DNA of 64,000 nt from Escherichia phage UE-S1. The stretch lies in the sequence record ON568341.1; one strand, written 5' to 3'. Made by a program: the position numbers and the translations under genes. This document shows, one piece after another, positions 1 through 64,000 of this stretch. Under the pieces are notes generated by a model. It had not been told where the DNA came from. It worked only from the letters and a program-made list of their open reading frames with translations, and made no database searches. The number at the start of each line of letters is the position of its first letter. Positions within the stretch are counted from its first letter, which is position 1.

Positions 1-258
1 AATTACGGTTTCAATTCAGGCGGTTGTGAAAAATATCAGTACTTTATAACTGCTGATGGCGGTGTCCTGGGTATTAATACAGTTATTGTAAACATTCAGA
101 AAATTAATTTCAATGATCCAGACGATAGCCAGTTTTACATTATAGGCGTAGACGTGAACTATGAGGATGACTCACTAACTGATGATTACACTGGCGAGAA
201 GTTAGAAAGTGCATACGGTGAAGATGATTATCAGTCAGTACCAGAAGATTTCGAATAA
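1..258 (+). CDS. hypothetical protein, 5-prime truncated at window edge
   Basis: frame 1 open from base 1 to TAA 256-258; promoter follows immediately. Confidence 0.45.
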   Translation, partial: NYGFNSGGCEKYQYFITADGGVLGINTVIVNIQKINFNDPDDSQFYIIGVDVNYEDDSLTDDYTGEKLESAYGEDDYQSVPEDFE

Positions 259-272
259 TATTAAAAAATAGT

Positions 273-300
273 TTGACAATAGATTATAGTACTGTATAAT
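273..300 (+). promoter_or_regulatory. sigma70-type promoter (TTGACA-16-TATAAT)
   Basis: TTGACA 273-278, TATAAT 295-300. Confidence 0.6.
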
Positions 301-317
301 AGTTTACATCAAGAAAC

Positions 318-337
318 GGGAAGTAACAGTACTTCCC
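318..337 (+). promoter_or_regulatory. 5-prime UTR stem-loop (GGGAAGTA / TACTTCCC)
   Basis: perfect 8-bp stem, 4-nt loop, between promoter and RBS; same architecture recurs upstream of many early genes. Confidence 0.5.
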
Positions 338-358
338 TACTAACAGAGAGAAAACAAA

Positions 359-571
359 ATGGCTGATATCCGCACTTTACTGAAAAATGCAAAACGAGTT
401 TTATTTTCTGATCACGAACATTTAAACAAGGATATTACTGGCGTTCGGAATATCAAAGATGTAAAACGTGTTATGGGTATCTATTGCAATATGAAACGTG
501 TTGGCACGTTCGGTAATAAATTTCTATACCAGGCGGGGGATTACAATTTTACACTGACTATCATTAACTAA
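359..571 (+). CDS. hypothetical small early protein (70 aa)
   Basis: ORF track; promoter + hairpin + A/G-rich RBS upstream. Confidence 0.6.
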   Translation: MADIRTLLKNAKRVLFSDHEHLNKDITGVRNIKDVKRVMGIYCNMKRVGTFGNKFLYQAGDYNFTLTIIN

Positions 572-590
572 AAATATTATCACAGTACTA

Positions 591-619
591 TTGACATAGT
601 TTGATAGTACTGGCATAAT
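591..619 (+). promoter_or_regulatory. sigma70-type promoter (TTGACA-17-CATAAT)
   Basis: TTGACA 591-596, CATAAT 614-619. Confidence 0.55.
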
Positions 620-653
620 AGATTTTATCAACTACACTACTAAGGAATTAAAA

Positions 654-833
654 ATGGCTATCATCGCAAAAACTGAAATCATCGGCCTGGATTCTATCAT
701 CATGACGTTTGAAGATCAAAAAGGTATGTATGTAGTTTCCTATGGTGATTATGTTCGGGAGTATGAAACAGTAGACGAAGCCTTTGAAAGTTACATTCGC
801 CAGGTGAATAAAGCATACGACGATTACCGCTAA
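654..833 (+). CDS. hypothetical small protein (59 aa)
   Basis: ATG 654 after RBS AAGGAA; not in ORF track (below 60 aa); stop TAA 831-833. Confidence 0.5.
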   Translation: MAIIAKTEIIGLDSIIMTFEDQKGMYVVSYGDYVREYETVDEAFESYIRQVNKAYDDYR

Positions 834-860
834 AATATATTACCAGTACTATTAAAGATA

Positions 861-889
861 TTGACAACGTTTGATAGTACTGGCATAAT
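861..889 (+). promoter_or_regulatory. sigma70-type promoter (TTGACA-17-CATAAT)
   Basis: near-identical copy of promoter at 591-619. Confidence 0.55.
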
Positions 890-946
890 AAGTTTTATAA
901 ACAGTAGTCAAATAGTAGTTAACTTAACAAAAGAGAGAGAAACAAA

Positions 947-1090
947 ATGATCGCACTGGATTCATTCATCGATGCAGTTCTGGCAAAAACTGGCGAGGAT
1001 CTGACCGCAGAACAATACGCAATGATCGAGCAATGCCAGCAAGACGGTAAATCGGTGAAAGATACTGTTAAGATTATCCGCAAGATGTAA
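947..1090 (+). CDS. hypothetical small protein (47 aa)
   Basis: ATG 947 after AGAGAGAGAAACAAA RBS; terminator-like hairpin follows. Confidence 0.45.
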   Translation: MIALDSFIDAVLAKTGEDLTAEQYAMIEQCQQDGKSVKDTVKIIRKM

Positions 1091-1096
1091 GATTAT

Positions 1097-1124
1097 AAGC
1101 CCATTAGTTAACGCTGGTGGGCTT
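1097..1124 (+). terminator. terminator-like hairpin (AAGCCCA / TGGGCTT)
   Basis: 7-bp stem, weak T-run. Confidence 0.3.
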
Positions 1125-1196
1125 TAATCATTTACCCTATACAATGCCAGTACTAAACCGTTTATCTCATTAGAATGCATTACAGGACGTTTAACA

Positions 1197-1394
1197 ATGA
1201 TTAGCATGAAATCAGTACAAAAACAAATAGAAACATTATCAAAAATTAAACGTAAACAGTACTCATTAGAATATAATATCAATGGTAACTATCATCTAAT
1301 GAAAGAGAATAATTTTATCGTCATTGATGAATCATTGCAAATTATTAGTATAGTACTGAAAGCATTAATTAATGATAGAAAAAGGTTAAAATAA
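1197..1394 (+). CDS. hypothetical protein (65 aa)
   Basis: ORF track; weak RBS; 1-nt overlap with next gene. Confidence 0.4.
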   Translation: MISMKSVQKQIETLSKIKRKQYSLEYNINGNYHLMKENNFIVIDESLQIISIVLKALINDRKRLK

Positions 1395-1651
1395 TGGCAG
1401 TAGGATTCGCGAAAGATGGAGCCGAGCAAGATGAGATTAACGCAGTTATTCAAGCCGCCGTTAACCACGCTAGAAAGCAAATTAACGCACAAATAGAATC
1501 ACTGATACATTGCCTCGACTGCGGCGATAAAATCCCTGAGAATCGCCGACAGGCTGTTAAGGGATGTAAGTACTGCATTAATTGCCAAGTGGATCATGAT
1601 AGTACTTTTAAAAGAGATCCGCGTAATTGTTGGCATAGATCTATGAGATAA
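1394..1651 (+). CDS. putative TraR/DksA-like C4 zinc-finger protein
   Basis: CLDCGDKIPENRRQAVKGCKYCINCQ matches the Cx2C-x17-Cx2C pattern of TraR/DksA zinc fingers. Confidence 0.5.
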   Translation: MAVGFAKDGAEQDEINAVIQAAVNHARKQINAQIESLIHCLDCGDKIPENRRQAVKGCKYCINCQVDHDSTFKRDPRNCWHRSMR

Positions 1652-1658
1652 AAAGTAA

Positions 1659-1686
1659 TTGACAGTACTGAAAGATAGTGTATAAT
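1659..1686 (+). promoter_or_regulatory. sigma70-type promoter (TTGACA-16-TATAAT)
   Basis: TTGACA 1659-1664, TATAAT 1681-1686. Confidence 0.6.
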
Positions 1687-1715
1687 GTTTTATATCTTAA
1701 CTGAGGATAGAAATC

Positions 1716-2072
1716 ATGGGAATACAACATATCACGCGGACCACTGACAATGGCGAGATCACTGGTTATCAAGTACAGGGCAAAGTAGCACAATTGCAGT
1801 ACTGGTTTGTTAAACGTGGAATCATTGCACCGGATCTTGATTATGACCGTGTAGCGTTTATTGATTCTCTTTATGTTGATCCTGATAGTCGGGGCAATGG
1901 TGAAGGTAACGAATTAATGAATGCCTTTATCGATGCCGCCGATGATTCAGATTGTATCATCTTAGAATGCGATACGGGAGAAGATAACGCCTTTAATCTT
2001 AAAGAATGGTACGAAGGATTCGGATTCGAGGTACTGATCGATAGTGAATATCCTATCATGATTTTATCATAG
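1716..2072 (+). CDS. hypothetical protein, possible GNAT-like acetyltransferase
   Basis: VDPDSRGNGEGNELMNAF resembles GNAT motif A (R-x-x-G-x-G); 118 aa. Confidence 0.45.
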   Translation: MGIQHITRTTDNGEITGYQVQGKVAQLQYWFVKRGIIAPDLDYDRVAFIDSLYVDPDSRGNGEGNELMNAFIDAADDSDCIILECDTGEDNAFNLKEWYEGFGFEVLIDSEYPIMILS

Positions 2073-2150
2073 TACTTGCATTTAGTTTTCAGTACTGTTA
2101 TAGTACTTGCATCAAGGGGAAACATCTTCCCCTACTAAGAGGAAATAAAA

Positions 2151-2339
2151 ATGGAAAACTTATCAAGTATTTTAGTACAAGATGATTTCGGTAATCCTGG
2201 AAGTGCTATCATTGTTCGGGGCAATAAAGCAACGTTTGTTATTGCTGGTGGACCCGTACAGCGTAGCATTAAAAATAATGCTGTTACCATTAATAATGTA
2301 CGCTATCGCTTAGATAAAGAATTAATTCATAAACTGTAA
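2151..2339 (+). CDS. hypothetical small early protein (62 aa)
   Basis: promoter, GGGGAA..TTCCCC hairpin and RBS upstream. Confidence 0.55.
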   Translation: MENLSSILVQDDFGNPGSAIIVRGNKATFVIAGGPVQRSIKNNAVTINNVRYRLDKELIHKL

Positions 2340-2347
2340 AAAAGTAC

Positions 2348-2375
2348 TGGACAATAGATTATAGTACTGTATAAT
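2348..2375 (+). promoter_or_regulatory. sigma70-type promoter (TGGACA-16-TATAAT)
   Basis: near-copy of promoter at 273-300. Confidence 0.55.
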
Positions 2376-2424
2376 AGTTTACATGAAGGGGAGAAATGAT
2401 TCTCCCCACTAAGAGGAAAGAAAA

Positions 2425-2637
2425 ATGCAAGGTCAACTAATCGTTCGTAAATGGTCTGATACTAACGAAAAACCGTGGGATGTACAATACATCGCCCCAA
2501 ATGGTGAATCCAGATATCAACCAGGTGTAACGCATAGTACTGAGCAATTCGCCGCCGCTCATCGCGAACGTCTGTTACAATCAATGCAGCACGGTTCCGG
2601 TGAAAAATTCATTCAGGATCATTGGCTGAAAGATTAA
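2425..2637 (+). CDS. hypothetical small early protein (70 aa)
   Basis: promoter, hairpin and RBS AAGAGGAAAG upstream. Confidence 0.6.
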   Translation: MQGQLIVRKWSDTNEKPWDVQYIAPNGESRYQPGVTHSTEQFAAAHRERLLQSMQHGSGEKFIQDHWLKD

Positions 2638-2644
2638 AAAGTAC

Positions 2645-2672
2645 TTGCACAGTACTGAATAAAGTGTATAAT
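2645..2672 (+). promoter_or_regulatory. sigma70-type promoter (TTGCAC-16-TATAAT)
   Basis: TTGCAC 2645-2650, TATAAT 2667-2672. Confidence 0.55.
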
Positions 2673-2723
2673 GTTTTATATCGGAAGGGGAATAGTTCCC
2701 CTCCTAACAAAGAGGAAAGTATA

Positions 2724-2897
2724 ATGGTCCAGGTAGAATTAACAGTACTGAAAGATCTGTTTTATCGGATTGGTACTACTGGCGAATATCCGAAGGGTGA
2801 TAATGCAAAACTTTACGTATCACTCGACTTATGGCAACGCGAACAATTAGCAACGGCCTGGCGTAAAGGCAAAGCAGATAGCGAGGTGAAAGCATGA
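2724..2897 (+). CDS. hypothetical small protein (57 aa)
   Basis: ATG 2724 after RBS; track ORF 2622-2897 would run through the promoter, so the internal start is preferred. Confidence 0.5.
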   Translation: MVQVELTVLKDLFYRIGTTGEYPKGDNAKLYVSLDLWQREQLATAWRKGKADSEVKA

Positions 2898-3043
2898 AAG
2901 AATTCTTATTTGAAGTAGTGTTTCAAGGTGTCGGTAATAACCAACTGATTCGAACAAGTGGTTATAATGTTAACCAGGCATGGAATAACATTAAACAAAT
3001 GTACCCGAACGCTATCACATATCGCAACCCGAAAGAAGTTTAA
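2894..3043 (+). CDS. hypothetical small protein (49 aa)
   Basis: ATGA overlap with upstream stop; not in track (below 60 aa). Confidence 0.4.
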   Translation: MKEFLFEVVFQGVGNNQLIRTSGYNVNQAWNNIKQMYPNAITYRNPKEV

Positions 3044-3052
3044 AAATAATTG

Positions 3053-3093
3053 AAAAAGGGATTGACTCCGGTCAGTCCCTTTGCTATTATATA
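3053..3093 (+). promoter_or_regulatory. repeated promoter-like dyad element, copy 1 (TTGACT-17-TATTAT)
   Basis: AAAAAGGGATTGACTCCGGTCAGTCCCTTTGCTATTATATA; exact copies at 6060 and 8319. Confidence 0.55.
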
Positions 3094-3191
3094 CGCATAG
3101 AAACAAATTAGCCCACCGGGTGCATAAATGTATCTATTGTTTGCTGGTGGCTAGTACTATCAAGTACTGAAAACTATTTTTAAAAAAGTAC

Positions 3192-3219
3192 TTGCAAAGT
3201 ATCACGATAAGCGTATAAT
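3192..3219 (+). promoter_or_regulatory. sigma70-type promoter (TTGCAA-16-TATAAT)
   Basis: TTGCAA 3192-3197, TATAAT 3214-3219; structured ORF-less segment downstream. Confidence 0.5.
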
Positions 3220-3307
3220 GTTTTACATCAGGACGGGGAACGAAATAAGTAACCCCGTTAAGTAGTCCAGGAGTAAGACATACGAAAAACTCCCCTGATA
3301 AAATAGT

Positions 3308-3335
3308 TTGACAATAGAAAGTAAACGAGTATAAT
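3308..3335 (+). promoter_or_regulatory. sigma70-type promoter (TTGACA-16-TATAAT)
   Basis: TTGACA 3308-3313, TATAAT 3330-3335. Confidence 0.55.
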
Positions 3336-3368
3336 ACTTACATCAACCACTGATAAGGAAACATTAAA

Positions 3369-3644
3369 ATGCGGACTTTACTTACAGCTAACGAAATCGA
3401 GCAAGTACTGACTACTAATCTGGAACAATGGAAACGTGAAGCAGATATCCAGGCGGTTCAATGCCTTAACGATAAGTTAACGCCAGATGACTTAAGCACG
3501 ATTGTTGATCCACAATTTTATGAAGATATTCACGACACGTCTTTAAGCGTCGAGGATGTACTTGATAAGCACTACATTGATACTGATTTACATGTTTACG
3601 GTCGTAAAAACTTTATCACTATTCACGACATTTACAATACTTAA
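3369..3644 (+). CDS. hypothetical early protein (91 aa)
   Basis: promoter and RBS upstream. Confidence 0.6.
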   Translation: MRTLLTANEIEQVLTTNLEQWKREADIQAVQCLNDKLTPDDLSTIVDPQFYEDIHDTSLSVEDVLDKHYIDTDLHVYGRKNFITIHDIYNT

Positions 3645-3647
3645 GTA

Positions 3648-3675
3648 TTGACAAAGTATCTTAGTACTGTATAAT
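3648..3675 (+). promoter_or_regulatory. sigma70-type promoter (TTGACA-16-TATAAT)
   Basis: TTGACA 3648-3653, TATAAT 3670-3675. Confidence 0.55.
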
Positions 3676-3731
3676 AGTTTACATCAAGCGAGGGGAATGG
3701 TTCCCCTCCTAACAAAGAGAGAGAAATAAAA

Positions 3732-4055
3732 ATGGCTATGATCCTTACCCAGAAAGTAGAACTGAAAATTGTAACCTCCTTTGACATTAAAGTTAATCGG
3801 TGGACTGATAGCCACGGCAATACTTACCACTCCTGCTACGTGTCCGCATTGATTGGTGATCGCTGGGAAGACCTGGGACACGAAACCTTTACATACGGTT
3901 ACGGCACACAAGGCGAGTACACGGGTTTAGAAATCATTAAGGAAACTGTAATAGGTTTCAACCCGAAAGAGAAAGTACTACACAGAATTGAGAAAGAGAT
4001 CAACAAAGAAATTACAGTTCGCTACTACGATGTAAAACGTAAGAAAGACATGTAA
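3732..4055 (+). CDS. hypothetical early protein (107 aa)
   Basis: promoter, GGGGAATGGTTCCCC hairpin, RBS. Confidence 0.6.
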   Translation: MAMILTQKVELKIVTSFDIKVNRWTDSHGNTYHSCYVSALIGDRWEDLGHETFTYGYGTQGEYTGLEIIKETVIGFNPKEKVLHRIEKEINKEITVRYYDVKRKKDM

Positions 4056-4077
4056 TAGAATCCATTTAAAGTACTAT

Positions 4078-4106
4078 TTGACATTGCCCAGATAGTACTT
4101 TATAAT
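4078..4106 (+). promoter_or_regulatory. sigma70-type promoter (TTGACA-17-TATAAT)
   Basis: TTGACA 4078-4083, TATAAT 4101-4106. Confidence 0.55.
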
Positions 4107-4150
4107 AGACTCTAACTTGTAGTACTAACTCAACTAATAGGATGTATACC

Positions 4151-4546
4151 ATGATTACTAAATTCTACGCTACCCGTGAAGCTGCCCGTATTGTTGCACG
4201 CGAGGAAGGAGCAGCATTTAAAGACATGGGCAAAGATGCAACGAAAGGTCAACGCTGGGCCGTACAGTTCAAAGAAATCTCTGATATTGTGAATTCACCT
4301 GAGCCAGTACTGACAGCAGCAGAACTAAAACGAGCGGATATGCTGGCGGCAATACTTGACGCACAAGATGAGTTTATCGCTGACTCTGATATCAAAGTAC
4401 AGGTAAACCACACCGCATGGACTCACGCGGATCACCTGGCAAACCTTAAGCGTCCAAGTGAACTGATTCGCAACCAGAAAGAGATCCGACATGATCGTAA
4501 GGGTAATCGTGTAACAGTATACAGTAAACGCCGCCAGGTTATCTAA
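4151..4546 (+). CDS. hypothetical protein (131 aa; alternative start 4142)
   Basis: AGGA RBS 9 nt upstream of ATG 4151; intrinsic terminator follows. Confidence 0.6.
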   Translation: MITKFYATREAARIVAREEGAAFKDMGKDATKGQRWAVQFKEISDIVNSPEPVLTAAELKRADMLAAILDAQDEFIADSDIKVQVNHTAWTHADHLANLKRPSELIRNQKEIRHDRKGNRVTVYSKRRQVI

Positions 4547-4568
4547 TAACTTGCAGTACTAACAACAC

Positions 4569-4593
4569 GGCGGGATCAGTTCCCGCCTTTTTT
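4569..4593 (+). terminator. rho-independent terminator
   Basis: GGCGGGA / TCCCGCC stem followed by TTTTTT. Confidence 0.7.
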
Positions 4594-4607
4594 ATAGGAC
4601 AAACAAA

Positions 4608-4862
4608 ATGATTAAGGTTCAACTATATAAAGATAACATCTTACGGGTACACTATAAAGCACCTCAGAGAATCATCACAAAGGCCGTACAGCTTGCTAAT
4701 GAGTTTATTAATGGTAACCTATTACCTAGGAAGTTAAGCAACGGAAAACTGCGTGTAATCGACGTGGACACTAACAACAGGATAGTAATCGAGAACACAG
4801 GAAAAATAAACCTATATGAACACCAACAATACAATAAGAAAATAAAACTAATATCACGTTGA
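4608..4862 (+). CDS. hypothetical protein (84 aa)
   Basis: RBS GGACAAACAAA upstream. Confidence 0.5.
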   Translation: MIKVQLYKDNILRVHYKAPQRIITKAVQLANEFINGNLLPRKLSNGKLRVIDVDTNNRIVIENTGKINLYEHQQYNKKIKLISR

Positions 4863-4887
4863 CAGTACTCAAATGTTTTAGTATTAT
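4859..4887 (+). promoter_or_regulatory. sigma70-type promoter (TTGACA-17-TATTAT), duplicated unit A
   Basis: 60-bp promoter/5-prime UTR block nearly identical to 5135-5191. Confidence 0.5.
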
Positions 4888-4915
4888 GTACACATACCAA
4901 CACGGGAGAAACAAA

Positions 4916-5134
4916 ATGAAATTATCTAAAATCGAAAAGAAAACTATTGATGAAGCAGTTAAGCACGGTTATACCTTTCGTAATGATTCACATTTTACCA
5001 ATTTTCAACAGGGGTATCGTACTATTAAAAAACTAATTGACAAAGGTTTATTAGTTGAAGTCAATAATGGGAACGGTATCGAGTATCAGCCAACCCAAGA
5101 CGCATTATCTTTAAAGAAATATAATATTATCTAA
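4916..5134 (+). CDS. hypothetical protein (72 aa)
   Basis: ATG 4916 after GGGAGAAACAAA RBS; track ORF from 4859 includes the promoter. Confidence 0.55.
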   Translation: MKLSKIEKKTIDEAVKHGYTFRNDSHFTNFQQGYRTIKKLIDKGLLVEVNNGNGIEYQPTQDALSLKKYNII

Positions 5135-5163
5135 TTGACAGTACTCAAATGTTTTAGTACTAT
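5135..5163 (+). promoter_or_regulatory. sigma70-type promoter (TTGACA-17-TACTAT), duplicated unit B
   Basis: copy of 4859-4887 block. Confidence 0.5.
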
Positions 5164-5191
5164 ATGTACATACCAACACGGGGGAAACAAA

Positions 5192-5434
5192 ATGATTACT
5201 TTAGAAAAACGTATCAAAGAAACTACATCGCTGGTGGAACTGTTAACAGTACTCAAATGTAAAACAACACCATTTAGCACGCCGGACTTTATTAATATGG
5301 TTGATGTTAATGGTCGCTATCGTATCACGGTCGAACAAGGAGCGGCGAAAGTATTCAGTACTAAAAACACGAAGGAAGTGATCCACGCCGTTAATGTTAA
5401 AAAAGTAGTTGCCATTGATAGTAAAGTACTGTAA
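5192..5434 (+). CDS. hypothetical protein (80 aa)
   Basis: ATG 5192 after GGGGGAAACAAA RBS. Confidence 0.55.
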   Translation: MITLEKRIKETTSLVELLTVLKCKTTPFSTPDFINMVDVNGRYRITVEQGAAKVFSTKNTKEVIHAVNVKKVVAIDSKVL

Positions 5435-5465
5435 TATAGTTTCATTAACTCAAGGAGAACATGCA

Positions 5466-6050
5466 ATGCGTAATTATACTAAATTCATCCGTACACTGTC
5501 AGAAATGGAAACCAACAAAGAGATCCTTTCAGCTTGTCGGTTAGCTGGCCTGGAGATCATCGGTGCTGGTTCTTCCCGTATAGTTTTCGCTTTAAATGAT
5601 CGGTTAGTGATTAAGGTCGCGAATTGTGATGCGGGTGTAGAACAAAATGAAACTGAATGTAAGGTATGGAATTTTTTAGACTATGACCGCCCTCAGTTGA
5701 AACAGTACTTTGCAAAGGTGCATATGCATTTATGCGATCCTGATAATATGTTTATCGTTATGGATCGGTTGAGTACTGCAAGCAAAGGTAGTGTGAAGCA
5801 CGTAAACGCGTGCAATGAATTAAAGTACAATATTAAACGTAATGCAATCGAACGCCATCACCGCTTTGCTGATGCACTACAACACGTCGATGATACATTA
5901 TCAACACTAACGATAAGAGATATCAGAAAACAGAATATCGGCCAGGATCGTAATGGCCTTATTAAAGTACTTGATTACGGTTTAACCTGCAATATCTGGA
6001 ATCAGTACTATAAAAAGCGTGATGTGGCAGCAAGTAAGGTAACACGATAA
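5466..6050 (+). CDS. putative minimal Hanks-type protein kinase-like protein
   Basis: GAGSSRIV (Gly loop), VIK (lysine), IRDIRKQNIG (catalytic loop), LDYG (DFG-like) in canonical order; RBS AAGGAGAA. Confidence 0.45.
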   Translation: MRNYTKFIRTLSEMETNKEILSACRLAGLEIIGAGSSRIVFALNDRLVIKVANCDAGVEQNETECKVWNFLDYDRPQLKQYFAKVHMHLCDPDNMFIVMDRLSTASKGSVKHVNACNELKYNIKRNAIERHHRFADALQHVDDTLSTLTIRDIRKQNIGQDRNGLIKVLDYGLTCNIWNQYYKKRDVAASKVTR

Positions 6051-6059
6051 AAAAGATTA

Positions 6060-6100
6060 AAAAAGGGATTGACTCCGGTCAGTCCCTTTGCTATTATATA
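6060..6100 (+). promoter_or_regulatory. repeated promoter-like dyad element, copy 2
   Basis: TTGACT 6069-6074, TATTAT 6092-6097. Confidence 0.55.
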
Positions 6101-6191
6101 TCCATTGAGAGATAACTCACTGACCCATAGGGTGCGGAAGTGTATCTATTATATAAGTATTCAGTACTGAAAACTATTTTTAAAAAAGTAC

Positions 6192-6219
6192 TTGCAAACT
6201 ATCTCAATGAGCGTATAAT
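6192..6219 (+). promoter_or_regulatory. sigma70-type promoter (TTGCAA-16-TATAAT)
   Basis: copy of promoter at 3192-3219. Confidence 0.55.
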
Positions 6220-6274
6220 GTTTTATATCGAGAGGGGGAAATGGTTCTCCCTAGTACTAAAAGGAATCAAGACG

Positions 6275-6496
6275 ATGACTACTATGACCTGCGTTCACGC
6301 TTCAAATCTTCTGAATGATGCAGCATTTAAAGCAGGTGAAGAATATCAATGCTATCGGGATGAAAATAAAAAAGTTTTTGTAGTTGATAATAATGGTTTC
6401 CATATTGAATTACAATCCGGCTTCACTGGTTTAAATGGTAAATCAGTATGGGGCGTACAGGATGATAAAGGTACATATCATTTTAAACGTAATTAA
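6275..6496 (+). CDS. hypothetical protein (73 aa)
   Basis: ATG 6275 after hairpin and AAAAGGAA RBS; track start 6140 lies upstream of the promoter. Confidence 0.5.
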   Translation: MTTMTCVHASNLLNDAAFKAGEEYQCYRDENKKVFVVDNNGFHIELQSGFTGLNGKSVWGVQDDKGTYHFKRN

Positions 6497-6499
6497 GTA

Positions 6500-6527
6500 T
6501 TGACAAAGTATATCAGTACTGTATAAT
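6500..6527 (+). promoter_or_regulatory. sigma70-type promoter (TTGACA-16-TATAAT)
   Basis: TTGACA 6500-6505, TATAAT 6522-6527. Confidence 0.55.
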
Positions 6528-6577
6528 AGTTTACATCAAGGGGAGAATGGTTCTCCCCACTAAAAGGAAACAAAATT

Positions 6578-6850
6578 ATGTCCAGCTACTCCGCTACTAT
6601 GATCATTAAAGATATGAACGGTAATCCTACTTCTGCTGGTGGATCATTTGGAAACATTAATTTAGATGGTCGGTTATCCATGCAATCAGCCATCGATGCA
6701 GCGAAAGAAGTTTTTAAGAATGAATGTACTGTTAGTAAGCTGGATTATATGGGTTTCGCTATCGAGAAAACTACTCGTTTTGTGAACTACAAAAATCCAC
6801 TGATGATTGATACTAACCTGAAAGCTAACGAAGTGGGGTACTTATTATGA
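6578..6850 (+). CDS. hypothetical protein (90 aa)
   Basis: promoter, hairpin, RBS. Confidence 0.6.
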   Translation: MSSYSATMIIKDMNGNPTSAGGSFGNINLDGRLSMQSAIDAAKEVFKNECTVSKLDYMGFAIEKTTRFVNYKNPLMIDTNLKANEVGYLL

Positions 6851-7038
6851 CAGTAGAAGAAGTAAAAAAAGTACTGGCAGTACTACGATATCATAATCAT
6901 TGCAAGGTGAAGAATGATCCTGATTATCTTGATTCATCCCTGGAGGAAGACACCTTGAACGCTATAAGCCATATGCAGACATTAGCAAAGCGTATGACTG
7001 AAAAGAACATGCCGGACTATATCGGAAATAAAATTTAA
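6847..7038 (+). CDS. hypothetical protein (63 aa)
   Basis: ATGA overlap with upstream gene. Confidence 0.5.
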   Translation: MTVEEVKKVLAVLRYHNHCKVKNDPDYLDSSLEEDTLNAISHMQTLAKRMTEKNMPDYIGNKI

Positions 7039-7045
7039 AAAGTAC

Positions 7046-7073
7046 TTGCATTGTAGTTAGATTAACGTATAAT
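7046..7073 (+). promoter_or_regulatory. sigma70-type promoter (TTGCAT-16-TATAAT)
   Basis: TTGCAT 7046-7051, TATAAT 7068-7073. Confidence 0.5.
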
Positions 7074-7124
7074 GTTTTATATCGAGAGGGGAAATGGTTT
7101 CCCCTCAAGTCCAGGAGATACACC

Positions 7125-7388
7125 ATGAACACTATCGAAATCACTATCAATGCACACGTATACGACAACGTAGTACTGCAAACTACTATGACCGCCAATG
7201 ATACCAGTACTTTGCGGAATACTGTTATTAGTGCTGTATGTGCCGCTATCGGTGATGTATCCCTGGAAAATTCAGAACACATCAACAACGGTTTCACTAT
7301 GTGCAAACGTGATAACGCAAAACATATCATCGTGGAAGGTTACGGCGGTGTAGAATTTAATGTTTATATGAAAAAAGTACTTGCATAA
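7125..7388 (+). CDS. hypothetical protein (87 aa)
   Basis: promoter, hairpin, RBS CAGGAGA. Confidence 0.6.
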   Translation: MNTIEITINAHVYDNVVLQTTMTANDTSTLRNTVISAVCAAIGDVSLENSEHINNGFTMCKRDNAKHIIVEGYGGVEFNVYMKKVLA

Positions 7389-7408
7389 TAACTAAAACAA
7401 AGTATAAT
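7381..7408 (+). promoter_or_regulatory. sigma70-type promoter (TTGCAT-16-TATAAT)
   Basis: overlaps 3-prime end of preceding gene. Confidence 0.5.
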
Positions 7409-7455
7409 GTTTTGCATAGGGGGAGATATCCTCCCCCACTAAAAGGAGTAATAAA

Positions 7456-7680
7456 ATGGCTAACTTTGATGAACTGATGCGGGAAGTAGCTTACCTGGCA
7501 GAAGAGAAGAAATCATTCGATTCTATCTATAACACCGCTCACCGTGATTCAGTACTGGCATGTAACCAGGATCAAAAAGATGAACTAATCGCCACCTATC
7601 ATGAAGCATGGAAGTACTACCGACAATGGGAGAAAGAAGAAAGTGAGTCTACCATTGACGGCCTCAATAATCTAATCTAA
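7456..7680 (+). CDS. hypothetical protein (74 aa)
   Basis: promoter, GGGGGAGATATCCTCCCCC hairpin, RBS. Confidence 0.6.
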   Translation: MANFDELMREVAYLAEEKKSFDSIYNTAHRDSVLACNQDQKDELIATYHEAWKYYRQWEKEESESTIDGLNNLI

Positions 7681-7699
7681 AAGTTTTATTTCAGTACTA

Positions 7700-7728
7700 T
7701 TGACATAGCTTGATAGTACTGATGTAAT
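7700..7728 (+). promoter_or_regulatory. sigma70-type promoter (TTGACA-17-TGTAAT)
   Basis: TTGACA 7700-7705. Confidence 0.5.
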
Positions 7729-7756
7729 AACTTTACTAACTACAAGGGGAAACATA

Positions 7757-8014
7757 ATGGATCAATTCACACAATATCGGGTAAATCCTCAAGCTATGGC
7801 CTACGTAGAAGACCATAAAACGTTACCAGTACTGCAACCAGTTAAAGGCCGTATCTATCGTGGCCTTGCCTGGGATACGGCCCAGGATGGATATAAAACC
7901 GTCGCCGTGGGTATGTATTGCGGTGATGGTGAATGGTTTGATCCAAATAATCCGGTATCCATTGACAGTACTGAAAAAATGAAATGGGCCGACTACATCG
8001 AAGATATTTCATAA
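7757..8014 (+). CDS. hypothetical protein (85 aa)
   Basis: promoter and RBS upstream. Confidence 0.6.
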   Translation: MDQFTQYRVNPQAMAYVEDHKTLPVLQPVKGRIYRGLAWDTAQDGYKTVAVGMYCGDGEWFDPNNPVSIDSTEKMKWADYIEDIS

Positions 8015-8021
8015 AAACTAT

Positions 8022-8049
8022 TTGACAGTACTAACCAGTAATGTATAAT
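8022..8049 (+). promoter_or_regulatory. sigma70-type promoter (TTGACA-16-TATAAT)
   Basis: TTGACA 8022-8027, TATAAT 8044-8049. Confidence 0.55.
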
Positions 8050-8104
8050 GTTTTACATAGAGCGGGGGAATAGTTCTCCCGCCAATAGTTTGGAGTAAAA
8101 CATT

Positions 8105-8305
8105 ATGTCTATCGCTATCGCCCTGGTTGAAGTACTGAAAGAAGCTAAAGCCAACCTTATCGACGTAAAGATCCAGGAACTACAAAACGGCTTAATCGGC
8201 TGTACTTGTACCGCTGGTGGAGCGGCAGACTATCGAGAACACGAATCACTCGAATCACTGGTTCGGTATCTTACCATGATCGTTGATGATTGGAGAATCA
8301 TCTAA
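8105..8305 (+). CDS. hypothetical protein (66 aa)
   Basis: promoter, hairpin, RBS. Confidence 0.55.
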   Translation: MSIAIALVEVLKEAKANLIDVKIQELQNGLIGCTCTAGGAADYREHESLESLVRYLTMIVDDWRII

Positions 8306-8318
8306 CAAAAAAGAATAA

Positions 8319-8359
8319 AAAAAGGGATTGACTCCGGTCAGTCCCTTTGCTATTATATA
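8319..8359 (+). promoter_or_regulatory. repeated promoter-like dyad element, copy 3
   Basis: TTGACT 8328-8333, TATTAT 8351-8356. Confidence 0.55.
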
Positions 8360-8468
8360 CGCATAGACAAAAACTAGCCCACAGGGTGCATAGGTGTATC
8401 CAAAATATATAGTTAATAACGGTGAGTAACTATCTGCTGGTGGAACTAAAACTATTAATAAAAAAGTA

Positions 8469-8497
8469 TTGACAAAGTATATCAGTACTGCAATAAT
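8469..8497 (+). promoter_or_regulatory. sigma70-type promoter (TTGACA-17-AATAAT)
   Basis: TTGACA 8469-8474; weaker -10. Confidence 0.45.
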
Positions 8498-8550
8498 GTA
8501 TCTCGTAGGGCGGCAATGGTGCGACGGCCCACAAAGTTAGGAGATTCACC

Positions 8551-8883
8551 ATGAGTACTTCAATCGCTATCGTTAAAGCTTTCATCCGTACTAATGTTTC
8601 CTCTGTATTCATCGACGGCCTCGACCGTAACGTAGAATACTCAATCATTATCGCACAAACGGCAAACGGTTCTCGGTACATCCTGAATGATAGTGAAGCA
8701 AATCACTACTACTTCACTAAAGCCACTGGCTTTAAACGCATCGATGCTGATGTAGTATACGCTAAGATGAATAAGCTGGTAGACAAGATTAACGCGAAAG
8801 GTACTATCGATTTACAGTACTGGACCGAAACCGATCCAGAATATGGATCTCACCGCTACCTGAATCCAGGTATCAAAATGTAA
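8551..8883 (+). CDS. hypothetical protein (110 aa)
   Basis: RBS AGGAGA upstream. Confidence 0.6.
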   Translation: MSTSIAIVKAFIRTNVSSVFIDGLDRNVEYSIIIAQTANGSRYILNDSEANHYYFTKATGFKRIDADVVYAKMNKLVDKINAKGTIDLQYWTETDPEYGSHRYLNPGIKM

Positions 8884-8890
8884 AAAGTAC

Positions 8891-8918
8891 TTGCATAGTA
8901 CTTAGATTCATGTATAAT
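8891..8918 (+). promoter_or_regulatory. sigma70-type promoter (TTGCAT-16-TATAAT)
   Basis: TTGCAT 8891-8896, TATAAT 8913-8918. Confidence 0.5.
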
Positions 8919-8972
8919 GTTTTACATAGAGAGGGGGAAATGGTTCTCCCTCCTAAATTAAGGAGTTTTATC

Positions 8973-9374
8973 ATGACCTTCTCAATCACTTCCTTCGCTG
9001 ACGTTTTAGTACTGGCCCGGACTTTTGGTAAAGCTGGCCTTGAGCACGCTGTAAGTAATGGTCATATGCACCCTGAATATTGCCGCATCATCGGTAGCTG
9101 CAAACGTTGGGCCGTGTCCCGTAACATTGAGATTGAAAACTTCAATGACGGCAACAACGAATATACAGTTGATGCAGTATTCGAAGCCGTTGATCTCGGC
9201 GGTATCTATAACACTAACCTGAATGATGTGCGTATCGTTCGCACGGGGTTCGGTGCTTATGATGTATCTATCCGTGAAGCTATGGACAAGGGATACATTA
9301 GCAAGGACCAGTTAGCTTACATCATGCAGCAAACTAAGGAACGTAACGAAGCACGTACTATCTTAGGGTTGTAA
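8973..9374 (+). CDS. hypothetical protein (133 aa)
   Basis: ATG 8973 after AAGGAG RBS; track start 8910 lies in the promoter. Confidence 0.6.
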   Translation: MTFSITSFADVLVLARTFGKAGLEHAVSNGHMHPEYCRIIGSCKRWAVSRNIEIENFNDGNNEYTVDAVFEAVDLGGIYNTNLNDVRIVRTGFGAYDVSIREAMDKGYISKDQLAYIMQQTKERNEARTILGL

Positions 9375-9442
9375 GCGTTACACATCACCAAACATCATAG
9401 GCCGCCTTGTAGCGGCCTTAACTATATCAGGAGTTCATACAC

Positions 9443-9652
9443 ATGAACTATACAGTATACAGCGTTCTAGGCACTATTGCAGGCGTACATGATAACGTCG
9501 ATGGTGCTATGCGTACAGTACTGCAACAGGTTCCACTAAAGCCTAAGACCATTAAGCAGATGACAGCACGACTAACCAGGGCGACGGCTGGCGTGGAAGT
9601 ATGGCAGGACTATGGGGATACACAGATAATCGTAAGCGTAACGAAGGATTAA
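9443..9652 (+). CDS. hypothetical protein (69 aa)
   Basis: RBS CAGGAG upstream. Confidence 0.55.
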   Translation: MNYTVYSVLGTIAGVHDNVDGAMRTVLQQVPLKPKTIKQMTARLTRATAGVEVWQDYGDTQIIVSVTKD

Positions 9653-9680
9653 TGCGTAAAAGGATTTAGTACTGATTCAG

Positions 9681-9747
9681 AAAAAAGTCAAGGCGTTTTT
9701 TAAATTATGCGTTAAAAAAATGCATAGGTAATCCCTTGACTTTTTTG
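9681..9747. promoter_or_regulatory. long inverted repeat at module boundary (13-bp arms AAAAAAGTCAAGG / CCTTGACTTTTTT)
   Basis: perfect arms ~40 bp apart, T-run after right arm; possible terminator of early unit. Confidence 0.4.
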
Positions 9748-9843
9748 AAATAAAAGGGATTGGACTATGGCAAAATGCGTAGGGGGCTAAAGGGCGGGTA
9801 ACCTTAGCGACTTCGTTAAAGGGGTATTACGAATAAAATGTTA

Positions 9844-9871
9844 TTGACTTTTTATATAAATCGTATAAAAT
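9844..9871 (+). promoter_or_regulatory. sigma70-type promoter (TTGACT-16-TAAAAT) for FamA array
   Basis: TTGACT 9844-9849; only clear promoter before a 6-kb run of overlapping genes. Confidence 0.45.
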
Positions 9872-9901
9872 ATGATTGATAATAATTTTAAGGGAGTCCC
9901 T

Positions 9902-10099
9902 GTGCGTATTTTAACTCAAGCAGAACACCACGAAAGACTTATCAATAACATGGCTATGATAATGTATAAGTCCCATGACCGTGGTATTGCATATAAGCGT
10001 GAATTAGTACTGGAACTATTCATTGGGACTAACTATCAGGAAAGGTATGTCAACGATTGGATTTGGTATTTAATTGAAGATATAACGAGTAAACTATGA
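9902..10099 (+). CDS. FamA small paralog (LGTNYQE family)
   Basis: GTG 9902 after AAGGGAG RBS (track ATG 9872 sits inside promoter); motif FIGTNYQERYV. Confidence 0.6.
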   Translation: MRILTQAEHHERLINNMAMIMYKSHDRGIAYKRELVLELFIGTNYQERYVNDWIWYLIEDITSKL

Positions 10100-10290
10100 T
10101 AATTTTAACTAAAGAAGAATATCAATCACTGTTACGTAAAAACTACGTAAAGATTTACAATACAGCCACACACGTAGAACGAATGGAGTTATACCTTTTG
10201 ATTACATTGGGAACTAACTATCAGGAAAGATGGGTGATTCAATATATGGATACATTGAAAAATAAAATATTGTCCACGAGGAAACAATGA
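10096..10290 (+). CDS. FamA small paralog
   Basis: motif LGTNYQERWV; 4-nt overlaps. Confidence 0.65.
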   Translation: MIILTKEEYQSLLRKNYVKIYNTATHVERMELYLLITLGTNYQERWVIQYMDTLKNKILSTRKQ

Positions 10291-10496
10291 AAATCATAAC
10301 ACACAGACAAGCATTGAGTCGTATGGTGAAGTATCTTGAATTGATGGTGTCTATACCAAAGAGCTTACCAAAAACTGAAAGAGAGATACATTCAGCAGAG
10401 TATCGTCTATTAGCAGTACTGAATACTAACTACCAAGATGAATATGTTGACGATTGGATTCTATCATTAATAGAAGATATAAAGAGTAAACTATGA
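10287..10496 (+). CDS. FamA small paralog
   Basis: motif LNTNYQDEYV. Confidence 0.65.
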   Translation: MKIITHRQALSRMVKYLELMVSIPKSLPKTEREIHSAEYRLLAVLNTNYQDEYVDDWILSLIEDIKSKL

Positions 10497-10708
10497 ATAT
10501 CATTGCGAACTCACATCAATATACCGAACGCGTCGCTGCCAGACAACTTGAAATCCTCATAATATACGAAGAAACTTCTGATTTAAACTTAGCTGAGGTA
10601 TTGGAAAATGAAATACTTTTGGGTGCATTCTTGGGAACAGACTATCAGGAGTATTATGAGGAAAAGTATTTGTCATCTCTTGAGAAATACATCAGGAGTA
10701 AACAATGA
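10493..10708 (+). CDS. FamA small paralog
   Basis: motif LGTDYQEYYE. Confidence 0.65.
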   Translation: MNIIANSHQYTERVAARQLEILIIYEETSDLNLAEVLENEILLGAFLGTDYQEYYEEKYLSSLEKYIRSKQ

Positions 10709-10932
10709 AACATTTAAGTATAAGAGAGAAGAATAAAATTATCATCAATGTCATGAACCGATATAATCAACTATTGGATAGAGAATACTCAAGTTCATAT
10801 GTGCACAGGATAAACACTACGGATGTACGCATGATGGCTGTACTGGGGACAAACTATCAGGAAAGTTATGTTCATGAGCACATAGTTGCACTCACTAATT
10901 ACATAATGGACAAATGTAATGAACATCATTAA
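10705..10932 (+). CDS. FamA small paralog
   Basis: motif LGTNYQESYV. Confidence 0.65.
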   Translation: MKHLSIREKNKIIINVMNRYNQLLDREYSSSYVHRINTTDVRMMAVLGTNYQESYVHEHIVALTNYIMDKCNEHH

Positions 10933-11143
10933 TAACTTTGAATACGAGGCCCGTGTTAAGAGTGCCAGAGAAAAAGAGAACACCATTTACTTCACTATGA
11001 TGTACTTACAATGGACTGAAATTGAAGAAAAGGTTGCTGAAGTATGGATGTTGGAATTCATGGGGACGCAGTATCAGAATATGTTTGCGGGTGAGTATAT
11101 CAATGTTCTTATGAAACAAATAGAAAGGAAGGAAAAGAACTAA
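10919..11143 (+). CDS. FamA small paralog
   Basis: motif MGTQYQNMF. Confidence 0.6.
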   Translation: MNIINNFEYEARVKSAREKENTIYFTMMYLQWTEIEEKVAEVWMLEFMGTQYQNMFAGEYINVLMKQIERKEKN

Positions 11144-11232
11144 TGGAGGGATGCTGTACTTTATTTGAACTTTTATATATTCATGAACACATAGTTGCCC
11201 TCACAAATCTAATAAAGGATAAATGTAAATGA
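11143..11232 (+). pseudogene. truncated FamA paralog remnant (29 codons)
   Basis: encodes MEGCCTLFELLYIHEHIVALTNLIKDKCK; 3-prime part matches C-terminus of gene 10705-10932 (HEHIVALTNYIMDKC); central motif deleted; start/stop overlaps retained. Confidence 0.4.
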
Positions 11233-11486
11233 AACACTTGACTGATGATGAACATGAAACTATAATTCGTAAACTAACCCCCATCACAAGGATAGTATAC
11301 GGTGATCCCAGCCTTACATGGAACCAAATGCAAGCTAAAGTTAATGAGCTATGGTTGCTGTACTTTATGGGGACTCAATATCAAGATAAGTTTTGCACAG
11401 AATATATCGAACAATTAACGAATGTTATACAGGATAAACTAAATGAACGAATTGTGGAAAAATATGAAAACTTTATCAAGCATTGA
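11229..11486 (+). CDS. FamA small paralog
   Basis: motif MGTQYQDKF. Confidence 0.6.
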   Translation: MKHLTDDEHETIIRKLTPITRIVYGDPSLTWNQMQAKVNELWLLYFMGTQYQDKFCTEYIEQLTNVIQDKLNERIVEKYENFIKH

Positions 11487-11715
11487 GTATCAGACTGCCC
11501 TCTTCTCTCTTCTAAATACCCTCCGCACGAACAATAAACTTTATAATTCCCGTGAAGCTGATATTGTCAACGCTGATGTATATCTTAATAAATTCATTGG
11601 GACTAACTATCAAGAACTGTTTGTTTTACGATATATCTCTGCACTAAGAAACGAAATATCAGATAAAACCCGACAAGCCAGAAGAGAATGGAAGAAACAA
11701 TGCGACACAGACTAA
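11443..11715 (+). CDS. FamA small paralog
   Basis: motif IGTNYQELFV. Confidence 0.6.
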   Translation: MNELWKNMKTLSSIEYQTALFSLLNTLRTNNKLYNSREADIVNADVYLNKFIGTNYQELFVLRYISALRNEISDKTRQARREWKKQCDTD

Positions 11716-11951
11716 ATCACAAAATGTATTGTAAACTATTACAGGAACTGACACAGAAACACTATAATACAATATCTTCCATATTACCCTATGATATCAT
11801 GCGTTTAATTCATAGTGAGGCAGAGATGTTAGTACTGATGACCGGTACTGATAAAATAGCAATCACCAGATCGATAGAGCAATATATTGATGCACACTGT
11901 CAATGTATTAGAACTGAGATATGGAGGCGAGTAAATGAAAGTACTGAATGA
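11688..11951 (+). CDS. FamA-like divergent paralog
   Basis: motif degenerate (MTGTDKIAI); same size and packing. Confidence 0.5.
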   Translation: MEETMRHRLNHKMYCKLLQELTQKHYNTISSILPYDIMRLIHSEAEMLVLMTGTDKIAITRSIEQYIDAHCQCIRTEIWRRVNESTE

Positions 11952-12150
11952 GTATCAGTATCATTGGAGGTTACAAACTATAAGAGGGAAAGTTGTTAGT
12001 ATTTCTTTAGACAAGTCTATTGCACAAGAGGACAAATGTGTTATAATAGCTGAAATGAAGTTGGGTGTATTTGTAGGAACAAACTATCAAAACATCTACA
12101 CTGACGTATTATTAAGTGCCTTACGCAACAAGGTGTTATCCAGAGAATGA
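11935..12150 (+). CDS. FamA small paralog
   Basis: motif VGTNYQNIYT. Confidence 0.65.
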   Translation: MKVLNEYQYHWRLQTIRGKVVSISLDKSIAQEDKCVIIAEMKLGVFVGTNYQNIYTDVLLSALRNKVLSRE

Positions 12151-12365
12151 GAAAATTAATAGGTTACGAATATGTTAAGCTTCTGAAAACCTGTAGTATT
12201 AGCAGGGTAAAGATTCAATCTGATAAGAGTATTCCTGTTGAACTAAAGTACGCAATGATGGCTGAACTTTATGTAGGTGCACTATTGGGGACAAACTATC
12301 AACAAATGTATGTAGACCTATGGGTTGACGCTCTACAGAAAGAGGTCCAAAGTAAATGCAAATGA
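12147..12365 (+). CDS. FamA small paralog
   Basis: motif LGTNYQQMYV. Confidence 0.65.
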   Translation: MRKLIGYEYVKLLKTCSISRVKIQSDKSIPVELKYAMMAELYVGALLGTNYQQMYVDLWVDALQKEVQSKCK

Positions 12366-12577
12366 TTCATTTATCTTACTATGAATATCAAAAACGTTTA
12401 AATGCATCAAGAGGTATAAGGATTCAAATCTTCAATAACAAAAGATTGAAATCTGAAGCCAAAAAAATCAAAATCATAGAAGCAGAGTTGTGCAACTTTC
12501 TAGGGACGAACTATCAGGAAGGTAAGATAAAAAACTATCTTAGAGAACTAATGATTAGTATCAAGAGTAAATGTTAG
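12356..12577 (+). CDS. FamA small paralog
   Basis: motif LGTNYQEGKI. Confidence 0.65.
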   Translation: MQMIHLSYYEYQKRLNASRGIRIQIFNNKRLKSEAKKIKIIEAELCNFLGTNYQEGKIKNYLRELMISIKSKC

Positions 12578-12581
12578 GCAG

Positions 12582-12839
12582 ATGTACATGAAAATGATTA
12601 AATTATCTCAAGCAAAATATAAAGAACGCCTGGAAAAAATTACACCTAAACTTAATGAAATCCATCACGGAGAAGTCATTAAACACGGAAATAAGATGAT
12701 TATGAAACTTGAGTTAAAGGTGGGTGCATTCATAGGAACAAACTATCAGGAGTATTATGTAGATGAATACATAATCGCACTTAAGAGATACATTGGAAGA
12801 AAACTATATCTACAAACTAAAGAATTGTATTGCAAATAA
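12582..12839 (+). CDS. FamA small paralog
   Basis: motif IGTNYQEYYV. Confidence 0.65.
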   Translation: MYMKMIKLSQAKYKERLEKITPKLNEIHHGEVIKHGNKMIMKLELKVGAFIGTNYQEYYVDEYIIALKRYIGRKLYLQTKELYCK

Positions 12840-12850
12840 ATGTGAGGTTG

Positions 12851-13120
12851 ATGAACATGCAAATGATTAATTTAAGTAAAGATGAATATACCGAGCGTAT
12901 GACAAAAATTACGCACAAACGTAATACAATCTATCACAACCCAGAAATTCAACACAGTAAGAAAATGATTATGATGCGTGAGTTAAAGATGGGTGTATTC
13001 TTAGGAACAAACTATCAAGATACAGAAGTAAATCGCTTAATCGCGGAGTTACTACTGGAAATCAGAGGTAAGCTGTACTTTCATCAAATGACCCAACCAC
13101 TGAGGTGTACTAAGAAATGA
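12851..13120 (+). CDS. FamA small paralog
   Basis: motif LGTNYQDTEV; start chosen downstream of previous stop. Confidence 0.6.
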   Translation: MNMQMINLSKDEYTERMTKITHKRNTIYHNPEIQHSKKMIMMRELKMGVFLGTNYQDTEVNRLIAELLLEIRGKLYFHQMTQPLRCTKK

Positions 13121-13332
13121 TCAACATCACATTGCAAGAAAGATTCATCCGAATCAACTATGCAATTACCAAATTAGATGCTACTATAGGATTCCAAAGT
13201 CTACCGTTCCAAACAAGAATGATATTAGAGTGCGAAGCTAAATTGGGTGTACTGTTAGGAACGCAACACCAACAACGATATGTGGAAATCTGGATTGATC
13301 TTTTAACCCAAAATGTACATGAGAAAATGTAA
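13117..13332 (+). CDS. FamA small paralog
   Basis: motif LGTQHQQRYV. Confidence 0.65.
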   Translation: MINITLQERFIRINYAITKLDATIGFQSLPFQTRMILECEAKLGVLLGTQHQQRYVEIWIDLLTQNVHEKM

Positions 13333-13569
13333 ATGAAAAATGAAATGATATACTTAACGAATGAAGAGTTTCAAGAGAAGATGTTAAAAATCTATGATAA
13401 TACTCTTGAGTACGTTCCAAATCAATCAATATATGAAGTGTCTGCGAATGTATTATTTCAGAAGCTACCATACGTTCTTGGTACTGATAAACAAGAATTT
13501 ATGGTCAAAAATATGATTGAACATCTTATGATGAGTATTAAGGAAAAAGTAAATGCAAAAACAAAATAA
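13333..13569 (+). CDS. FamA small paralog
   Basis: motif LGTDKQEFMV. Confidence 0.6.
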   Translation: MKNEMIYLTNEEFQEKMLKIYDNTLEYVPNQSIYEVSANVLFQKLPYVLGTDKQEFMVKNMIEHLMMSIKEKVNAKTK

Positions 13570-13570
13570 A

Positions 13571-13816
13571 ATGATATACTTAACACCTGCTGAGTTAACA
13601 GAAAGACTAGTTAAATCCAGAAGATATACAAATCAACTTCCTCACAACCCAAATCAAAGCCCAGCGGAAAGGAGTGCAGAAGTTTTATTCCAATCACTAC
13701 CATACCTTCTTGGAACTAATAGACAAGAGTATCATATCGAACGTATAATTAAATATCTTAAAATTACTATTAAGGAAAAGATACATGCTCAAGAATTTAA
13801 AAATCCTAACAGCTAA
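13571..13816 (+). CDS. FamA small paralog
   Basis: motif LGTNRQEYHI. Confidence 0.6.
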   Translation: MIYLTPAELTERLVKSRRYTNQLPHNPNQSPAERSAEVLFQSLPYLLGTNRQEYHIERIIKYLKITIKEKIHAQEFKNPNS

Positions 13817-14027
13817 TGAATATCATAAGATTGTAATGACGACTAATAGTGCAATTTCTAAAAAATCAAATCCCAAATACATACTGGAACACACATTTGA
13901 AGAACGACAATTAACTTTAGTTGAAGCAAAACTTCTTGCACTCCTAGGAACAAACTATCAAGAAGAGTACGTTAGAAAACTAATATACCTTTTAACTAAA
14001 CATATTAGAAAAAAGAAAAACGCATGA
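13785..14027 (+). CDS. FamA small paralog
   Basis: motif LGTNYQEEYV. Confidence 0.6.
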   Translation: MLKNLKILTANEYHKIVMTTNSAISKKSNPKYILEHTFEERQLTLVEAKLLALLGTNYQEEYVRKLIYLLTKHIRKKKNA

Positions 14028-14254
14028 AACACTTGACAGATGATGAACATGGGCTTATAGTAATGGATGTAATCAACATCGAATACAAAAAGTTGATACG
14101 CTACCGTTGTTATGAAGATAAGCAACTCGTTCTAGAAGAACAGAAGTTGTTTCGACTCTTAAACACAAACTACCAAGCACAATACGAAGAATCGTATATG
14201 TACCTTTTGGCGAGGAAAGCAAAAAGAGATTATGAAAATTTTAAGCGAAGGTGA
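14024..14254 (+). CDS. FamA small paralog
   Basis: motif LNTNYQAQYE; N-terminus MKHLTDDEH shared with gene 11229. Confidence 0.65.
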   Translation: MKHLTDDEHGLIVMDVINIEYKKLIRYRCYEDKQLVLEEQKLFRLLNTNYQAQYEESYMYLLARKAKRDYENFKRR

Positions 14255-14447
14255 TGCAGTAATATTACTTATCGAGAATTCACGTAAATTCGTAAACATA
14301 ACACTGTCTGATATAGATGAAGATGACAAAGAAGTACTGAGAGCAGATTTAAGAGTACTGTTACATCTCGGAACAAACCTACAAGAAAGATATGTAGAGT
14401 TCTACATTGATGAACTTAAAGAATCAGTACTGAAAAGATGCAAATGA
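14232..14447 (+). CDS. FamA small paralog
   Basis: motif LGTNLQERYV. Confidence 0.6.
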   Translation: MKILSEGDAVILLIENSRKFVNITLSDIDEDDKEVLRADLRVLLHLGTNLQERYVEFYIDELKESVLKRCK

Positions 14448-14665
14448 AAATCATTACTGACGAAGAATACCTAACAATCATAAATGGACTGTTTTTGAAG
14501 CTATATGCTATTAACATATCAAACCTACCAGATATGGATAAAATTATTAAGAGAAATGAAATCTATGTTCTAGCTACCCTGGGAACTAACTATCAAGAAT
14601 ACGATATTAATGATTATATTAAGACACTTAAACGAGCGATTGAACTAAAATGCCAAAACCACTAG
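14438..14665 (+). CDS. FamA small paralog
   Basis: motif LGTNYQEYDI. Confidence 0.65.
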   Translation: MQMKIITDEEYLTIINGLFLKLYAINISNLPDMDKIIKRNEIYVLATLGTNYQEYDINDYIKTLKRAIELKCQNH

Positions 14666-14865
14666 GAACAGCAGAATACATTGAACTCATGGGATTACAC
14701 TTCTCATCCTTTCAGAAACTTATGCGAGAATCAAAGAATGATTTAGAATATACCATCAGAGGTTCAGATTTAAGAATGCTTCTCACCCTAGACACAGATT
14801 CCCAAGAGCGATTTGTCAATGAGCACATTAGAGCACTTTTAATGGAAATTCAAAGTAAACTATGA
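14650..14865 (+). CDS. FamA small paralog
   Basis: motif LDTDSQERFV. Confidence 0.6.
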   Translation: MPKPLGTAEYIELMGLHFSSFQKLMRESKNDLEYTIRGSDLRMLLTLDTDSQERFVNEHIRALLMEIQSKL

Positions 14866-15077
14866 AGGAAATATCAAACCAAGAGTACTTGGCACTATTC
14901 AGAAAGAATAATCATAAATTTATGGCACTTGATACAAGAACTGATATAGGGGAACTTGAAAAAAATCTTTTGCGTTCAGAGATGATAGTACTGACACTTT
15001 TAGGAACACAGCATCAAGAGAGAACTGTTAATTCATATATTGAGATTCTTACGAAGCTTATACAGGAAAAACTATGA
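14862..15077 (+). CDS. FamA small paralog
   Basis: motif LGTQHQERTV. Confidence 0.65.
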   Translation: MKEISNQEYLALFRKNNHKFMALDTRTDIGELEKNLLRSEMIVLTLLGTQHQERTVNSYIEILTKLIQEKL

Positions 15078-15295
15078 GAATCATAACACAAACAGACATA
15101 TTTAAGTTAGCAAGAGAACATACATCTGAAATTGATGCTATAGTATCAAAAAGTTACAATGACCCTTATACACAAGATGTACACTACAATGAATTATGGG
15201 TGTATATACTTTTAGGTACAAATTATCAAGAGCAAGCAGTACAGAAGTATTTGACAGCCTTAAGTACTGCTATTGCTAATGGAATAGGTGTTTAA
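15074..15295 (+). CDS. FamA small paralog
   Basis: motif LGTNYQEQAV. Confidence 0.65.
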   Translation: MRIITQTDIFKLAREHTSEIDAIVSKSYNDPYTQDVHYNELWVYILLGTNYQEQAVQKYLTALSTAIANGIGV

Positions 15296-15539
15296 AATGC
15301 TAGTACTGACAGAACTAGAAATGTATCATAGATTTAACAAGTACTATCATTTACTTAAGCCTATACAGAGGATTAAATGTCCATTTGAAGAGAAACAGGT
15401 ATTAATTTATGAGCATAAGTTATTTGTATCATTAGGTACGAATGAACAAGAGTATTATTTGAAGTTGTACTTAATTACTTTAATTGAATTGATTAATCAC
15501 AAAACTCAGAAAGCTAAGAAATCTAAAAATGAAAACTAA
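15288..15539 (+). CDS. FamA small paralog
   Basis: motif LGTNEQEYYL. Confidence 0.6.
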   Translation: MFKMLVLTELEMYHRFNKYYHLLKPIQRIKCPFEEKQVLIYEHKLFVSLGTNEQEYYLKLYLITLIELINHKTQKAKKSKNEN

Positions 15540-15867
15540 TATTCAACTCAAGGTATACATATCTTATGAATCTATATACATCAAATGCAGTCTATGTAAA
15601 GATGTAATGGATTATAAAGGTAAGCCATTCACAATTACTTACAGTCTAACAGGAGGTTTTTATATATCTTTTGTTGATTACGAAAATAAAATATACAAGC
15701 ACATTGATATTAAAGATTTAAGTACCTTGTCAGATGAGGAATACTTTCAAGAATCATTAGTATGGGATTTAGAGTTTCCTATGACATTAGTACACAAAAT
15801 GATAGTTCTAATGAAAGAAACTAAACCTGAGCCGAGTGGTTATGAAGAATTCATTATTGAGTATTAA
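15529..15867 (+). CDS. FamB paralog (FQ-S motif family)
   Basis: motif SDEEYFQESLVWD. Confidence 0.6.
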   Translation: MKTNIQLKVYISYESIYIKCSLCKDVMDYKGKPFTITYSLTGGFYISFVDYENKIYKHIDIKDLSTLSDEEYFQESLVWDLEFPMTLVHKMIVLMKETKPEPSGYEEFIIEY

Positions 15868-15879
15868 GAGTACTGATAT

Positions 15880-16095
15880 ATGAAAATATTATCATACAAA
15901 GATTATAGTAAGCTTATCAGTGCTTTGCAACCAGAAATTAGGAGAATTAATTCTCTTCCTGTATCTAATGCAGAATGTACAGTACTGAAAAAAGAGTTAA
16001 TATTAAAACGCACAGTAGGTACTAACTATCAGGATAATAGTGTTCGAGATTTAATTAGAGGGTTAATGAACACAATAAAGGCCAAGTGCCATTGA
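15880..16095 (+). CDS. FamA small paralog
   Basis: motif VGTNYQDNSV. Confidence 0.6.
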   Translation: MKILSYKDYSKLISALQPEIRRINSLPVSNAECTVLKKELILKRTVGTNYQDNSVRDLIRGLMNTIKAKCH

Positions 16096-16101
16096 CAGTA
16101 C

Positions 16102-16130
16102 TTGACGGAGCTTTTCATTACTGATATAGT
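16102..16130 (+). promoter_or_regulatory. sigma70-type promoter (TTGACG-17-TATAGT)
   Basis: TTGACG 16102-16107, TATAGT 16125-16130. Confidence 0.45.
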
Positions 16131-16159
16131 ACACAAACGTTAATCATAGGGTAGAAATT

Positions 16160-16405
16160 ATGTTAAAATTTTTAAATTTCCTTATCGTCTTGTGTATTGT
16201 TCTTGGGATTGCACCGTTTGTACTGGTGTATATGGATTCAGATGAAATGCAAAAGATGAATTGCACAAAGACGGGACAGAGTAGAGAAGAGACGATTCTT
16301 ATGCCTGTTACCGTTATTGTTAATAATATGCCCATTACAAACATGGTCCCTAACCTAACGACAACGTACCAGTACTCTTGTACAGACGGGGAGAGGTGGA
16401 GATGA
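16160..16405 (+). CDS. hypothetical small membrane protein
   Basis: N-terminal hydrophobic segment FLNFLIVLCIVLGIAPFVLVY. Confidence 0.5.
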   Translation: MLKFLNFLIVLCIVLGIAPFVLVYMDSDEMQKMNCTKTGQSREETILMPVTVIVNNMPITNMVPNLTTTYQYSCTDGERWR

Positions 16406-16722
16406 AATTTAATATAGCAAAAACATCGAATGTATGTATATTTGGTTATGCAGATGAGTTAGGTGATCTTGACATTCTTTTGTACAAAAAGGATGGTGTT
16501 ATGCATTTCAAGTACCAGGATGAAGAGGCAGACAATTATCCTTTACCTAATTTAGTACAAATGCAGGAAGAGGAATTATTCCAGTACAGCTTAGTATATG
16601 ACATTGATATTTGCACGATGCCAGTACTAATTAATATTCAAAAAGTGATGCTCGATGTGTTTGATAGGCTAATACAAGGCACACAAGGAAGAACCATATA
16701 TGTCAATGTACAAGACAATTAA
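16402..16722 (+). CDS. FamB paralog
   Basis: motif EEELFQYSLVYD; ATGA overlap. Confidence 0.6.
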   Translation: MKFNIAKTSNVCIFGYADELGDLDILLYKKDGVMHFKYQDEEADNYPLPNLVQMQEEELFQYSLVYDIDICTMPVLINIQKVMLDVFDRLIQGTQGRTIYVNVQDN

Positions 16723-16915
16723 TCAAGAATGGAAGACCCAAAAATACAGAGAATTCAATAGGAATTTTACAAAAGACGAATTGAATATAAAAACAACAGA
16801 ATTTGATATGTTTATTTTTCTCGGAACACGTTCACAGGAGCAATTTGTTCATTATTATATAAATTCGTTGCGAACGGAGATAGTATGCAAAACAAAGGGT
16901 ATTATAAAAAGGTAA
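16700..16915 (+). CDS. FamA-like paralog
   Basis: motif LGTRSQEQFV. Confidence 0.55.
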   Translation: MSMYKTINQEWKTQKYREFNRNFTKDELNIKTTEFDMFIFLGTRSQEQFVHYYINSLRTEIVCKTKGIIKR

Positions 16916-17151
16916 ACCAACATTTGTACGCTACAAAGTACAGGGATTTTTGTTTAAAGGGTGGTGATGAAGATTTTTCTTTGCGATTATCAGAATTTAA
17001 TCTGTTATTTTATCTTGGTACATCGGAACAAGAAGAAATGGCACAGAAATTTATCAAGCACCTTGTACAAAAAATTAATATGCAAATTTTGATGCTTAAG
17101 TTACAGAATGAGATAAATGAATATGAACCCAACAATAGTACTGGATCTTAA
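16885..17151 (+). CDS. FamA-like paralog
   Basis: motif LGTSEQEEMA. Confidence 0.55.
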   Translation: MQNKGYYKKVNQHLYATKYRDFCLKGGDEDFSLRLSEFNLLFYLGTSEQEEMAQKFIKHLVQKINMQILMLKLQNEINEYEPNNSTGS

Positions 17152-17506
17152 AAAAGTAATATTTCTATTGAATGCCAGAAGTGAATTGTATACAGAGTTA
17201 AAAGAGATTAATGCATTTTATCAGAATTTTGTAATCCAAGAGTTCAGTGATTTAATTACAGATGCATTATTTGAATTCTCGGAGAAATACAAAGGAGCCG
17301 AGTTCAGTGTTAAGAATGTATTACGTCCTTTATCTAAGCGTATAATAAAATTGGATCATTTTAAATTTGACAATAAAGATTTATTCAGCTATAATCCTAA
17401 TACAGCTTTATATTTTATTCCTGATTCAGACAAAGATCACCCAATTCATTACGGATGGATTCTGTCGTACATAGAACAAGGAAAGGAGTATCCTATTAAA
17501 TGGTAA
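17117..17506 (+). CDS. hypothetical protein (129 aa)
   Basis: ORF track. Confidence 0.5.
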   Translation: MNMNPTIVLDLKKVIFLLNARSELYTELKEINAFYQNFVIQEFSDLITDALFEFSEKYKGAEFSVKNVLRPLSKRIIKLDHFKFDNKDLFSYNPNTALYFIPDSDKDHPIHYGWILSYIEQGKEYPIKW

Positions 17507-17660
17507 GATTATGGCGTTTAGATTATTACACAATTAATGTAAATTATTTGCTGAGTAATATAAAATCCGATTACAAAATATGGATAAAGAACAGAGATAG
17601 TATGTGTTATGAATTTTATTTAGATTATGCTATCAAACGATTTTTAAGAGAAGAACATTA

Positions 17661-17864
17661 GTGCAAAATAGTAATACGATAACATTAAATGCATTACAGG
17701 ATTCATTATTAGATAGTATTAAGATGTATTACAATATACATTTGAGGGGTGGCATTGATGATTATAATTATTATTTGAGTTTAATTGTAATTGAGCACCT
17801 TTCAGTACAGGACAGGATTTTACATCCTACAAATCCTATGTATCCATCAATAGGTAAATTATGA
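17661..17864 (+). CDS. hypothetical protein (67 aa)
   Basis: ORF track; ATGA overlap with next gene. Confidence 0.4.
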   Translation: MQNSNTITLNALQDSLLDSIKMYYNIHLRGGIDDYNYYLSLIVIEHLSVQDRILHPTNPMYPSIGKL

Positions 17865-18418
17865 ATGAGATAGAGTTATTAGCACACAAGATAAGTACAA
17901 TAATGCTTATCCTCAATAACAACCATCCTATATCGCAGATAGATGGAATCCTGAGTCAGAGGACAGGTGGTAGTTTATATTTGTCCATAAACGCAAATAT
18001 CGCAAGGAAATACATTGACATTGGTGATGTTGATGCTGAAATCGAATGTGATACAACTGGAATTGTTGATGTAGGTGCATTAATCAGTTCAAATCCTGTA
18101 TCAGTATCCCCATTGACCAAAGGTGTTAGTACAGGATTCGAAGGATATTTGTGGTATAATGCTAATGATAATTATTTTATATATCAGCATTCCAATACAA
18201 ATTATGATGAAGATAAATTTGAGTTCATTGACCCTTATGATGAAGCTGGAGTATTTCAACAATCATTAATCACAAAACCACATCAAATGATGTATCTAAT
18301 GTTATTCAGTACAATGAATTTGAATCCATTAATTAATGGTTTAAAGTTTTATATTCAATTGAATCTGGTTCATATAGTTTATGATTTATTAATGCAAGGA
18401 TATAGTTATGAAGTATAA
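17861..18418 (+). CDS. FamB paralog
   Basis: motif EAGVFQQSLITK. Confidence 0.55.
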   Translation: MNEIELLAHKISTIMLILNNNHPISQIDGILSQRTGGSLYLSINANIARKYIDIGDVDAEIECDTTGIVDVGALISSNPVSVSPLTKGVSTGFEGYLWYNANDNYFIYQHSNTNYDEDKFEFIDPYDEAGVFQQSLITKPHQMMYLMLFSTMNLNPLINGLKFYIQLNLVHIVYDLLMQGYSYEV

Positions 18419-18710
18419 AATGATGTATACTCCAGATATGATTTATGTTGAATTAGAAGACGATGACGACGGGTGGAATTTGATTTATTCAATTAGTTCA
18501 GGTTGGTACATGGCACATTTAAATGATAACAAAGTTACAGATTATTTTGTAGATTTCAACACCTTATCCGATGAAGAATTGTTTCAACAACAATTAGTGA
18601 TTGATACAGGTGGTTATGATGTGTTATTATTAAAAAAGATACAGAAAGCTGTTATTGATTTTAAGCCCAATATGTTGCAAAGGAAATATTATGACATCGA
18701 AGTACAATAA
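18408..18710 (+). CDS. FamB paralog
   Basis: motif DEELFQQQLVID. Confidence 0.6.
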   Translation: MKYKMMYTPDMIYVELEDDDDGWNLIYSISSGWYMAHLNDNKVTDYFVDFNTLSDEELFQQQLVIDTGGYDVLLLKKIQKAVIDFKPNMLQRKYYDIEVQ

Positions 18711-19044
18711 TGTATTTGATATTAAGAAATTAAAAGAATGGGTTTATAGTATTGAAATTGAAGCAATTCCTTATCATAGATACAAACAATATGATTTATG
18801 TAATATAGATATTCGTGAGTTGTACGCATATTATCAGAGTGCATTAGAGATGCATAAGATATTTTTGAGTTCAAATTACATGACACGTTGTAATGATGCT
18901 TTTAAAGAATTTAATAATTATAATTTAGTACAAAAATATGTAGTATCAAAGTACATGTACAATCAAGGAATTAAAGGTTGTATTGAATTCAATTCGGTCT
19001 TTGCTTTAGTTGAGATAATTTTATGCAGTACATGTCTGATTTAG
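18691..19044 (+). CDS. hypothetical protein
   Basis: ATG 18691 after AAGGAAA RBS; no FamB motif. Confidence 0.45.
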   Translation: MTSKYNNVFDIKKLKEWVYSIEIEAIPYHRYKQYDLCNIDIRELYAYYQSALEMHKIFLSSNYMTRCNDAFKEFNNYNLVQKYVVSKYMYNQGIKGCIEFNSVFALVEIILCSTCLI

Positions 19045-19520
19045 AGTTTAGTTTAGATGCTGCTTTTAAATTTGTACACAAGATAGAAACAATATATCGT
19101 ACATTATGTGCAATACGATTAGTAACATCTGAACTTGATGTTGGTAAAAGGTATCAGGTATGGAATAACACATTTCTAGACAAAGAGCGTTGTTCAACTG
19201 GGTTTAATATTTTATCATTTAATCCAAGTAATTGTTACCCAGAGAAGCATGAGCGTTATCCGAATGATGACATGTGGTTTGAGTACAAAGAAGATGGTGA
19301 TATGTCGTTCATTGAAGTTCCTGATGATTTTAATGCACAAGATTTAACTGAAGAATGGTGGTTCCAGCAGAATTTAGTCCACGATGATATTGATTTATTT
19401 TTTTATGTAGTATTTAAAATGCTTTATCATAACAAGATAGTACAAGATAGTGTATTTTTTTCATGTCTATATATTGATGATTTGTACAATGAAATTCAAA
19501 TCAACATGCCTGTATCGTAA
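19023..19520 (+). CDS. FamB paralog
   Basis: motif EEWWFQQNLVHD. Confidence 0.6.
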   Translation: MQYMSDLEFSLDAAFKFVHKIETIYRTLCAIRLVTSELDVGKRYQVWNNTFLDKERCSTGFNILSFNPSNCYPEKHERYPNDDMWFEYKEDGDMSFIEVPDDFNAQDLTEEWWFQQNLVHDDIDLFFYVVFKMLYHNKIVQDSVFFSCLYIDDLYNEIQINMPVS

Positions 19521-19545
19521 GATATGGGCTTTTTTTGTTTTGGTA

Positions 19546-19574
19546 TTGACATAGAAGTACAAAACTGTTATCAT
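19546..19574 (+). promoter_or_regulatory. sigma70-type promoter, extended -10 (TTGACA-17-TGTTATCAT)
   Basis: TTGACA 19546-19551; followed by strong RBS AAAGGAGGAA. Confidence 0.5.
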
Positions 19575-19600
19575 GGGTAATCATTTTAAAGGAGGAATTT

Positions 19601-20134
19601 ATGGCGAGTTTTATGGTTCCAAGTACATACGAAGATGCATCAAGTGCAGTGCATAAGGTTCATCATATTTTTAATTTAATTATTAATGCATCAAAAAATA
19701 AAATGTATGCACCTCTAGTGAAATTTAATAAAAATGAGGAAATTTTTGTTAGTACAGAACAAACGATTTTTCCATATTTCAATAAAGATAGATTATGGTT
19801 CATGCATTCAGTCGCATTACAAAGATATAATATAACAAGATCCAACGAAAATCATAATCCAAGATATTTGCATATATCGTTATACCATCCCGATATTGGA
19901 GAGGATGAATATTTTCAGTACAGCACAGTACACCACCATGAAGATATCTTTGCTGCTATGCTTATTGCTAAATTGAACACCGTTGATTTGGAGAAGCACA
20001 AATACAATAATAAATCATGTAAGATCATAATCCCTGCATTCATAGCTCTTTATGATTATGTGGTGCATAACAAAAAAGATGATACATATGCTTTCAATGA
20101 AGAGTATTTGAATTTTTTTAAGGAGAACATATGA
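19601..20134 (+). CDS. FamB paralog
   Basis: motif EDEYFQYSTVHH; RBS AAAGGAGG. Confidence 0.65.
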   Translation: MASFMVPSTYEDASSAVHKVHHIFNLIINASKNKMYAPLVKFNKNEEIFVSTEQTIFPYFNKDRLWFMHSVALQRYNITRSNENHNPRYLHISLYHPDIGEDEYFQYSTVHHHEDIFAAMLIAKLNTVDLEKHKYNNKSCKIIIPAFIALYDYVVHNKKDDTYAFNEEYLNFFKENI

Positions 20135-20661
20135 GCAGTACAACAGTACAGAAAGCAATGACATTCAATGAAATTGGTACATTTAAAGATAAGATCATTG
20201 ATTGCCTTGAATACATGATTTGTAGTAATATTGAGAGTATCGAAATATTTAACAAGAGAAATCGCTCTTACCATATGATGTACACTGCAAAAAATACTGG
20301 TATCATTCCATTTATTTCGGATAGCACAATATGGTACGCATGTGATACGAAAAAATACACAGCAGGTTCGTATAGCGTAGGGTCACATACGGAATTGATT
20401 ATTCCTGAGCATTGTATACAAGAAGAAGAATATTTTCAAATGCAATGTGTACATTCACCATTAGAGTTGTTTAGTTTATATATGATACCGTATATTTCTA
20501 AATGTGTTCATGAGAATAAAGCTCCGTGGAATCATGAATTTGTATCGTTGAAGTTATTGTATAATGTATTAGTAGAATATTATGATTACAGGCACAATGG
20601 TACAATCAGTGATGTATGGGATTTTGAATCGCTAAGGGTGAAAACATACACAGGTGAATGA
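20131..20661 (+). CDS. FamB paralog
   Basis: motif EEEYFQMQCVHS. Confidence 0.6.
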   Translation: MSSTTVQKAMTFNEIGTFKDKIIDCLEYMICSNIESIEIFNKRNRSYHMMYTAKNTGIIPFISDSTIWYACDTKKYTAGSYSVGSHTELIIPEHCIQEEEYFQMQCVHSPLELFSLYMIPYISKCVHENKAPWNHEFVSLKLLYNVLVEYYDYRHNGTISDVWDFESLRVKTYTGE

Positions 20662-21277
20662 TATGACCAGAATTAAAATGTATGATTTGATGCAGTACAG
20701 TAAAATTGCAATTCCAGTACTTAATAAAGTGCTGGATGCATTCATTGCCAAATACCCTGAGAATTCAGAGTTACGCATTCCATTTCGTGTACCAGATAAA
20801 GATGATATATTCCAAGTGAATGTCAGTACACGTGGTATTACATTGCAGCAGAAATACATGGATACAGAATATTATGGAATAAAGTTGGATTCAGTTCAGG
20901 GTTCGAAATCAGCCTATGATTTTTTTGTTCCTAATAATATAGAGTCATGGGAAACAAACATTTCAAAGAAAGATGAAAATGATGTTCCTATTAGCGGTGA
21001 ATTAAACAATAAAGTTTTTTATTATTACGAAACTGATAAATTCCCTGAAGAGTTATATTACAATTCAGAAATGAGTGAAGATGTAGATGCATTTATGTTT
21101 CAATTATCTTTAGTACATGATATCATCGACGTTCAAGAGTTAAGAGCAGAAATCAATTTAGCTAAAGAGTTGTCGGACATGTTGCCACCGTTTAGTATGA
21201 TTTTTTGTGAAGGAGGTTATTTTACAAAAGAAGTGTTTGAACATTTCGTAGATGTTGTAAAAGGGTTGGATATATAG
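20654..21277 (+). CDS. FamB paralog
   Basis: motif DAFMFQLSLVHD. Confidence 0.6.
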   Translation: MNDMTRIKMYDLMQYSKIAIPVLNKVLDAFIAKYPENSELRIPFRVPDKDDIFQVNVSTRGITLQQKYMDTEYYGIKLDSVQGSKSAYDFFVPNNIESWETNISKKDENDVPISGELNNKVFYYYETDKFPEELYYNSEMSEDVDAFMFQLSLVHDIIDVQELRAEINLAKELSDMLPPFSMIFCEGGYFTKEVFEHFVDVVKGLDI

Positions 21278-21278
21278 T

Positions 21279-21473
21279 ATGCTTACTGATGATATTAAAC
21301 AAAAATACCGTAAGTTTGATTGGTTCACCGACAGTTTCCAGCTTGAATTACTGCATTTGAATATAAGTGAGACATTATGTGCAGAAACACAAGATGAATT
21401 TGATGACAGAGTTCTTAACATAGTAATGCTTTCTTGCTTTAAACATTTTGGTTATTTTTTCGAACAGGATTAA
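21279..21473 (+). CDS. hypothetical protein (64 aa)
   Basis: ORF track. Confidence 0.4.
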   Translation: MLTDDIKQKYRKFDWFTDSFQLELLHLNISETLCAETQDEFDDRVLNIVMLSCFKHFGYFFEQD

Positions 21474-21481
21474 GGTACAAA

Positions 21482-21997
21482 ATGCATCAACACAAGCATC
21501 ATTCATATGATTTTGCAATTAACATTATGAAGTTCATTCGAGCGTTGGAGGATGGGAAGCTTAGTCATAAGTACAGGAAAGAGGGTAACAATTGGTTCAG
21601 AAATGATTCCGAGTTCAGGAGTCATAACATCGTGTATAGCAATCAGTACAGTGCCAATTACCTACAAGATGTAGTGATGTGTTTTGAATATGTATTGCAG
21701 TTCAGGGGTACAATCCAGAATGAATTAATGGATCACATGTACATCCGATACCTTCCAATGCATAAAGATGAAAATGCATTATTAGGTTCAATATACCAAC
21801 GAGTAAGGGAAATTGAGTGCAGGGATATATTAGATACAGAAGAATCGTATTTCCAGCAATCTCTTATTACTGCACCTGATTCATTACAGGCACATAATTT
21901 GTTTAATACATTACGTCAGAACATCAGTACAGACATATTTTTGTCATTATTGGATTATGATACATTTGTCAAAGATTTAGAGGAAATAGGTTTATGA
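21482..21997 (+). CDS. FamB paralog
   Basis: motif EESYFQQSLITA. Confidence 0.6.
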   Translation: MHQHKHHSYDFAINIMKFIRALEDGKLSHKYRKEGNNWFRNDSEFRSHNIVYSNQYSANYLQDVVMCFEYVLQFRGTIQNELMDHMYIRYLPMHKDENALLGSIYQRVREIECRDILDTEESYFQQSLITAPDSLQAHNLFNTLRQNISTDIFLSLLDYDTFVKDLEEIGL

Positions 21998-22350
21998 GTA
22001 TATTTTCGGTTTGTGTGGTAAACATAAAAAGTGATGGTAGTTTAATTGAATTTGAACTAGTTGATGACGATTATAATGCATATGGTATTAAAGTACAGGG
22101 CAATGATGTACAGTTCAGTGCAAGAACAGATTATGAAAATCCAGTCCATGTTCCTAATTTCATAGAAGATGAAGCAACCCGATTCCAATACGAAACGGTA
22201 TATGACAATGTACATATGCATATTGTTATGCAACAAAGTTTAGTTCAATTAGTTCCTTTGTTCAGACAAAATATATATGTACACGAGATAACGATTGGTG
22301 GCATAAGTAAATCCGTGTTATTCCGTACAATTGATTCCTATGATATGTAA
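21994..22350 (+). CDS. FamB paralog
   Basis: motif EATRFQYETVYD. Confidence 0.55.
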   Translation: MSIFSVCVVNIKSDGSLIEFELVDDDYNAYGIKVQGNDVQFSARTDYENPVHVPNFIEDEATRFQYETVYDNVHMHIVMQQSLVQLVPLFRQNIYVHEITIGGISKSVLFRTIDSYDM

Positions 22351-22359
22351 GGAAGTACA

Positions 22360-22908
22360 ATGAGTTTATTAGATACATTAGAAAAAGACAGAAGTGCAAT
22401 TAAGCGTTTAAAAGAGCAAGTACAAAAGATTGTATACAACGTTGATAAGTTTGAGGTTCCCGGAAGATTTGGTGATATTTCCCATACGGAGATCAAATCC
22501 CTGAAGTCAGATTTGTTGATTAAAAATAAAAATGAGTTGATTTTAGTTTTGAGTTCAGATATGATGGGGGCAAGATATGGTTTTAATTCAATATCAGTAC
22601 ATCCTAAGAGTGAAGGGTTATATCTATCACAGGGTTTCAATAGCAACGAGCAGAAGTGTTTTTGTGATGCCGTGCATGATCCTATGAAGTTCAGGAGAAG
22701 TGAAGCCCAAGCGTTATTAGAGCTATCAGACGAAAGTTTGTTTCAGTACAGTACAATATACGACAATGACAAGCTTCGTTGTATGTACGCAGTGAAGCAT
22801 TATGCACATGAGTTCTCTGGATTTGAATACCTTTTAGTCAGAACCAATACAATGTATCTTGATATGTTAGAAGAATACATCGATAAAGTTGTCAATGAGT
22901 ATTACTAA
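22360..22908 (+). CDS. FamB paralog
   Basis: motif DESLFQYSTIYD. Confidence 0.6.
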   Translation: MSLLDTLEKDRSAIKRLKEQVQKIVYNVDKFEVPGRFGDISHTEIKSLKSDLLIKNKNELILVLSSDMMGARYGFNSISVHPKSEGLYLSQGFNSNEQKCFCDAVHDPMKFRRSEAQALLELSDESLFQYSTIYDNDKLRCMYAVKHYAHEFSGFEYLLVRTNTMYLDMLEEYIDKVVNEYY

Positions 22909-23069
22909 TGAAAGAGTTATTTGAAGATCAGTTCAATACCTATGTGGATAATATTCTTTATTCCAGTCGTGACAGTCAACGAGGGAATCGTGCTTACAAT
23001 ATTGATTACCTATTAGTGGTACTGAGTTCACAGTACACACACGCTGTACAGAGGATGTATTATGAATAG
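22908..23069 (+). CDS. hypothetical small protein (53 aa)
   Basis: TAATG overlap with upstream gene; not in track. Confidence 0.3.
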   Translation: MKELFEDQFNTYVDNILYSSRDSQRGNRAYNIDYLLVVLSSQYTHAVQRMYYE

Positions 23070-23265
23070 TTATCACGATATTGCAAAGGAGAAGTTGGAG
23101 TGCAGTTTAGATTACGGTTTAAATGATTTTCTTACATGCACAATGTACAGGAATGATGATTATGAGCAATCCGTAATTTCGTTGCACAGATATTTCGAAA
23201 TAATTTACGCAAGATATCTTAGAAGGTTAGAGGGAATAGGGGATTGGAATTATGATTACGTTTGA
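23062..23265 (+). CDS. hypothetical protein (67 aa)
   Basis: ORF track. Confidence 0.4.
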   Translation: MNSYHDIAKEKLECSLDYGLNDFLTCTMYRNDDYEQSVISLHRYFEIIYARYLRRLEGIGDWNYDYV

Positions 23266-23497
23266 AGAGCCGGAAACAATGAGTCCATATACGATGAAAG
23301 GTTTTGAATTCATGATGGATTCGATTTTGAAGAGTTCGTGTTTAGTACACAATCCTGGATGTGCTACAGTGAGGGAATATCAGGACAATGCATTGCATCG
23401 TGTAATGAATATGTACAGGAATACGAGCCGTAAGCTTTGTGCGATTAAAAGGATTAAAGAAATCAAGGCTTCTAAGATGAATAAAATCAATCCGTGA
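23252..23497 (+). CDS. hypothetical protein (81 aa)
   Basis: ORF track. Confidence 0.4.
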   Translation: MITFEEPETMSPYTMKGFEFMMDSILKSSCLVHNPGCATVREYQDNALHRVMNMYRNTSRKLCAIKRIKEIKASKMNKINP

Positions 23498-23542
23498 GAT
23501 TTTTGAAATCTTCGTATTCATATATCATAAGGTTTAATAAAA

Positions 23543-24271
23543 ATGAAATATAAAGAATTTTGTATAAAAACATGGATGTACACTGGTGAATTGCTTACGT
23601 GTTGTAATTTGTACAAGCGTGATGTAAACTTCACAAAGGACAAAGTTATCAAGTATGAAAATTCTCAATTTTATTTGATGGATTTTAGTACTGGGTTTCA
23701 TGGTAAATCAACCGAGATGCTGGATTATACATTAATGGATGAGGCGGCACTATTTCAAGAATCATTAGTATTTGATAAGAAGTACATCTGTACATTAGAA
23801 GAGATGATTGAAATTCAGAATAAAATTAAATGTGTTCACAGGGAATGTATTGATAAATGGTGTAAAACTGGTGAAACTGATTTTAGTAATCATTTTAATC
23901 TAGGAGAAAGAGTGATGGAATTTGATTTTTTAATATCAGTGCATACATTCAAGAATACACATCAGTACTTTTGTAATTTAAACAAAGGTGATTTAATGCA
24001 CAGTGCGAATGAGTATATTCATTTTATGGATGGTAAATTCACATTCATTGATTACAGTTCATTACAATATCCACATCAAGATATGCCGGACTATACAATA
24101 ATGAATGAGGCTGAACTATTTCAAGCTTCATTAGTATTTGACAAGAAGTACATCTGTACATTTGAAGAAGTAATTACTATACAAAATGAAATGAAGGAGT
24201 ATGCATCTTTGAATAAACCCAATGAAGGTATTAATCAAGAATACAAATTCAATATAGAGATTCCAAAATGA
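23543..24271 (+). CDS. FamB paralog with two tandem copies of the conserved module
   Basis: DEAALFQESLVFDKKYICTLEEMIEIQNKIK and NEAELFQASLVFDKKYICTFEEVITIQNEMK in one 242-aa ORF. Confidence 0.6.
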   Translation: MKYKEFCIKTWMYTGELLTCCNLYKRDVNFTKDKVIKYENSQFYLMDFSTGFHGKSTEMLDYTLMDEAALFQESLVFDKKYICTLEEMIEIQNKIKCVHRECIDKWCKTGETDFSNHFNLGERVMEFDFLISVHTFKNTHQYFCNLNKGDLMHSANEYIHFMDGKFTFIDYSSLQYPHQDMPDYTIMNEAELFQASLVFDKKYICTFEEVITIQNEMKEYASLNKPNEGINQEYKFNIEIPK

Positions 24272-24627
24272 CATATGATTACTCTATGTACTATTATAAG
24301 TTACCTAAAGGATGGGACTTGTGCTGTAATCTTATTAAGGGAGACTCGGAACATGAGTTGAATTTATATATGCACTACAAAGATTCTTGTTTTAAATTTA
24401 TTCATGTATCACATGATGACTATGACTATGAATCTGAGAGTCTTATAGATTATACAGTACTGGACGATGGCGAACTATTTCAGGAAGCATTAGTGTTTGA
24501 TAAGAATAAGTACTCCTGTACATTTGAAGAAATGGTTTCTTTGCAAACTGAAATGAAGAGATTTGAAAAAGAAAACGTATTTAATCCATCCCCATCAAGA
24601 ACGAATAATTATTATTTCAATATATGA
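24268..24627 (+). CDS. FamB paralog
   Basis: motif DGELFQEALVFDKNKYSCTFEEMVSLQTEMK, near-identical to modules of upstream gene. Confidence 0.6.
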   Translation: MTYDYSMYYYKLPKGWDLCCNLIKGDSEHELNLYMHYKDSCFKFIHVSHDDYDYESESLIDYTVLDDGELFQEALVFDKNKYSCTFEEMVSLQTEMKRFEKENVFNPSPSRTNNYYFNI

Positions 24628-24636
24628 GATTATAAA

Positions 24637-25110
24637 ATGACATTACAGAGTTCATTGGAAAAAGCAAAGAAGATCCATGAGTACATGAATATGGCAAAAG
24701 AAGGTTCAGTTTACGGTGTTTTCAAAGACACAAGTACTCAATATTATGTGCCGGATAACCTCCTTTATAATGACTACTCAGATACAGAAACGTGCGTACT
24801 GGATACCGACCCTAAAGATTATGAATGTTTCATTGATATGCATTATGAGTACATGGTCTATATTAATGATGCAGATATTACCATCTACAGTACTGACAGC
24901 GATTCCGATGACATTATAATTCCGAGTGAAGTTCTGGAAGGTCCGTGGGATAGTGAAGAGTATTACTTCCAACAAAGTACTGTGTATGATGAAGAAGTTT
25001 TAGATGTTATTGTAATTATGTGGTATTTTAAAAGTATTGGTTCTGGGAACTTCTATTTCGATTACAAATACGTAAAGAAAACTGTAGATAACGGTATTAA
25101 CAGGGGTTGA
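24637..25110 (+). CDS. FamB paralog, subfamily B2
   Basis: N-terminus MTLQSSLEKAKKIHEY; motif EEYYFQQSTVYD..IVIMWYFKS. Confidence 0.65.
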   Translation: MTLQSSLEKAKKIHEYMNMAKEGSVYGVFKDTSTQYYVPDNLLYNDYSDTETCVLDTDPKDYECFIDMHYEYMVYINDADITIYSTDSDSDDIIIPSEVLEGPWDSEEYYFQQSTVYDEEVLDVIVIMWYFKSIGSGNFYFDYKYVKKTVDNGINRG

Positions 25111-25111
25111 A

Positions 25112-25582
25112 ATGAGTTTAGAAAGAGCATTAGAGATTGCGAAGTTAATTGATTTATGCAGCAAAGAAATTGTATCAAATTGTCTCAATGGATATCTATT
25201 CAAGGAAGGTAAATCATATTGTCGAATGAGATACGATGACAGTAGTGAGTATATTCACATGTATGAAGAAGACCTTGATGATTCCGAAATAACACTGAAT
25301 GGGTGTGATGTTAATCTGGAAGATAATTACATTTACTTCAGTCGTGGTGCTGATATTTTAATACAAGAAACATCAATTCAACATGTGAATCCAGATGTAT
25401 ATCTTCCATATTCAGTACTGGATAATGACTGGGGAAGTGAAGAGGTTTACTTTCAGCATAATACTATCTATGATGAAGATGTGCTTGACAAGCTTGTCAT
25501 TCTGTGGTACTTTAAGAACACTGATACTCCCAACTTCTATATGGATTTGGATCTACTACGAGTTATAAAAGAGGATATATGA
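25112..25582 (+). CDS. FamB paralog, subfamily B2
   Basis: motif EEVYFQHNTIYD..LVILWYFKN. Confidence 0.65.
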   Translation: MSLERALEIAKLIDLCSKEIVSNCLNGYLFKEGKSYCRMRYDDSSEYIHMYEEDLDDSEITLNGCDVNLEDNYIYFSRGADILIQETSIQHVNPDVYLPYSVLDNDWGSEEVYFQHNTIYDEDVLDKLVILWYFKNTDTPNFYMDLDLLRVIKEDI

Positions 25583-26022
25583 GTTTAGCAAGTGCACTTA
25601 AACTGGCACACAAAATACATCACTTCCACGATAACATAAAAAGTGGGTTTTATGGTGATAAAGTACATACATATGGAAATGAATATTATCTATCAGGTGT
25701 GACAAGATACTCTAATGATATTTTACTTATGGGATGTGATAAAGATAACTTCATGCAGTACACGTCATGTAGCTTATACACTAATTTTATTGTATATATG
25801 CCTGGTGCTAATATTACATTTGACACATCAAATACCTCGGTAGATTTTGGAATACTGGATGGGCCGTGGGGGACTGAAGAGTATTACTTCCAACAGAGTT
25901 TTATTTTCAGCCAAGAAATGCTTGATTCCTTGGTTGTTTTGTGGTACTTTAAGGAATTAGATATAGAACCCTTCTTTATGGACTGGGGGGCGTGTGAGTA
26001 TTTAGAGACAGAGGTATATTAA
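25579..26022 (+). CDS. FamB paralog, subfamily B2
   Basis: motif EEYYFQQSFIFS..LVVLWYFKE. Confidence 0.65.
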   Translation: MSLASALKLAHKIHHFHDNIKSGFYGDKVHTYGNEYYLSGVTRYSNDILLMGCDKDNFMQYTSCSLYTNFIVYMPGANITFDTSNTSVDFGILDGPWGTEEYYFQQSFIFSQEMLDSLVVLWYFKELDIEPFFMDWGACEYLETEVY

Positions 26023-26510
26023 TGTCATTGCAGAGTGCATTAAAAGAGGCAAAGAAGATTCATGAGTACATGATTATGGTACAGGAAGGTTTAGTGCCTG
26101 GTGTATACAAAACATCAGATACGGAATTCTTTGTTCTGGACAGGGATGATTATGATGAGTCCGAGGTACATGCTGAAACATTAGTTCTGCACACTGATAC
26201 TGGTGATAGTGACAACTGTGAATATCATATGTACAATCAATACATTAGTTATTGCCGTAATGAAGATATTACCATCTACAACACAGATATTGATGCTGAT
26301 GACACTATCATTCCATATTCAGTTCTGGAAGGTCCGTGGGATAGTGAAGAGTATTACTTTCAGAATAGTACTATCTACAGTGAAGAAGAACTGGATGTTA
26401 TTGTGATTATGTGGTACTTTAAAAGTATTGACTCCAGTAGTTTCTATTTTGATTATGAATATGTAGAGAATACAGTAGGAGAAGGTAATGTCATTACAAA
26501 GTGCTCTTGA
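26022..26510 (+). CDS. FamB paralog, subfamily B2
   Basis: motif EEYYFQNSTIYS; near-duplicate of 24637-25110. Confidence 0.65.
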   Translation: MSLQSALKEAKKIHEYMIMVQEGLVPGVYKTSDTEFFVLDRDDYDESEVHAETLVLHTDTGDSDNCEYHMYNQYISYCRNEDITIYNTDIDADDTIIPYSVLEGPWDSEEYYFQNSTIYSEEELDVIVIMWYFKSIDSSSFYFDYEYVENTVGEGNVITKCS

Positions 26511-26934
26511 AAAAGCAAAAGAACTACATGGATACTTTGAAGATATAAAGGCAGGAAAGTTCAAAGAAGTATACAAAACCGAGAACGGTAACTACTACAA
26601 AGATGAAATATATAATAATTCCGTTGGTGTAAGGGTTATTCTTGGGTTGAATTCCAATAGTCCTGTGTCGTTTTCTGAATACAATAGAGATGCAGAATTC
26701 ATTAGTTATGTTGAAAATGGTAGCATTCGTTTTATTAATAGACAAAAACCATTAATTTTGAATTATGAAGTTCTGGATGGTCAGTGGAATAATGAAGAGT
26801 ATTACTTCCAAAACAGTACTGTATACGACGATGAAGTACTTGAAGCATTAGTTATTATGTGGTACTTCAAGAGTATTAACTGTCCTCGATTTTATTTGGA
26901 TTTCGAAGAACTTGGTAAAGATCCAGAGGTATAG
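26488..26934 (+). CDS. FamB paralog, subfamily B2
   Basis: motif EEYYFQNSTVYD. Confidence 0.65.
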   Translation: MSLQSALEKAKELHGYFEDIKAGKFKEVYKTENGNYYKDEIYNNSVGVRVILGLNSNSPVSFSEYNRDAEFISYVENGSIRFINRQKPLILNYEVLDGQWNNEEYYFQNSTVYDDEVLEALVIMWYFKSINCPRFYLDFEELGKDPEV

Positions 26935-26935
26935 A

Positions 26936-27250
26936 ATGAAAAACTTATTCAGTGTTCAGTACGTTCCAGGTGAAATTAGTTTATTGTATCTCTTTGACCA
27001 TGATAATTCATTATTACTAGTAGTGAAGAAATGCCAAGCTAGTTCGTTTGTTGAATACATTCACGATAATGAATATATACCTGATTTTTTAGAGTGTGAT
27101 TATCACGATGAACATGAATCATTTATTTTCCAGGAATCGCTAGTATGGGATAAGTCGATTAACTTTTTTACGTTAATTGAATTACAAAAGCAGGTGAAAT
27201 ATCATTGGGATTACTTAATTACCCAAGACTACATAGAGATAGAAATATAA
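26936..27250 (+). CDS. FamB paralog
   Basis: motif ESFIFQESLVWD; ATG 26936 just after upstream stop. Confidence 0.55.
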   Translation: MKNLFSVQYVPGEISLLYLFDHDNSLLLVVKKCQASSFVEYIHDNEYIPDFLECDYHDEHESFIFQESLVWDKSINFFTLIELQKQVKYHWDYLITQDYIEIEI

Positions 27251-27558
27251 TGACTAAAAATGAATTTGATTCACTTTGTACGGTTTATAATTCATTGACA
27301 GCAATACCTGACTTTATTAATTATATTTCAGCTTTAAATCACATTATGCATAGTTTTGAACAATCATTTGAAGAGAAATATGCTGGAAGAAAAGTTCTAT
27401 GTCATATGACAATGTACTTAGGAGATGGTGAGCCTTACACTACAAGTACTACATGTGAAATAAAAAAATATAATATATTATTGGGAACTATAGAATTCAC
27501 AGTATCCAATGGCGGTAGTTATATGTACTTTAGAGATGGAGTGGTTGAATTATTATGA
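27250..27558 (+). CDS. hypothetical protein
   Basis: TAATG overlap; no FamB motif. Confidence 0.45.
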   Translation: MTKNEFDSLCTVYNSLTAIPDFINYISALNHIMHSFEQSFEEKYAGRKVLCHMTMYLGDGEPYTTSTTCEIKKYNILLGTIEFTVSNGGSYMYFRDGVVELL

Positions 27559-28004
27559 GTTACGAAAGTGCAATCAAGAAAGCAAATGATATTCTACGCG
27601 TCGTTCAATTCTTCAAAGAAAATCCTGAATACGTAGATGATAAAAACCAAGAGAACGATGAGAGATTGAGACGAAAAATTATCTCTTTATTTGACACTAA
27701 TAAAGATAATTGGAGTCTATGTGAGTTAGCATACGATTATATTTCATTGAACCGAAATGATGATGTAGTTAAGATAGAAAGGCATGAATCAGAAGAATCT
27801 TTTAAAATTTCAGATATTTTATCCCTGAGTACTGAAGAAGGGTACTTCCAGGGTAGCACTCTTTATAATGAAGAAACACTTGACAATCTATGCACATTCA
27901 GTGTAATATATCAGAAATCTGTACTAGATATATTTTATCTTGACACTGCTGAACTGCATACCCTAACCAATTTTGTTACTACCGAAGAGGCTACATTCGA
28001 GTGA
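27555..28004 (+). CDS. FamB paralog
   Basis: motif EEGYFQGSTLYN. Confidence 0.6.
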   Translation: MSYESAIKKANDILRVVQFFKENPEYVDDKNQENDERLRRKIISLFDTNKDNWSLCELAYDYISLNRNDDVVKIERHESEESFKISDILSLSTEEGYFQGSTLYNEETLDNLCTFSVIYQKSVLDIFYLDTAELHTLTNFVTTEEATFE

Positions 28005-28537
28005 TGAAAGTTAACATTAATGACTTTGATGCATTACAAGATTTATCAAAAAAGATTCGCACCATCGTACCAGTACTTAAAAAATGCAGTACTGGTTTAA
28101 TCGATCCTAGTACTGTTGTTAATGAGAAGTACAATTTTCATCGTGTATTACAGGGGACAGGTGCATTTCAGAAGTGTGAGGTACGTGAGAAACATGTAAT
28201 TGATACATCGTTGTTTTCTATTGGTGCACCTGTGTCAAACAATACTATTTTCCTGGATGCCTCTGGAAATATTCAACAATTAACATTTAAGAAAAGGAAA
28301 AAGAATAATAACATTGGTGTGTACGCGATGAAGTGGGGACAGCCAGCGTTGATGCGTGACATTCACATTCCTAAGTACAATTTCAATGCATTTGAAGAAC
28401 AGTGTTTTCAACTTTCTTGTACTGACCCTGACTATGCTATCATTCAATTCTATATGGAATTGCAGATTGCATTTAATAGTAATTTGTATATTAACTTATT
28501 GGCAATGAACATAGATGAAGTATTCAAAAACATTTAA
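28001..28537 (+). CDS. FamB-like paralog
   Basis: motif EEQCFQLSCTDP (divergent). Confidence 0.5.
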   Translation: MMKVNINDFDALQDLSKKIRTIVPVLKKCSTGLIDPSTVVNEKYNFHRVLQGTGAFQKCEVREKHVIDTSLFSIGAPVSNNTIFLDASGNIQQLTFKKRKKNNNIGVYAMKWGQPALMRDIHIPKYNFNAFEEQCFQLSCTDPDYAIIQFYMELQIAFNSNLYINLLAMNIDEVFKNI

Positions 28538-28733
28538 TCGAATTGAATACATGAGAACTGTGAGAGCGGTGTGGAATATATGGTACACTACTAAACCAAA
28601 AATGGATTACCATGATTTTAAGCTCTTGTTCTTTGTTGGCTCTAACAAACAGGATGTTGCAATGAAGGGTTATATTCAGCACTTACAGGAACTAATCCAG
28701 AAGAGAATATATGAAAATAATAGACCAAAATGA
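28515..28733 (+). CDS. FamA-like paralog inside FamB array
   Basis: motif VGSNKQDVAM; start uncertain. Confidence 0.5.
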   Translation: MKYSKTFNRIEYMRTVRAVWNIWYTTKPKMDYHDFKLLFFVGSNKQDVAMKGYIQHLQELIQKRIYENNRPK

Positions 28734-28902
28734 CATTGCTAAACTATTCAATATATATTCTACTAGAATGATGCAAACAGATTCATATAGTACTAAATTC
28801 AAAGAGTTGAAAGTACTGATGTACTTGGGAACACAATATCAGGAACAAGTTATTTTAGAATATATTAATTCATTAAAGAAGGATATCCGTGATGTACGAT
28901 GA
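28711..28902 (+). CDS. FamA paralog inside FamB array
   Basis: motif LGTQYQEQVI. Confidence 0.55.
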   Translation: MKIIDQNDIAKLFNIYSTRMMQTDSYSTKFKELKVLMYLGTQYQEQVILEYINSLKKDIRDVR

Positions 28903-29452
28903 TTTAGATCTTGCGTTTGAACGCATGAAAATTTTAATGCAATGCAATGAAATGCATGAGACAATCCGTCGCACCAAAGGGATTGAATATACAAGTAAAC
29001 TATTCTCATACGAAAGTCGTCGAGGGATGGATCATTTTTACTGCACTGATTGTTCAAAGTTTTCAGTACTGAAATATTATCATCCTACTGTTTCCAATAA
29101 TAGTTTAATATCCACATATGACGGTGATCTGTTTAGTGTAATGTATGACACATTACATCCATCAATTTCAATATATAAAGATTGCGATAGTAGTCTATCG
29201 TATATAATTGAAGATTACTTATCTCCTAATACTGAAGAGAATATATTTCAAAACAGTGTATTGCATGATGAATTAAGTATAAAATGCATCTATATGTTCA
29301 ATAAGTTAAAAGAATACGTTGATAATAATTACTTAATTGATGAGTTAGCTGTGTTTTCGGTTTCAGTTTTCAATACAAATGATGTTGATATGAAATACTA
29401 TAATGAAATTTGTAAAGTACATAACATGTATAAGGAACTCTTATGCTACTAA
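28889..29452 (+). CDS. FamB paralog
   Basis: motif EENIFQNSVLHD. Confidence 0.6.
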   Translation: MMYDDLDLAFERMKILMQCNEMHETIRRTKGIEYTSKLFSYESRRGMDHFYCTDCSKFSVLKYYHPTVSNNSLISTYDGDLFSVMYDTLHPSISIYKDCDSSLSYIIEDYLSPNTEENIFQNSVLHDELSIKCIYMFNKLKEYVDNNYLIDELAVFSVSVFNTNDVDMKYYNEICKVHNMYKELLCY

Positions 29453-30045
29453 ATGCCAATAAATGTTGTAGTGCAGATGTGCATTTGTTTTTTAAGAAAT
29501 TGGCAAATGATATTATATATATGCAGGAAATGATTTACCACAAACGAACAGATTTAGAAAAAGCATTAGTACAGTTCTCCTTTATGCTTGATGGTGATAT
29601 ATTTCTACATGGTGATACATTGCGAACAGTACTGGACGGAAATTCAAATAGAAGTTTCATTTGTACAAATAATAAATTTTCTTCCACGATGTGCCGTACT
29701 TTTTATAATCCTGATTCGGACTTATATCAAGTGTCGTATTCTAAAGGTGCAGTTGAATCATCATATTGTGATAGTTCAGCTTTAGGTAAAAGTCGTCCAT
29801 ATATGCAATCATTTGAAATTGAACTCATCAGTACTGATGAAGATGCAATGTTCACAAATGATATAACGATGGATCGTGAATCGGCAATGATATATATTAC
29901 AAATTCTATGCATACATTCTTTCAACGATTAGAATTTGATAATGTATATATATCAAATGTAAATATTTTCAATGATCTGTGTCAGTACTTGAAAAGTGTT
30001 TGTGATTTTGATGAAAGCTATTGTAAGCTTTATACTGAGGTATAA
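29443..30045 (+). CDS. FamB-like divergent paralog
   Basis: degenerate motif EDAMFTNDITMD. Confidence 0.5.
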   Translation: MLLNANKCCSADVHLFFKKLANDIIYMQEMIYHKRTDLEKALVQFSFMLDGDIFLHGDTLRTVLDGNSNRSFICTNNKFSSTMCRTFYNPDSDLYQVSYSKGAVESSYCDSSALGKSRPYMQSFEIELISTDEDAMFTNDITMDRESAMIYITNSMHTFFQRLEFDNVYISNVNIFNDLCQYLKSVCDFDESYCKLYTEV

Positions 30046-30050
30046 AACAA

Positions 30051-30413
30051 ATGAACACATTAAGTATTACATACTATACAACTAAAAAATTAATTACTTG
30101 TTTAATATCATTGAAGTCAAAAAATGATGATATGTTTGATATGGCTGCATATGAATTAGAATTATCAGAAGATGGTTTCAAGATCTATGAAGTATATAGC
30201 TATGTTCGTGAAGATGTAATTGACACTACACTAATGCAAGAGGATGAGTTATTCCAAGAAAGTTTAGTATGGGATAATAAGTACGATTGTAACTTTGATT
30301 TCTTATGTTTAATCCAAAAAGAAATGAAAAGAATCTTTGATAATTATCCAATCAAACGTTTCAGTACTGCACCTGAGCAATATAAAAGGATTATATTCAC
30401 CTATGAAGATTGA
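30051..30413 (+). CDS. FamB paralog
   Basis: motif EDELFQESLVWD. Confidence 0.6.
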   Translation: MNTLSITYYTTKKLITCLISLKSKNDDMFDMAAYELELSEDGFKIYEVYSYVREDVIDTTLMQEDELFQESLVWDNKYDCNFDFLCLIQKEMKRIFDNYPIKRFSTAPEQYKRIIFTYED

Positions 30414-30780
30414 ATTTGAAGTTATTACATATAGTATAGGTGATGGTATCCGTTGCTACGTACAAGCAAGGCATATTGTTCCTGATGATAAACTGTCACC
30501 CAAAAGTTTCCTTATTACACAAGAACTCTTAGATATTAACAGAGAGAACAAGTATACATATTATCTCACTAAGGGTTATTGTGGTTCGCGTGGATTTAAT
30601 ATTGTAGCTGTTTCTAGAGATGAAATTGATGATTTAACTGAGTACGGTGAAGAAGAGATGTTCCAGTACAGTACTGTTTTTAATGAACTGGATGTGTTTC
30701 TGTTACGAAAAATACAACACATTATGAAAGAATGTTTGCATCATAAGAGAGGTATTGTATGCGACGTGAATCTGAATTAG
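30403..30780 (+). CDS. FamB paralog
   Basis: motif EEEMFQYSTVFN; ATG 30403 overlapping upstream stop. Confidence 0.55.
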   Translation: MKIEFEVITYSIGDGIRCYVQARHIVPDDKLSPKSFLITQELLDINRENKYTYYLTKGYCGSRGFNIVAVSRDEIDDLTEYGEEEMFQYSTVFNELDVFLLRKIQHIMKECLHHKRGIVCDVNLN

Positions 30781-31100
30781 TTAAAGTAATGTACGCTACT
30801 CATATTAAACTACTACTTGTGAAATTTGATTATAATATAAAACATAATAATTTCTATACGTTGATTCGTGATGAAAATTCATTCTCATTGCGATGCAACA
30901 ATATACAGTGGACGATAAGTGATTTTACTTCACTTGACGAGGGTGAATTATTTCAAGAATCATTAGTTTTTAATAGTAATATAAAAGTTGATATAGAAGC
31001 AATTAAACAGTATCAAATATTATTAAACAAAATTATGGATTGTTATCCATGTGAAATAGGTGGTCATATGCAGTTCAAATCAAAAATGTACGAGTTATGA
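30759..31100 (+). CDS. FamB paralog
   Basis: motif EGELFQESLVFN. Confidence 0.55.
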   Translation: MRRESELVKVMYATHIKLLLVKFDYNIKHNNFYTLIRDENSFSLRCNNIQWTISDFTSLDEGELFQESLVFNSNIKVDIEAIKQYQILLNKIMDCYPCEIGGHMQFKSKMYEL

Positions 31101-31107
31101 GGTCTTT

Positions 31108-31644
31108 ATGTTAGATAAAAAAATGAACACTGGAACTCTATACAATCATCTTAAGTTGGATACTTTCGAATCAGCTATCAGTACTGCACAAGATATTATC
31201 GATATTATTAAGTACATTAAAGAAAATAAGTTAAAATGTGTGAAAACACCCGAACGTACAATGTATAAAGATGACTGTATTCACGTATCTGTTGTTAATC
31301 CAAAAGATAAGGATGGTAATAGAGATTTCTATAATAACAGTGAGCAGTTCGAATGTGAATATGATCCAGAATTCAGAGGTGGTTTCATGTGTTACAGTAT
31401 GAAGGATACCTCACACATTGAGATACGTTCATCTAAAGGTGGCATACGTACATTAGAGTTCATTGATATAGTTTTAAATCAGGAATACTACTTTCAACTA
31501 TCATTATTGTTTCCTGCATACGATTTAGGAGTTCTATTCATGTATAAGTACTTTCATGAGCACTGGAATGAAGACTTCTATCTGGACTTAGAAGATTACC
31601 AATTAGTTTGGGAAGAAATGGTAGAACTTCGCAACCACTCTTGA
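31108..31644 (+). CDS. FamB paralog
   Basis: motif QEYYFQLSLLFP; start after TGAGG RBS. Confidence 0.55.
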   Translation: MLDKKMNTGTLYNHLKLDTFESAISTAQDIIDIIKYIKENKLKCVKTPERTMYKDDCIHVSVVNPKDKDGNRDFYNNSEQFECEYDPEFRGGFMCYSMKDTSHIEIRSSKGGIRTLEFIDIVLNQEYYFQLSLLFPAYDLGVLFMYKYFHEHWNEDFYLDLEDYQLVWEEMVELRNHS

Positions 31645-31670
31645 CACCCACCGATTTTTTGTGATATAAT
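31641..31670 (+). promoter_or_regulatory. sigma70-type promoter, extended -10 (TTGACA-18-TGATATAAT)
   Basis: TTGACA 31641-31646, TATAAT 31665-31670; hairpin CCCTTTA..TAAAGGG follows. Confidence 0.5.
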
Positions 31671-31703
31671 CCCTTTATATTAATTTTAAAGGGTTATAAC
31701 ACA

Positions 31704-32180
31704 ATGTCCAACGAACTCACATTCACCAATGCACAAAAAATAGCAAAAGACATTATCAGGGTTTATAAATTCCTTGCGAATGTTACTGAAGATTTTTTAA
31801 TTGATAAAAATAAAGTTATTAAGCGAAATGGATACCTTTCCTTTATGGATGGGTTGCTCTATAGTTCAGATGAGTCAGCTTGTAGTATTAGAGTACTTGA
31901 TACTGTACCAAGTGGTGATTTTATTTCATACCATTTTCCAAGTTCAGATAAGTTCAAATACTACAATAGTATTCTCATAGCAGAAGACTTTGATACGATT
32001 GTAATTAACACTGAAGAAGAGTTCTTCCAGTACAGTACTGTGTACCCAGAGAGGATTGTTTTCAGTTCAGTGATTTACACTACCCTTAAAAATGAACTAA
32101 ATTCCGATAGTGATCATTTCTACTTGGACCTGAATAATATCGATTGTATTATTGAGTACATGGAGAAAAATGGTTTATGA
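31704..32180 (+). CDS. FamB paralog
   Basis: motif EEEFFQYSTVYP. Confidence 0.6.
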   Translation: MSNELTFTNAQKIAKDIIRVYKFLANVTEDFLIDKNKVIKRNGYLSFMDGLLYSSDESACSIRVLDTVPSGDFISYHFPSSDKFKYYNSILIAEDFDTIVINTEEEFFQYSTVYPERIVFSSVIYTTLKNELNSDSDHFYLDLNNIDCIIEYMEKNGL

Positions 32181-32680
32181 TTACTACAGAATATGATTAC
32201 AATAGTGTCCTTGAATTTGCAGAAAATATATATCGTATTGCAAAGGAGTTCAGAAGTCCTGAGCCGTTTGGTGGTATGTTCGAATACGATGAGTTTAGTT
32301 CATCAAAAGGAAGACTTGCATTTACTAATGGTAGAGGTAATCAAATCTACACAGAGTACTTTGATGACAATGACTTTCATCACAAAGCCGAATACATTTC
32401 ATATTGCCCTGGGTCTGATTTGAAGATTCATATTGAAAGAGATATAGAAAATGTATTTGTTCCATATACTGATTTAGTCTTCATGTCAGAGGAAATGTAC
32501 TTTCAGGAATCATTGATTCATGATACAAAAGTACTTAATACTATATTATTATATGGTACACTACTTAATCATTACAAATACAATCAAAGATTCTTTTTAG
32601 ATTTAGTAGTATACCATCAATGTGTGGATTATTTGAATGCAAAATCAGACAACAATTCAGTACATGACCGATGGTTCTGA
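32177..32680 (+). CDS. FamB paralog
   Basis: motif EEMYFQESLIHD. Confidence 0.6.
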   Translation: MITTEYDYNSVLEFAENIYRIAKEFRSPEPFGGMFEYDEFSSSKGRLAFTNGRGNQIYTEYFDDNDFHHKAEYISYCPGSDLKIHIERDIENVFVPYTDLVFMSEEMYFQESLIHDTKVLNTILLYGTLLNHYKYNQRFFLDLVVYHQCVDYLNAKSDNNSVHDRWF

Positions 32681-32999
32681 ATACTTTGTTTCAAGATATG
32701 TAATAAATCACAACCATTATGTAACCTATATTCCAGAGTACAATCAATTTTATATCCAGATTTATCAACATAATGGAAAGAGAAATGATATATATTCAGA
32801 AATAAAAATCCCTGATTATAGTTCTTTATCAGAAGAGGAATTGTTTCAGGAGAGCACTATCAGTACTGAAGATGTGTACGAAATAATGGAGTACCAGAAG
32901 GTACTTAAACATTTTCATGAAACAAATGATATACAAATAGATATTGTTAAACCGTGGTGTTACAATACATATGAGGTAAATTATGTTAGAAATGATTAA
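32664..32999 (+). CDS. FamB paralog
   Basis: motif EEELFQESTIST. Confidence 0.55.
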   Translation: MTDGSEYFVSRYVINHNHYVTYIPEYNQFYIQIYQHNGKRNDIYSEIKIPDYSSLSEEELFQESTISTEDVYEIMEYQKVLKHFHETNDIQIDIVKPWCYNTYEVNYVRND

Positions 33000-33396
33000 A
33001 ATTATGCAACGCTGTCTTATTGACAAATACGGGATATATGGATATCGTTTAAGTGCTCCTATTGACAAAAATAAAACAACCTATGTAAGCTATAATGCTG
33101 TACAAGGGTTTGATATATTCATTAGTACTAATTATCAAATCAAACAAGCTAAAGATGTGTCTATAATGACCCCTGATGAGTTATTTCAGTACAGCTTAGT
33201 TCTTCCTACATGTATCGATTTACAACGTCTAGGAGCGATACAGAAGGTTTTACGCGAACATAAAATACAACCCAATAAAGTTACACACATTCCAGAAACA
33301 ATCTTCAAAACAATAGAAGTAGAAACCCCTGATTATATGTTAAGTGATGATGAATTCTACGAGAAGCACTTCCCTGGTAAAGTTTGGAGAGACTAA
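32983..33396 (+). CDS. FamB paralog
   Basis: motif PDELFQYSLVLP. Confidence 0.6.
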   Translation: MLEMIKIMQRCLIDKYGIYGYRLSAPIDKNKTTYVSYNAVQGFDIFISTNYQIKQAKDVSIMTPDELFQYSLVLPTCIDLQRLGAIQKVLREHKIQPNKVTHIPETIFKTIEVETPDYMLSDDEFYEKHFPGKVWRD

Positions 33397-33878
33397 TGAA
33401 CCGAAAGTACAGAGAAACTATGAAGTTCGCTAAGGAGTGTTTAGAGACATTTGATTTCATTTTCGATAACAACGAATCACTAGGTCATTACTTCGTAATT
33501 ACAAAGGAAGAAGATAATAGATACAAGTGTCAAAGATTAGGATACAGTATTGAGTTATCCTTAATGAGTGATGGTTTGATAAACTCCGTCTATGAATCTG
33601 GTAAGACAGATTACATTTCATTTAGATCATGGAGTGATAATATAATGTTCTTGAGTCCTAATGGAAGTAAATATCCATTCATTAATGATTTATCAGAAGA
33701 AAGTTACTTTCAAAACAGTTTAATTTATACAGAAAAAGAACTCAAAATGTTATTCATAATGTCGTACTTTAAAAAGTACTGTAAATTTAAATCATTATCT
33801 TTTGAGATTTCTGCGATGAAAGTATTCATTAAAAATGTAAAAGAATTAAAGAGGGCTTTTAATGTACATAGAAAATGA
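33384..33878 (+). CDS. FamB paralog
   Basis: motif EESYFQNSLIYT. Confidence 0.6.
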   Translation: MERLMNRKYRETMKFAKECLETFDFIFDNNESLGHYFVITKEEDNRYKCQRLGYSIELSLMSDGLINSVYESGKTDYISFRSWSDNIMFLSPNGSKYPFINDLSEESYFQNSLIYTEKELKMLFIMSYFKKYCKFKSLSFEISAMKVFIKNVKELKRAFNVHRK

Positions 33879-34404
33879 GAATGTAAAATGCATCACTGAC
33901 ATTTGTATAAAATTAATGAAAATTTTCATTAACCCAAAATACAAGACTCGTTCTTTACGTCATAATATTGATGAGCATTGTACCATTAATATCCTAGGTA
34001 GTATTCTTGATGTAAAATATGATGGTAAACTGTTATTCGGTATAAGAGAAGAGAAAATGGATGATGCATTCTTTTCTTGTAAAGATAAATTTGAACCTTC
34101 TGATTATAAAGTAATTATTCGTGATGATAGCATCTATATTAGTAGTGATTATTCAAATTACTTCGATAAAATATACACTGAAAACGTTGATTACCATTAT
34201 GAAATGCTAGATTTACCAGTAACAGACATTGATATGGAGAGAATCAAATTTTCATTATCAGATAATGAGTACTTAGGTATACAAACATATTATTCACTAC
34301 AAGGAAAGATTCCACCTGCTATGTATATAAGGATTGAGATTGGTAATGTATTCAATGATAAGGTTATATCAATTGCTGATAAAATATTGAGGGTTGAATT
34401 ATGA
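33862..34404 (+). CDS. hypothetical protein, possible divergent FamB
   Basis: same size and packing; motif not clear. Confidence 0.45.
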   Translation: MYIENENVKCITDICIKLMKIFINPKYKTRSLRHNIDEHCTINILGSILDVKYDGKLLFGIREEKMDDAFFSCKDKFEPSDYKVIIRDDSIYISSDYSNYFDKIYTENVDYHYEMLDLPVTDIDMERIKFSLSDNEYLGIQTYYSLQGKIPPAMYIRIEIGNVFNDKVISIADKILRVEL

Positions 34405-34964
34405 ATGGCCATGATTACCAATTCCATAGACTAGAATTTAGACACTGTGTTGCATATGCAAAAACATTAATGTGCATCATTGACACTCTTTCATCCGAAC
34501 AATTTCGTAAGGATAATGATTTATTGCTGAAAAAAGGTCGTATAACATCATCCGATATCGGTATTGAACTATTTGTTGAAATCAGTGTTGATACCGGAGA
34601 CAGTACAAGGGCTGGTTGTATAGGTCATATTGGTACACATTGTTTCACATGGAATCCAAATACAAGTCAAGTTAGAATTGATTATAGAAATTCACGTTGG
34701 GTTGATCTTAGTACTGAATCAGATTTAGAATCAGTTATGTTCCAGCTAAGTTTAATTCACGATCCTAATGAACTTCTTTATATTATTACTTTCAGTTATC
34801 TGTTACAAAACTACGATAGTCCATCAGGGTTTTTCATAGAATCAGATATAGATGAAATTATGGAAGAGATTCCTAGTTTAAAGAATATTCTGGAAAAAAA
34901 AGATTTCTATAATGACTTCAGAGATTTATACGACATGCACTTGGAGTTATTTAAGAATGGATAA
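34401..34964 (+). CDS. FamB paralog
   Basis: motif ESVMFQLSLIHD. Confidence 0.6.
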   Translation: MNGHDYQFHRLEFRHCVAYAKTLMCIIDTLSSEQFRKDNDLLLKKGRITSSDIGIELFVEISVDTGDSTRAGCIGHIGTHCFTWNPNTSQVRIDYRNSRWVDLSTESDLESVMFQLSLIHDPNELLYIITFSYLLQNYDSPSGFFIESDIDEIMEEIPSLKNILEKKDFYNDFRDLYDMHLELFKNG

Positions 34965-35475
34965 AGATGATATTCTAATTAGACTAGTTCAAAGTTTGAT
35001 AAAGTTCGCAAATAATGATATCAATACATACAAAGTAGGTGATATTGAATTCAAATCATTTGGTATGTACGGTGATGACGAAACATATTATGCTTCAATG
35101 AAATTTCAAGAATTTCACGAGATGTTAATATCGTTATCATACGAAGATGTTGACCCAAGATGGAGTTCCAGTATTTCACTATCGAGAATGGTAATTCGTA
35201 GTAAGCATCGTTACATTTCGTCAAAGAATACTCCTAACTTGATTAATATTGTGTTGAATGAAAATACAAACCCCCTATCTAAATATGATATCGTACCTTT
35301 AACCGATGAAGCAATTTTTCAATTGAGTACCATTTGTGATGAAGATGTGATATCATGTATGAAAATTTATGAGAAAGTTGGGGGTGATATTCCCATGAAC
35401 TATTACCTAACTATAGATGAAACGTATCTCCAAGATGATGTTCTGGCGTACATTGACAGTGTTTTACCAAAATAA
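34957..35475 (+). CDS. FamB paralog
   Basis: motif DEAIFQLSTICD; ATGGATAA start/stop overlap. Confidence 0.55.
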   Translation: MDKDDILIRLVQSLIKFANNDINTYKVGDIEFKSFGMYGDDETYYASMKFQEFHEMLISLSYEDVDPRWSSSISLSRMVIRSKHRYISSKNTPNLINIVLNENTNPLSKYDIVPLTDEAIFQLSTICDEDVISCMKIYEKVGGDIPMNYYLTIDETYLQDDVLAYIDSVLPK

Positions 35476-35496
35476 AGACCCGTTATGGGTCTTTTT
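35475..35496 (+). terminator. rho-independent terminator
   Basis: AAGACCC / GGGTCTT stem plus T-run. Confidence 0.65.
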
Positions 35497-35551
35497 GTGT
35501 TTATGGCTTTACAAGAGCATTCAGGTGTGTTATACTTGATTTCAAATAGAG

Positions 35552-36130
35552 TTGGAGGAATCTATGAGTACTGAATTAATTAAAGAAGTTACCTTACTTC
35601 TGAAGCATTGTTTTAAGTTCATTCCTGATACTGGTTCACGCCAGTACATTAAAGTTAATGAGAAATATAACATCAATATCCTTGTATCTGAAACTGCGAG
35701 CAGCTATGCTAACATTGAGTTGGATTCTGAAGAAAAATATACAGTATTACAAATCATAGCAGATGTACAACGTAAACAAGATTATCGTTCTTCATTTGAC
35801 AACGATTATCTGTGTGTTTGCTCAAACTTCAGTGAGAATAAAATTGTGTATAAGAATTTATACACACATGAAGTGATTGATACATATAATTATAAAATTT
35901 CATCTGATGAATACAATGTGCTAATGTTCAACGCAAACCTTTTGTATGATGCCAGTACTGTACGCTGTTTAGAGTTAGCATATAAAATTCCAAAGATCAT
36001 GGAAAGAAAAGATTTGATTCACTTTAAAACTATTTTAAAATACAGTACAAAAGAATTAGAAGATTTAGTACAGGCTCTTAAGAATTTCATTAATGAACAT
36101 GTACCTGTTAAATTCGAGGATGCACAATGA
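35552..36130 (+). CDS. hypothetical protein, possible divergent FamB
   Basis: RBS GGAGGAA; degenerate motif. Confidence 0.5.
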   Translation: MEESMSTELIKEVTLLLKHCFKFIPDTGSRQYIKVNEKYNINILVSETASSYANIELDSEEKYTVLQIIADVQRKQDYRSSFDNDYLCVCSNFSENKIVYKNLYTHEVIDTYNYKISSDEYNVLMFNANLLYDASTVRCLELAYKIPKIMERKDLIHFKTILKYSTKELEDLVQALKNFINEHVPVKFEDAQ

Positions 36131-36711
36131 ACCATATCAGAACTAAAATTTTGAGACTCATGCATGACATTTCAGAACTTTCAGAGATTCATGACATTAC
36201 AGAAATTGTTGAATTTGATGATTATCGACTGAAAATTGAAAACAAATCCAAACATCGTTTTGGTTCAGTTCAGTTGGATGTATATAAAACTTATGAATTT
36301 TCTAAAAAAATTAAAAGTTCATGGGATACGATTACTATGTACATTCGCACATCCAGAAATCGTGAACGTATTGGTTCTATTTCTTCTAATATGATATTTG
36401 CGAATGCATTACATGAAAAAATGAATAAAATTGTAGAATCTGATTTCAGTAAAGATGATGGTTTTATTGGTTTGGATGTTCCACCAGAATTAGATCAAAG
36501 TGAAGATATTCGAGATGCATTCATTTTCCAGAAATCATTGTTGGACAATTACAAAGAATTCGAGTACTTAATGCTTTGTTACGATACTGCAAAAATTCTT
36601 GATTGTGGTGAACTAGTTATGTACAATGATTTTATCAATTGCAAGACTGATGTTCTGAATACACTACTTCAAAATATAGAATCTGTTAAGGAAAAATATG
36701 AACGCTTATAG
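36127..36711 (+). CDS. FamB paralog
   Basis: motif DAFIFQKSLLDN. Confidence 0.55.
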   Translation: MNHIRTKILRLMHDISELSEIHDITEIVEFDDYRLKIENKSKHRFGSVQLDVYKTYEFSKKIKSSWDTITMYIRTSRNRERIGSISSNMIFANALHEKMNKIVESDFSKDDGFIGLDVPPELDQSEDIRDAFIFQKSLLDNYKEFEYLMLCYDTAKILDCGELVMYNDFINCKTDVLNTLLQNIESVKEKYERL

Positions 36712-37276
36712 TTATATGACAGAACGTCATCAGATATTATATGATATCAGTGCTAAAATGTTATCAATTGTTAGTAGTACAAAAGAAATTGAAAAACAAT
36801 ACCTCATCCGTGATGTAGCAATTTCATCTAAATGTTGGTCCAATGAATATTACGATCACGGTATTCTTACTATTTCTGGGGCTAGAAATATTTGTATTGT
36901 AAAAAATAAGAAAAAATGCAATGAAGAGTGTGAAATTAGTTCTGATATCCAAATAAAGGATGATGGAAGCTTTTCTCATCATCCATTCCATATTAGTACT
37001 ATTGGTGTTTTATATAATATTAAAGTACTATTCGGTGATGAAGAGTATGTGTTAAAAGCTATCAATCCAGAATCAAGTACAGTTGAAGAAGAACTGTTCC
37101 AGATGAGCACGGTTATACCTGAAGAGGTTCTTAGTACTGTTATTTTTTGTAGTTTAATTTATCATGAATACAAAAAGAACCAGTTCGATTTCCACATGTT
37201 AGGAACGTACATCTTCAATAATTTGAGCGTAGATCGTTTAAAAGCATTAAATTCAGCGATGGATAAGGTTCTATAA
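36698..37276 (+). CDS. FamB paralog
   Basis: motif EEELFQMSTVIP. Confidence 0.6.
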   Translation: MNAYSYMTERHQILYDISAKMLSIVSSTKEIEKQYLIRDVAISSKCWSNEYYDHGILTISGARNICIVKNKKKCNEECEISSDIQIKDDGSFSHHPFHISTIGVLYNIKVLFGDEEYVLKAINPESSTVEEELFQMSTVIPEEVLSTVIFCSLIYHEYKKNQFDFHMLGTYIFNNLSVDRLKALNSAMDKVL

Positions 37277-37704
37277 TGACAAGAGATGATTGTTTGTACA
37301 TATGGGATGTAGTTGAAAATACACTTTCAAATCCAGAAAATTATAAAACACAAAAAAGACAGCGACACAAAACATGGATAGATTTGTTCGTTGAGGACAT
37401 ACATGCAGTGACTATTTGGGATTCACCGAGGGCATCAGCATCTACTCTATTGGACAATGAATGCATTGATTGCATTAATTCCACTTTTCATCTACACGGT
37501 TCTACAATTTTTGGTACATTTCTGGATATTGAAAATAAAGATGATATTGATTCACTTGCGTTACAATATCAAGTACTGTATAATACTAAATTAATTTACG
37601 ATTTAGTACTAGCTTCTTATGTGTATAAATTAATGATGAAATATAATCACATTTCTGTATCAGTTTATACCAAGGATATTCTTTCATTAAGAGACAAAAC
37701 ATGA
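37276..37704 (+). CDS. hypothetical protein, possible divergent FamB
   Basis: degenerate motif SLALQYQVLYN. Confidence 0.45.
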   Translation: MTRDDCLYIWDVVENTLSNPENYKTQKRQRHKTWIDLFVEDIHAVTIWDSPRASASTLLDNECIDCINSTFHLHGSTIFGTFLDIENKDDIDSLALQYQVLYNTKLIYDLVLASYVYKLMMKYNHISVSVYTKDILSLRDKT

Positions 37705-38210
37705 GTTTATTAAATGCACGAGAATTAGTTGAGATGTATGAGATCTTATCTTCATATAAAAATTCCCCAAAAGATGTAATTCTCAACAAAAAGTTCCATG
37801 TCAATGTTGATCATATGAAAAATATAGATATGATTTCTTTAGTGGAAAGTAGTAAATCGGGTCTTGAGCGTGATATCATGCGTTTGATTTATATTACCAA
37901 ACCATCATATACTAATGATAGTTCAATTAGTAATGAGACGTTTTTGTACACTCCTTATACTGATTGTACTTTAGTTTCAGTGTCTAATCAGAAACAAGAT
38001 ACTATCCAATTCATCAATACCAGTACTGATAACATTGAAGAAAATGAATTCCAAAACAATACATTAAGTTCATGTAGTAGTGTTATAACCTTTATGTCAT
38101 ATCTGTGGTCAATAAAATCAAATGCAATTGTATATAGTTCTAATTACACACAAGATAGTATTGTTGAATCATATAAAGCTCTGAAGGAATACTATGAAAA
38201 TAACAAATGA
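37701..38210 (+). CDS. FamB-like paralog
   Basis: motif EENEFQNNTLSS. Confidence 0.5.
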   Translation: MSLLNARELVEMYEILSSYKNSPKDVILNKKFHVNVDHMKNIDMISLVESSKSGLERDIMRLIYITKPSYTNDSSISNETFLYTPYTDCTLVSVSNQKQDTIQFINTSTDNIEENEFQNNTLSSCSSVITFMSYLWSIKSNAIVYSSNYTQDSIVESYKALKEYYENNK

Positions 38211-38775
38211 TTTTTTTAAATGTTTAGTACACCCTATGCTGAGTGTTATGAAAAAATTACAGAATCTACCGGAAGACAACGATTACAAGTTTAATCGTTT
38301 TGATTCAGATGTATTTTGTATTGAAATTGAAATGAATAATAATCGTAATTTGCATTTAAAATTCAAAGAATCGTCAAGTCCGTATTACAACTTTGATATG
38401 AATTTTAAAATAGATACTGACATTGAAGAAAACGTAATATCAAATCATACTAGCAAAAATGGTTTTAAGCATAGAACTACTATGTACAATAATAAAAATA
38501 GTATTATATCTAAATGGTTTCACCAATTCACAAAAATTGGTGAAATTGAATATAGTGATTTTGGTGAAGAGCAATACTTTCAGTTGAGTACAATTCATGA
38601 ACTTCCACCATATGATTATGTTAAAACATGGTTTGATATTCATAATATAATTGATGATGCAATCAAACTTCCATTTGGGGTATCAATATCATATACTGCT
38701 CCTAAAACATTTGTTTTTACTGAAGATATGATTATGAAAAAGATATGGGCAATTATCCCACTTATGATGGATTAA
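38194..38775 (+). CDS. FamB paralog
   Basis: motif EEQYFQLSTIHE. Confidence 0.6.
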   Translation: MKITNDFFKCLVHPMLSVMKKLQNLPEDNDYKFNRFDSDVFCIEIEMNNNRNLHLKFKESSSPYYNFDMNFKIDTDIEENVISNHTSKNGFKHRTTMYNNKNSIISKWFHQFTKIGEIEYSDFGEEQYFQLSTIHELPPYDYVKTWFDIHNIIDDAIKLPFGVSISYTAPKTFVFTEDMIMKKIWAIIPLMMD

Positions 38776-38836
38776 ATTTATACCAGGGGTTGACTCTGGT
38801 ATTTTTGTATGATACATTATCCTAAAGGAGAATTTT

Positions 38837-39388
38837 ATGAACTACAATCATGATCTTTTTACATTATGTGCATCAAAATGTGTTGATGGTTGGGCAGATA
38901 AAATCAATACCATAATTCATCGATATCTCGTCTTTAGTTCCCGTGCACGAAGTGAGGGGGCTATGGATTTCAAATATACACTATCTATTGATGGTGTAAC
39001 TATCCATGCAGACGAAGAACGTCTGAGCATTAATTTGTATGATTCCTGTGTATTTGCTATTCACCAAAAGATGGGGACAGGATGGGGTTGTAATAACATT
39101 AACTCCAAAGCTATCTTTTGGGTTGGTCACCATCAGACAGTACTTGATCCTTCAATTAAATCTAATCTTTTATCCGATAATATGGTTTATGATTTATTGT
39201 ACTCCGAAGAACAACATTTTCAATTAAGTACATTGCATGATCTGGCACAGTACGAGGATTGTTACAAAACATTAGAACTATGCCATTCCCTTGAACTCAA
39301 AGATAAATTGATACAAGTTTACCCTTCATTCTTTCATGAAGAAGTACAATGCACACTAGAACATATTTTATATGGGTACGACAAATGA
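38837..39388 (+). CDS. FamB paralog
   Basis: motif EEQHFQLSTLHD; RBS AAAGGAGAA. Confidence 0.6.
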   Translation: MNYNHDLFTLCASKCVDGWADKINTIIHRYLVFSSRARSEGAMDFKYTLSIDGVTIHADEERLSINLYDSCVFAIHQKMGTGWGCNNINSKAIFWVGHHQTVLDPSIKSNLLSDNMVYDLLYSEEQHFQLSTLHDLAQYEDCYKTLELCHSLELKDKLIQVYPSFFHEEVQCTLEHILYGYDK

Positions 39389-39987
39389 GAAAAAGTTATC
39401 AAGAAACTATTGACCTAATTAGAGAAGTTATTAAAGTGGCCCCTGGTGCGATAGCATTCAAGAAGTCCCTATATAAAAAGTATGGCTCCATGTCAAATAT
39501 GTGTTGTCAAAAGAAACGTAGTAAATTCACTACGCAGTACTGGCATGATTCTATTATCCTTAGTAATGAACATCAGCGTATTTTAACAATCGAATCAGTA
39601 GATAATCAATATGGTGAAGGAATGATTTGTGTACCTGATTATGATGAAATTAACTTCAACTGCGGTGATTTTGAAACAACATTATTACTTCACGAGGGTT
39701 ATCCAGAAGGTGATGTATTAGCTGAGTACAATCCAAAAACTAAAATTCTCAAAAGAGGAATCCAGTTCACTATTAATAACAAAGATGATGTTGAAGCAGC
39801 ACTAATGCAACTGAGTACAAGTGAACCTATTACTATTAGTGTAGAAGAGTTATGGGGAATTATTTCAGTCCTCAATGAATGCTACAAAGTAAAATCATTG
39901 CGTAATCACACCCTTATATTGCATACTAATATGGCAAATATAAAATGTAAGCACATTCAAGAAATGGCGGTTCCAGATGGACTTTAA
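39385..39987 (+). CDS. FamB-like divergent paralog
   Basis: motif EAALMQLSTSEP; ATGA overlap. Confidence 0.5.
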   Translation: MRKSYQETIDLIREVIKVAPGAIAFKKSLYKKYGSMSNMCCQKKRSKFTTQYWHDSIILSNEHQRILTIESVDNQYGEGMICVPDYDEINFNCGDFETTLLLHEGYPEGDVLAEYNPKTKILKRGIQFTINNKDDVEAALMQLSTSEPITISVEELWGIISVLNECYKVKSLRNHTLILHTNMANIKCKHIQEMAVPDGL

Positions 39988-40561
39988 AGAAATTGAAAGT
40001 AAATTAAAGTACTTCAAAGATATCAAACTTCTTTGGGAAAAGTATAAAATTGATTACAAATTCAGTGATGATGAGACAATAAAATCCATTGATATTAATA
40101 TCAAAATCAAGTTCAAGAATAATAATTATGGTGAAGTAAGCTTAAATCATACTGGTGTATCACTCAGGGACTATGATGGTTCAACACTCGCATATTTCGA
40201 CTTCATTCCAGAACCAGGTGAAACACTACTTAGTGAGATAAATTCCTATGATATGGAAATATTCGGCGGGAATCCGTTACTGTTCCGACTGTCTGAAGAG
40301 TGGAGTGAAGAATACTACACTTACAAAGATGGTGTAGTACTTGACATTAATGGAGAAGTTGTGAATGACTTGGAAGAACGTTTGTTCCAAGAATTGTGTG
40401 TTTCAAATACTTCATATGCATACAATCATATCCTTGACATGTTTGATTTATATAGTAAAATAGATGCTGAAATGAATGCACATGGTATTCATTACCTTAC
40501 AATTAACGACTATGCTCAACTCGAAACCGCTGTGAAAGCATTGACTAAAGTACTGAAATAG
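39977..40561 (+). CDS. FamB-like paralog
   Basis: motif EERLFQELCVSN. Confidence 0.5.
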   Translation: MDFKEIESKLKYFKDIKLLWEKYKIDYKFSDDETIKSIDINIKIKFKNNNYGEVSLNHTGVSLRDYDGSTLAYFDFIPEPGETLLSEINSYDMEIFGGNPLLFRLSEEWSEEYYTYKDGVVLDINGEVVNDLEERLFQELCVSNTSYAYNHILDMFDLYSKIDAEMNAHGIHYLTINDYAQLETAVKALTKVLK

Positions 40562-40570
40562 GAATGAAAT

Positions 40571-40984
40571 ATGAAACTGTATCATGCGAGTACTGTAAAA
40601 ATTGATAACTTTTATATCCCGTATGGTGGTCTTCATATGGGAGGTAAACACAGTGCTTTGGAAGCTGCATTACGCAAGCTGAGAAGCCCACTGAACGTAG
40701 TAGACGCATGTACAGTATACTTGCATACCTTAGAAGTTGATGTTGATAACGTGCTTCTGTGTGAAGATTTAGGCAGTGATGATGAGTGGCGTTCACTTAT
40801 TGAGAATTGCACTGCTCAAGGTTATGATGCTGTTCAGTACAAAAATGATTACGAGCCAGACAATGTTCCTAGCTTTATGATTTGGGATGCATCTAAAGTT
40901 CGCATCATTGAAGTTGATGCTATGCATATGGATGAAGCTGAAATGATTATCGAAGATTTTCTTGATGAATATGAAGGTGTATAA
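40571..40984 (+). CDS. hypothetical protein (137 aa)
   Basis: ORF track; no family motif. Confidence 0.5.
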   Translation: MKLYHASTVKIDNFYIPYGGLHMGGKHSALEAALRKLRSPLNVVDACTVYLHTLEVDVDNVLLCEDLGSDDEWRSLIENCTAQGYDAVQYKNDYEPDNVPSFMIWDASKVRIIEVDAMHMDEAEMIIEDFLDEYEGV

Positions 40985-41520
40985 TGACTGACCCGATGGT
41001 AGCACTGGCACGTACTAAGTTACTATTAAAGATTGGTGAGATTTTTACGGTTCTTCTGTCCAATAATATTGATATTACTGAGCTAGATATTAAGCAACCG
41101 TGGGAAGTGACTATGTTCTCGGCGTTCCACCGATTGTCATATAAAGGTGAAAGTGTTCTTGATTTTAACCCTAAAGCAAAATTCATAGATTATGCTGCGT
41201 TGTACAGAGAGTTGCACCGAAATATTTATTCCGGTTGTATAACCAATAACTTCAAAGAAATTAAAGTTCAAACTGCATCACATGAGTTCAATGATTTACT
41301 CTATCCAGAATTTAATCTAACTGAAGAATTACTTTTTCAGTACTCGTTAATTCTCACAAATCTAGAATCACTCGAGTACTACACAAAGTTAGTAGATATT
41401 TTTATGAATACACGACTTTCAAAAGATATTGTGATATTCTGGTATACAGAGCATGTTACGGAGGAATTGCTTACTGAATTTCTTCTAAATATGACAGCTA
41501 TAAAGGAGAAGTTATGTTAG
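40984..41520 (+). CDS. FamB paralog
   Basis: motif EELLFQYSLILT. Confidence 0.6.
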   Translation: MTDPMVALARTKLLLKIGEIFTVLLSNNIDITELDIKQPWEVTMFSAFHRLSYKGESVLDFNPKAKFIDYAALYRELHRNIYSGCITNNFKEIKVQTASHEFNDLLYPEFNLTEELLFQYSLILTNLESLEYYTKLVDIFMNTRLSKDIVIFWYTEHVTEELLTEFLLNMTAIKEKLC

Positions 41521-41987
41521 ATATTTTAGGAAACATCGATACTGCAAATTATTTTATCCAAGACGCACTGTTTAATACACTACAAAAAGGTTTAGAAGTT
41601 CGTTACAACGTATATCAAGGTGATGGATATTTTGTTGATATTCTAGAAACACGTAAAAATACATTTAATGTTAACATTACGACGTTTGGAAGACAGAACA
41701 TTGCACGAATTTTAGTAAGTAAAGATGAAATAGTACTGAGATACAGTGCTAAGTTTATGTTGACGTACAAGAAAAAAACAGACATGTTCAGTACTAATTT
41801 ATTTGATGAACCATTTGACCTTGTAGATATTGAAGCTACTTTCTTTACTCAAAGTACTATGGTAAAATACACTGATGTTCAATTTTCATCAGACGTTATG
41901 TCTGAAACATTACAAATGATCAAGGTATTATTTTATGCATTTGAGCAATTCAGAGAAGAAAGAAACAAGGTTAACAACCACAGATGA
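41514..41987 (+). CDS. FamB-like divergent paralog
   Basis: motif EATFFTQSTMVK. Confidence 0.5.
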   Translation: MLDILGNIDTANYFIQDALFNTLQKGLEVRYNVYQGDGYFVDILETRKNTFNVNITTFGRQNIARILVSKDEIVLRYSAKFMLTYKKKTDMFSTNLFDEPFDLVDIEATFFTQSTMVKYTDVQFSSDVMSETLQMIKVLFYAFEQFREERNKVNNHR

Positions 41988-42348
41988 ACTAATAGAGGCG
42001 ATCACTAAGGAGTCAAAATACCACAAAGGGATTCGTCTATATTTTATAGATCTTGGTTCGATGGAAGGTACATACATTTATGGTTCACAATCATTGTCTT
42101 ATGATGCAATGCCAGATAAACATGTTAAAATCTTTCTAGGTTCAAGTAATAAAACTTTCTTGACAATTAATGATAACAGTGTTATTATGAATTCCCTGGG
42201 TCATGACAAAGTAGAAATTGACCTAAACACATTAGAAGAAATGGATTTTTTTCAATACGAGTGTTTAGGCGTTGACTTACATGGTATCAGTAGTGATATG
42301 ATAAAATCATTAATTAAATATTTCGAAGGTGTTTATAAATGTATCTAA
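41935..42348 (+). CDS. FamB-like paralog
   Basis: motif EEMDFFQYECLG; start uncertain (53-nt overlap). Confidence 0.45.
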   Translation: MHLSNSEKKETRLTTTDELIEAITKESKYHKGIRLYFIDLGSMEGTYIYGSQSLSYDAMPDKHVKIFLGSSNKTFLTINDNSVIMNSLGHDKVEIDLNTLEEMDFFQYECLGVDLHGISSDMIKSLIKYFEGVYKCI

Positions 42349-42845
42349 CTAAATCGATGAAAAATTCATTAGATAATATAAAGAGTGTAATTAGTGGTGA
42401 GTATATTGCTAGTGTAACACAAACTGCTGACCAGATACAAAGTAGTTCTAGTGATTGTACTGTGATTCTCGGTTTACACAGTCTACGTTTATCAATAGTA
42501 AATAATATTGACAACACTGCTATTGTAATCACACCATGTCATATTCAAAATGAGAATGGTGTATATCTTCATCACATGGGAACAGTATTTTACATTTTCA
42601 ATACAAACAATACACTCGAAACAATTGTCAAAGAATATAATACACTTAACATTGATCCGGGTGAATTATTTCAGATGAGTACGTTGTATTCATGTGATTT
42701 TACAGATACCTCACATATTTTACCATTTTTCTTGGAAATTCTAAAGAAAATGGAAAAATTAAATCGTGAATACAATAAAAAAATGGTTCCAGAAGCTATA
42801 TTAAATATTACTGATGCTATGAAAAAATATAAAGCAGTGCCTTAA
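42339..42845 (+). CDS. FamB paralog
   Basis: motif PGELFQMSTLYS. Confidence 0.6.
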   Translation: MYLTKSMKNSLDNIKSVISGEYIASVTQTADQIQSSSSDCTVILGLHSLRLSIVNNIDNTAIVITPCHIQNENGVYLHHMGTVFYIFNTNNTLETIVKEYNTLNIDPGELFQMSTLYSCDFTDTSHILPFFLEILKKMEKLNREYNKKMVPEAILNITDAMKKYKAVP

Positions 42846-42890
42846 TAAAAAAAACGCACATGGAGTGCATATGAAGATCAAGGATAGATC

Positions 42891-43364
42891 ATGGAGATTA
42901 AAACTGTTGAAAATGGGAAAATTGATGACATTTTAGACTTGGACGCATTCAAAGTTCATGATATAATGTTTAATGTGAAGGACATTATTCAATGTCTGTT
43001 TTTATGCAGCAAGACTATGCATGATTTTTTTCACAACCCGAATACTAATGTTTTTATACTTACAATCAGTACTGAAAACTCGTTTATCATGGGTATGCCC
43101 ATGAGTACAAATGAACAGTATATTGATTGTGTTATTCGCAATAATGATTGTATTACCCCACAATCTGAAGTTCGCAAAAAGAAAAACACTTACACAATCA
43201 AAGATGATAAAATCATGATGTGTTGCAGTAAAGGATTTATATTGGACAATTTCATCGTCAAAGATAGTTATCATGACTTTAAAATTTCCGAAAATCAATC
43301 CAATGTAGTTCTTTATGCTAGTGATATCGAAAGTTTAACAGTCAAAGATCCTAGTTTGGAGTAA
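42891..43364 (+). CDS. hypothetical protein (157 aa)
   Basis: ORF track. Confidence 0.5.
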   Translation: MEIKTVENGKIDDILDLDAFKVHDIMFNVKDIIQCLFLCSKTMHDFFHNPNTNVFILTISTENSFIMGMPMSTNEQYIDCVIRNNDCITPQSEVRKKKNTYTIKDDKIMMCCSKGFILDNFIVKDSYHDFKISENQSNVVLYASDIESLTVKDPSLE

Positions 43365-43366
43365 GT

Positions 43367-43498
43367 ATGGCTAAGAAAGTAAACAATTTCGTACAGAAAC
43401 ACATGAATGAGTTTAACAAGCCTCAGACACATGTGGATCGTAAAAAAGAAATGAAAAATGGTAAAGTAAAACACAAGTCGAGATTTATTCTCGACTAA
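43367..43498 (+). CDS. hypothetical small basic protein (43 aa)
   Basis: ATG after GGAGT RBS; lysine-rich; ends inside terminator hairpin; not in track. Confidence 0.3.
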   Translation: MAKKVNNFVQKHMNEFNKPQTHVDRKKEMKNGKVKHKSRFILD

Positions 43499-43505
43499 TT
43501 TTTTG
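43477..43505 (+). terminator. rho-independent terminator
   Basis: GTCGAG / CTCGAC stem followed by TTTTTT. Confidence 0.5.
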
Positions 43506-43527
43506 TCTAAATTTTTGAGGATTGTAT

Positions 43528-44376
43528 ATGTTGGACATTTCAGATTTTCTTAATTTTAAAAAGTATTCAGTACTTGAACATATCAACGAATTTCTGAATT
43601 CCCCAACACCATTTGGTATCAGTACATCAGATTCATACGATGGATATAGAATCTTCCCATGCAATGACTTTCAAATTTCTGTCAAAAAAGGTTTTACAAA
43701 AGAAGTTGCAATTCGTGATGTAGTAATGTATAGCGATTCTTCTATTTCTTACTGTCATGATGTGAACAATTTTGAATCTCTTTCAACACCTAATTGTTCA
43801 TACTACAAATCCCATGACACGATGATGTATAAAGAACAACATATCAATGGTGTTTCGTTCTACAAAACTAGCAGTGATAAATCATATACATCTAGAGATG
43901 ATTTTGGAAAATACACATGTACTATGCACACGGATAATGAAAAAACAAATTACACTCATTCATTCGAGTCCAAATTCCAAGAGAGTGAAGTTTCAAATAT
44001 CACTATACAAGAACAGGTTTCAGAAGGCATTGTATATCGTAGTACTGCATTCTTTCGCATGAAAGATGTTGCCACAGGCAGACCAATGATGTACAATATT
44101 GACATATACATGAAAGGTGATATATCAGAAGTAGTGATTAGTACTGGTTATCGTGAAAAATATACAGTTACAATGGAATCACCAGATGCATCGTTAGTTC
44201 ACCTCTTTAACAATTTATATACATTCCAATTCGAACTTAGTTTAGACTACAATGAATATCAAATATTCGATATATTAAAAAGTAATATTATTAATAAGTT
44301 AGAATATTACTACAAGTTAGGTGGTAAGATGTGCATAGTTAATACTATGTTACATAACATAAAAGAAACATTATAA
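43528..44376 (+). CDS. hypothetical protein, possible divergent FamB (283 aa)
   Basis: ATG 43528 after GAGG RBS; C-terminal YTFQFELSLDY. Confidence 0.5.
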   Translation: MLDISDFLNFKKYSVLEHINEFLNSPTPFGISTSDSYDGYRIFPCNDFQISVKKGFTKEVAIRDVVMYSDSSISYCHDVNNFESLSTPNCSYYKSHDTMMYKEQHINGVSFYKTSSDKSYTSRDDFGKYTCTMHTDNEKTNYTHSFESKFQESEVSNITIQEQVSEGIVYRSTAFFRMKDVATGRPMMYNIDIYMKGDISEVVISTGYREKYTVTMESPDASLVHLFNNLYTFQFELSLDYNEYQIFDILKSNIINKLEYYYKLGGKMCIVNTMLHNIKETL

Positions 44377-44392
44377 ATCTGGAGGATTTGGT

Positions 44393-44686
44393 ATGGATAC
44401 TAAATTCAAAATTATTTTTAAAACTAAGCCGTATATTCCACATACAGCAGAACGTTTTATACCACATGATGCAGAGGAAATTATTCATCAAGATGGTACA
44501 AAGTTATATCTAGTGCCATGTTCATATGAACGTGCAGTAGAAATGTTACTCATGAATTCTAAATTATGTACAAACAAGTACATTAGTTACTTATATAATG
44601 AACATATTTTAGATTTTAATGATGAAAATATGTTTATTCTGGCAATTGAAGATTTTAATAATTGGTACAACATTATTAAAATCTGA
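44393..44686 (+). CDS. hypothetical protein (97 aa)
   Basis: RBS GGAGGA upstream. Confidence 0.5.
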   Translation: MDTKFKIIFKTKPYIPHTAERFIPHDAEEIIHQDGTKLYLVPCSYERAVEMLLMNSKLCTNKYISYLYNEHILDFNDENMFILAIEDFNNWYNIIKI

Positions 44687-44693
44687 TAAAATA

Positions 44694-44731
44694 TTGTGAA
44701 CATATTAAATCTTTATGATATAATGTTCACA
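44694..44731 (+). promoter_or_regulatory. promoter flanked by 9-bp inverted repeat (TGTGAACAT / ATGTTCACA)
   Basis: TTGTGA -35 and TATAAT 44719-44724 lie inside a perfect palindrome; candidate operator. Confidence 0.45.
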
Positions 44732-44756
44732 TCTTTTTTTGATAATGGAGATATAG

Positions 44757-45143
44757 ATGAATACAAGTTCAATCCTAAAAGCAATTGGTGGTGTTTTACT
44801 TATTGAAGTGAAAGGTGAACCAAAACTGTGCTGTTTGGAAGATATGAAGAATACAAAACACTTCAGTACTGGTCAGATTTTTAATGCCATTCGTGTTCTA
44901 AATGATAAATCAATCGCTGATTATGGTAAAGTTTGGCCTGTATATCAAAACGCAGATGGTGATATCAGTTCTGACTGGAAAACCATTGAAGCAGTCCGAC
45001 AAAGTTGTGATAGCGACTGGGACTTCATTGTAGAAGTATGTGACCAACTTCAAGAAGATGTACCAGAAATTGTGGAACGAAAGGAAGTTCTGGCAAATCT
45101 AGAAAAGTTCCGTCATGGAACACTACCATATGATACAATCTAA
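44757..45143 (+). CDS. hypothetical protein (128 aa)
   Basis: RBS GGAGATA; downstream of palindromic promoter. Confidence 0.5.
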   Translation: MNTSSILKAIGGVLLIEVKGEPKLCCLEDMKNTKHFSTGQIFNAIRVLNDKSIADYGKVWPVYQNADGDISSDWKTIEAVRQSCDSDWDFIVEVCDQLQEDVPEIVERKEVLANLEKFRHGTLPYDTI

Positions 45144-45193
45144 TCTACTTATTAAAAAATAGCTAGTTAACATTATATAAAAAGGAATTTAAA

Positions 45194-45499
45194 ATGGAAG
45201 ATAATGGAATGAAATTTGATATGTTTGAGGGTGTACCTGAGTTTGATTTTAACAAACTAGAAAATGGTGAAGAGTCAGAACTCGTTAGTGTTACACTTAA
45301 AGCAGATTCTAAAAAGAAATATTCATCAACGGTACGTTCACGTTCACAAGAAGAATATGAATCTTTCATTGAGAGTATTCATTATGAAACATTATATCAT
45401 AAAGATGGAACTCCATATGAAGTACGTGTAACAGTACTGAAGCCTGAAGTGAATCCAATGGAAAATCTACGTCCTGTTTACTGCTGGGCAAGTCACTAA
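45194..45499 (+). CDS. hypothetical protein (101 aa)
   Basis: RBS AAGGAA; terminator follows. Confidence 0.5.
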   Translation: MEDNGMKFDMFEGVPEFDFNKLENGEESELVSVTLKADSKKKYSSTVRSRSQEEYESFIESIHYETLYHKDGTPYEVRVTVLKPEVNPMENLRPVYCWASH

Positions 45500-45508
45500 T
45501 AAACCAAT

Positions 45509-45537
45509 GGACGGGATTTCATATCTCGTCCTTTTTT
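45509..45537 (+). terminator. rho-independent terminator
   Basis: GGACGGGAT / ATCTCGTCC imperfect stem plus TTTTTT. Confidence 0.5.
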
Positions 45538-45550
45538 ATATGGAGATTTT

Positions 45551-46405
45551 ATGAAACTTTATCTAATAGTTGACTATAATAAGGATTATGCTGGTAACTT
45601 CACCGAAGATTCGGATGGATATTGCACATCGACTAATGTCAATGTACGTAGCAGTAGTGCTCATGAACATGAATCTTGTAAAAATCTAAAAGATTTTATC
45701 ACATACCGAGCATTTGAAAAGAACTTCTGCCGCAGTAGATATTCTAAGTTTGAGTACCCATTAATTGATGTTCCTGATGAATTGATGTTCCAGCTAATGT
45801 TAACTGGAGTTCAAGATTATGATTATATTGCTTATAATCACATAACAAAGAAGATTTACATTGGAACATCAGTACACGATACTTCCATGTATGCATCATG
45901 CCCAGATGATCGAATGAAGCATAGAAATTCATACTATAGTGGATCAGTTGGTTCAAATAATTCATCAAATAAAAATTCATTCTTTGAGTACGTGTATGAT
46001 TACCATCACGAGAAAAAAGAACGTGAAGATTACTGTATAGAGATTGATAGTACTAATGGATATGAAGACGTAAAAGAAGCTCTTATGCCATACATTATAG
46101 AAAAATACTACAAAGATTTTCAGTACTGTAGTAATTTTCTAATCAGAAATTCTATTCAAATCGGTCGTCAATCCACTGCATACGCTATGTACTACAGTGA
46201 TTCTCCAGTTGTAGCAGGAAATGAAAGGGGTGATATCCTACCAATTCCACGTGAAGATATGACATTCATTTTTACATCTTTTATTGAGGATGATGAATTG
46301 TACGTTAAAAATAAGCATCGTTTCATGCCAAGTAAAATTGAGATTATTAGAAGCATCAGTGTTGATATATTAACCAATTTTACTGAAAAAACTGAATATA
46401 ACTGA
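45551..46405 (+). CDS. hypothetical protein with FamB-like motif (284 aa)
   Basis: motif DELMFQLMLTGV at residues 67-78; RBS GGAGA. Confidence 0.55.
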   Translation: MKLYLIVDYNKDYAGNFTEDSDGYCTSTNVNVRSSSAHEHESCKNLKDFITYRAFEKNFCRSRYSKFEYPLIDVPDELMFQLMLTGVQDYDYIAYNHITKKIYIGTSVHDTSMYASCPDDRMKHRNSYYSGSVGSNNSSNKNSFFEYVYDYHHEKKEREDYCIEIDSTNGYEDVKEALMPYIIEKYYKDFQYCSNFLIRNSIQIGRQSTAYAMYYSDSPVVAGNERGDILPIPREDMTFIFTSFIEDDELYVKNKHRFMPSKIEIIRSISVDILTNFTEKTEYN

Positions 46406-46435
46406 GACAAAATAGAAGTTAATGATATAATGTGA

Positions 46436-46463
46436 GGTGACAGTATATACTGTCACCTTTTTT
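46436..46463 (+). terminator. rho-independent terminator
   Basis: GGTGACAGTAT / ATACTGTCACC stem followed by TTTTTT. Confidence 0.7.
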
Positions 46464-46554
46464 AATCCTGAAAGGTTCCTATAAGGAAATGATTAAAAGC
46501 CTAATCCACTCGAAAATGTAGAGGGTAGATGAGTAGTCCTTTCAGTACGAACAG

Positions 46555-46664
46555 CAGAAGAAACCCGTCAGATGTGGGCATAGTTTGAACCCCTCACGGC
46601 AATGCGGCTCAGAAGAAACCCGTCAGATGTGGGCATAGTTTGAACCCCTCACGGCAATGCGGCT
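46555..46664. repeat. perfect 55-bp direct tandem repeat (2 copies)
   Basis: CAGAAGAAACCCGTCAGATGTGGGCATAGTTTGAACCCCTCACGGCAATGCGGCT at 46555-46609 and 46610-46664. Confidence 0.9.
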
Positions 46665-47083
46665 GTATAAAGAACTCCAATAGGATAAAGAGAGTTCCTC
46701 GATAGACATATAAGGATCGCACCTTACCAATTATCTAAGGGAGATTTCATAAGAAATATGCGGTCGGAATTATACAATATAGTTGCGTCCAAATTTTGTG
46801 AAATCAAATACAAGTACTGGTCATATGGTATTTGTATTATGTGTCGGGATGTTTAAGACCGACGACCGTTGCTACAAGAACCGCGATAGAGAGAAACAGA
46901 GCAACCCGCTTTCGTCTCGTAAGAGAATTCGTGATATGAACTATGTGAAGGCCACCAGCGTCAAACTTTTTTGTTCTTTCCCCTGCGGGGGGATGAAATA
47001 TGCTCAAGCAAACCTCGTCAATATTAATTAAAAGACTTTATAATACTTGTAGAATTGTACATGCACCGCATGGAGAATTCTAC

Positions 47084-47106
47084 TGATGTTGATGTAATCA
47101 ACATCA
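47084..47106. promoter_or_regulatory. palindrome TGATGTTGAT-gta-ATCAACATCA upstream of gene 47137
   Basis: 10-bp perfect arms, 3-bp spacer, ~30 bp before ATG. Confidence 0.4.
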
Positions 47107-47136
47107 CGTATATTCATTGATGTTTCCATAGGAATA

Positions 47137-47682
47137 ATGATGGCATTTATTAAAAAAGAAAAAACTATTACTTATAAAACTTTGAATTTTGATGATTGTA
47201 TTAATCAATCACAGGACGAAAATATTTTTACTGGATATGTGGTTATTAAAGAAAAAGGATGCATTTCTTATATAAAGGAATTGCAAAATGGCATTGAAGT
47301 CACTTCAGTTAAATTACTTCCTACACAAAAACCAACAATATCAAAAGCCCAGTACGGTAATTATTTCGAGGAAAGATACAGTAATAATTTAATAAGTGTT
47401 AAAGCTCATATTGTAAAAGGAGAACTAGAAGGAGAATATAGAAAATTCAACCCACAAGGAAAATGTGTTTGGGTTAAATACTACAATTCAGGTGTTGACA
47501 TAACATCTGAAATTATTGAGTTTTTAGGATTGACATGTACACCTGAAACTCTTCATGACTACAAATTTAATACTGAAGAAGAGTTTAATCTGATGATGCG
47601 TTATGGATCACATTTTAAATTTTTATATGAATATAACGTTGACAGTAGTATTTTTGATAAAATAGTACATAATTGTCTATAA
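47137..47682 (+). CDS. hypothetical protein (181 aa)
   Basis: ORF track; first gene after noncoding island. Confidence 0.55.
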   Translation: MMAFIKKEKTITYKTLNFDDCINQSQDENIFTGYVVIKEKGCISYIKELQNGIEVTSVKLLPTQKPTISKAQYGNYFEERYSNNLISVKAHIVKGELEGEYRKFNPQGKCVWVKYYNSGVDITSEIIEFLGLTCTPETLHDYKFNTEEEFNLMMRYGSHFKFLYEYNVDSSIFDKIVHNCL

Positions 47683-47698
47683 CAAAAGGATTTATATA

Positions 47699-48220
47699 AT
47701 GTCGAAGAAGGATACTTCGAATAAACATTCAGTACATTTCAGTACTGGAAAAGATAACTGGACAACCCCAAAAGATTTTTTTGAAGATTTAGATGAGTTA
47801 TGGGGATTTACACTTGATGCTGCTTGTGTAGATGAGACTGCATTGTGTGATAATTTTTTCACTCCAGAAGATGATTCACTGTCACAGGATTGGGGAAATA
47901 ATATAGTTTGGTTGAATCCACCATATAGTGACTTAAAAACATGGTTATCTAAAGCTGTAGATGCATATAATAACGGAGCAACTGTAGTTATTCTTGTACC
48001 CTCAAGAACCGATACAATTGCTTTTCAGGATTATGCTGCTAAAATATGTGATTGTATTTGTTTTATTAAGGGAAGATTGCGATTTGGTATACCAGAAGAA
48101 CCCGATAAGAAAACTGATTCAGCACCATTTCCTTCGTGTCTGATAGTTCTGGATAAGTACTTAACCACTGCTAAAATCAATTGTCTTAAATCTCTCGGAT
48201 TGGTGATGAAGAATTTATGA
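47699..48220 (+). CDS. dam: DNA N6-adenine methyltransferase, phage Dam type
   Basis: catalytic NPPY motif (WLNPPYSD) and overall resemblance to small phage Dam methylases; 173 aa. Confidence 0.75.
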   Translation: MSKKDTSNKHSVHFSTGKDNWTTPKDFFEDLDELWGFTLDAACVDETALCDNFFTPEDDSLSQDWGNNIVWLNPPYSDLKTWLSKAVDAYNNGATVVILVPSRTDTIAFQDYAAKICDCICFIKGRLRFGIPEEPDKKTDSAPFPSCLIVLDKYLTTAKINCLKSLGLVMKNL

Positions 48221-48750
48221 AAGAAACATGTATATTATCATTTATGAGATGTAACCCAGTCCACAATGGACATGGTTTAGTTTTTGAAAAGGCCAAAACA
48301 TTACAAGAACAGTACAATGCTGATTTAAAAATTTATCTAAGCACTAGTACTGACAATATAAAAAACCCACTACCACCTGAACTAAAAATGTATTATACAG
48401 AGGGATTCTATCCTTCAGTGCAAGAGAACATCTACACAGAGGACAATCTATTTGATATAATGAGAGAACTGGATGGAAAGTACTTAGATGTTCTCTTCAT
48501 ATGTGGTTCTGACCGTATTGATTCTTTTCAGAAAACCCTTGACACTTACAATGGGAAGTTGTATAATTTTTGTAATATAAAAGTAATTCAAGCAGGTATT
48601 GACCGCCAATCAAGTCGATATAGCTCAACACAAATGCGTAAGTTTGCCAAAAATGAAGATTTTGATAGTTTTCGTGAGTTTTTGCCTGGAAATGACGAGA
48701 ACTTAAAAATTCAATTATTTGAAGATGTTATAAAATACATGAGGAAATAA
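48217..48750 (+). CDS. HxGH-motif nucleotidyltransferase (cytidylyltransferase superfamily, NMN adenylyltransferase-like)
   Basis: N-terminal FMRCNPVHNGH matches the (T/H)xGH nucleotidyltransferase signature; ATGA overlap with dam. Confidence 0.5.
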   Translation: MKETCILSFMRCNPVHNGHGLVFEKAKTLQEQYNADLKIYLSTSTDNIKNPLPPELKMYYTEGFYPSVQENIYTEDNLFDIMRELDGKYLDVLFICGSDRIDSFQKTLDTYNGKLYNFCNIKVIQAGIDRQSSRYSSTQMRKFAKNEDFDSFREFLPGNDENLKIQLFEDVIKYMRK

Positions 48751-48752
48751 TT

Positions 48753-49046
48753 ATGTCAGTACTGTTCAAAACTAATCCAGTACTTTGGGAACAAAATGAA
48801 CAATCAGGATTTCGTTCCATCCATGTTGAATACAAAGGTAATACAGTAGTTGCAATTATTGCTAACAAAACTCTAGGAAAATGGACCGCACAGGTTGTTC
48901 CTATGGGCTATTCTTATACATCTGATGAGGTTCAATTTTTAGCTGAACTTTATCGTCAAGTTCCTTTTATTATTAATGTGTTAGAAGGCAATGATACATT
49001 ATCACATGAAGATGTGATTGATTTTCTTGGAAACTTACATGTGTGA
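48753..49046 (+). CDS. hypothetical protein (97 aa)
   Basis: ORF track. Confidence 0.5.
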   Translation: MSVLFKTNPVLWEQNEQSGFRSIHVEYKGNTVVAIIANKTLGKWTAQVVPMGYSYTSDEVQFLAELYRQVPFIINVLEGNDTLSHEDVIDFLGNLHV

Positions 49047-49326
49047 TGAAATAAATCTTACAGGATATTTTTTACAAGAATCTATGATTAAATTTAGTGA
49101 ACATTTCCCAGTACTGGATGGTATCGAAATGTGGCATGTCAAACCACTGTTCCACACTTTCAGTAAAGAGCACAAAATGTTATTGACTGAGGCGAGTAAA
49201 TCAAATAACATATGTGAAATCAAAATTGGTGTAAATGTCTATAAAGGGATGGTTATCTTTTTTGACAATAACAGCAACTACTTTTATATTGTTAAGGAGC
49301 ATTACGTTGACAAATACAAATACTAA
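49039..49326 (+). CDS. hypothetical protein (95 aa)
   Basis: ATG 49039 overlapping upstream stop. Confidence 0.45.
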   Translation: MCDEINLTGYFLQESMIKFSEHFPVLDGIEMWHVKPLFHTFSKEHKMLLTEASKSNNICEIKIGVNVYKGMVIFFDNNSNYFYIVKEHYVDKYKY

Positions 49327-49915
49327 TACATACTTCCGTTATCTTCGCTTAGGTCTTTCCCTGCGACCGATCCGTGGAAAGTGCGATTCACTCGCGGACC
49401 TTGACTATGCATATGCATTACATCATGAAGGTGTACAGTATGTATTGGGTGATTATGGTGAATTTGAAGAAACAAATGACAGTACTGGAATTAATGCTGG
49501 TGTAGATAATCTCAACAACATTGCAAACAGTTCTCGTCATGATATTGTATTACAAATCCAGAACTTTATTGAGCAACACACAGGAAAACGTGTTTGGTGC
49601 TATGTCGGAACTGATGCACAAATGTCTATTTCATTCGGTAATGATGATGGATATGTCGCACAGCTAATTATGGATTTTGAATCTGAAGAGAAGTTTTTAG
49701 AATTTAAAGAGAAAATCATCAAATCACTCGTTGATATGGGTGTCCCCGAAAATAAAATGCCAGAAGTTCAAAATATTGATGAATTTGTTTTGATTCCATC
49801 TGATGAGAAATATGATGCAATGTTTACTGCTCTTGATATTCCTGGAGTTATTGTGGAGTACTTTGATGATGGTGATGATAGTATCTATATAGATCTAGAT
49901 GACGACGATGAATAA
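49235..49915 (+). CDS. hypothetical acidic protein; start uncertain
   Basis: 226-aa ORF with DDGDDSIYIDLDDDDE tail; first 92 nt overlap previous gene; no in-frame ATG after 49326. Confidence 0.4.
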   Translation: MSIKGWLSFLTITATTFILLRSITLTNTNTNTYFRYLRLGLSLRPIRGKCDSLADLDYAYALHHEGVQYVLGDYGEFEETNDSTGINAGVDNLNNIANSSRHDIVLQIQNFIEQHTGKRVWCYVGTDAQMSISFGNDDGYVAQLIMDFESEEKFLEFKEKIIKSLVDMGVPENKMPEVQNIDEFVLIPSDEKYDAMFTALDIPGVIVEYFDDGDDSIYIDLDDDDE

Positions 49916-49920
49916 TATAT

Positions 49921-49947
49921 AGCCCGACATAAGTTCGGGCTATTTTT
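49921..49947 (+). terminator. rho-independent terminator
   Basis: AGCCCGA / TCGGGCT stem followed by ATTTTTG. Confidence 0.65.
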
Positions 49948-49959
49948 GTAAGGGGATAT

Positions 49960-50235
49960 ATGAATTATAAAGTTCTACAATATACATACAGTGTTTTGTT
50001 TGATTTACATCACAATGGAAGATATCTCAATACAATACGAGAAAACACATTTACTCATATGTTATGGATTGATTACTTAGAAACGATTCGTGCATATTTT
50101 GTTAATACTGAGATAATCATTCGTGGTAAAAAACAGAAGATTCAACATGTTAATAGTTATGGTGGTAAATTAACTCTAACATTTACCGATAATAATACTA
50201 ATGAAATGTGTTGTATCGAGTTGGTGAACATATGA
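49960..50235 (+). CDS. FamC small paralog
   Basis: N-terminus MNYKVLQYTYSVLFDL. Confidence 0.55.
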   Translation: MNYKVLQYTYSVLFDLHHNGRYLNTIRENTFTHMLWIDYLETIRAYFVNTEIIIRGKKQKIQHVNSYGGKLTLTFTDNNTNEMCCIELVNI

Positions 50236-50498
50236 ATTATAAAGATTTCCAATTAACATATAAGATTATTCGCAATCTAGCACACAACAATGATAGCCCT
50301 AGTCTAGAAGACACATGCACAGAAATGATCCATACGATTCGTGCAAAGATTGAAGAAAATTTCAGTACTGTTATTATTAATGATGACCATGCAGAATTTT
50401 CTGATATAATCATTAGACGTGATGGTAAAGTTGAGGTTCAGTACTACACTGATTTTGGATTTACAAGTGTACCGTTGGAGATATTCCCTTGGGATTAA
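50232..50498 (+). CDS. FamC small paralog
   Basis: N-terminus MNYKDFQLTYKII; ATGA overlap. Confidence 0.55.
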   Translation: MNYKDFQLTYKIIRNLAHNNDSPSLEDTCTEMIHTIRAKIEENFSTVIINDDHAEFSDIIIRRDGKVEVQYYTDFGFTSVPLEIFPWD

Positions 50499-50800
50499 AT
50501 TTAAATGATATACAATTCACTTATAAGGTACTATATGATTTGTATGATGCATACCTTGTTAGTAACAAAATAGGTTCACATAACCCAACCAAAGAACAAT
50601 CATTTATTGATTTATATATTGAGTACTTAGATTCTATTGAAAACTATCTCAAAAAGAATTACAGTACTTTTATCGATGGAAATGATACATTCGATTTCTA
50701 TGGTGTGCAATCATATGATGGTATAATCCATGTTCAATTTCAGGAAAGAACCGATAGGGAATTTATCGAAATTAAAGTTGTGAAGTTGGTGAATTTATAA
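50489..50800 (+). CDS. FamC small paralog
   Basis: N-terminus LNDIQFTYKVLYDL. Confidence 0.55.
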   Translation: MGLNLNDIQFTYKVLYDLYDAYLVSNKIGSHNPTKEQSFIDLYIEYLDSIENYLKKNYSTFIDGNDTFDFYGVQSYDGIIHVQFQERTDREFIEIKVVKLVNL

Positions 50801-50810
50801 GAGGTTACAT

Positions 50811-51122
50811 ATGTTATTAAATGATATACAATTTACATACAAATTTTTGTATATCCAATTCGCAACGGTTGATGCTGGTCAATATATCTACAGTGAAGTT
50901 TATCGTTCGATATGGATAAAGTTTTTGGATGAATTACATGATTATTACCATGATTTGTGTATAGTTCGTGATAATAAAATATACAAATTCCGCGATATTG
51001 TTAGCCATAGCGGTAAGCTAAGATTGGAATTAAGTACTGATAAGGATGTTGATTGGATTGGTGTAAATTTACTGGAGTTGGAGAATGAAAAACAACTTAA
51101 AGGAAATACAAGTATTTTATAA
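50811..51122 (+). CDS. FamC small paralog
   Basis: N-terminus MLLNDIQFTYKFLY. Confidence 0.55.
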   Translation: MLLNDIQFTYKFLYIQFATVDAGQYIYSEVYRSIWIKFLDELHDYYHDLCIVRDNKIYKFRDIVSHSGKLRLELSTDKDVDWIGVNLLELENEKQLKGNTSIL

Positions 51123-51369
51123 ATTCTTATACTTATCATATGTAAAAGATGAGTATTATGAAAGTGTGTATTATTTTTTATGGCAACATTACCGTACTAT
51201 AGTAAGAGATTTATATATAGGAAAATCTATCATATCCAATGGTGAAAAATGTACCTGTACGGATGTAGTTAGTTTTAATGGTTCTTTAACACTGTGTTTC
51301 AGATGCGATAATAATAGTGGGTCATTTTCATTAAACGTATATCAGTTAGAAGGAATAAATTTTGAATAA
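51085..51369 (+). CDS. FamC small paralog
   Basis: N-terminus LKEIQVFYKFLYL. Confidence 0.5.
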   Translation: MKNNLKEIQVFYKFLYLSYVKDEYYESVYYFLWQHYRTIVRDLYIGKSIISNGEKCTCTDVVSFNGSLTLCFRCDNNSGSFSLNVYQLEGINFE

Positions 51370-51562
51370 ATGTCCATACTGTAACAGTACTCAATTAGCT
51401 CGTTTCCGTTTAGATTCAGACTGGGCGACTGGTGCTGGTGATTTCTTTCCTATTAATGATGATGCGGAATACACCGAAGAACAACTCAAAGATTTTGATA
51501 AATCATGGCGACCTGACATTGAGTGTATTTATTGCCTTAATTGTGAGCGTGTCCATGACTAA
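51362..51562 (+). CDS. putative zinc-ribbon protein (66 aa)
   Basis: CPYCNS ... CIYCLNC (Cx2C-x40-Cx2C). Confidence 0.5.
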   Translation: MNKCPYCNSTQLARFRLDSDWATGAGDFFPINDDAEYTEEQLKDFDKSWRPDIECIYCLNCERVHD

Positions 51563-51818
51563 AGCTGAACTAATAGTTCATACATATAAAATGATATCAA
51601 GTACTGAGTCTTCGTATAGTGAAGATAATCCGGTACTGGATTATTTTGTTGAATTATTGAAAGAGCATTATATTGGTAAATCACTGATTCTCAATAATAT
51701 TAATTTCACGGTAAAGGATGTAGCACCTGGAAAAAACATACTAATAGTATGTGTTACTTCATCTGATAACCCAGTATACCCAATATCAATAATTTTTGAG
51801 ATATTAGGAGATTTATGA
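51555..51818 (+). CDS. hypothetical small protein, FamC-like
   Basis: ATG 51555 overlapping upstream stop; track start 51432 rejected. Confidence 0.45.
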   Translation: MTKAELIVHTYKMISSTESSYSEDNPVLDYFVELLKEHYIGKSLILNNINFTVKDVAPGKNILIVCVTSSDNPVYPISIIFEILGDL

Positions 51819-52105
51819 ATATCATTTTAATGCAGAAAACATATGCTATATTGGTGAAAGATTATTCCATTACTTTCGATTTACAAGAAAGTGCTCTGCA
51901 TAACCTATACAAAAACGTAACACAAGAATACAGAAATATGTTTTCTGACTTAGTAGTAGGAAGGTATTTCAGAACTAGAAAATACCCAAAACTTCAAATA
52001 GTTGATGTTTCTTTTTATTTCAATGGTCATATTACTATTCATAGTTTAGACCAAGATTCAACAACGTACTTAAACTTTTCATTTGATGAGGTAACATTTT
52101 TATGA
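51815..52105 (+). CDS. hypothetical small protein, FamC-like
   Basis: ATGA overlap. Confidence 0.45.
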   Translation: MNIILMQKTYAILVKDYSITFDLQESALHNLYKNVTQEYRNMFSDLVVGRYFRTRKYPKLQIVDVSFYFNGHITIHSLDQDSTTYLNFSFDEVTFL

Positions 52106-52278
52106 GAACAGTATTTTTTATCTGGAGTCTTTTTTCATTGGCAGTACTGACAGTATGTGGGATTTGTTTCCTTTCATCAATTAATACTTGGTATATCAAT
52201 TTACTATTTCCATTTGTCGGTGTTGGTTTAGGGTTTACTTTGCATAGTGTATGTAAGGATTACAATGAGAACAAATGA
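52102..52278 (+). CDS. hypothetical small membrane protein (58 aa)
   Basis: two hydrophobic segments; fills a 160-bp gap; not in track. Confidence 0.3.
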   Translation: MRTVFFIWSLFSLAVLTVCGICFLSSINTWYINLLFPFVGVGLGFTLHSVCKDYNENK

Positions 52279-52543
52279 AGTACTTATTGCTGAAACAATG
52301 AAGATGATTTACAATATCACGTCAGCACAGAATATGCCCTATCCAACTAAGTCTTTATTGAGGACTGTGTATCTGGGGATAGTACAGGAGTACTACAAAT
52401 CCAAGCACCTAAGCATTATTAGTGTTTATCGTGATTATGAAAGGATTCGTATTTTATTCTGGAACAAGAATCGAGTACGTTCTGAATGTGACCTAGTGGA
52501 CTTTAAATTAGAGAATCTTTATTGCTATAAACAGGGACAATAG
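52265..52543 (+). CDS. hypothetical small protein (92 aa)
   Basis: ATG 52265 after AAGGA RBS (track start 52247 is GTG). Confidence 0.45.
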   Translation: MRTNEVLIAETMKMIYNITSAQNMPYPTKSLLRTVYLGIVQEYYKSKHLSIISVYRDYERIRILFWNKNRVRSECDLVDFKLENLYCYKQGQ

Positions 52544-52601
52544 TTTAATTCATGATATAATAATGGGTAAGGAACAATAATTAACACAAGGAGTGTGTGA
52601 A

Positions 52602-53330
52602 ATGCTTGACCGTATCCGTTTCGCTACAGAGATGGCGAATGAATTAAACATGGCAAATTTCCAAATGTTAACATCAGTAATGGCTGAACATGCATGTGCT
52701 TATTCTGTAAGTGGTGTGCAGTGTGGTCAGGAGAATATGTTAGCAGATGTTTATAGTGAAGTGCAAAGTAAGCAATATAGTGTAAAGACATATAAGGATA
52801 AGTTTGTTAGTCTTTATATGAACGAAGATATTGCCGAAGACCGTAAATTCACTGATTTTATTATTGAACGCCGAGTATCAGGTGTATCTAATCCTAATGC
52901 ATCAAGCGAGGAAGTTTTTGCAGAAGTACTGAAAGATATATACGAAAATGAATTAAAAAGTAAGAATCATTACAATGTACGTGAAACTAACACAGTGCTC
53001 TTGGGATATGATGAAGACGAAGAATACTATTATTTTCGTATGACTGAAGTTCCTTTTGAATACAAATCTCCATATACAACTACAGTGAAAGAATTTACTG
53101 AAAAAAGTAAAAACTTCATGAAGCATGAAGGAAATCGTTGTAGTATAAATGGTTATGACGAAAATGGCATTCACATTTATGAATGGGTTCACCCAAATTG
53201 TCAGACATACACTCGTTGCTTGAAAAAACGTTATAATTTAGAAGAGCATGAATCATTCTATTTTAAAGTTAAGAAGCAAGGTTATACTCGCCCCGCCGAT
53301 TCTGAATTGATGGGTATGATATATTTCTAA
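52602..53330 (+). CDS. hypothetical protein (242 aa)
   Basis: ATG 52602 after AAGGAG RBS. Confidence 0.55.
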   Translation: MLDRIRFATEMANELNMANFQMLTSVMAEHACAYSVSGVQCGQENMLADVYSEVQSKQYSVKTYKDKFVSLYMNEDIAEDRKFTDFIIERRVSGVSNPNASSEEVFAEVLKDIYENELKSKNHYNVRETNTVLLGYDEDEEYYYFRMTEVPFEYKSPYTTTVKEFTEKSKNFMKHEGNRCSINGYDENGIHIYEWVHPNCQTYTRCLKKRYNLEEHESFYFKVKKQGYTRPADSELMGMIYF

Positions 53331-53340
53331 GGAAACTTCT

Positions 53341-53622
53341 ATGGATTTTTATCTACACACATGGACATACGAACAATATATTACATTATATCTTGAAATT
53401 ATTAACACAGAACCTAGGTGTGGTTGTTGGTTCGCAGATATCATAAAAGAGTATGCTGACGAGTTCGAGTTTGTGTATCTTGGGTCTGATATATTTGTAA
53501 AAAGTGTAGGTAAAACCGGACGAATCACTGATATAGATTACGACACTGTTAGTGTCAATTTCTATGTTGATTTTCCTGATGCTGGCGTTGATGGTGTATA
53601 TTGTCTTTATGAAATAATTTAA
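53341..53622 (+). CDS. hypothetical small protein
   Basis: ORF track; terminator follows. Confidence 0.5.
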   Translation: MDFYLHTWTYEQYITLYLEIINTEPRCGCWFADIIKEYADEFEFVYLGSDIFVKSVGKTGRITDIDYDTVSVNFYVDFPDAGVDGVYCLYEII

Positions 53623-53630
53623 ATTCTTAG

Positions 53631-53654
53631 GCCAGCGTTTGCTGGTCTTTTTTC
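53631..53654 (+). terminator. rho-independent terminator
   Basis: CCAGC / GCTGG stem followed by TCTTTTTTC. Confidence 0.55.
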
Positions 53655-53666
53655 GCAGGTACAAAG

Positions 53667-53969
53667 ATGTTCAGTATAGATTTAATTAACAGTACTATCA
53701 AAATGTTGGCTGATTTGGTGAGACAATCCAATGGAACTTTATATCCATCAATGTATAAAATGTTTGACCGATACATCAAGGATTGTAACATATCATTATA
53801 TGGACTTGCTGTTGATATAGACGATTACTATGGAATTAATACTTCATATGAAAGAGGAATTTTGATTGGTATTAATATAAAGATGGGATATTATCCTTAT
53901 TACTGTATAGGATTACCAGATAATACTTTTGTAGAATATCCAGCCAGTACTATTAAATTAAGAGGATAA
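53667..53969 (+). CDS. hypothetical protein (100 aa)
   Basis: ORF track. Confidence 0.5.
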   Translation: MFSIDLINSTIKMLADLVRQSNGTLYPSMYKMFDRYIKDCNISLYGLAVDIDDYYGINTSYERGILIGINIKMGYYPYYCIGLPDNTFVEYPASTIKLRG

Positions 53970-53976
53970 AACTAAA

Positions 53977-54555
53977 ATGAATGTATTAGAATTAAGTACT
54001 AAGCTGATTAGTATGCGTAATGAGTGGTACGATTGGTTTTATAATGGTACTGATATGGATTTTTCAAAATATCCATTTATGGAATCAGGATGTGATGCAA
54101 GATACCGCTGGTTGAGCAAAGATTGTTCTGGTTTACATATTCTAGTTGACGATAGTGGTCAGGGAATTATAAAAGATTTACTTCAAGTTGAACAACTCGT
54201 CCATGATAATTGGTGTGATAACGATCCATACCTTGGAAATATGATTTATGTAAGTGAAGATGATTGCATATTCGTTATCCAGCGTCATGGTAATTCTATG
54301 TTTTATGTAGCAGATAGCAGTACTCCAGAAGGTGCAGCAGCCGATGGACTTATGCCTAAGATTGATATATTGGAATTTGGATTACCTGAGCACTTCCAGA
54401 TTAGTACTTTATACGATATTCCACCACTTGAGTTCTTTGAAGAATTTAAATTGTACTACAATGATCTTCAAAAATTGAGTACTGATCGACGCATTGAAAT
54501 AACTGTTAAGTACATGGACGGAACGAAATTAACTGATACGGGGATAGAATTTTGA
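53977..54555 (+). CDS. FamB paralog outside main array
   Basis: motif PEHFQISTLYD; RBS AAGAGGA. Confidence 0.55.
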   Translation: MNVLELSTKLISMRNEWYDWFYNGTDMDFSKYPFMESGCDARYRWLSKDCSGLHILVDDSGQGIIKDLLQVEQLVHDNWCDNDPYLGNMIYVSEDDCIFVIQRHGNSMFYVADSSTPEGAAADGLMPKIDILEFGLPEHFQISTLYDIPPLEFFEEFKLYYNDLQKLSTDRRIEITVKYMDGTKLTDTGIEF

Positions 54556-55241
54556 TTAAAGATTTAGATAGAATTTTATATGTACTAAGGGGTGTAATTA
54601 CATTACATCCACAAATCAATCGAATTGAAAGTACATTTCAGTTGGAGTCAAGAGAAACTCCATATTCACATATATCAAATGTAGTTGGTTCACTCAGTAC
54701 TGAAGACTCGTCTTACGATATTTGTGTATGTGAAGTACAACCAAGTTCGGATCTTGGATTTGCTATTTTTGATAAAGATCAAAATCTCATTAGTATGTTT
54801 CAGTGCAATAATCCTTTTTGGAAAACATGCCTGTATCCAGAGTGGGCTATGCTTGATCCAACCAAGAGTACCATTAAAGTTTATGACTCTAAAAATGATG
54901 AAGTCGTTATTGATTTGGATGAGTCAATGTCAGAGGAAGAACACTTTCAGCTAATGATGATGCGTGCTATGCCGGAATACAATGCAATGATTAACACTGT
55001 GCAATACATTAAGGATACCATGCCAGCGTTGCGTACACATGAGTTTTGTCATCCGGTATTGTATGAACATCTAGATTTAGACTTCAGTACTATTAAATTT
55101 AAAGATAGTGTTAAAAAATATATTCAAGAGAATGTTAAATTTGATTTTATTAGTACTATGAACAATAATCCAAAAACTAATTTTAGGCATCAGTACAATG
55201 AATCTTTGTCTAATGGACGTGATACCAGTTGGTGGAAATAA
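54552..55241 (+). CDS. FamB paralog outside main array
   Basis: motif EEEHFQLMMMRA; probable TTG start overlapping upstream stop. Confidence 0.5.
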   Translation: MIKDLDRILYVLRGVITLHPQINRIESTFQLESRETPYSHISNVVGSLSTEDSSYDICVCEVQPSSDLGFAIFDKDQNLISMFQCNNPFWKTCLYPEWAMLDPTKSTIKVYDSKNDEVVIDLDESMSEEEHFQLMMMRAMPEYNAMINTVQYIKDTMPALRTHEFCHPVLYEHLDLDFSTIKFKDSVKKYIQENVKFDFISTMNNNPKTNFRHQYNESLSNGRDTSWWK

Positions 55242-55242
55242 T

Positions 55243-55506
55243 ATGAATATTCAAGATAGATTACAATTACTGTACACACTTGAACAGGCTGCTTATGATC
55301 TTGTTCGAAAAATCTCAGATGAACTACCTAAAGGAACTAAAGTTCGTGTACGTGAGATGAATTATTTTTCTGGAGTAATTGAAGAACAAGTACTAACAGT
55401 GAATAAAGTAACATACTATGAATCTGAGTTGTCTATTCAGTGTGAATCTGATGATGGATTAATATCATATTATGGAACTGATGTAGATATAGAGGTAATA
55501 AAATGA
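55243..55506 (+). CDS. hypothetical small protein
   Basis: ATG 55243 just after upstream stop. Confidence 0.45.
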   Translation: MNIQDRLQLLYTLEQAAYDLVRKISDELPKGTKVRVREMNYFSGVIEEQVLTVNKVTYYESELSIQCESDDGLISYYGTDVDIEVIK

Positions 55507-56645
55507 CCCTTTTGCAAATATATGAAGATTTAATGCACTTATGTAATACAAACGATGCATTCTTTTATGTGGATCATAAAAGTCCTGCTGGTGGCACGTA
55601 TCGTGTATTCAGTTATCGCCTAGCATCATACAATGATTTCATGCAACCAAATGCACTAGAAACCCGTGGCTCTATGTGGGAAATTGATGAAGAAGGTAAT
55701 ATGATTCGTTGTGCTGCTCGTACTATGAAAAAGTTCTTCAATGCTTACGAGAATCCTGCTACAATGTTCCCTGCTAACACCACATGCGATGACATTGCGG
55801 TAGTGATGCCTAAATTAGATGGTTCAGTGATCAGTACTTACCGTGATAATGATGGTGAGATTCGTTGTAAATCACATACTGCATTGTATTCTGACCATGC
55901 GATTAACAGTACTCGACTTATTAACGAAAACCAGAATTTGTATCAGTACATCGACGAAGCTGAACGTTTAGGTTACACAGTTAATATGGAGTATACAAGC
56001 CCAGAGTACCGAATTGTATTACCATATCAGGTAGAACAACTGTTTGTATTGAACGTTCGTCATCGTGTGAGTGGTGAGTTGCTATGTGGTAAAGCACTAC
56101 GTGATAAGTTTCCATGTCTTGCACAGTACAGCACTAACATGACAGGCCAAGATATTCATCACACTTTTCCTGTACGAAATACATTCCGTGAAAGTGTTGA
56201 TGAAGTTCATAAAATGCTTGATATTGAGGGGTTTGTGTGCATCTTAAATAATGGGACAATGTGTAAAATAAAGACTGACTGGTACAGTTCATTACATCTT
56301 ACAAAAGATAGTATTATTATTGATTCTCATTTATATGAAGCTGTATTAAATGGTTCAAGTGATGATTTAAAACAATTGTTCAGTACTGATGAATATGCTA
56401 TGCAAAAGATATTAAGAATGGAACAGTTGGTTTTTTCGTGCTATAATGCATTACAAGATGAAGTAGAAAGCTTCGTCAATGAACACAAGCACTTAGAGCG
56501 AAAGGAATTCGCATTGAAGGTTCAGTCGTGTTTATCTAGTGAACTGAATCGTCAGGGCTTGGCATTTGCAATGTATAATAATAAGAAAGTTGATTATAAA
56601 GATACTCTTATCAAATACATGAAAATTATACTAAAAGATTTTTAG
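55503..56645 (+). CDS. rnlA: RNA ligase 1 (T4 RnlA-like ATP-dependent RNA ligase)
   Basis: collinear with T4 Rnl1 as I recall it: FFYVDHKSPAGGTYRVFSY, active-site KLDGS (KxDG), KIKTDWYSSLHLTK, GSSDDLKQLFSTDEY; 380 aa. Confidence 0.9.
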   Translation: MTLLQIYEDLMHLCNTNDAFFYVDHKSPAGGTYRVFSYRLASYNDFMQPNALETRGSMWEIDEEGNMIRCAARTMKKFFNAYENPATMFPANTTCDDIAVVMPKLDGSVISTYRDNDGEIRCKSHTALYSDHAINSTRLINENQNLYQYIDEAERLGYTVNMEYTSPEYRIVLPYQVEQLFVLNVRHRVSGELLCGKALRDKFPCLAQYSTNMTGQDIHHTFPVRNTFRESVDEVHKMLDIEGFVCILNNGTMCKIKTDWYSSLHLTKDSIIIDSHLYEAVLNGSSDDLKQLFSTDEYAMQKILRMEQLVFSCYNALQDEVESFVNEHKHLERKEFALKVQSCLSSELNRQGLAFAMYNNKKVDYKDTLIKYMKIILKDF

Positions 56646-56675
56646 TACTAACTAGCCTAAGCACAAGGAGAAGTG

Positions 56676-56930
56676 ATGGCTAAACCTAAGTATAAAAATG
56701 ACGGTTCCCTTTCTCCAACTGAGTTCAGGAAAATACAACAAGAAATCGATGAATTACAGCACAAACGCTCAATGAAAGGTGTGAAGATAAGTAAGAAGAG
56801 AATCGAGAATACTTTCGGATGTAGTAGTACTGAATATAAGAAGAAAAGGAAACCGAAGGGTGTTAAGCCGAGAATACATGATGTAACTCGCTATACATCA
56901 AAACGTGAAAATAAATTTGATCCACTATAA
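56676..56930 (+). CDS. hypothetical highly basic protein
   Basis: ATG 56676 after AAGGAGAA RBS; Lys/Arg-rich. Confidence 0.5.
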   Translation: MAKPKYKNDGSLSPTEFRKIQQEIDELQHKRSMKGVKISKKRIENTFGCSSTEYKKKRKPKGVKPRIHDVTRYTSKRENKFDPL

Positions 56931-56939
56931 GGAGTTCAT

Positions 56940-57170
56940 ATGAAAGTTGAAGTTCAGCATAGTATTGTTCAAGATATGTCTGTAGTTAAATTTCTTTCAT
57001 TAAAAGATTACTTTAGATGTATCAAGTTCCTAGAAGAATCTCATTTAAAATGGACTCCATTAAAGTACAGTTCATCCAAAGACACTGCTAGTATTCGTTG
57101 TGATGAAGCTGTACTCGTAAAAATCTCTAAAAGATTTGGGATAGGTAAAGTGAATGAGCACAGTAAATGA
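56940..57170 (+). CDS. hypothetical protein (76 aa)
   Basis: RBS AAGGAG. Confidence 0.5.
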   Translation: MKVEVQHSIVQDMSVVKFLSLKDYFRCIKFLEESHLKWTPLKYSSSKDTASIRCDEAVLVKISKRFGIGKVNEHSK

Positions 57171-57408
57171 ACTAAAATACTACAACAAAATTGCGGATAC
57201 GTTTATTACTCATTTATATGAAGAATTCAGTAGTATCCGCAAGGAATATACAGGTAAATGTATTTTATATAGTTCTTATCTTAGTGGAAGAATTGAACGT
57301 GCTTACATTACTAAAGTGAAGTTTTCTGATGATTATCAATTACTATTTGAATTGGATGATTGTTTAGTCATTGAAGCTGATTTAATAGTAGATGTGCTGA
57401 ACAATTGA
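57154..57408 (+). CDS. hypothetical small protein
   Basis: ORF track. Confidence 0.45.
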   Translation: MSTVNELKYYNKIADTFITHLYEEFSSIRKEYTGKCILYSSYLSGRIERAYITKVKFSDDYQLLFELDDCLVIEADLIVDVLNN

Positions 57409-57414
57409 GGACAT

Positions 57415-57729
57415 ATGAATAAAGAACTTGCATATAAGGGTATCGAAAAGCTAAAGTTCGTTGAAAAGGAACTAATAGAATCAGTTGAAACAATGGTTGA
57501 AGATTACGTTTTTGATTTTAAGAAAACATTAATTGGATGTAAAGTCAAATGCTGGGATCATACCATTAGAGAATGGTTCAGTGCTATAATTCTTGATGTT
57601 AAAGTATCTCGAACTGGTATTGGTAACTTAGTAAATGGTGAATGCTTTGTATACACTGAATACAATAACGGTACAAGACACCTTTCAAAAGGATGGCACA
57701 ATCTCGAAGATGTAGAATTCATTGAGTAA
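57415..57729 (+). CDS. hypothetical small protein
   Basis: RBS GAGGA. Confidence 0.5.
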   Translation: MNKELAYKGIEKLKFVEKELIESVETMVEDYVFDFKKTLIGCKVKCWDHTIREWFSAIILDVKVSRTGIGNLVNGECFVYTEYNNGTRHLSKGWHNLEDVEFIE

Positions 57730-57741
57730 CAAGGAGTAATA

Positions 57742-58674
57742 ATGCCAACTATCACCTTAACAATTGGGTTGCCTGGGTGTGGTAAAACTACATGGGCAGT
57801 GCAAGAGATTAAAAACGCCAAATCTAAGACTATCAACATCAACCGTGATGATATTCGTGAATCTATGGCGGGGTCACATGATGCTTACAAATTCAACGAT
57901 GCTAATGAGCAGTACGTAACTACTTTACAGTTCAGTGCAGCAAATTTAGCAGCAGAGAATGGTTGGAACATCATCATATCCGATACGAACCTTAAACAAC
58001 ATTTCCGTGATCTCTGGAAAGTATGGGCTAAAGATAATGATTATGATTACAAAGAAAAGAACTTCTATGATGATTTTGTACCTAATGAAGACCGTGGTGC
58101 AGATGTTCATGAATTCTTTAAGATTAAAGAGTTCGTAAAACTTTGTAAGAAATATAACCGCCAGCGTGAGCGTTCAGTACAAGATAATATCATTGATACG
58201 ATGGCAGATACTTACTATTATAGTAAAGCAATGCACATTGGTTACTATGGTAATTCAAGAGAAGCCTCTGTTATCGTTGATATCGACGGAACTCTTGCTC
58301 ATAAATGGGGTCGTAATCCTTACGATGAAAGTACTGTACTACAAGATACACCAGATGAAGAAGTTATTTTGTCTATTATCGCTGAAGCAGTTTTCCATAA
58401 ACGTAAGATTATTGTAATGAGTGGGCGTACTGAAGGGTGTCGTGCAGACACAGAACAGTGGCTTAAGAATTGGGGTGTTCCTTACGATGCATTGTTTATG
58501 CGAGGCATCGATGATAAACGACCCGATGATGTGGTAAAATATGAGTTGTATATGAATAACGTCGTGCATCATTACGATGTTAAAAAAGTATACGATGACA
58601 GATCACAAGTCGTATTCATGTGGCGTAAACTACTTGGATTAAAAGTGATGCAAGTTGCAGAAGGAAATTTCTGA
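57742..58674 (+). CDS. pseT: polynucleotide 5-prime kinase / 3-prime phosphatase (T4 Pnk-like)
   Basis: N-terminal P-loop GLPGCGKTT, NINRDD, ISDTNL; C-terminal DxDGT phosphatase motif VIVDIDGTLA; collinear with T4 Pnk as I recall it; RBS AAGGAG. Confidence 0.85.
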   Translation: MPTITLTIGLPGCGKTTWAVQEIKNAKSKTININRDDIRESMAGSHDAYKFNDANEQYVTTLQFSAANLAAENGWNIIISDTNLKQHFRDLWKVWAKDNDYDYKEKNFYDDFVPNEDRGADVHEFFKIKEFVKLCKKYNRQRERSVQDNIIDTMADTYYYSKAMHIGYYGNSREASVIVDIDGTLAHKWGRNPYDESTVLQDTPDEEVILSIIAEAVFHKRKIIVMSGRTEGCRADTEQWLKNWGVPYDALFMRGIDDKRPDDVVKYELYMNNVVHHYDVKKVYDDRSQVVFMWRKLLGLKVMQVAEGNF

Positions 58675-58677
58675 CAC

Positions 58678-58706
58678 AAAAGGGATCAATGTATGATCCC
58701 TTTTTC
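58678..58706 (+). terminator. rho-independent terminator
   Basis: AAAGGGATCA / TGATCCCTTT stem plus T-run. Confidence 0.65.
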
Positions 58707-58723
58707 TTTTAAGGTATATTATA

Positions 58724-58900
58724 ATGAATGTAAAAACACAGATGTTATTACAAAAAGAATACTTAGAAAATATAGAAATGTTCTATAGATTGTCTTTATA
58801 CGAAAATAAACATAAAAAATATAACTTTTCTAAACAACTAACCACAAGTACTAATGATTATCTATTTTCATCAATGTTTTATGTGAGAGGTTTATTATAA
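58724..58900 (+). CDS. hypothetical small protein (58 aa)
   Basis: ATG after AAGG; TAATG overlap with next gene; not in track. Confidence 0.3.
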   Translation: MNVKTQMLLQKEYLENIEMFYRLSLYENKHKKYNFSKQLTTSTNDYLFSSMFYVRGLL

Positions 58901-59157
58901 TGGATAAATTTCACACAGATATAACACAGATAGGTAATCTTATCAATAGTCTAATTACTGATTTAGAAGAAAAGTACTTAGGTCGAAATGTATACGTTGA
59001 AATGTATGAAACATATGGTGTTATTGATATGATTTATTACAGTGCATTGAAGTGTGAAATACGTTTAACAGTATGTTTGTTTGAAAAAGATACATTCAAC
59101 AGAAGTACTGCAATTCGTCAGGTTGGTGTAGATGACATTGAATTATATGAGGAATAA
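58900..59157 (+). CDS. hypothetical small protein
   Basis: ORF track. Confidence 0.5.
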   Translation: MDKFHTDITQIGNLINSLITDLEEKYLGRNVYVEMYETYGVIDMIYYSALKCEIRLTVCLFEKDTFNRSTAIRQVGVDDIELYEE

Positions 59158-59411
59158 TGATGTTTGAACAGGACGTAGAGCTATTCAAAAGACATATTGA
59201 ATATTTGACTGTTTTAGAGAATGATTTAACCACAAAATACAAAGGAATTAGAGTCCAGTGTTGGTATGATGACTGGGATTATAAAAGGGAACTTACTATT
59301 GACCGAATTTATTTCAGTGATGGTGTACTGAATGTACATGGTGTAAATGATTTTGGTCATTCATATACATATTCTAATAATGCTAAATTTAAAAGGATCT
59401 GCAATGAATGA
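59157..59411 (+). CDS. hypothetical small protein
   Basis: TAATG overlap. Confidence 0.5.
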   Translation: MMFEQDVELFKRHIEYLTVLENDLTTKYKGIRVQCWYDDWDYKRELTIDRIYFSDGVLNVHGVNDFGHSYTYSNNAKFKRICNE

Positions 59412-59706
59412 ATATTATCATAATTTATTCGATTACATAAAACTAATAGATGATCTTTCTTTTGAATTTCTCAGTACTGAAAAAGTTGATGAACCTCTCT
59501 ATTATGATTGTATTAGTTCACTGTGTTTAGATGAAAAAGAGATATTAGCAAATAACTTACCATCCACGGTCTGTGTAATCAATGGTTCCAAGGCTGTGGT
59601 GTCTGAGGTTAATTTTCATAAATCACTTAATACAATTGTTTACAAGTTCGATAACACTTGGTTTAATCACGTAACTAGTAATATTAAATCTGTGAGATTT
59701 TTATGA
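59404..59706 (+). CDS. hypothetical protein
   Basis: ATG 59404 overlapping upstream stop. Confidence 0.45.
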   Translation: MNEYYHNLFDYIKLIDDLSFEFLSTEKVDEPLYYDCISSLCLDEKEILANNLPSTVCVINGSKAVVSEVNFHKSLNTIVYKFDNTWFNHVTSNIKSVRFL

Positions 59707-59999
59707 ATATAAAAAAATTATTTGAACAAGTAAATTTATTGTACTTGTGTTCAGACGGCTCAGATAAGGAATATAGTGAAGTTTATTTAGAACTATTTAG
59801 AACTGAAATACATCTAATTCGAAGATACCTAATTGATAACAAAACTGAAGTAAAAGTTAGATACCATAATGGTACTTTAAAGAATGGTATAATTATTGGA
59901 TTGATAGTTACAAGAATGTCCAGTAATATTAAAGTTGCAGTAAGATTAATGACTGATGATGGTGTCTACACAATAGAAGCTAATGAGATTATATATTAA
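59703..59999 (+). CDS. hypothetical small protein
   Basis: ATGA overlap. Confidence 0.5.
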   Translation: MNIKKLFEQVNLLYLCSDGSDKEYSEVYLELFRTEIHLIRRYLIDNKTEVKVRYHNGTLKNGIIIGLIVTRMSSNIKVAVRLMTDDGVYTIEANEIIY

Positions 60000-60305
60000 A
60001 TGGATATACAAACATTCAATAAACTAAAGTACTATGATAATGGTTTTGTATTAATAATTAACGAACTTGATAGTATACCATACGAATATCATAATCAAGT
60101 AATGAATATAGTAAAAAATATATGTGAAGAACTAAAAAGTATATTTAAAAATGAATATGTTTATGATTTAGGTAATAATAGAACAAAACTATACATAAAG
60201 AAATTCTGGGGAACACATTGTGGTTTGATGGTCGATTTGGGTTTAAGTTTAGACAATAATTTCGAATCATGTTCATTATATTTGGACGAAATGAGAATCT
60301 CATGA
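60000..60305 (+). CDS. hypothetical protein (101 aa)
   Basis: ORF track. Confidence 0.5.
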   Translation: MDIQTFNKLKYYDNGFVLIINELDSIPYEYHNQVMNIVKNICEELKSIFKNEYVYDLGNNRTKLYIKKFWGTHCGLMVDLGLSLDNNFESCSLYLDEMRIS

Positions 60306-60362
60306 GACATAAGGACATTCGGTGATATAATTTGATTATATCATTAATAAGGAGAGGTTGAA

Positions 60363-60689
60363 GTGAATGGGTCGTTTTTAGAAATACTAGAAAAGACAAC
60401 TGGGATGCTTTCAAGTTCACTAATGCACATTTTCAGTACTAGTAATTTTTACGATTCGCGTGTGTTAGATGTAATTTGTAATAGCTATGTTGAATGTGTG
60501 TCTAATACAATATGTCCATTTAACGCTTATTCAAATGATGGTGTTGAAAAGTTTATTATATCCAAGATTCAATGTGGTTTTGGTGATTGGATAGTTCTAT
60601 GTGAACGTAGTGGTGTGTCTTTATACATCGAAGAAATTGGAAAATTTATATACAAAGGAGTAGAATATGTTAGTCCCAATTATTATTAG
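60363..60689 (+). CDS. hypothetical protein (108 aa)
   Basis: GTG start after AGGAGAGG RBS. Confidence 0.45.
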   Translation: MNGSFLEILEKTTGMLSSSLMHIFSTSNFYDSRVLDVICNSYVECVSNTICPFNAYSNDGVEKFIISKIQCGFGDWIVLCERSGVSLYIEEIGKFIYKGVEYVSPNYY

Positions 60690-61314
60690 TAGTGCATATG
60701 TCATCGGTATTATTATTTCTGGTATGCTTGCATATAACTATAACAGAAGTATTCTAGGTTATGCAGTACTTGGTGCAGTTCTAAGCCCAGTAATTGCAAT
60801 TGGTGTTCTTATCATCTTAGGTGAGAAAAACACAAAATATTTTATTACTGAAGAACTTGATAAAATCACTCCAGCACCGGAGACGGTTATTCCAGAAGTT
60901 GAAGAAGAAGTAAAAGAAGTTGAAGTTCAAATGCAAGTTAAAGTACATAATACACTCGAAGAAACTGATCCTAAAGTTGTGGTGAATGTAGTTCCTGTCG
61001 TTGAAGATGTAAAACCAAAAGCCCAAAGATCCAAAAAAACCACTAAAACACAGAAAAATACTAAAACTGCAAAAAAATCACGTAACACTAAAGGTAAGAA
61101 TAAAGGGAAATCGACGGATGAACAACAACTAGGTGTTCATAACCATACTGCACAAATTACATCGGCAGCGGCAGCGGGGGCAATCGTAACATCACCAATC
61201 TACAACAATGATGATTACAGTGATTATAGTCGTCACAGTAGTTCCCCTTCTGATTCTTGTTCTTATGATAGTTCTAGCTCTGATTCAAGTTCATCTTCTG
61301 GAAGTTGTGATTAA
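60667..61314 (+). CDS. membrane protein with low-complexity charged and Ser-rich tail
   Basis: two hydrophobic helices, then EVEEEVKEVE / KKTTKTQKNTKTAKK / SSSSDSSSSSGSCD. Confidence 0.55.
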   Translation: MLVPIIISSAYVIGIIISGMLAYNYNRSILGYAVLGAVLSPVIAIGVLIILGEKNTKYFITEELDKITPAPETVIPEVEEEVKEVEVQMQVKVHNTLEETDPKVVVNVVPVVEDVKPKAQRSKKTTKTQKNTKTAKKSRNTKGKNKGKSTDEQQLGVHNHTAQITSAAAAGAIVTSPIYNNDDYSDYSRHSSSPSDSCSYDSSSSDSSSSSGSCD

Positions 61315-61643
61315 TGTCAATGAAACCACTAATTCAACATAATATTTTTTATAGTTCATTATTCAAAATACAAGATGATTTTTATCAGACGTTGAGTAAT
61401 GATCTTATAGGTAAAACTGTACGATATTCAGACCAATACATCAAACGTATGACAAGTCAGTATATTGACCCTGAATACGAATACGACATTGAACACATTA
61501 ATCCCAATACTAGAATGAAAATCATTGAGATATTTAAGAATGGGAGAACTATAGGTGCTGAAATTGAGTACTTGAATTGTGATTGTTACATAGATACTGA
61601 GTTGAGTTTAGATTATCTTGTTTTAGTGGATGATGAGGAATAA
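61314..61643 (+). CDS. hypothetical small protein
   Basis: ORF track. Confidence 0.5.
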   Translation: MSMKPLIQHNIFYSSLFKIQDDFYQTLSNDLIGKTVRYSDQYIKRMTSQYIDPEYEYDIEHINPNTRMKIIEIFKNGRTIGAEIEYLNCDCYIDTELSLDYLVLVDDEE

Positions 61644-61645
61644 TT

Positions 61646-61861
61646 ATGATAACATTTTTCGCAATATATGGATTTGTAACATTTGTTACATTTATAACCA
61701 ACTTTTTAGTACTTAATTGGGGTTGTTTTAAAGATGAAATCATGATTGCCATGAATCTCCAAACAGCAGCACTAATGGCTATTATTTGGCCTGTAACGTT
61801 AGTATACCTTTTTATTTCACTTACTCAAGATATTATTAACAAATATAAGAGAAAGAACTAA
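61646..61861 (+). CDS. small membrane protein (71 aa)
   Basis: two hydrophobic segments, basic C-terminus KYKRKN. Confidence 0.5.
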   Translation: MITFFAIYGFVTFVTFITNFLVLNWGCFKDEIMIAMNLQTAALMAIIWPVTLVYLFISLTQDIINKYKRKN

Positions 61862-62118
61862 TGTTCAAAACCGACTTATCACATTTTCGATATCTTAGGT
61901 CTTTGGCTGATGATTTTATAAATGATCTTAAGCCAAAATATATTGGTCAAGAAGTACGATTAATAAACTCCAGAGGGTATGGAAAGTATATTATAACGGA
62001 TATGTATATTAGTGCTGGTGAGTGGTGTTTTAAAATTAACACTTATCTTAAAGATGGTTCTTTTGCTGGAACACAAGTTACTAAACATACTAATATTATA
62101 TGGTTGGAGCAACAATGA
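61861..62118 (+). CDS. hypothetical small protein
   Basis: ORF track. Confidence 0.5.
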   Translation: MFKTDLSHFRYLRSLADDFINDLKPKYIGQEVRLINSRGYGKYIITDMYISAGEWCFKINTYLKDGSFAGTQVTKHTNIIWLEQQ

Positions 62119-62858
62119 AACACTTTTTAGAAGTAACCGTGCCTGATGATAAAGATTTATATATTGTAGGTGATTTGCATGGTAATGGTAAACTATGGGA
62201 TGCTACAGTAAAAGAATTTGGTATTACACACAATGATTATGTTTTCAGTGTAGGTGATGTTATCGACCGTGGAGAACAAAATTCAAAGCTCCTTTTTGAA
62301 TTTTTGTTCGGTGAAAATCGTTACATGATTGCTGGTAATCATGAGATGATGTGTGTTGATTCTGAAACACTTCGAGATTGGTATCATTGTTGGATAAGTA
62401 ATGGTGGTGATAAATTCCTTGATGAAGTTGGAGGGACAGGTATTCAATTCTTTCGTCAGTACTTGAAAGATTTACCTATGATTATCCAAATCAACCATAG
62501 AGGCTTGAAGATCGGGTTAGTTCATGCTGGAGTTCCTTTGGAATATACAACATGGGAACGATTTGTTAATGGGACAAAATCACTTAGTGCTGATATAGTT
62601 GATAAGTGCTTGTGGGATAGGAAAACATTCGATTATTGTAGGACAAATAATACTTATTATGCACCTAAGTTAGATGGAGTGCATTGTGTCTTTAGTGGAC
62701 ATACAGCAGTTACTGAACCACTCATTTATGGCAATCGCATTTGGATTGATAGTCAGTTCTTGACGGGTGACTTAACTCTCGCTACTCCACAAAGTGGTGG
62801 GATGAGATACTTACGTAAAGAAAAAGATGAGTACTCATTCAGTCGTTTCAAAAGGTAA
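62115..62858 (+). CDS. Ser/Thr protein phosphatase (lambda-PPase-like metallophosphoesterase)
   Basis: GDLHG, GDVIDRG, GNHE motifs in canonical order; ATGA overlap. Confidence 0.8.
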   Translation: MKHFLEVTVPDDKDLYIVGDLHGNGKLWDATVKEFGITHNDYVFSVGDVIDRGEQNSKLLFEFLFGENRYMIAGNHEMMCVDSETLRDWYHCWISNGGDKFLDEVGGTGIQFFRQYLKDLPMIIQINHRGLKIGLVHAGVPLEYTTWERFVNGTKSLSADIVDKCLWDRKTFDYCRTNNTYYAPKLDGVHCVFSGHTAVTEPLIYGNRIWIDSQFLTGDLTLATPQSGGMRYLRKEKDEYSFSRFKR

Positions 62859-62863
62859 TAATT

Positions 62864-63133
62864 ATGCATGATGTAGTTAAAAAATATTTGAATGATAGAT
62901 ATATCATGGAAAAATCTATTAATTCTATCCTAAAAGATCATGATAATCAAATACGTGAGATTCTATCAAATAAACTTATTGGTTGTTCAGTTGAGTTCAA
63001 CTACAAAAAGAATGTAGTGAAGATTGGAGTTATTAAACGTGTAGTTGCTGTTTATGACCAAAATGTATATGTTGAAATTGAATATGATGGTAAATTATCA
63101 CAATTAAGTACTGAAGATTTAACATTTTTATAA
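62864..63133 (+). CDS. hypothetical small protein
   Basis: ORF track. Confidence 0.5.
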   Translation: MHDVVKKYLNDRYIMEKSINSILKDHDNQIREILSNKLIGCSVEFNYKKNVVKIGVIKRVVAVYDQNVYVEIEYDGKLSQLSTEDLTFL

Positions 63134-63143
63134 GGAAATAGAA

Positions 63144-63371
63144 ATGAAAGTAATTCAAGTTATGGTAGAAAAATACCAAACTGAAGATGGTCGTATTTTT
63201 GATTCAGCTAAACAAGCTGAACATCATGAACGTATTATTTCGGGTACACGTAAAGTGTGTCCTACATGTAATGGAACACAACAAGTGCCGTCAGAAGATT
63301 ACCGCAGCTTTTATGCTTGTCCATACTGTGATGGGAAAGGCTATGTAGAAAAACAAGAGGTATGGAAATGA
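63144..63371 (+). CDS. putative zinc-ribbon protein (75 aa)
   Basis: CPTCNG ... CPYCDG; RBS AAGGAAA. Confidence 0.5.
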   Translation: MKVIQVMVEKYQTEDGRIFDSAKQAEHHERIISGTRKVCPTCNGTQQVPSEDYRSFYACPYCDGKGYVEKQEVWK

Positions 63372-63781
63372 AATTGTATTGCTTAACTAATATGTACTGT
63401 CAAGGTGTCCAAGCTGGTATTCAAGCATTTCATGCTGGTGTTAAACTAATCAAAGAATATGAAGGTACTGCTTTCAGTACTATGATTGATGAATGGTATA
63501 ATGAGCACGAAACTATTGTAGTACTAAATGCGGGTGGACATGATAAATTAAATTCTTATTATAAAGACCTTAACAAACAGGGAACAGTTCCGTTTGCCAA
63601 ATTCAATGAAGCTGGATTGAATGATGCTATTACATGTATCGCAGTACTGTGTACATCTGAAATGATTGAAGACATGGCTGTTATGCGTATGAATCTTCCT
63701 GCTGGTGATCAGCTAATGCAAGTGAAATATGGTGCATTGTTTGACACACTTAAAGCAATCAGTACGATGAGGACAATTTGA
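63362..63781 (+). CDS. hypothetical protein (139 aa)
   Basis: ORF track. Confidence 0.5.
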   Translation: MEMKLYCLTNMYCQGVQAGIQAFHAGVKLIKEYEGTAFSTMIDEWYNEHETIVVLNAGGHDKLNSYYKDLNKQGTVPFAKFNEAGLNDAITCIAVLCTSEMIEDMAVMRMNLPAGDQLMQVKYGALFDTLKAISTMRTI

Positions 63782-64000
63782 TGGATTTTCCAGAGAAGTT
63801 ATTTGTTGCACGTTCCTATGTAAACCACAACCAAGTTGATGGTTTTATCATTGATGCAACCAAATCACACACAAAAGCATTTGAAACAAAGAAAGAAAGA
63901 GCAGAGTATTGGGCAAAGAAGAACAATCTTCCATCGTTGTTTATTGACAACGTTCCAACCACTGGATTTTGTGTAGTTGATAAATTAACAATTCATGCAC
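63781..64000 (+). CDS. hypothetical protein, 3-prime truncated at window edge
   Basis: ATG 63781 overlapping upstream TGA; open to window end. Confidence 0.4.
   Translation, partial: MDFPEKLFVARSYVNHNQVDGFIIDATKSHTKAFETKKERAEYWAKKNNLPSLFIDNVPTTGFCVVDKLTIHA

What the first reader, a model, noticed from the sequence alone, without database searches (positions are those of the whole stretch)
5466..6050. Minimal Hanks-type kinase-like ORF in the early region, with a Ser/Thr phosphatase at the far end
The 194-aa ORF has a Gly-rich loop (GAGSSRIV), VIK lysine, IRDIRKQNIG catalytic-loop-like segment and LDYG in the order of a eukaryotic-like protein kinase core, compressed into about two-thirds of the usual length. 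A lambda-type phosphatase is at 62115-62858. An early kinase for host takeover paired with a phosphatase would be a reversible phospho-regulatory pair.
Basis: partly seen in the sequence, partly recalled or inferred. Interest (0 to 1): 0.55.

Follow-up and report, generated by a model that had tools for sequence, protein, structure and literature searches.

The report
Compact early protein-kinase-like gene, jumbo coliphage
A 194-residue gene in the terminal-repeat early region of an Asteriusvirus jumbo coliphage almost certainly encodes a stripped-down kinase that keeps the catalytic residues of protein kinases but lacks their regulatory and substrate-docking half; this was already suspected in public annotations and has never been tested, and its proposed partnership with the distant phosphatase gene has no support.

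Summary
The ORF at 5466-6050 (+) is a real, selected gene (194 aa, AAGGAG ribosome-binding site, dN/dS 0.04-0.18).

The protein ends 22 residues after DYG, so the activation segment and helices F-I are absent. It shares this layout with T7 gp0.7 but is only remotely related to that family (hhalign E 2e-4).

The window is an Asteriusvirus (PBECO4/121Q/G17-like). The gene lies in the ~21-kb direct terminal repeat, among consensus sigma-70 promoters, so it is probably immediate-early.

GenBank, UniProt and one paper already call orthologues a "protein kinase, function unknown".

The lambda-type phosphatase at 62115-62858 is real. However, it sits 38-59 kb from the kinase in every genus checked, and it occurs in 1250 phage records against 53 for the kinase. 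Nothing shows the two genes work as a pair.

Verdict: a new member of a known kind, of moderate interest.

The parts
5409..5437 (+). Sigma-70-type promoter directly upstream of the kinase gene (TTGCCA, 17 nt, TAATAT). Its spacer carries the AGTACTG motif shared by the other early promoters of the terminal repeat.
   Evidence: 9/12 match. AGTACTGTAWWAT gives 16 matches against 1.1 expected, 7 of them on the + strand in 1-8.1 kb, including 5425-5437. Stronger promoters lie further upstream at 4859-4887 and 5135-5163, with no terminator-like site found between them and the gene.
5452..5457 (+). Shine-Dalgarno sequence AAGGAG, 8 nt before the ATG.
   Evidence: Sequence read.
5466..6050 (+). Coding sequence of a 194-aa, 22.4-kDa, pI 9.1 protein-kinase-like protein (PHROG 4301).
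   Evidence: dN/dS is 0.04-0.18 against four Asteriusvirus orthologues. AlphaFold2 pLDDT 93.5, pTM 0.90.
5562..5585 (+). Gly-rich (phosphate-binding) loop GAGSSRIV, aa 33-40. The third glycine of GxGxxG is replaced by an invariant Arg (R38).
   Evidence: R38 52/52, S36 50/52, G35 45/52, G33 42/52. It lies in the beta1-beta2 hairpin of the model.
5607..5615 (+). VIK, aa 48-50: beta3 strand with the ATP-anchoring Lys (K50).
   Evidence: K50 52/52. The Pfam Pkinase match starts at aa 46 = profile position 26, which places VIK near the profile's VAIK region; residue-level register is inferred, as no alignment was displayed.
5631..5657 (+). AGVEQNETE, aa 56-64: start of helix C with the family signature G..QN..E. 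E64 is the presumed salt-bridge partner of K50.
   Evidence: G57, Q60 and E64 are 52/52, N61 49/52. Helix 55-73 in the model.
5913..5942 (+). Catalytic loop IRDIRKQNIG, aa 150-159: catalytic base D152 and Mg-binding N157.
   Evidence: Aligns to HRDIKPSNIL of MKK4 and HRDIKPQNIL of PknB-like kinases. D152 51/52, G159 51/52. N157 is 26/52 family-wide and at least 90% among the jumbo-phage relatives.
5970..5981 (+). LDYG, aa 169-172: the DFG-equivalent Mg-binding motif.
   Evidence: D170 and G172 52/52; Y171 40/52 (F in 9). Aligns to DFG of MKK4 and BTK.
5988..6011 (+). Short C-terminal aromatic helix (NIWNQYYK, aa 175-182) that ends the domain. No activation segment, APE motif or helices F-I follow.
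   Evidence: Helix 175-182 in the model. Y181/Y182 are mostly aromatic across the family. Median tail after DxG is 22 aa in 107 relatives.
6062..6097 (+). 12-bp hairpin (6062-6089) just after the stop codon, overlapping the next gene's promoter (TTGACT, 17 nt, TATTAT; 6069-6097). Probably the end of the kinase transcript and the start of the next.
   Evidence: Identical copies start at 3055 and 8321.
62115..62858 (+). It is a real gene, but no link to the kinase is shown.

Best explanation
The ORF encodes an ultra-compact member of the protein-kinase-like superfamily. It consists of a two-helix N-terminal extension, a complete N-lobe, helices D and E, the catalytic loop, a DYG Mg-binding motif and one short closing helix.

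It most likely binds Mg-ATP through R38/K50/E64/N157/D170 and transfers the gamma-phosphate using D152 as catalytic base. This is inferred from residue conservation and the model, not shown.

It has no activation segment and is a non-RD kinase in most relatives, so it is probably constitutively active and controlled only by when it is made.

It lies in the ~21-kb direct terminal repeat, behind host-type sigma-70 promoters. It should therefore be made by host RNA polymerase in the first minutes of infection.

By analogy with T7 gp0.7 and JSS1_004, the most likely role is broad Ser/Thr(/Tyr) phosphorylation of host proteins (and perhaps phage proteins) for takeover or to disarm defence systems.

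Rough probabilities: kinase-like fold with ATP phosphotransfer about 0.85; protein substrate about 0.6; takeover or anti-defence role about 0.4.
For: Sequence:
- Pfam Pkinase is the only coherent hit, and every PDB hit is a protein kinase with the catalytic loop and DFG in register.
- The 52-member profile gives MKK4 3.4e-5 and 691 PDB sequences at E<=1; all 60 listed are protein kinases.
- Pkinase is hit by 11 of 52 members, best 5.7e-6.
- K50, E64, D170 and G172 are invariant and D152 is 51/52.
- dN/dS is 0.04-0.18.

Structure:
- AlphaFold2 pLDDT 93.5, pTM 0.90.
- Foldseek hits APH(2''), Lpg2603, MEK1, OSR1, MKK4, PknB and PRPK.
- Independent BFVD models of orthologues agree (TM 0.85-0.88).

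Precedent for a truncated but active kinase:
- The T7 gp0.7 family aligns over 135 columns with all motifs in register (E 2e-4).
- The K-to-D, D-to-N and N-to-D spacings are identical to T7K (102, 5, 13).

Early expression:
- The gene is at 16,690 of the 21,525-bp repeat in phage vB_Ec-M-J.
- The repeats were verified experimentally in fEgEco12 (PMC13070987).
- The window has 9 perfect TTGACA/TATAAT promoters against 0.2 expected, 7 of them in 1-8.1 kb.
- The kinase's own promoter shares the early-promoter spacer motif.
- The same small-gene array surrounds a 52%-identical relative.

Role by analogy:
- T7K and JSS1_004 are early phage kinases that disarm defences (PMC13645617).
- Terminal-repeat proteins carry fewer Ser+Thr+Tyr (15.6% against ~19%, p 3.5e-4), the pattern reported for early proteins of T7K phages. 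This is weak and confounded evidence.
Against: - There are no biochemical data for any member of the family.
- The best structural match is an aminoglycoside kinase, not a protein kinase, and SAICAR synthetase ranks second.
- The elements that bind peptide substrates in canonical kinases (activation segment, P+1 loop, helix G) are missing.
- The catalytic-loop Asn is kept in only 26 of 52 relatives.
- The Pfam score is below the curated cut-off.
- Asteriusviruses already carry a separate T7K-like kinase (Sharanji gp144), so a second promiscuous protein kinase might be redundant.
- Early timing rests on promoter consensus and position only.
- The Ser/Thr/Tyr depletion could reflect protein size or class, or the other kinase.
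Confidence: 0.55

Rival explanations
1. The protein is a kinase-fold enzyme whose substrate is not a protein. It could phosphorylate RNA (as the ~170-220-aa archaeal tRNA 2'-kinase ArkI does), a nucleotide or signalling molecule, or a small molecule (as aminoglycoside kinases do).
For: - All peptide-docking elements are absent.
- Six of 52 members hit the atypical ABC1 family.
- In 3 of 5 distinct metagenomic contexts, a distant homologue sits within about 5 kb of RNA-repair genes: AAA_33/tRNA_lig_CPD plus Rnl1; KTI12/AAA_33 plus RtcB; PF09414 RNA ligase.
Against: - Sequence-level similarity goes to Ser/Thr/Tyr protein kinases. No member hit the Pfam APH, choline-kinase, Kdo/WaaP or RIO families at E<=0.1 among the families listed.
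- The helical substrate-binding subdomain of APH enzymes is also absent.
- T7 gp0.7 (same layout; PMC13645617) and HopBF1 (from my own knowledge of the literature) are minimal kinases that act on proteins.
- No RNA-repair gene lies near the gene in this window or in its close relatives.
- Large phages often carry RNA ligases, so the adjacency may be chance.
Confidence: 0.2
2. One reading: the early kinase and the lambda-type phosphatase at 62115-62858 form a dedicated reversible phospho-regulatory pair, with the phosphatase later erasing what the kinase wrote.
For: - Both genes are real, and both are conserved across Asteriusvirus, the RaK2 (Alcyoneusvirus) group, Munch-like phages, Hallingskeid and XbC2.
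- The phosphatase region lacks sigma-70 promoter enrichment (82 found against 82.1 expected). That would fit later expression and hence a temporal order.
Against: - The genes are 56 kb apart here. From the coordinates they are 38-59 kb apart in vB_Ec-M-J, Munch, RaK2, Muenster, XbC2 and Hallingskeid. They are never adjacent.
- The phosphatase family is in 1250 phage records (T5-like, lambdoid, Vequintavirinae-like, vibriophages) against 53 for the kinase.
- Eneladusviruses keep the phosphatase but give no tblastn hit to the kinase at E<=1e-5.
- No metallophosphatase lies within 6 kb (8 kb for one locus) of any distant kinase homologue.
- Co-occurrence is explained by a shared genome backbone.
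Confidence: 0.12
3. The protein is a pseudokinase or nucleotide-binding scaffold. It binds ATP or a host partner but does not catalyse phosphotransfer, for example by mimicking a kinase client or inhibiting a host factor.
For: - The C-lobe core (helix F) that anchors the catalytic and regulatory spines in canonical kinases is missing.
- The catalytic-loop Asn varies across the family (26 of 52).
- The third G-loop glycine is replaced by Arg.
Against: - Near-absolute conservation of K50, E64, D152 and D170 across sequences only 20-30% identical is the signature of an active site under selection.
- T7K homologues have the same truncated layout and are reported to be highly active (PMC13645617).
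Confidence: 0.06
4. The motif resemblance is chance, and the protein has a non-kinase fold.
For: The single-sequence scores are weak: Pfam E 0.003, below the cut-off, and best PDB E 0.011. The first AlphaFold2 run, with 11 sequences, left the C-terminal half at pLDDT below 50.
Confidence: 0.02

Closest known systems
T7 gp0.7 protein kinase (T7K; phrog_2828/15752; Pfam PF27024) and relatives such as JSS1_004
   Same: - It is a phage gene in a leading-end region carrying host sigma-70-type promoters, and the T7 record places gp0.7 immediately upstream of an E. coli promoter and the T7 RNA polymerase gene.
- The kinase core has the same truncated layout, ending about 20 residues after the DFG-equivalent Asp.
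- The Lys-Asp-Asn-Asp spacings are identical (102, 5, 13).
- hhalign aligns 135 columns with all motifs in register (E 2e-4, probability 47%).
- BFVD models of T7K-like proteins are structural neighbours (TM about 0.53).
   Different: - It belongs to a different sequence family: phrog_4301, with no hit to the T7K PHROGs.
- It has DYG rather than the DPV motif.
- Its G-loop is GxGSSR rather than GNGHFS, and it has the G..QN..E helix-C signature.
- It has no C-terminal DNA-binding/shut-off domain.
- Asteriusviruses carry a separate true T7K homologue (Sharanji gp144, 224 aa, ITDPLS), which is not in this window.
Eukaryotic-like (Hanks-type) Ser/Thr/Tyr protein kinases such as MKK4, PknB and BTK (Pfam PF00069/PF07714)
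   Different: - It lacks subdomains VIII-XI entirely (activation segment, APE, helices F-I).
- It has no HRD His, and the Arg of RD is not conserved.
- The third G-loop Gly is an invariant Arg.
- The Pfam score is below the gathering threshold.
Other minimal kinase-fold enzymes: HopBF1 (type III effector, 6PWD), ArkI tRNA 2'-kinase (8YV5, 7VNX), and Bud32/PRPK and Rio2
   Different: No specific sequence relationship was detected. The structural scores are no better than for ordinary kinases. Their substrates differ (HSP90, tRNA, KEOPS/ribosome), so they do not predict a substrate here.
Aminoglycoside 2''-phosphotransferases, APH(2'')
   Different: There was no Pfam APH hit for any of the 52 members among the families listed. 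APH enzymes have a helical substrate-binding subdomain after the core that is absent here.
Lambda Ser/Thr phosphatase / NinI (PDB 1G5B; phrog_246), for the ORF at 62115-62858
   Same: It has the GDxHG, GDxxDRG and GNHE motifs. It matches 1G5B at E 2e-16 over the full length and phrog_246 at 8.5e-66.
   Different: It is about 25 residues longer. No role is shown for it here, and from my own knowledge no in vivo role is established for the phage family.

Membership tests
Protein-kinase-like superfamily (catalytic core) | Gly-rich phosphate-binding loop on the beta1-beta2 hairpin | tested here: met
   GAGSSRIV, aa 33-40. G33 42/52, G35 45/52, S36 50/52. It is a variant: the third Gly is an invariant Arg, R38.
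Protein-kinase-like superfamily (catalytic core) | beta3 Lys paired with a helix-C Glu | tested here: met
   K50 52/52 and E64 52/52. They lie on strand 47-52 and helix 55-73 of the model.
Protein-kinase-like superfamily (catalytic core) | Catalytic loop D-x4-N followed 13 residues later by the Mg-binding D-x-G | tested here: met
   D152 (51/52), N157 (26/52 family-wide; at least 90% in the jumbo-phage subgroup), D170 and G172 (52/52). The loop aligns to HRDIKPSN...DFG of MKK4.
Protein-kinase-like superfamily (catalytic core) | Bilobal kinase fold | tested here: met
Protein-kinase-like superfamily (catalytic core) | ATP-dependent phosphotransfer activity | not testable with these tools
   This needs biochemistry.
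Canonical Hanks-type protein kinase domain (Pfam PF00069) | Score at or above Pfam's gathering threshold | tested here: not met
   17.4 bits against a cut-off of 31.7, E 0.003. Eleven of 52 relatives match at E<=0.1, best 5.7e-6.
Canonical Hanks-type protein kinase domain (Pfam PF00069) | Subdomains VIII-XI: activation segment with APE, helix F Asp, helices G-I | tested here: not met
   Only 22 residues follow DYG, with a single helix at 175-182. The family median tail is 22 aa.
T7 gp0.7 (T7K) family | Sequence membership (T7K PHROGs / PF27024) | tested here: not met
   The ORF and all 52 relatives match phrog_4301. T7K matches phrog_2828, 15752 and 18305, and there are no cross-hits. hhalign shows a remote relationship only (E 2e-4, probability 47%). 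PF27024 is not in the local Pfam copy: T7K itself gave 0 hits.
T7 gp0.7 (T7K) family | DPV motif in place of DFG | tested here: not met
   The motif here is DYG (Y 40/52, F 9/52). T7K and Sharanji gp144 have DPV and DPL.
T7 gp0.7 (T7K) family | C-terminal shut-off/DNA-binding domain | tested here: not met
   The protein ends at residue 194, and no such domain is present. According to PMC13645617, the jumbo-phage T7K homologues also lack it.
T7 gp0.7 (T7K) family | Early gene transcribed by host RNA polymerase | tested here: inconclusive
   Promoter consensus and terminal-repeat position fit, but there are no transcript data.
Aminoglycoside/choline-kinase type small-molecule kinases | Pfam APH-type profile match and a helical substrate-binding subdomain after the core | tested here: not met
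Dedicated kinase-phosphatase module | Genomic linkage or specific co-occurrence of the two genes | tested here: not met
   The genes are 56 kb apart here and 38-59 kb apart in other genera. The phosphatase is in 1250 phage records against 53 for the kinase. No phosphatase lies within 6 kb (8 kb for one locus) of the distant homologues.
Lambda-type PPP phosphatase (for ORF 62115-62858) | GDxHG / GDxxDRG / GNHE metal-binding motifs and full-length similarity to lambda phosphatase | tested here: met
   GDLHG, GDVIDRG and GNHE. 1G5B E 2e-16, residues 7-229 aligned to 7-220. Metallophos 44.8 bits against a cut-off of 21.5.

The most novel reading that the evidence does not exclude
PHROG 4301 is a large clade of ultra-compact kinases found so far only on phage-like contigs (about 2,000 clusters at 50% identity). 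It is distinct from T7K and absent from Pfam and NCBIfam. In this reading its physiological substrate is not protein but RNA or a nucleotide (ArkI-like), and it acts together with phage RNA-repair and counter-defence genes. That would make the early kinase of Asteriusviruses a new kind of nucleic-acid or signal-modifying takeover enzyme, not a second protein kinase.
Probability: 0.12. Interest if true: 0.75.

Novelty: new member of a known kind. Interest (0 to 1): 0.4.

Why it matters
Early phage kinases have recently been shown to disarm many bacterial defence systems at once (T7K, JSS1_004). This gene belongs to a second, sequence-distinct family with the same stripped-down architecture. The family has about 2,000 clusters in metagenomes, sometimes occurs as two or three tandem copies in one protein, and has no Pfam or NCBIfam model.

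Asteriusviruses carry both families in one genome, plus a lambda-type phosphatase. That makes them a convenient system for two questions: whether such kinases are redundant or specialised, and how a kinase works without helix F and an activation segment.

In practice, the result gives these therapy-candidate jumbo phages a better-founded annotation for one of their hundreds of unknown early genes.

Tried and rejected
- AlphaFold2 with the shallow 11-sequence alignment gave a confident N-lobe only (pLDDT 53.6), so it was not used for fold searches. The 52-sequence alignment fixed this.
- The search for related loci with the 52-sequence alignment failed because no stretch was conserved enough.
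- Supplementary Table 8 of the T7K paper is not held. I identified the jumbo-phage T7K homologue instead through the Sharanji paper and record. It is a different gene from this ORF.
- A search for a paralogue or a T7K homologue inside the window found none (hmmsearch and phmmer on 394 six-frame ORFs).
- The local Pfam copy lacks PF27024, so that membership could not be scored directly.
- NCBIfam has no model for the kinase.
- The TTG start at 5409 was rejected as an ORF-caller extension through the promoter.
- Literature searches found no experimental study of this family.

Full report
**What the window is.** Bases 4500-7500 match 68 phage records at 80-97% identity. All the best matches are ~350-385-kb Asteriusvirus jumbo coliphages (Ecwhy_1, fEgEco12, vB_Ec-M-J, G17, PBECO4, 121Q, Sharanji).

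**The observation.**
- The ORF runs from ATG 5466 to the stop ending at 6050 and is 194 aa. An AAGGAG sits 8 nt upstream.
- The ORF lister's longer TTG start at 5409 runs through the promoter. It is not used by any orthologue.
- All four motifs are present as quoted: GAGSSRIV (aa 33-40), VIK (48-50), IRDIRKQNIG (150-159) and LDYG (169-172).
- Pairwise dN/dS against four Asteriusvirus orthologues is 0.04-0.18, so this is a protein-coding gene under purifying selection.

**Is it a kinase? Sequence evidence.**
- Single-sequence evidence is weak but coherent. Pfam Pkinase gives E 0.003 and 17.4 bits, below the 31.7 cut-off. All 16 PDB hits at E<=10 are protein kinases. RDIRKQNI aligns to HRDIKPSNI and LDYG aligns to DFG.
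- PHROGs places the protein in phrog_4301, 'unknown function' (E 2e-41).
- An exhaustive profile search found 2085 cluster representatives at E<=1e-3. Those listed are mostly 180-260 aa.
- In a 52-sequence alignment reaching down to ~20% identity, the invariant positions are R38, K50, G57, Q60, E64, D170 and G172. D152 and G159 are 51/52. These include the ATP-anchoring Lys, the helix-C Glu, the catalytic Asp and the Mg-binding Asp of protein-kinase-like enzymes.
- The D-to-N (5) and N-to-D (13) spacings are canonical.
- The 52-sequence profile hits 691 distinct PDB sequences at E<=1, and all 60 listed are protein kinases (MKK4 3.4e-5, then BTK, MKK6, PAK, PLK4).
- Eleven of 52 members hit Pfam Pkinase (best 5.7e-6) and six hit ABC1.

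**Is it a kinase? Structure evidence.**
- With 11 sequences, AlphaFold2 resolved only the N-lobe. With 52 sequences it gave pLDDT 93.5 and pTM 0.90.
- The predicted elements are: two N-terminal helices; beta1-3 (30-52); a long helix C (55-73); beta4 and beta5; helices D (109-121) and E (130-145); the catalytic loop; two short strands; DYG; and one closing helix (175-182).
- Foldseek agreed.
- In BFVD, independent models of the orthologues match at TM 0.85-0.88. Many other 140-230-aa phage proteins share the fold, including T7K-type kinases.

**What is missing.**
- The chain stops 22 residues after DYG. In 107 single-domain relatives the median tail is also 22 residues, and 78% have 30 or fewer. 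Canonical kinases have about 110-130 residues there; this figure is from established knowledge of the fold.
- So the activation segment, APE/P+1 loop and helices F-I are absent family-wide.
- The HRD His is absent, and the RD Arg is not conserved.
- The protein therefore fails the definition of a canonical Hanks-type domain while keeping the catalytic core.

**Relation to T7 gp0.7.**
- The T7K family has the same layout and the same Lys-Asp-Asn-Asp spacings (K93, D195, N200, D213).
- Profile-profile comparison aligns 135 columns with every motif in register, but only at E 2e-4 and probability 47%.
- The PHROG families do not overlap.
- Asteriusviruses carry a genuine T7K homologue elsewhere: Sharanji gp144, 224 aa, with ITDPLS, BLASTP E 4e-8 to T7K. 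It is not in this window.
- So these phages have two distinct minimal kinases.

**Context and timing.**
- In vB_Ec-M-J the orthologue lies at 16,690-17,274 of an annotated 21,525-bp direct terminal repeat. In Klebsiella phage Muenster it also lies in the predicted repeat.
- By offset, the repeat ends near window position 10,300.
- Up to that point the median gap between genes is 81 nt. After it, the median gap is -4 nt.
- The window has 9 perfect TTGACA-N16/17-TATAAT sites against 0.2 expected. Seven are on the + strand in 1-8.1 kb.
- The kinase has its own weaker promoter (TTGCCA-17-TAATAT, 5409-5437). It carries the AGTACTG spacer motif of that promoter family (16 matches against 1.1 expected).
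- A 12-bp hairpin fused to the next promoter follows the stop codon (6062-6097).
- A 52%-identical metagenomic relative sits in the same kind of small-gene array.
- This supports immediate-early, host-polymerase transcription. It remains an inference from sequence.

**The phosphatase.**
- The ORF at 62115-62858 is a bona fide lambda/NinI-type metallophosphatase.
- It is conserved throughout the RaK2-like jumbo phages but always lies 38-59 kb from the kinase (coordinates).
- Its neighbourhood shows no promoter enrichment (82 found against 82.1 expected).
- The family occurs in 1250 phage records, against 53 for the kinase.
- Eneladusviruses have the phosphatase but give no kinase hit at E<=1e-5.
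- No metallophosphatase lies within 6 kb (8 kb for one locus) of the distant kinase homologues examined.
- The pairing is therefore an untested idea, not a finding.

**Mechanism.**
- Shown: a conserved gene, conserved catalytic residues, a predicted kinase-like fold, a truncated C-lobe, and location in a promoter-rich terminal repeat.
- Inferred: Mg-ATP binding and phosphotransfer; constitutive activity, since there is no activation segment; early expression; and protein substrates with a takeover or anti-defence role, by analogy with T7K and JSS1_004 (PMC13645617).
- One weak consistent signal: proteins of the repeat contain 15.6% Ser+Thr+Tyr against ~19% in the rest of the window (Mann-Whitney p 3.5e-4). 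This resembles the depletion reported for early proteins of T7K phages. It is confounded by protein class and by the second kinase.
- The main rival is a non-protein substrate. It rests on the APH and ArkI structural matches, the missing peptide-docking elements, and RNA-repair genes near distant homologues in 3 of 5 contexts.

**Novelty.**
- Several GenBank records already label orthologues 'serine/threonine-protein kinase', 'protein kinase domain-containing protein' or 'putative protein kinase'.
- The UniProt name shown in BFVD for a PBECO4 fragment is 'Protein kinase domain-containing protein'.
- The Sharanji paper states that WNN14351.1, the orthologue of this ORF, is 'another protein kinase, which function is unknown' (PMC11895373).
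- No experimental work on the family was found.
- It is best filed as a new, uncharacterised member of a known kind: early phage kinases with a minimal kinase fold.

Noticed in passing
window 3055-3092, 6062-6099, 8321-8358 (+): Three identical copies of AAAGGGATTGACTCCGGTCAGTCCCTTTGCTATTATAT. Each is a 12-bp hairpin whose stem and loop contain a TTGACT -35 box, followed by a TATTAT -10 box. This looks like a fused terminator-promoter unit between early genes.
   Followed up: partly
window 273-8049 (+), also 17367 and 48539: There are nine perfect TTGACA-N16/17-TATAAT promoters against 0.2 expected, seven of them in the first 8.1 kb. Many share an AGTACTG (ScaI-like palindrome) just before the -10 box, which might be an operator for shutting off early transcription.
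   Followed up: partly
window ~10,300: Gene organisation changes sharply at the inferred end of the direct terminal repeat. The median intergenic gap is 81 nt before it and -4 nt (overlapping small genes) after it.
   Followed up: partly
window 1-10,300 versus 10,300-64,000: Proteins of the terminal repeat are poorer in Ser and Tyr: Ser+Thr+Tyr is 15.6% against ~19% (p 3.5e-4). This is reminiscent of the depletion reported for early proteins of T7-kinase phages. It is confounded and not controlled for protein class.
   Followed up: partly
Sharanji OR545507.1 66,182-66,856 (L004:26183-26857, -); not in the window: Asteriusviruses carry a second, unrelated minimal kinase, a true T7 gp0.7 homologue. 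It is 224 aa, has ITDPLS, lacks the shut-off domain and ends 18 residues after DPL.
   Followed up: yes
proteins P0021, P0026, P0031, P0033, P0035, P0039 and others (metagenomic): Some family members are single polypeptides with two or three tandem complete copies of the minimal kinase domain. For example, P0021 is 693 aa with three copies, each carrying a GxGS[SA]R-type G-loop, VIK, QN..E and DYG.
   Followed up: partly
loci L005-L007, L012, L014: Distant family members in large-phage contigs lie next to or near RNA-repair genes: AAA_33/tRNA_lig_CPD, NUDIX, Rnl1 and HD_4; KTI12/AAA_33 and RtcB; PF09414 RNA ligase. In another lineage (L008, L011, L013) the gene is a lone opposite-strand insert in a replication gene block.
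   Followed up: partly
loci L009 7745-7996 and L010 3654-3905: In the 52%-identical relative, the gene immediately upstream of the kinase matches Pfam ParE_like, a toxin-fold family.
   Followed up: no
window 60667-61314 (+): This 215-aa ORF has a hydrophobic N-terminus, a Lys-rich middle and a Ser/Asp-rich tail (…SSSPSDSCSYDSSSSDSSSSSGSCD). It lies ~0.8 kb upstream of the phosphatase. A tail this rich in Ser would be an obvious kinase or phosphatase substrate candidate.
   Followed up: no

What the first reader, a model, noticed from the sequence alone, without database searches (positions are those of the whole stretch)
9653..9901. Structured boundary between the early-style region and the paralog arrays
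This 250-bp intergenic segment holds a perfect 13-bp inverted repeat (AAAAAAGTCAAGG ... CCTTGACTTTTTT) with a T-run, a degenerate copy of the GGGATTGAC element, and the only clear promoter feeding the FamA array. Base composition and gene style change here, from a more GC-rich region with one promoter per gene to a more AT-rich region of promoter-less overlapping genes. It may be a junction between temporal classes or between an ancestral module and an expanded one.
Basis: partly seen in the sequence, partly recalled or inferred. Interest (0 to 1): 0.45.

Follow-up and report, generated by a model that had tools for sequence, protein, structure and literature searches.

The report
Right end of jumbo-phage terminal repeat
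This 250-bp gap is where the roughly 20-kb direct terminal repeat of an Asteriusvirus-type jumbo coliphage stops and single-copy DNA begins: in related phages the end of the packaged DNA maps to base 9804, inside a non-coding element of about 125 bp that is conserved across several phage genera and is most likely the site where the packaging enzyme cuts.

Summary
The 13-bp inverted repeat is perfect, the promoter at 9844-9871 exists, and composition and gene layout change here. GC drops from 38.4% to 32.2%, near-consensus promoters from 1.22/kb to 0.20/kb, and the median intergenic gap from 79.5 nt to -4.

The cause is physical. The window comes from an Asteriusvirus (PBECO4/121Q group). In eight related genomes the virion DNA end, or the end of the annotated direct terminal repeat (DTR), falls at ...GGGCGGGTAACCT|TAGCGAC, which is window 9804|9805. 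One of them, fEgEco12, was checked by PhageTerm and restriction digests.

The homologous CT|TAGC is also the terminus in Klebsiella phage fENko-Kae01, Pectobacterium phage CBB and Erwinia phage Kaldavass. Blastn between genera detects only this non-coding stretch of about 100-150 bp, not the flanking genes.

The right arm of the repeat (CCTTGACTTTTTT) and GGACTATG belong to this conserved element. The left arm does not, so the hairpin is lineage-specific.

Best reading: a DTR/unique junction carrying a cos/pac-like terminus-forming site, followed by the first promoter of the unique region.

The DTR is already published. I did not find the conserved terminal element described. Both sides of the junction look early (sigma-70-type promoters, late motif absent), so the data do not show a change of temporal class.

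The parts
9443..9652 (+). Last gene of the direct terminal repeat (69 aa, phrog_17833, function unknown)
   Evidence: ORF list and PHROG match, E = 9e-36. It is the last annotated CDS before the repeat end in vB_Ec-M-J, fEgEco12, E9.1, BF17, CRJP21, G17 and WPEC3. It shares 37% amino-acid identity with the last repeat gene of fENko-Kae01.
9666..9675 (.). TTAGTACTGA, a one-mismatch copy of the palindrome TCAGTACTGA that is over-represented across the window
   Evidence: CAGTACTG occurs 47 times in the window against 0.7 expected.
9681..9693 (+). Left arm of the 13-bp inverted repeat (AAAAAAGTCAAGG). It is specific to this lineage.
   Evidence: Absent in Turkey5 and JNE01. Replaced by other inverted repeats in A4 (12 bp) and Kaldavass (8 bp). 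Serratia phage BF and CBB have TTGACTTTT in direct orientation at this place.
9716..9746 (+). Conserved block AAAATGCATAGGTAATCCCTTGACTTTTTT. It includes the right arm of the inverted repeat (9734-9746) and the T-run.
   Evidence: Highest cross-genus identity in the whole junction alignment, 0.69 mean pairwise, above the adjacent coding region. Nearly the same sequence occurs in Kaldavass, XbC2, CBB and EJP2.
9756..9769 (+). GGGATTGGACTATG. The core GGACTATG (9762-9769) lies at a fixed distance from the terminus core.
   Evidence: Conserved in Asteriusvirus, fENko-Kae01, BF, fHe-Yen9-04, XbC2, CBB and Kaldavass. Where measured (Asteriusvirus and fENko-Kae01), its end lies 39-40 nt before the end of TTAGC. 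The pattern GGACTATG-N30-48-TTAGC occurs once in the window against 0.03 expected.
9787..9804 (+). Terminus core CTAAAGGGCGGGTAACCT. Base 9804 is the last base of the terminal repeat and the 3' end of the virion DNA top strand.
   Evidence: Six deposited genomes end at exactly ...GGGCGGGTAACCT, as does fEgEco12. JP4 carries ...GGGTAACCT joined directly to the left terminus AGTAGGCAGAGG. The vB_Ec-M-J repeat annotation ends at the same base. The homologous CT|TAGC is the terminus in fENko-Kae01, CBB and Kaldavass.
9805..9815 (+). First bases of single-copy DNA, TAGCGACTTCG. TAGC follows the cut in all 14 lineages in which this flank could be read.
   Evidence: Cross-genus identity falls from about 0.57 to 0.29 after about 9814. 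A partly conserved GGGGTAT follows at 9821-9827.
9844..9871 (+). First promoter of the unique region (TTGACT, 16-nt spacer, TAAAAT)
   Evidence: The -35 element and a -10-like hexamer are kept in vB_Ec-M-J, fEgEco12, 121Q, Turkey5, JNE01, EJP2 and PBECO4. fENko-Kae01 has TTGACA-17-TATACT at the same place. The promoter is deleted in SD-15_S21.
9902..10099 (+). First gene of the unique region and first member of the phrog_4148 paralog array ('FamA'). GTG start preceded by AAGGGAG at 9890-9896.
   Evidence: ATG at the same position in vB_Ec-M-J, annotated CDS. PHROG match E = 1e-19, with the same family for the following genes.

Best explanation
The interval is the junction between the direct terminal repeat (DTR, about 20-21 kb in relatives) and the single-copy part of an Asteriusvirus genome.

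Shown by comparison:
- The packaged DNA of relatives ends at window base 9804 (...GGGTAACCT). Everything to its left is present at both ends of the virion DNA, and everything from 9805 (TAGCGAC...) is single-copy.
- This explains the switch in style. The repeat holds small genes that each have their own near-consensus host-type promoter. The unique region opens with densely overlapping paralog arrays.

Inferred:
- Bases about 9680-9815 form a cis-acting terminus-forming site. On replicated concatemers the packaging terminase, or a partner nuclease, recognises the conserved blocks and cuts at CT|TAGC. The blocks are AAAATG.ATAGGTAAT.CCTTGACTTTT, GGACTATG and CTAAAGG.C.GGTAA.
- This cut makes the right end of each chromosome. 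A different site makes the left end, about 20-21 kb upstream in relatives and outside this window.
- The 13-bp inverted repeat is the conserved TTGAC/T-run block plus an inverted copy specific to this lineage. It may also serve as a weak terminator after the last repeat gene.
- The promoter at 9844 restarts transcription into the unique region.
For: Identity of the window: it is about 90% identical to Asteriusvirus genomes.

Position of the terminus:
- The vB_Ec-M-J feature 'Direct Terminal Repeats' 1..21525 ends inside the homologous gap.
- E9.1, BF17, CRJP21, G17, WPEC3 and vB_Ec-M-J all end 152 nt after the stop codon of the 69-aa gene, at ...GGGCGGGTAACCT.
- fEgEco12 ends at the same base. 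Its termini were set by PhageTerm and confirmed by restriction digests (PMC13070987).
- JP4 shows the right terminus joined to the left terminus.
- G17, Sharanji, fENko-Kae01 and CBB have published repeats of 19.7-22.5 kb.

Conservation of the element:
- Between genera, blastn detects only the non-coding stretch of about 100-150 bp that ends at or runs just past the cut, at 79-87% identity, in records where that stretch carries no CDS annotation.
- Mean pairwise identity over 9716-9814 is 0.54-0.69, equal to or above the neighbouring conserved gene, and drops to 0.29 after 9814.
- The annotated or record termini of fENko-Kae01, CBB and Kaldavass fall at the homologous CT|TAGC.
- Internal spacings are fixed: 64-69 nt between the TTGAC-type block and TTAGC, and 39-40 nt from the end of GGACTATG to the end of TTAGC.
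- The outer flanks of the two repeat boundaries are inverted copies of a short motif. They read CRCTA| on the left and |TAGYG on the right in both Asteriusvirus and fENko-Kae01.

Contrast in style across 9804.
Against: - No read-level data exist for this particular phage. The terminus is transferred from relatives that are identical across the terminus core (9787-9804), with scattered substitutions further upstream.
- No protein-DNA or cleavage data exist for any member. The conserved element could serve another end-related function.
- The left boundary carries no copy of the right-end blocks. One recognition rule for both cuts therefore rests only on a 5-nt inverted motif, which is weak statistically.
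- The ELP-22 record ends elsewhere, 24 nt after the stop codon. The fEgEco12 paper judges the UE-S1 repeat mis-assigned. Not every deposited end is reliable.
- The left arm of the inverted repeat is not conserved, so the repeat as such is not explained by the conserved site.
Confidence: 0.7

Rival explanations
1. The inverted repeat is mainly an intrinsic transcription terminator, possibly bidirectional. It would close the last transcription unit of the terminal repeat and insulate the unique region, which is then restarted from the promoter at 9844. This can coexist with the terminus-site reading.
For: - The layout is A6-GTCAAGG...CCTTGAC-T6, an A-tract/stem/U-tract arrangement.
- The RNA fold has a 13-bp outer stem plus a nested 9-bp hairpin, z = -3.85.
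- It sits 29 nt after the stop codon of the last repeat gene and upstream of a fresh promoter.
- Other lineages have different hairpins at the same place. Turkey5 and JNE01 have GAUGCAU...AUGCAUU followed by U5. A4 has a 12-bp stem with a 7-nt loop. Kaldavass has an 8-bp stem.
- In vB_Ec-M-J two substitutions (G9680T, T9745A) create CAT/ATG pairing beyond a 2-nt bulge.
Against: - The 40-nt spacer is outside the normal terminator range, and the terminator scan did not call it.
- The stem next to the U-run has only 4 G-C pairs.
- In A4 the stem is followed by A6, not U.
- In BF and CBB the upstream TTGACTTTT copy is in direct orientation, so no hairpin forms.
- WPEC3 has a mismatch at the innermost pair.
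- The right arm is conserved as sequence, not as a pairing partner.
Confidence: 0.3
2. The conserved terminal element serves an end-related function other than terminase cutting. Candidates are a stop or pause signal for stepwise DNA entry (as in T5 first-step transfer), a binding site for an end-protection protein, contact of the last-packaged DNA with the portal or tail, or priming of replication or recombination at the repeat border.
For: - The element occupies the last 125 bp or so of the packaged DNA.
- Like T5 and SPO1 (own knowledge), the long repeat is filled with small genes behind strong host-type promoters.
- TTGACTTTTT occurs three times, with starts 53 and 108 bp apart, about 5 and 10 helical turns. 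That would suit a bound protein.
Against: - The invariant bases straddle the cut itself (CT|TAGC). Part of the conservation (TAGC, and GGGGTAT in many lineages) lies outside the mature end. That fits a site read on concatemers better than a function of the free end.
- Nothing is known about stepwise entry in these phages.
Confidence: 0.15
3. The inverted repeat has no function of its own. It would be a by-product of duplication or inversion of the conserved TTGAC/T-run motif in an AT-rich spacer next to a variation hotspot.
For: - The left arm is confined to the PBECO4/121Q and fEgEco12 clades.
- The region shows other local duplications. Turkey5 has an 80-nt tandem duplication. The window has the repeats CGAATAAAATGTTATTGA / CGTATAAAATATGATTGA.
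- The same 10-mer, TTGACTTTTT, is reused in the promoter at 9844.
Against: - A perfect 13-bp match is improbable by chance.
- It is retained, with at most one or two changes, in all genomes compared from the PBECO4/121Q and fEgEco12 clades, which differ elsewhere in the spacer.
Confidence: 0.15

Closest known systems
Long exact direct terminal repeats of Rak2-like / Asteriusvirus jumbo phages, as published and annotated (fEgEco12 20,993 bp; vB_Ec-M-J 21,525 bp; Sharanji 20,668 bp; fENko-Kae01 19,736 bp; CBB 22,456 bp)
   Same: It is the same feature. The window's junction is homologous to the inner end of those repeats and identical across the terminus core.
   Different: The papers I read report only repeat lengths and how they were found. 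None describes the junction sequence, the conserved terminal element, the CT|TAGC cut context or the change of gene organisation at the border.
Phage lambda cos site (cosQ-cosN-cosB)
   Same: A fixed cleavage position is flanked by recognition blocks at set distances. The recognition blocks lie mostly on one side of the cut. The comparison with lambda rests on my own knowledge of it.
   Different: Lambda makes 12-nt cohesive ends and has no terminal repeat. Here the cut borders a 20-kb repeat. The sequences are unrelated, and the terminase here belongs to T4-related phages.
T7/T3 concatemer junction processing (exact short terminal repeats)
   Same: Sequence-specific ends lie at both borders of one repeat copy in the concatemer. 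This implies duplication of the repeat, or sacrifice of neighbouring genomes, during packaging (own knowledge).
   Different: The repeat is 160-230 bp in T7/T3 against about 20 kb here. No sequence similarity was seen. No hairpin-primed duplication signal was identified here.
T5 left terminal repeat (pre-early genes) and the SPO1 terminal redundancy (host-takeover module)
   Same: A long terminal repeat is packed with small genes of unknown function. Most have their own strong host-sigma promoter, with wide intergenic spacers. The comparison itself rests on my own knowledge of T5 and SPO1; the BF23 abstract seen says that BF23, like T5, carries long (~9.7 kb) terminal repeats and injects its DNA in two stages.
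   Different: No evidence exists for two-step DNA entry. No homology to T5 or SPO1 genes was tested or found. The host and phage lineage differ.
Rho-independent (bidirectional) terminators
   Same: An A-tract, a stem and a T-tract lie directly after a gene.
   Different: There are 40 nt between the arms, the stem is weak, and the hairpin is not conserved in relatives.

Membership tests
Inner boundary of a long exact direct terminal repeat (fixed-end genome) | DNA on one side of the point is present at both ends of the virion DNA, and DNA on the other side is single-copy | tested here: met
   In vB_Ec-M-J, fEgEco12, E9.1, BF17, CRJP21, G17 and WPEC3 the sequence up to the base homologous to 9804 recurs at the other end of the record, and the sequence after it does not. 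JP4 has two tandem copies joined at this base.
Inner boundary of a long exact direct terminal repeat (fixed-end genome) | The end falls at the same nucleotide in independent isolates | tested here: met
   Eight Asteriusvirus genomes share it, as does the homologous position in fENko-Kae01, CBB and Kaldavass. The ELP-22 record is the exception.
Inner boundary of a long exact direct terminal repeat (fixed-end genome) | A pile-up of read ends and a two-fold coverage step in this phage's own virion sequencing data | not testable with these tools
   Only the assembled window is available. For relatives this is reported in PMC13070987, PMC11895373, PMC11218385, PMC6563267 and PMC5259590.
Terminase recognition/cleavage site (cos/pac-type cis element) | It coincides with the physical terminus | tested here: met
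   The cut at 9804|9805 lies inside the conserved element.
Terminase recognition/cleavage site (cos/pac-type cis element) | Non-coding sequence is conserved beyond its flanks across divergent relatives, with fixed internal spacing | tested here: met
   the only blastn-detectable segment between genera; identity profile; spacing; 12-lineage alignment.
Terminase recognition/cleavage site (cos/pac-type cis element) | Specific binding and cutting by the phage terminase, and a requirement for packaging | not testable with these tools
   This needs biochemistry or genetics.
Lambda-type cos site | Staggered nicks that give complementary single-stranded ends, with no terminal duplication | tested here: not met
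   Relatives carry repeats of 20-22 kb at both ends. Whether the ends are blunt or carry short overhangs is unknown.
Rho-independent terminator | A G+C-rich stem with a short loop (about 3-8 nt) | tested here: not met
   There are 40 nt between the arms. The terminator scan did not list it. RNAfold nests a second hairpin in the loop.
Rho-independent terminator | A U-run directly after the stem | tested here: met
   T6 at 9741-9746, followed by GAAAT.
Rho-independent terminator | The hairpin is maintained in relatives, ideally with compensatory changes | tested here: inconclusive
   It is kept in close relatives, with one paired change in vB_Ec-M-J. It is absent in Turkey5 and JNE01. Different hairpins occur in A4 and Kaldavass, and none in BF or CBB.
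Sigma-70-type promoter (9844-9871) | -35 and -10 hexamers with a 16-18-nt spacer, placed upstream of a gene | tested here: met
   TTGACT-16-TAAAAT, 10 of 12. The ribosome-binding site and start codon lie 19-31 nt downstream. It is conserved in most relatives.
Sigma-70-type promoter (9844-9871) | A mapped transcription start and dependence on host RNA polymerase | not testable with these tools
   I found no transcript data for Asteriusvirus.
The window's own GGGATTGAC hairpin-promoter element (3055, 6062, 8321) | A second arm GTCAGTCCC that forms a 12-pair hairpin, and a -10 (TATTAT) 17 nt after TTGACT | tested here: not met
   At 9756-9769 there is no second arm and no -10. The search for GGGATTGAC with one mismatch did not return it. 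The motif is instead conserved as GGACTATG in other genera.
T5-type injection stop / first-step-transfer signal | DNA entry pauses at a repeat-rich non-coding site in the terminal repeat | not testable with these tools
   Only the general resemblance (a long repeat full of promoter-equipped small genes) was seen.

The most novel reading that the evidence does not exclude
A right-terminal site of about 150 bp is shared by at least five groups of Rak2-like jumbo phages: Asteriusvirus, the fENko-Kae01/Munch group, Eneladusvirus, Mimasvirus, and the unclassified phage Kaldavass. It runs AAAATG.ATAGGTAAT.CCTTGACTTTT, about 15-20 nt, GGACTATG, about 35 nt, CT|TAGC. It would be the sequence-specific cutting signal that lets terminases of T4-related phages make exact ends flanking a 20-kb repeat. 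Both repeat borders would then be cut at inverted copies of a short motif (CRCTA| ... |TAGYG). That gives a defined substrate for asking how long exact terminal repeats are generated and duplicated.
Probability: 0.35. Interest if true: 0.6.

Novelty: new member of a known kind. Interest (0 to 1): 0.4.

Why it matters
The finding itself is explained by a known feature. Asteriusviruses have direct terminal repeats of about 20 kb, and this gap is where the repeat ends. That settles why composition, promoter density and gene spacing change here.

It also gives a rule for placing the true ends of related genomes that were deposited with arbitrary start points or with only one repeat copy. The right end is ...CT|TAGC, with GGACTATG ending 39-40 nt before the end of TTAGC.

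What goes beyond the literature I could read is that the last 125 bp or so of the repeat, plus the first few bases outside it, are conserved across genera whose neighbouring genes are no longer alignable as DNA. How long exact terminal repeats are cut and duplicated is, to my knowledge, poorly understood even for T5 and SPO1. A compact conserved candidate site in cultivable coliphages makes that question testable by mutagenesis and in vitro cleavage.

Tried and rejected
- A search of IMG/VR with the 69-aa protein returned only 121Q.
- The pattern scan GATTGGACTATG-N-CCTTAG in IMG/VR gave 121Q plus three unrelated matches that look like chance.
- A stricter three-block pattern in metagenomes gave one true relative (L039) and four matches that look like chance. 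Neither collection added much.
- Rfam gave only a sub-threshold match to bglG-cis-reg (30 bits against a gathering score of 80). I treated it as chance.
- I rejected the right arm as a working sigma-70 promoter. TTGACT at 9736 is followed 17 nt later by ATTGGA, which is no -10. The distance to GACTAT is 21-22 nt in all lineages.
- I rejected a leftward promoter using CATAGT (the reverse complement of GGACTATG). The -35 candidates are weak, 3-4 of 6.
- Cruciform extrusion seems unlikely with a 40-nt spacer.
- Covariation in the inverted repeat could not be tested properly. Close relatives are too similar, and distant ones lack the left arm.
- No copy of the right-end blocks was found at the left repeat border.
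- The terminus core GGTAACC-TTAGC resembles the upstream block GGTAATCCCTTGAC, and both read ACCTTAGCG in Turkey5. This is suggestive, but I could not show it exceeds chance, so I do not rely on it.
- My first attempt at pairwise identity with free end gaps gave nonsense values. I replaced it with a MAFFT-based profile.

Full report
**What is in the interval**

Window 9653-9901 is the gap between a 69-aa gene (9443-9652) and the first gene of a paralog array. That gene has a GTG start at 9902, preceded by AAGGGAG; relatives have ATG at the same position.

- The inverted repeat AAAAAAGTCAAGG (9681-9693) / CCTTGACTTTTTT (9734-9746) is perfect.
- The window holds three perfect inverted repeats of 13 nt or more with a loop of 60 nt or less, against 0.22 expected from first-order Markov simulations.
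- As RNA, 9653-9810 folds to -43.2 kcal/mol, z = -3.85.
- The promoter scan finds TTGACT-16-TAAAAT at 9844-9871.

**The change in style is real**

- GC is 38.4% for 1-9804 and 32.2% for 9805-64000. No 9.8-kb window in the latter exceeds 33.4%.
- GC3 falls from 38% to 28-30%.
- Plus-strand promoter matches of at least 11 of 12 fall from 1.22/kb to 0.20/kb. Perfect 12/12 matches fall from 0.71/kb to 0.06/kb.
- Left of the junction, 27 genes have a median gap of 79.5 nt and 27.5% of the DNA is non-coding. In 9.8-20 kb, 37 genes have a median gap of -4 and 28 of 36 junctions overlap.
- The claim that 9844 is the only promoter for the arrays is overstated. Scan matches of 11-12 of 12 lie at 11238, 13720, 14033 and 17367.

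**What the junction is**

The window is about 90% identical to Asteriusvirus jumbo coliphages such as PBECO4, 121Q and G17.

- In vB_Ec-M-J the annotated 'Direct Terminal Repeats' 1..21525 ends inside the homologous gap.
- The records of vB_Ec-M-J, E9.1, BF17, CRJP21, G17 and WPEC3 all stop 152 nt after the stop codon of the 69-aa gene, at ...GGGCGGGTAACCT. This aligns to window 9804.
- fEgEco12 ends at the same base. Its left repeat copy continues ...AACCT|TAGCGACTTCG exactly as the window does. Its termini come from PhageTerm and were confirmed by restriction digestion (PMC13070987).
- JP4, a permuted record with two tandem repeat copies, reads ...gggtaacct|agtaggcagagg, which is the right terminus joined to the left terminus.
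- Published repeat lengths for G17, Sharanji, fENko-Kae01 and CBB are 19.7-22.5 kb.
- One record, ELP-22, ends elsewhere.

I therefore place the end of the repeat at 9804|9805. The window starts about 9.8 kb inside the left repeat copy.

**A conserved terminal element**

Within Asteriusvirus the divergent members Turkey5, JNE01, A4 and EJP2 keep the terminus core but not the left arm of the inverted repeat. Turkey5 and JNE01 also keep GGGATTGGACTATG; A4 and EJP2 have diverged forms of it (GACCTGT, GACCTATG). Turkey5 and JNE01 have no inverted repeat of 8 nt or more, and A4 has a different 12-bp one.

- In Klebsiella phage fENko-Kae01 the PhageTerm repeat ends ...TTGACTTTTCTATAAAAAATATTGATTGGACTATG-N36-GCCT|TAGCC. 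Its last repeat gene is a 37%-identical homologue of the window's.
- Blastn from fENko-Kae01 or Serratia phage BF detects, in other genera, only this non-coding stretch of about 100-150 bp at 79-87% identity, at positions carrying no CDS annotation. The genera reached are Eneladusvirus (BF, the pEa_SNUABM phages, fHe-Yen9-04), Mimasvirus (CBB, XbC2), and the unclassified phage Kaldavass.
- CBB's annotated repeat (1..22456) ends ...CCAGTAACGCT|TAGCGAGG. The Kaldavass record ends ...CCAGTAATGCT.
- In a 12-lineage alignment the terminus core aligns as GG.C.GT.A..C-TTAGC. In every lineage the base homologous to 9804 is a T preceded by C, and TAGC follows in the 11 lineages whose record continues past the cut.
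- Upstream blocks are AAAATG..A.G.AAT.CCTT.AC.TTT and GGACTATG.
- Spacings are fixed: 64-69 nt from the first block to TTAGC, and 39-40 nt from the end of GGACTATG to the end of TTAGC.
- In a four-lineage alignment (window, EJP2, fENko-Kae01, BF), mean pairwise identity is 0.54-0.69 over 9716-9814. The neighbouring gene scores 0.42-0.66. Identity falls to 0.29 after 9814.
- A partly conserved GGGGTAT follows at +17 to +23. It is missing in viable phages such as SD-15_S21.

The left arm is an addition specific to this lineage.

**Mechanism**

Shown: the terminus position, the conservation and the fixed spacing.

Inferred: on concatemers the terminase, or a partner nuclease, reads the element and cuts at CT|TAGC to form right ends. 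The reasons are:
- The invariant bases straddle the cut.
- Part of the conservation lies outside the mature end.
- The recognition blocks lie on one side, as in lambda cos (own knowledge).

The left border in relatives reads CCCACTA|AGTAGG in fEgEco12 and CCGCTA|TATCTT in fENko-Kae01. Its outer flank is the inverse of |TAGYG at the right border. This is suggestive but short. No copy of the right-end blocks occurs at the left border. That border has its own conserved element 90-240 nt inside the repeat, outside this window.

I cannot tell whether the right-end site starts or ends packaging, nor how the 20-kb repeat is duplicated.

**Rival readings**

- A terminator role for the hairpin is plausible and compatible with the main reading. 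There is an A-tract, a stem and a U6 run directly after the last repeat gene, and other lineages have other hairpins at the same place. Against it are the 40-nt spacer, the absence of a call by the terminator scan, and the lack of conservation.
- Functions of the free end (stepwise entry, end protection, portal contact, priming) are not excluded. They fit the cut-straddling conservation less well.
- The left arm may be a by-product of local duplication.

**Temporal class**

Both sides carry sigma-70-type promoters. The T4-like late core ATAAATA, proposed for CBB and GAP32, occurs twice in the window, both times on the minus strand. The expectation is 50.5 +/- 7.3. TATAAATA does not occur at all. 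Sequence therefore gives no sign of a class change at the junction, only a change in promoter density. I found no transcript data for these phages.

**Comparison with what is known**

The long repeat is published and annotated for relatives. The junction sequence, the conserved element and the cut context were not described in any paper I could read.

- By position and conservation it resembles a cos/pac-type site. It is not a lambda-type cos site, because there are repeats rather than cohesive ends.
- The repeat's gene content resembles the T5 and SPO1 terminal repeats in layout only.

**Verdict**

The feature is the known terminal-repeat boundary, carrying an element that appears not to have been described before. 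I rate it a new member of a known kind, with interest 0.4.

Noticed in passing
whole window, e.g. 1663, 6162, 6514, 8483, 14425, 29064, 59472; also L002, L010, L021: The palindrome CAGTACTG is the most frequent 8-mer in the window, with 47 copies against 0.70 +/- 0.93 expected. AGTACT occurs 204 times against about 21 expected from base composition. Of the 47 copies, 38 lie in coding DNA, almost all in two of the three codon phases. AGTACT is about three times denser in the repeat part (7.5/kb) than in the unique part (about 2.5/kb). In relatives, CAGTACTG and its one-mismatch variants cluster in the gene-free first 1.7 kb of the repeat and just before the left terminus. The cause is unknown; a protein-binding, modification or nicking site are possibilities.
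   Followed up: partly
whole window (the only hits are 41223-41229 and 51526-51532, minus strand): ATAAATA, the T4-like late-promoter core proposed for CBB and GAP32, occurs twice against 50.5 +/- 7.3 expected. TATAAATA does not occur. The whole 64 kb, on both sides of the junction, is purged of the late motif.
   Followed up: partly
whole window: GCGC is absent (0 against about 27-47 expected). GATC is at about half its expectation. CCATGG, CAGCTG, AGGCCT and AGCGCT are absent. This looks like restriction-site avoidance.
   Followed up: no
3055-3082, 6062-6089, 8321-8348: There are three identical 28-nt elements, AAAGGGATTGACTCCGGTCAGTCCCTTT, each followed by GCTATTATAT. Each forms a 12-pair terminator-like hairpin whose rising arm carries the -35 (TTGACT) of the next promoter (TTGACT-17-TATTAT). 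This is a compact terminator/promoter unit confined to the repeat part.
   Followed up: partly
just right of 9824; L018 (PBECO4), L017 (SD-15_S21), L016 (A4), L029 (EJP2): The first 20 nt or so past the terminus are followed by a variation hotspot. PBECO4 has an extra 366-nt gene with its own promoter, and the blastn match in BF17 has the same ~490-bp gap. SD-15_S21 has lost the promoter. A4, EJP2 and fENko-Kae01 have unrelated first genes.
   Followed up: partly
outside the window: L010 1195-1240, L021 586-628 and 660-700: The left end of the repeat in relatives has its own conserved non-coding element, AGTACTCCATCCTAAATC...TTTTGGAGTACC, with an 8-bp inverted repeat. It lies 90-240 nt inside the repeat. 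Blastn detects it in Asteriusvirus, fENko-Kae01, BF, GAP32, XbC2 and Erwinia phages.
   Followed up: partly
9902-16095 and beyond: The arrays that start at the junction belong to a single PHROG family of unknown function (phrog_4148; some members also match phrog_28039). All five array genes tested between 9902 and 12839 match it, and the 65-85-aa genes mostly overlap by 4 nt.
   Followed up: partly
L014 601-760 (Turkey5): An 80-nt tandem duplication covers the last codons of the 69-aa gene and the start of the spacer.
   Followed up: no
L005 (BAU.Micro_ELP-22 record end): This record ends 24 nt after the stop codon of the 69-aa gene instead of 152 nt. Its deposited repeat boundary is probably misplaced by 128 nt.
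   Followed up: no
44650-44684 and 48422-48497: Two further perfect 13-bp inverted repeats were found: AGATTTTAATAAT with a 9-nt loop, and AAGAGAACATCTA with a 50-nt loop. They were not examined.
   Followed up: no
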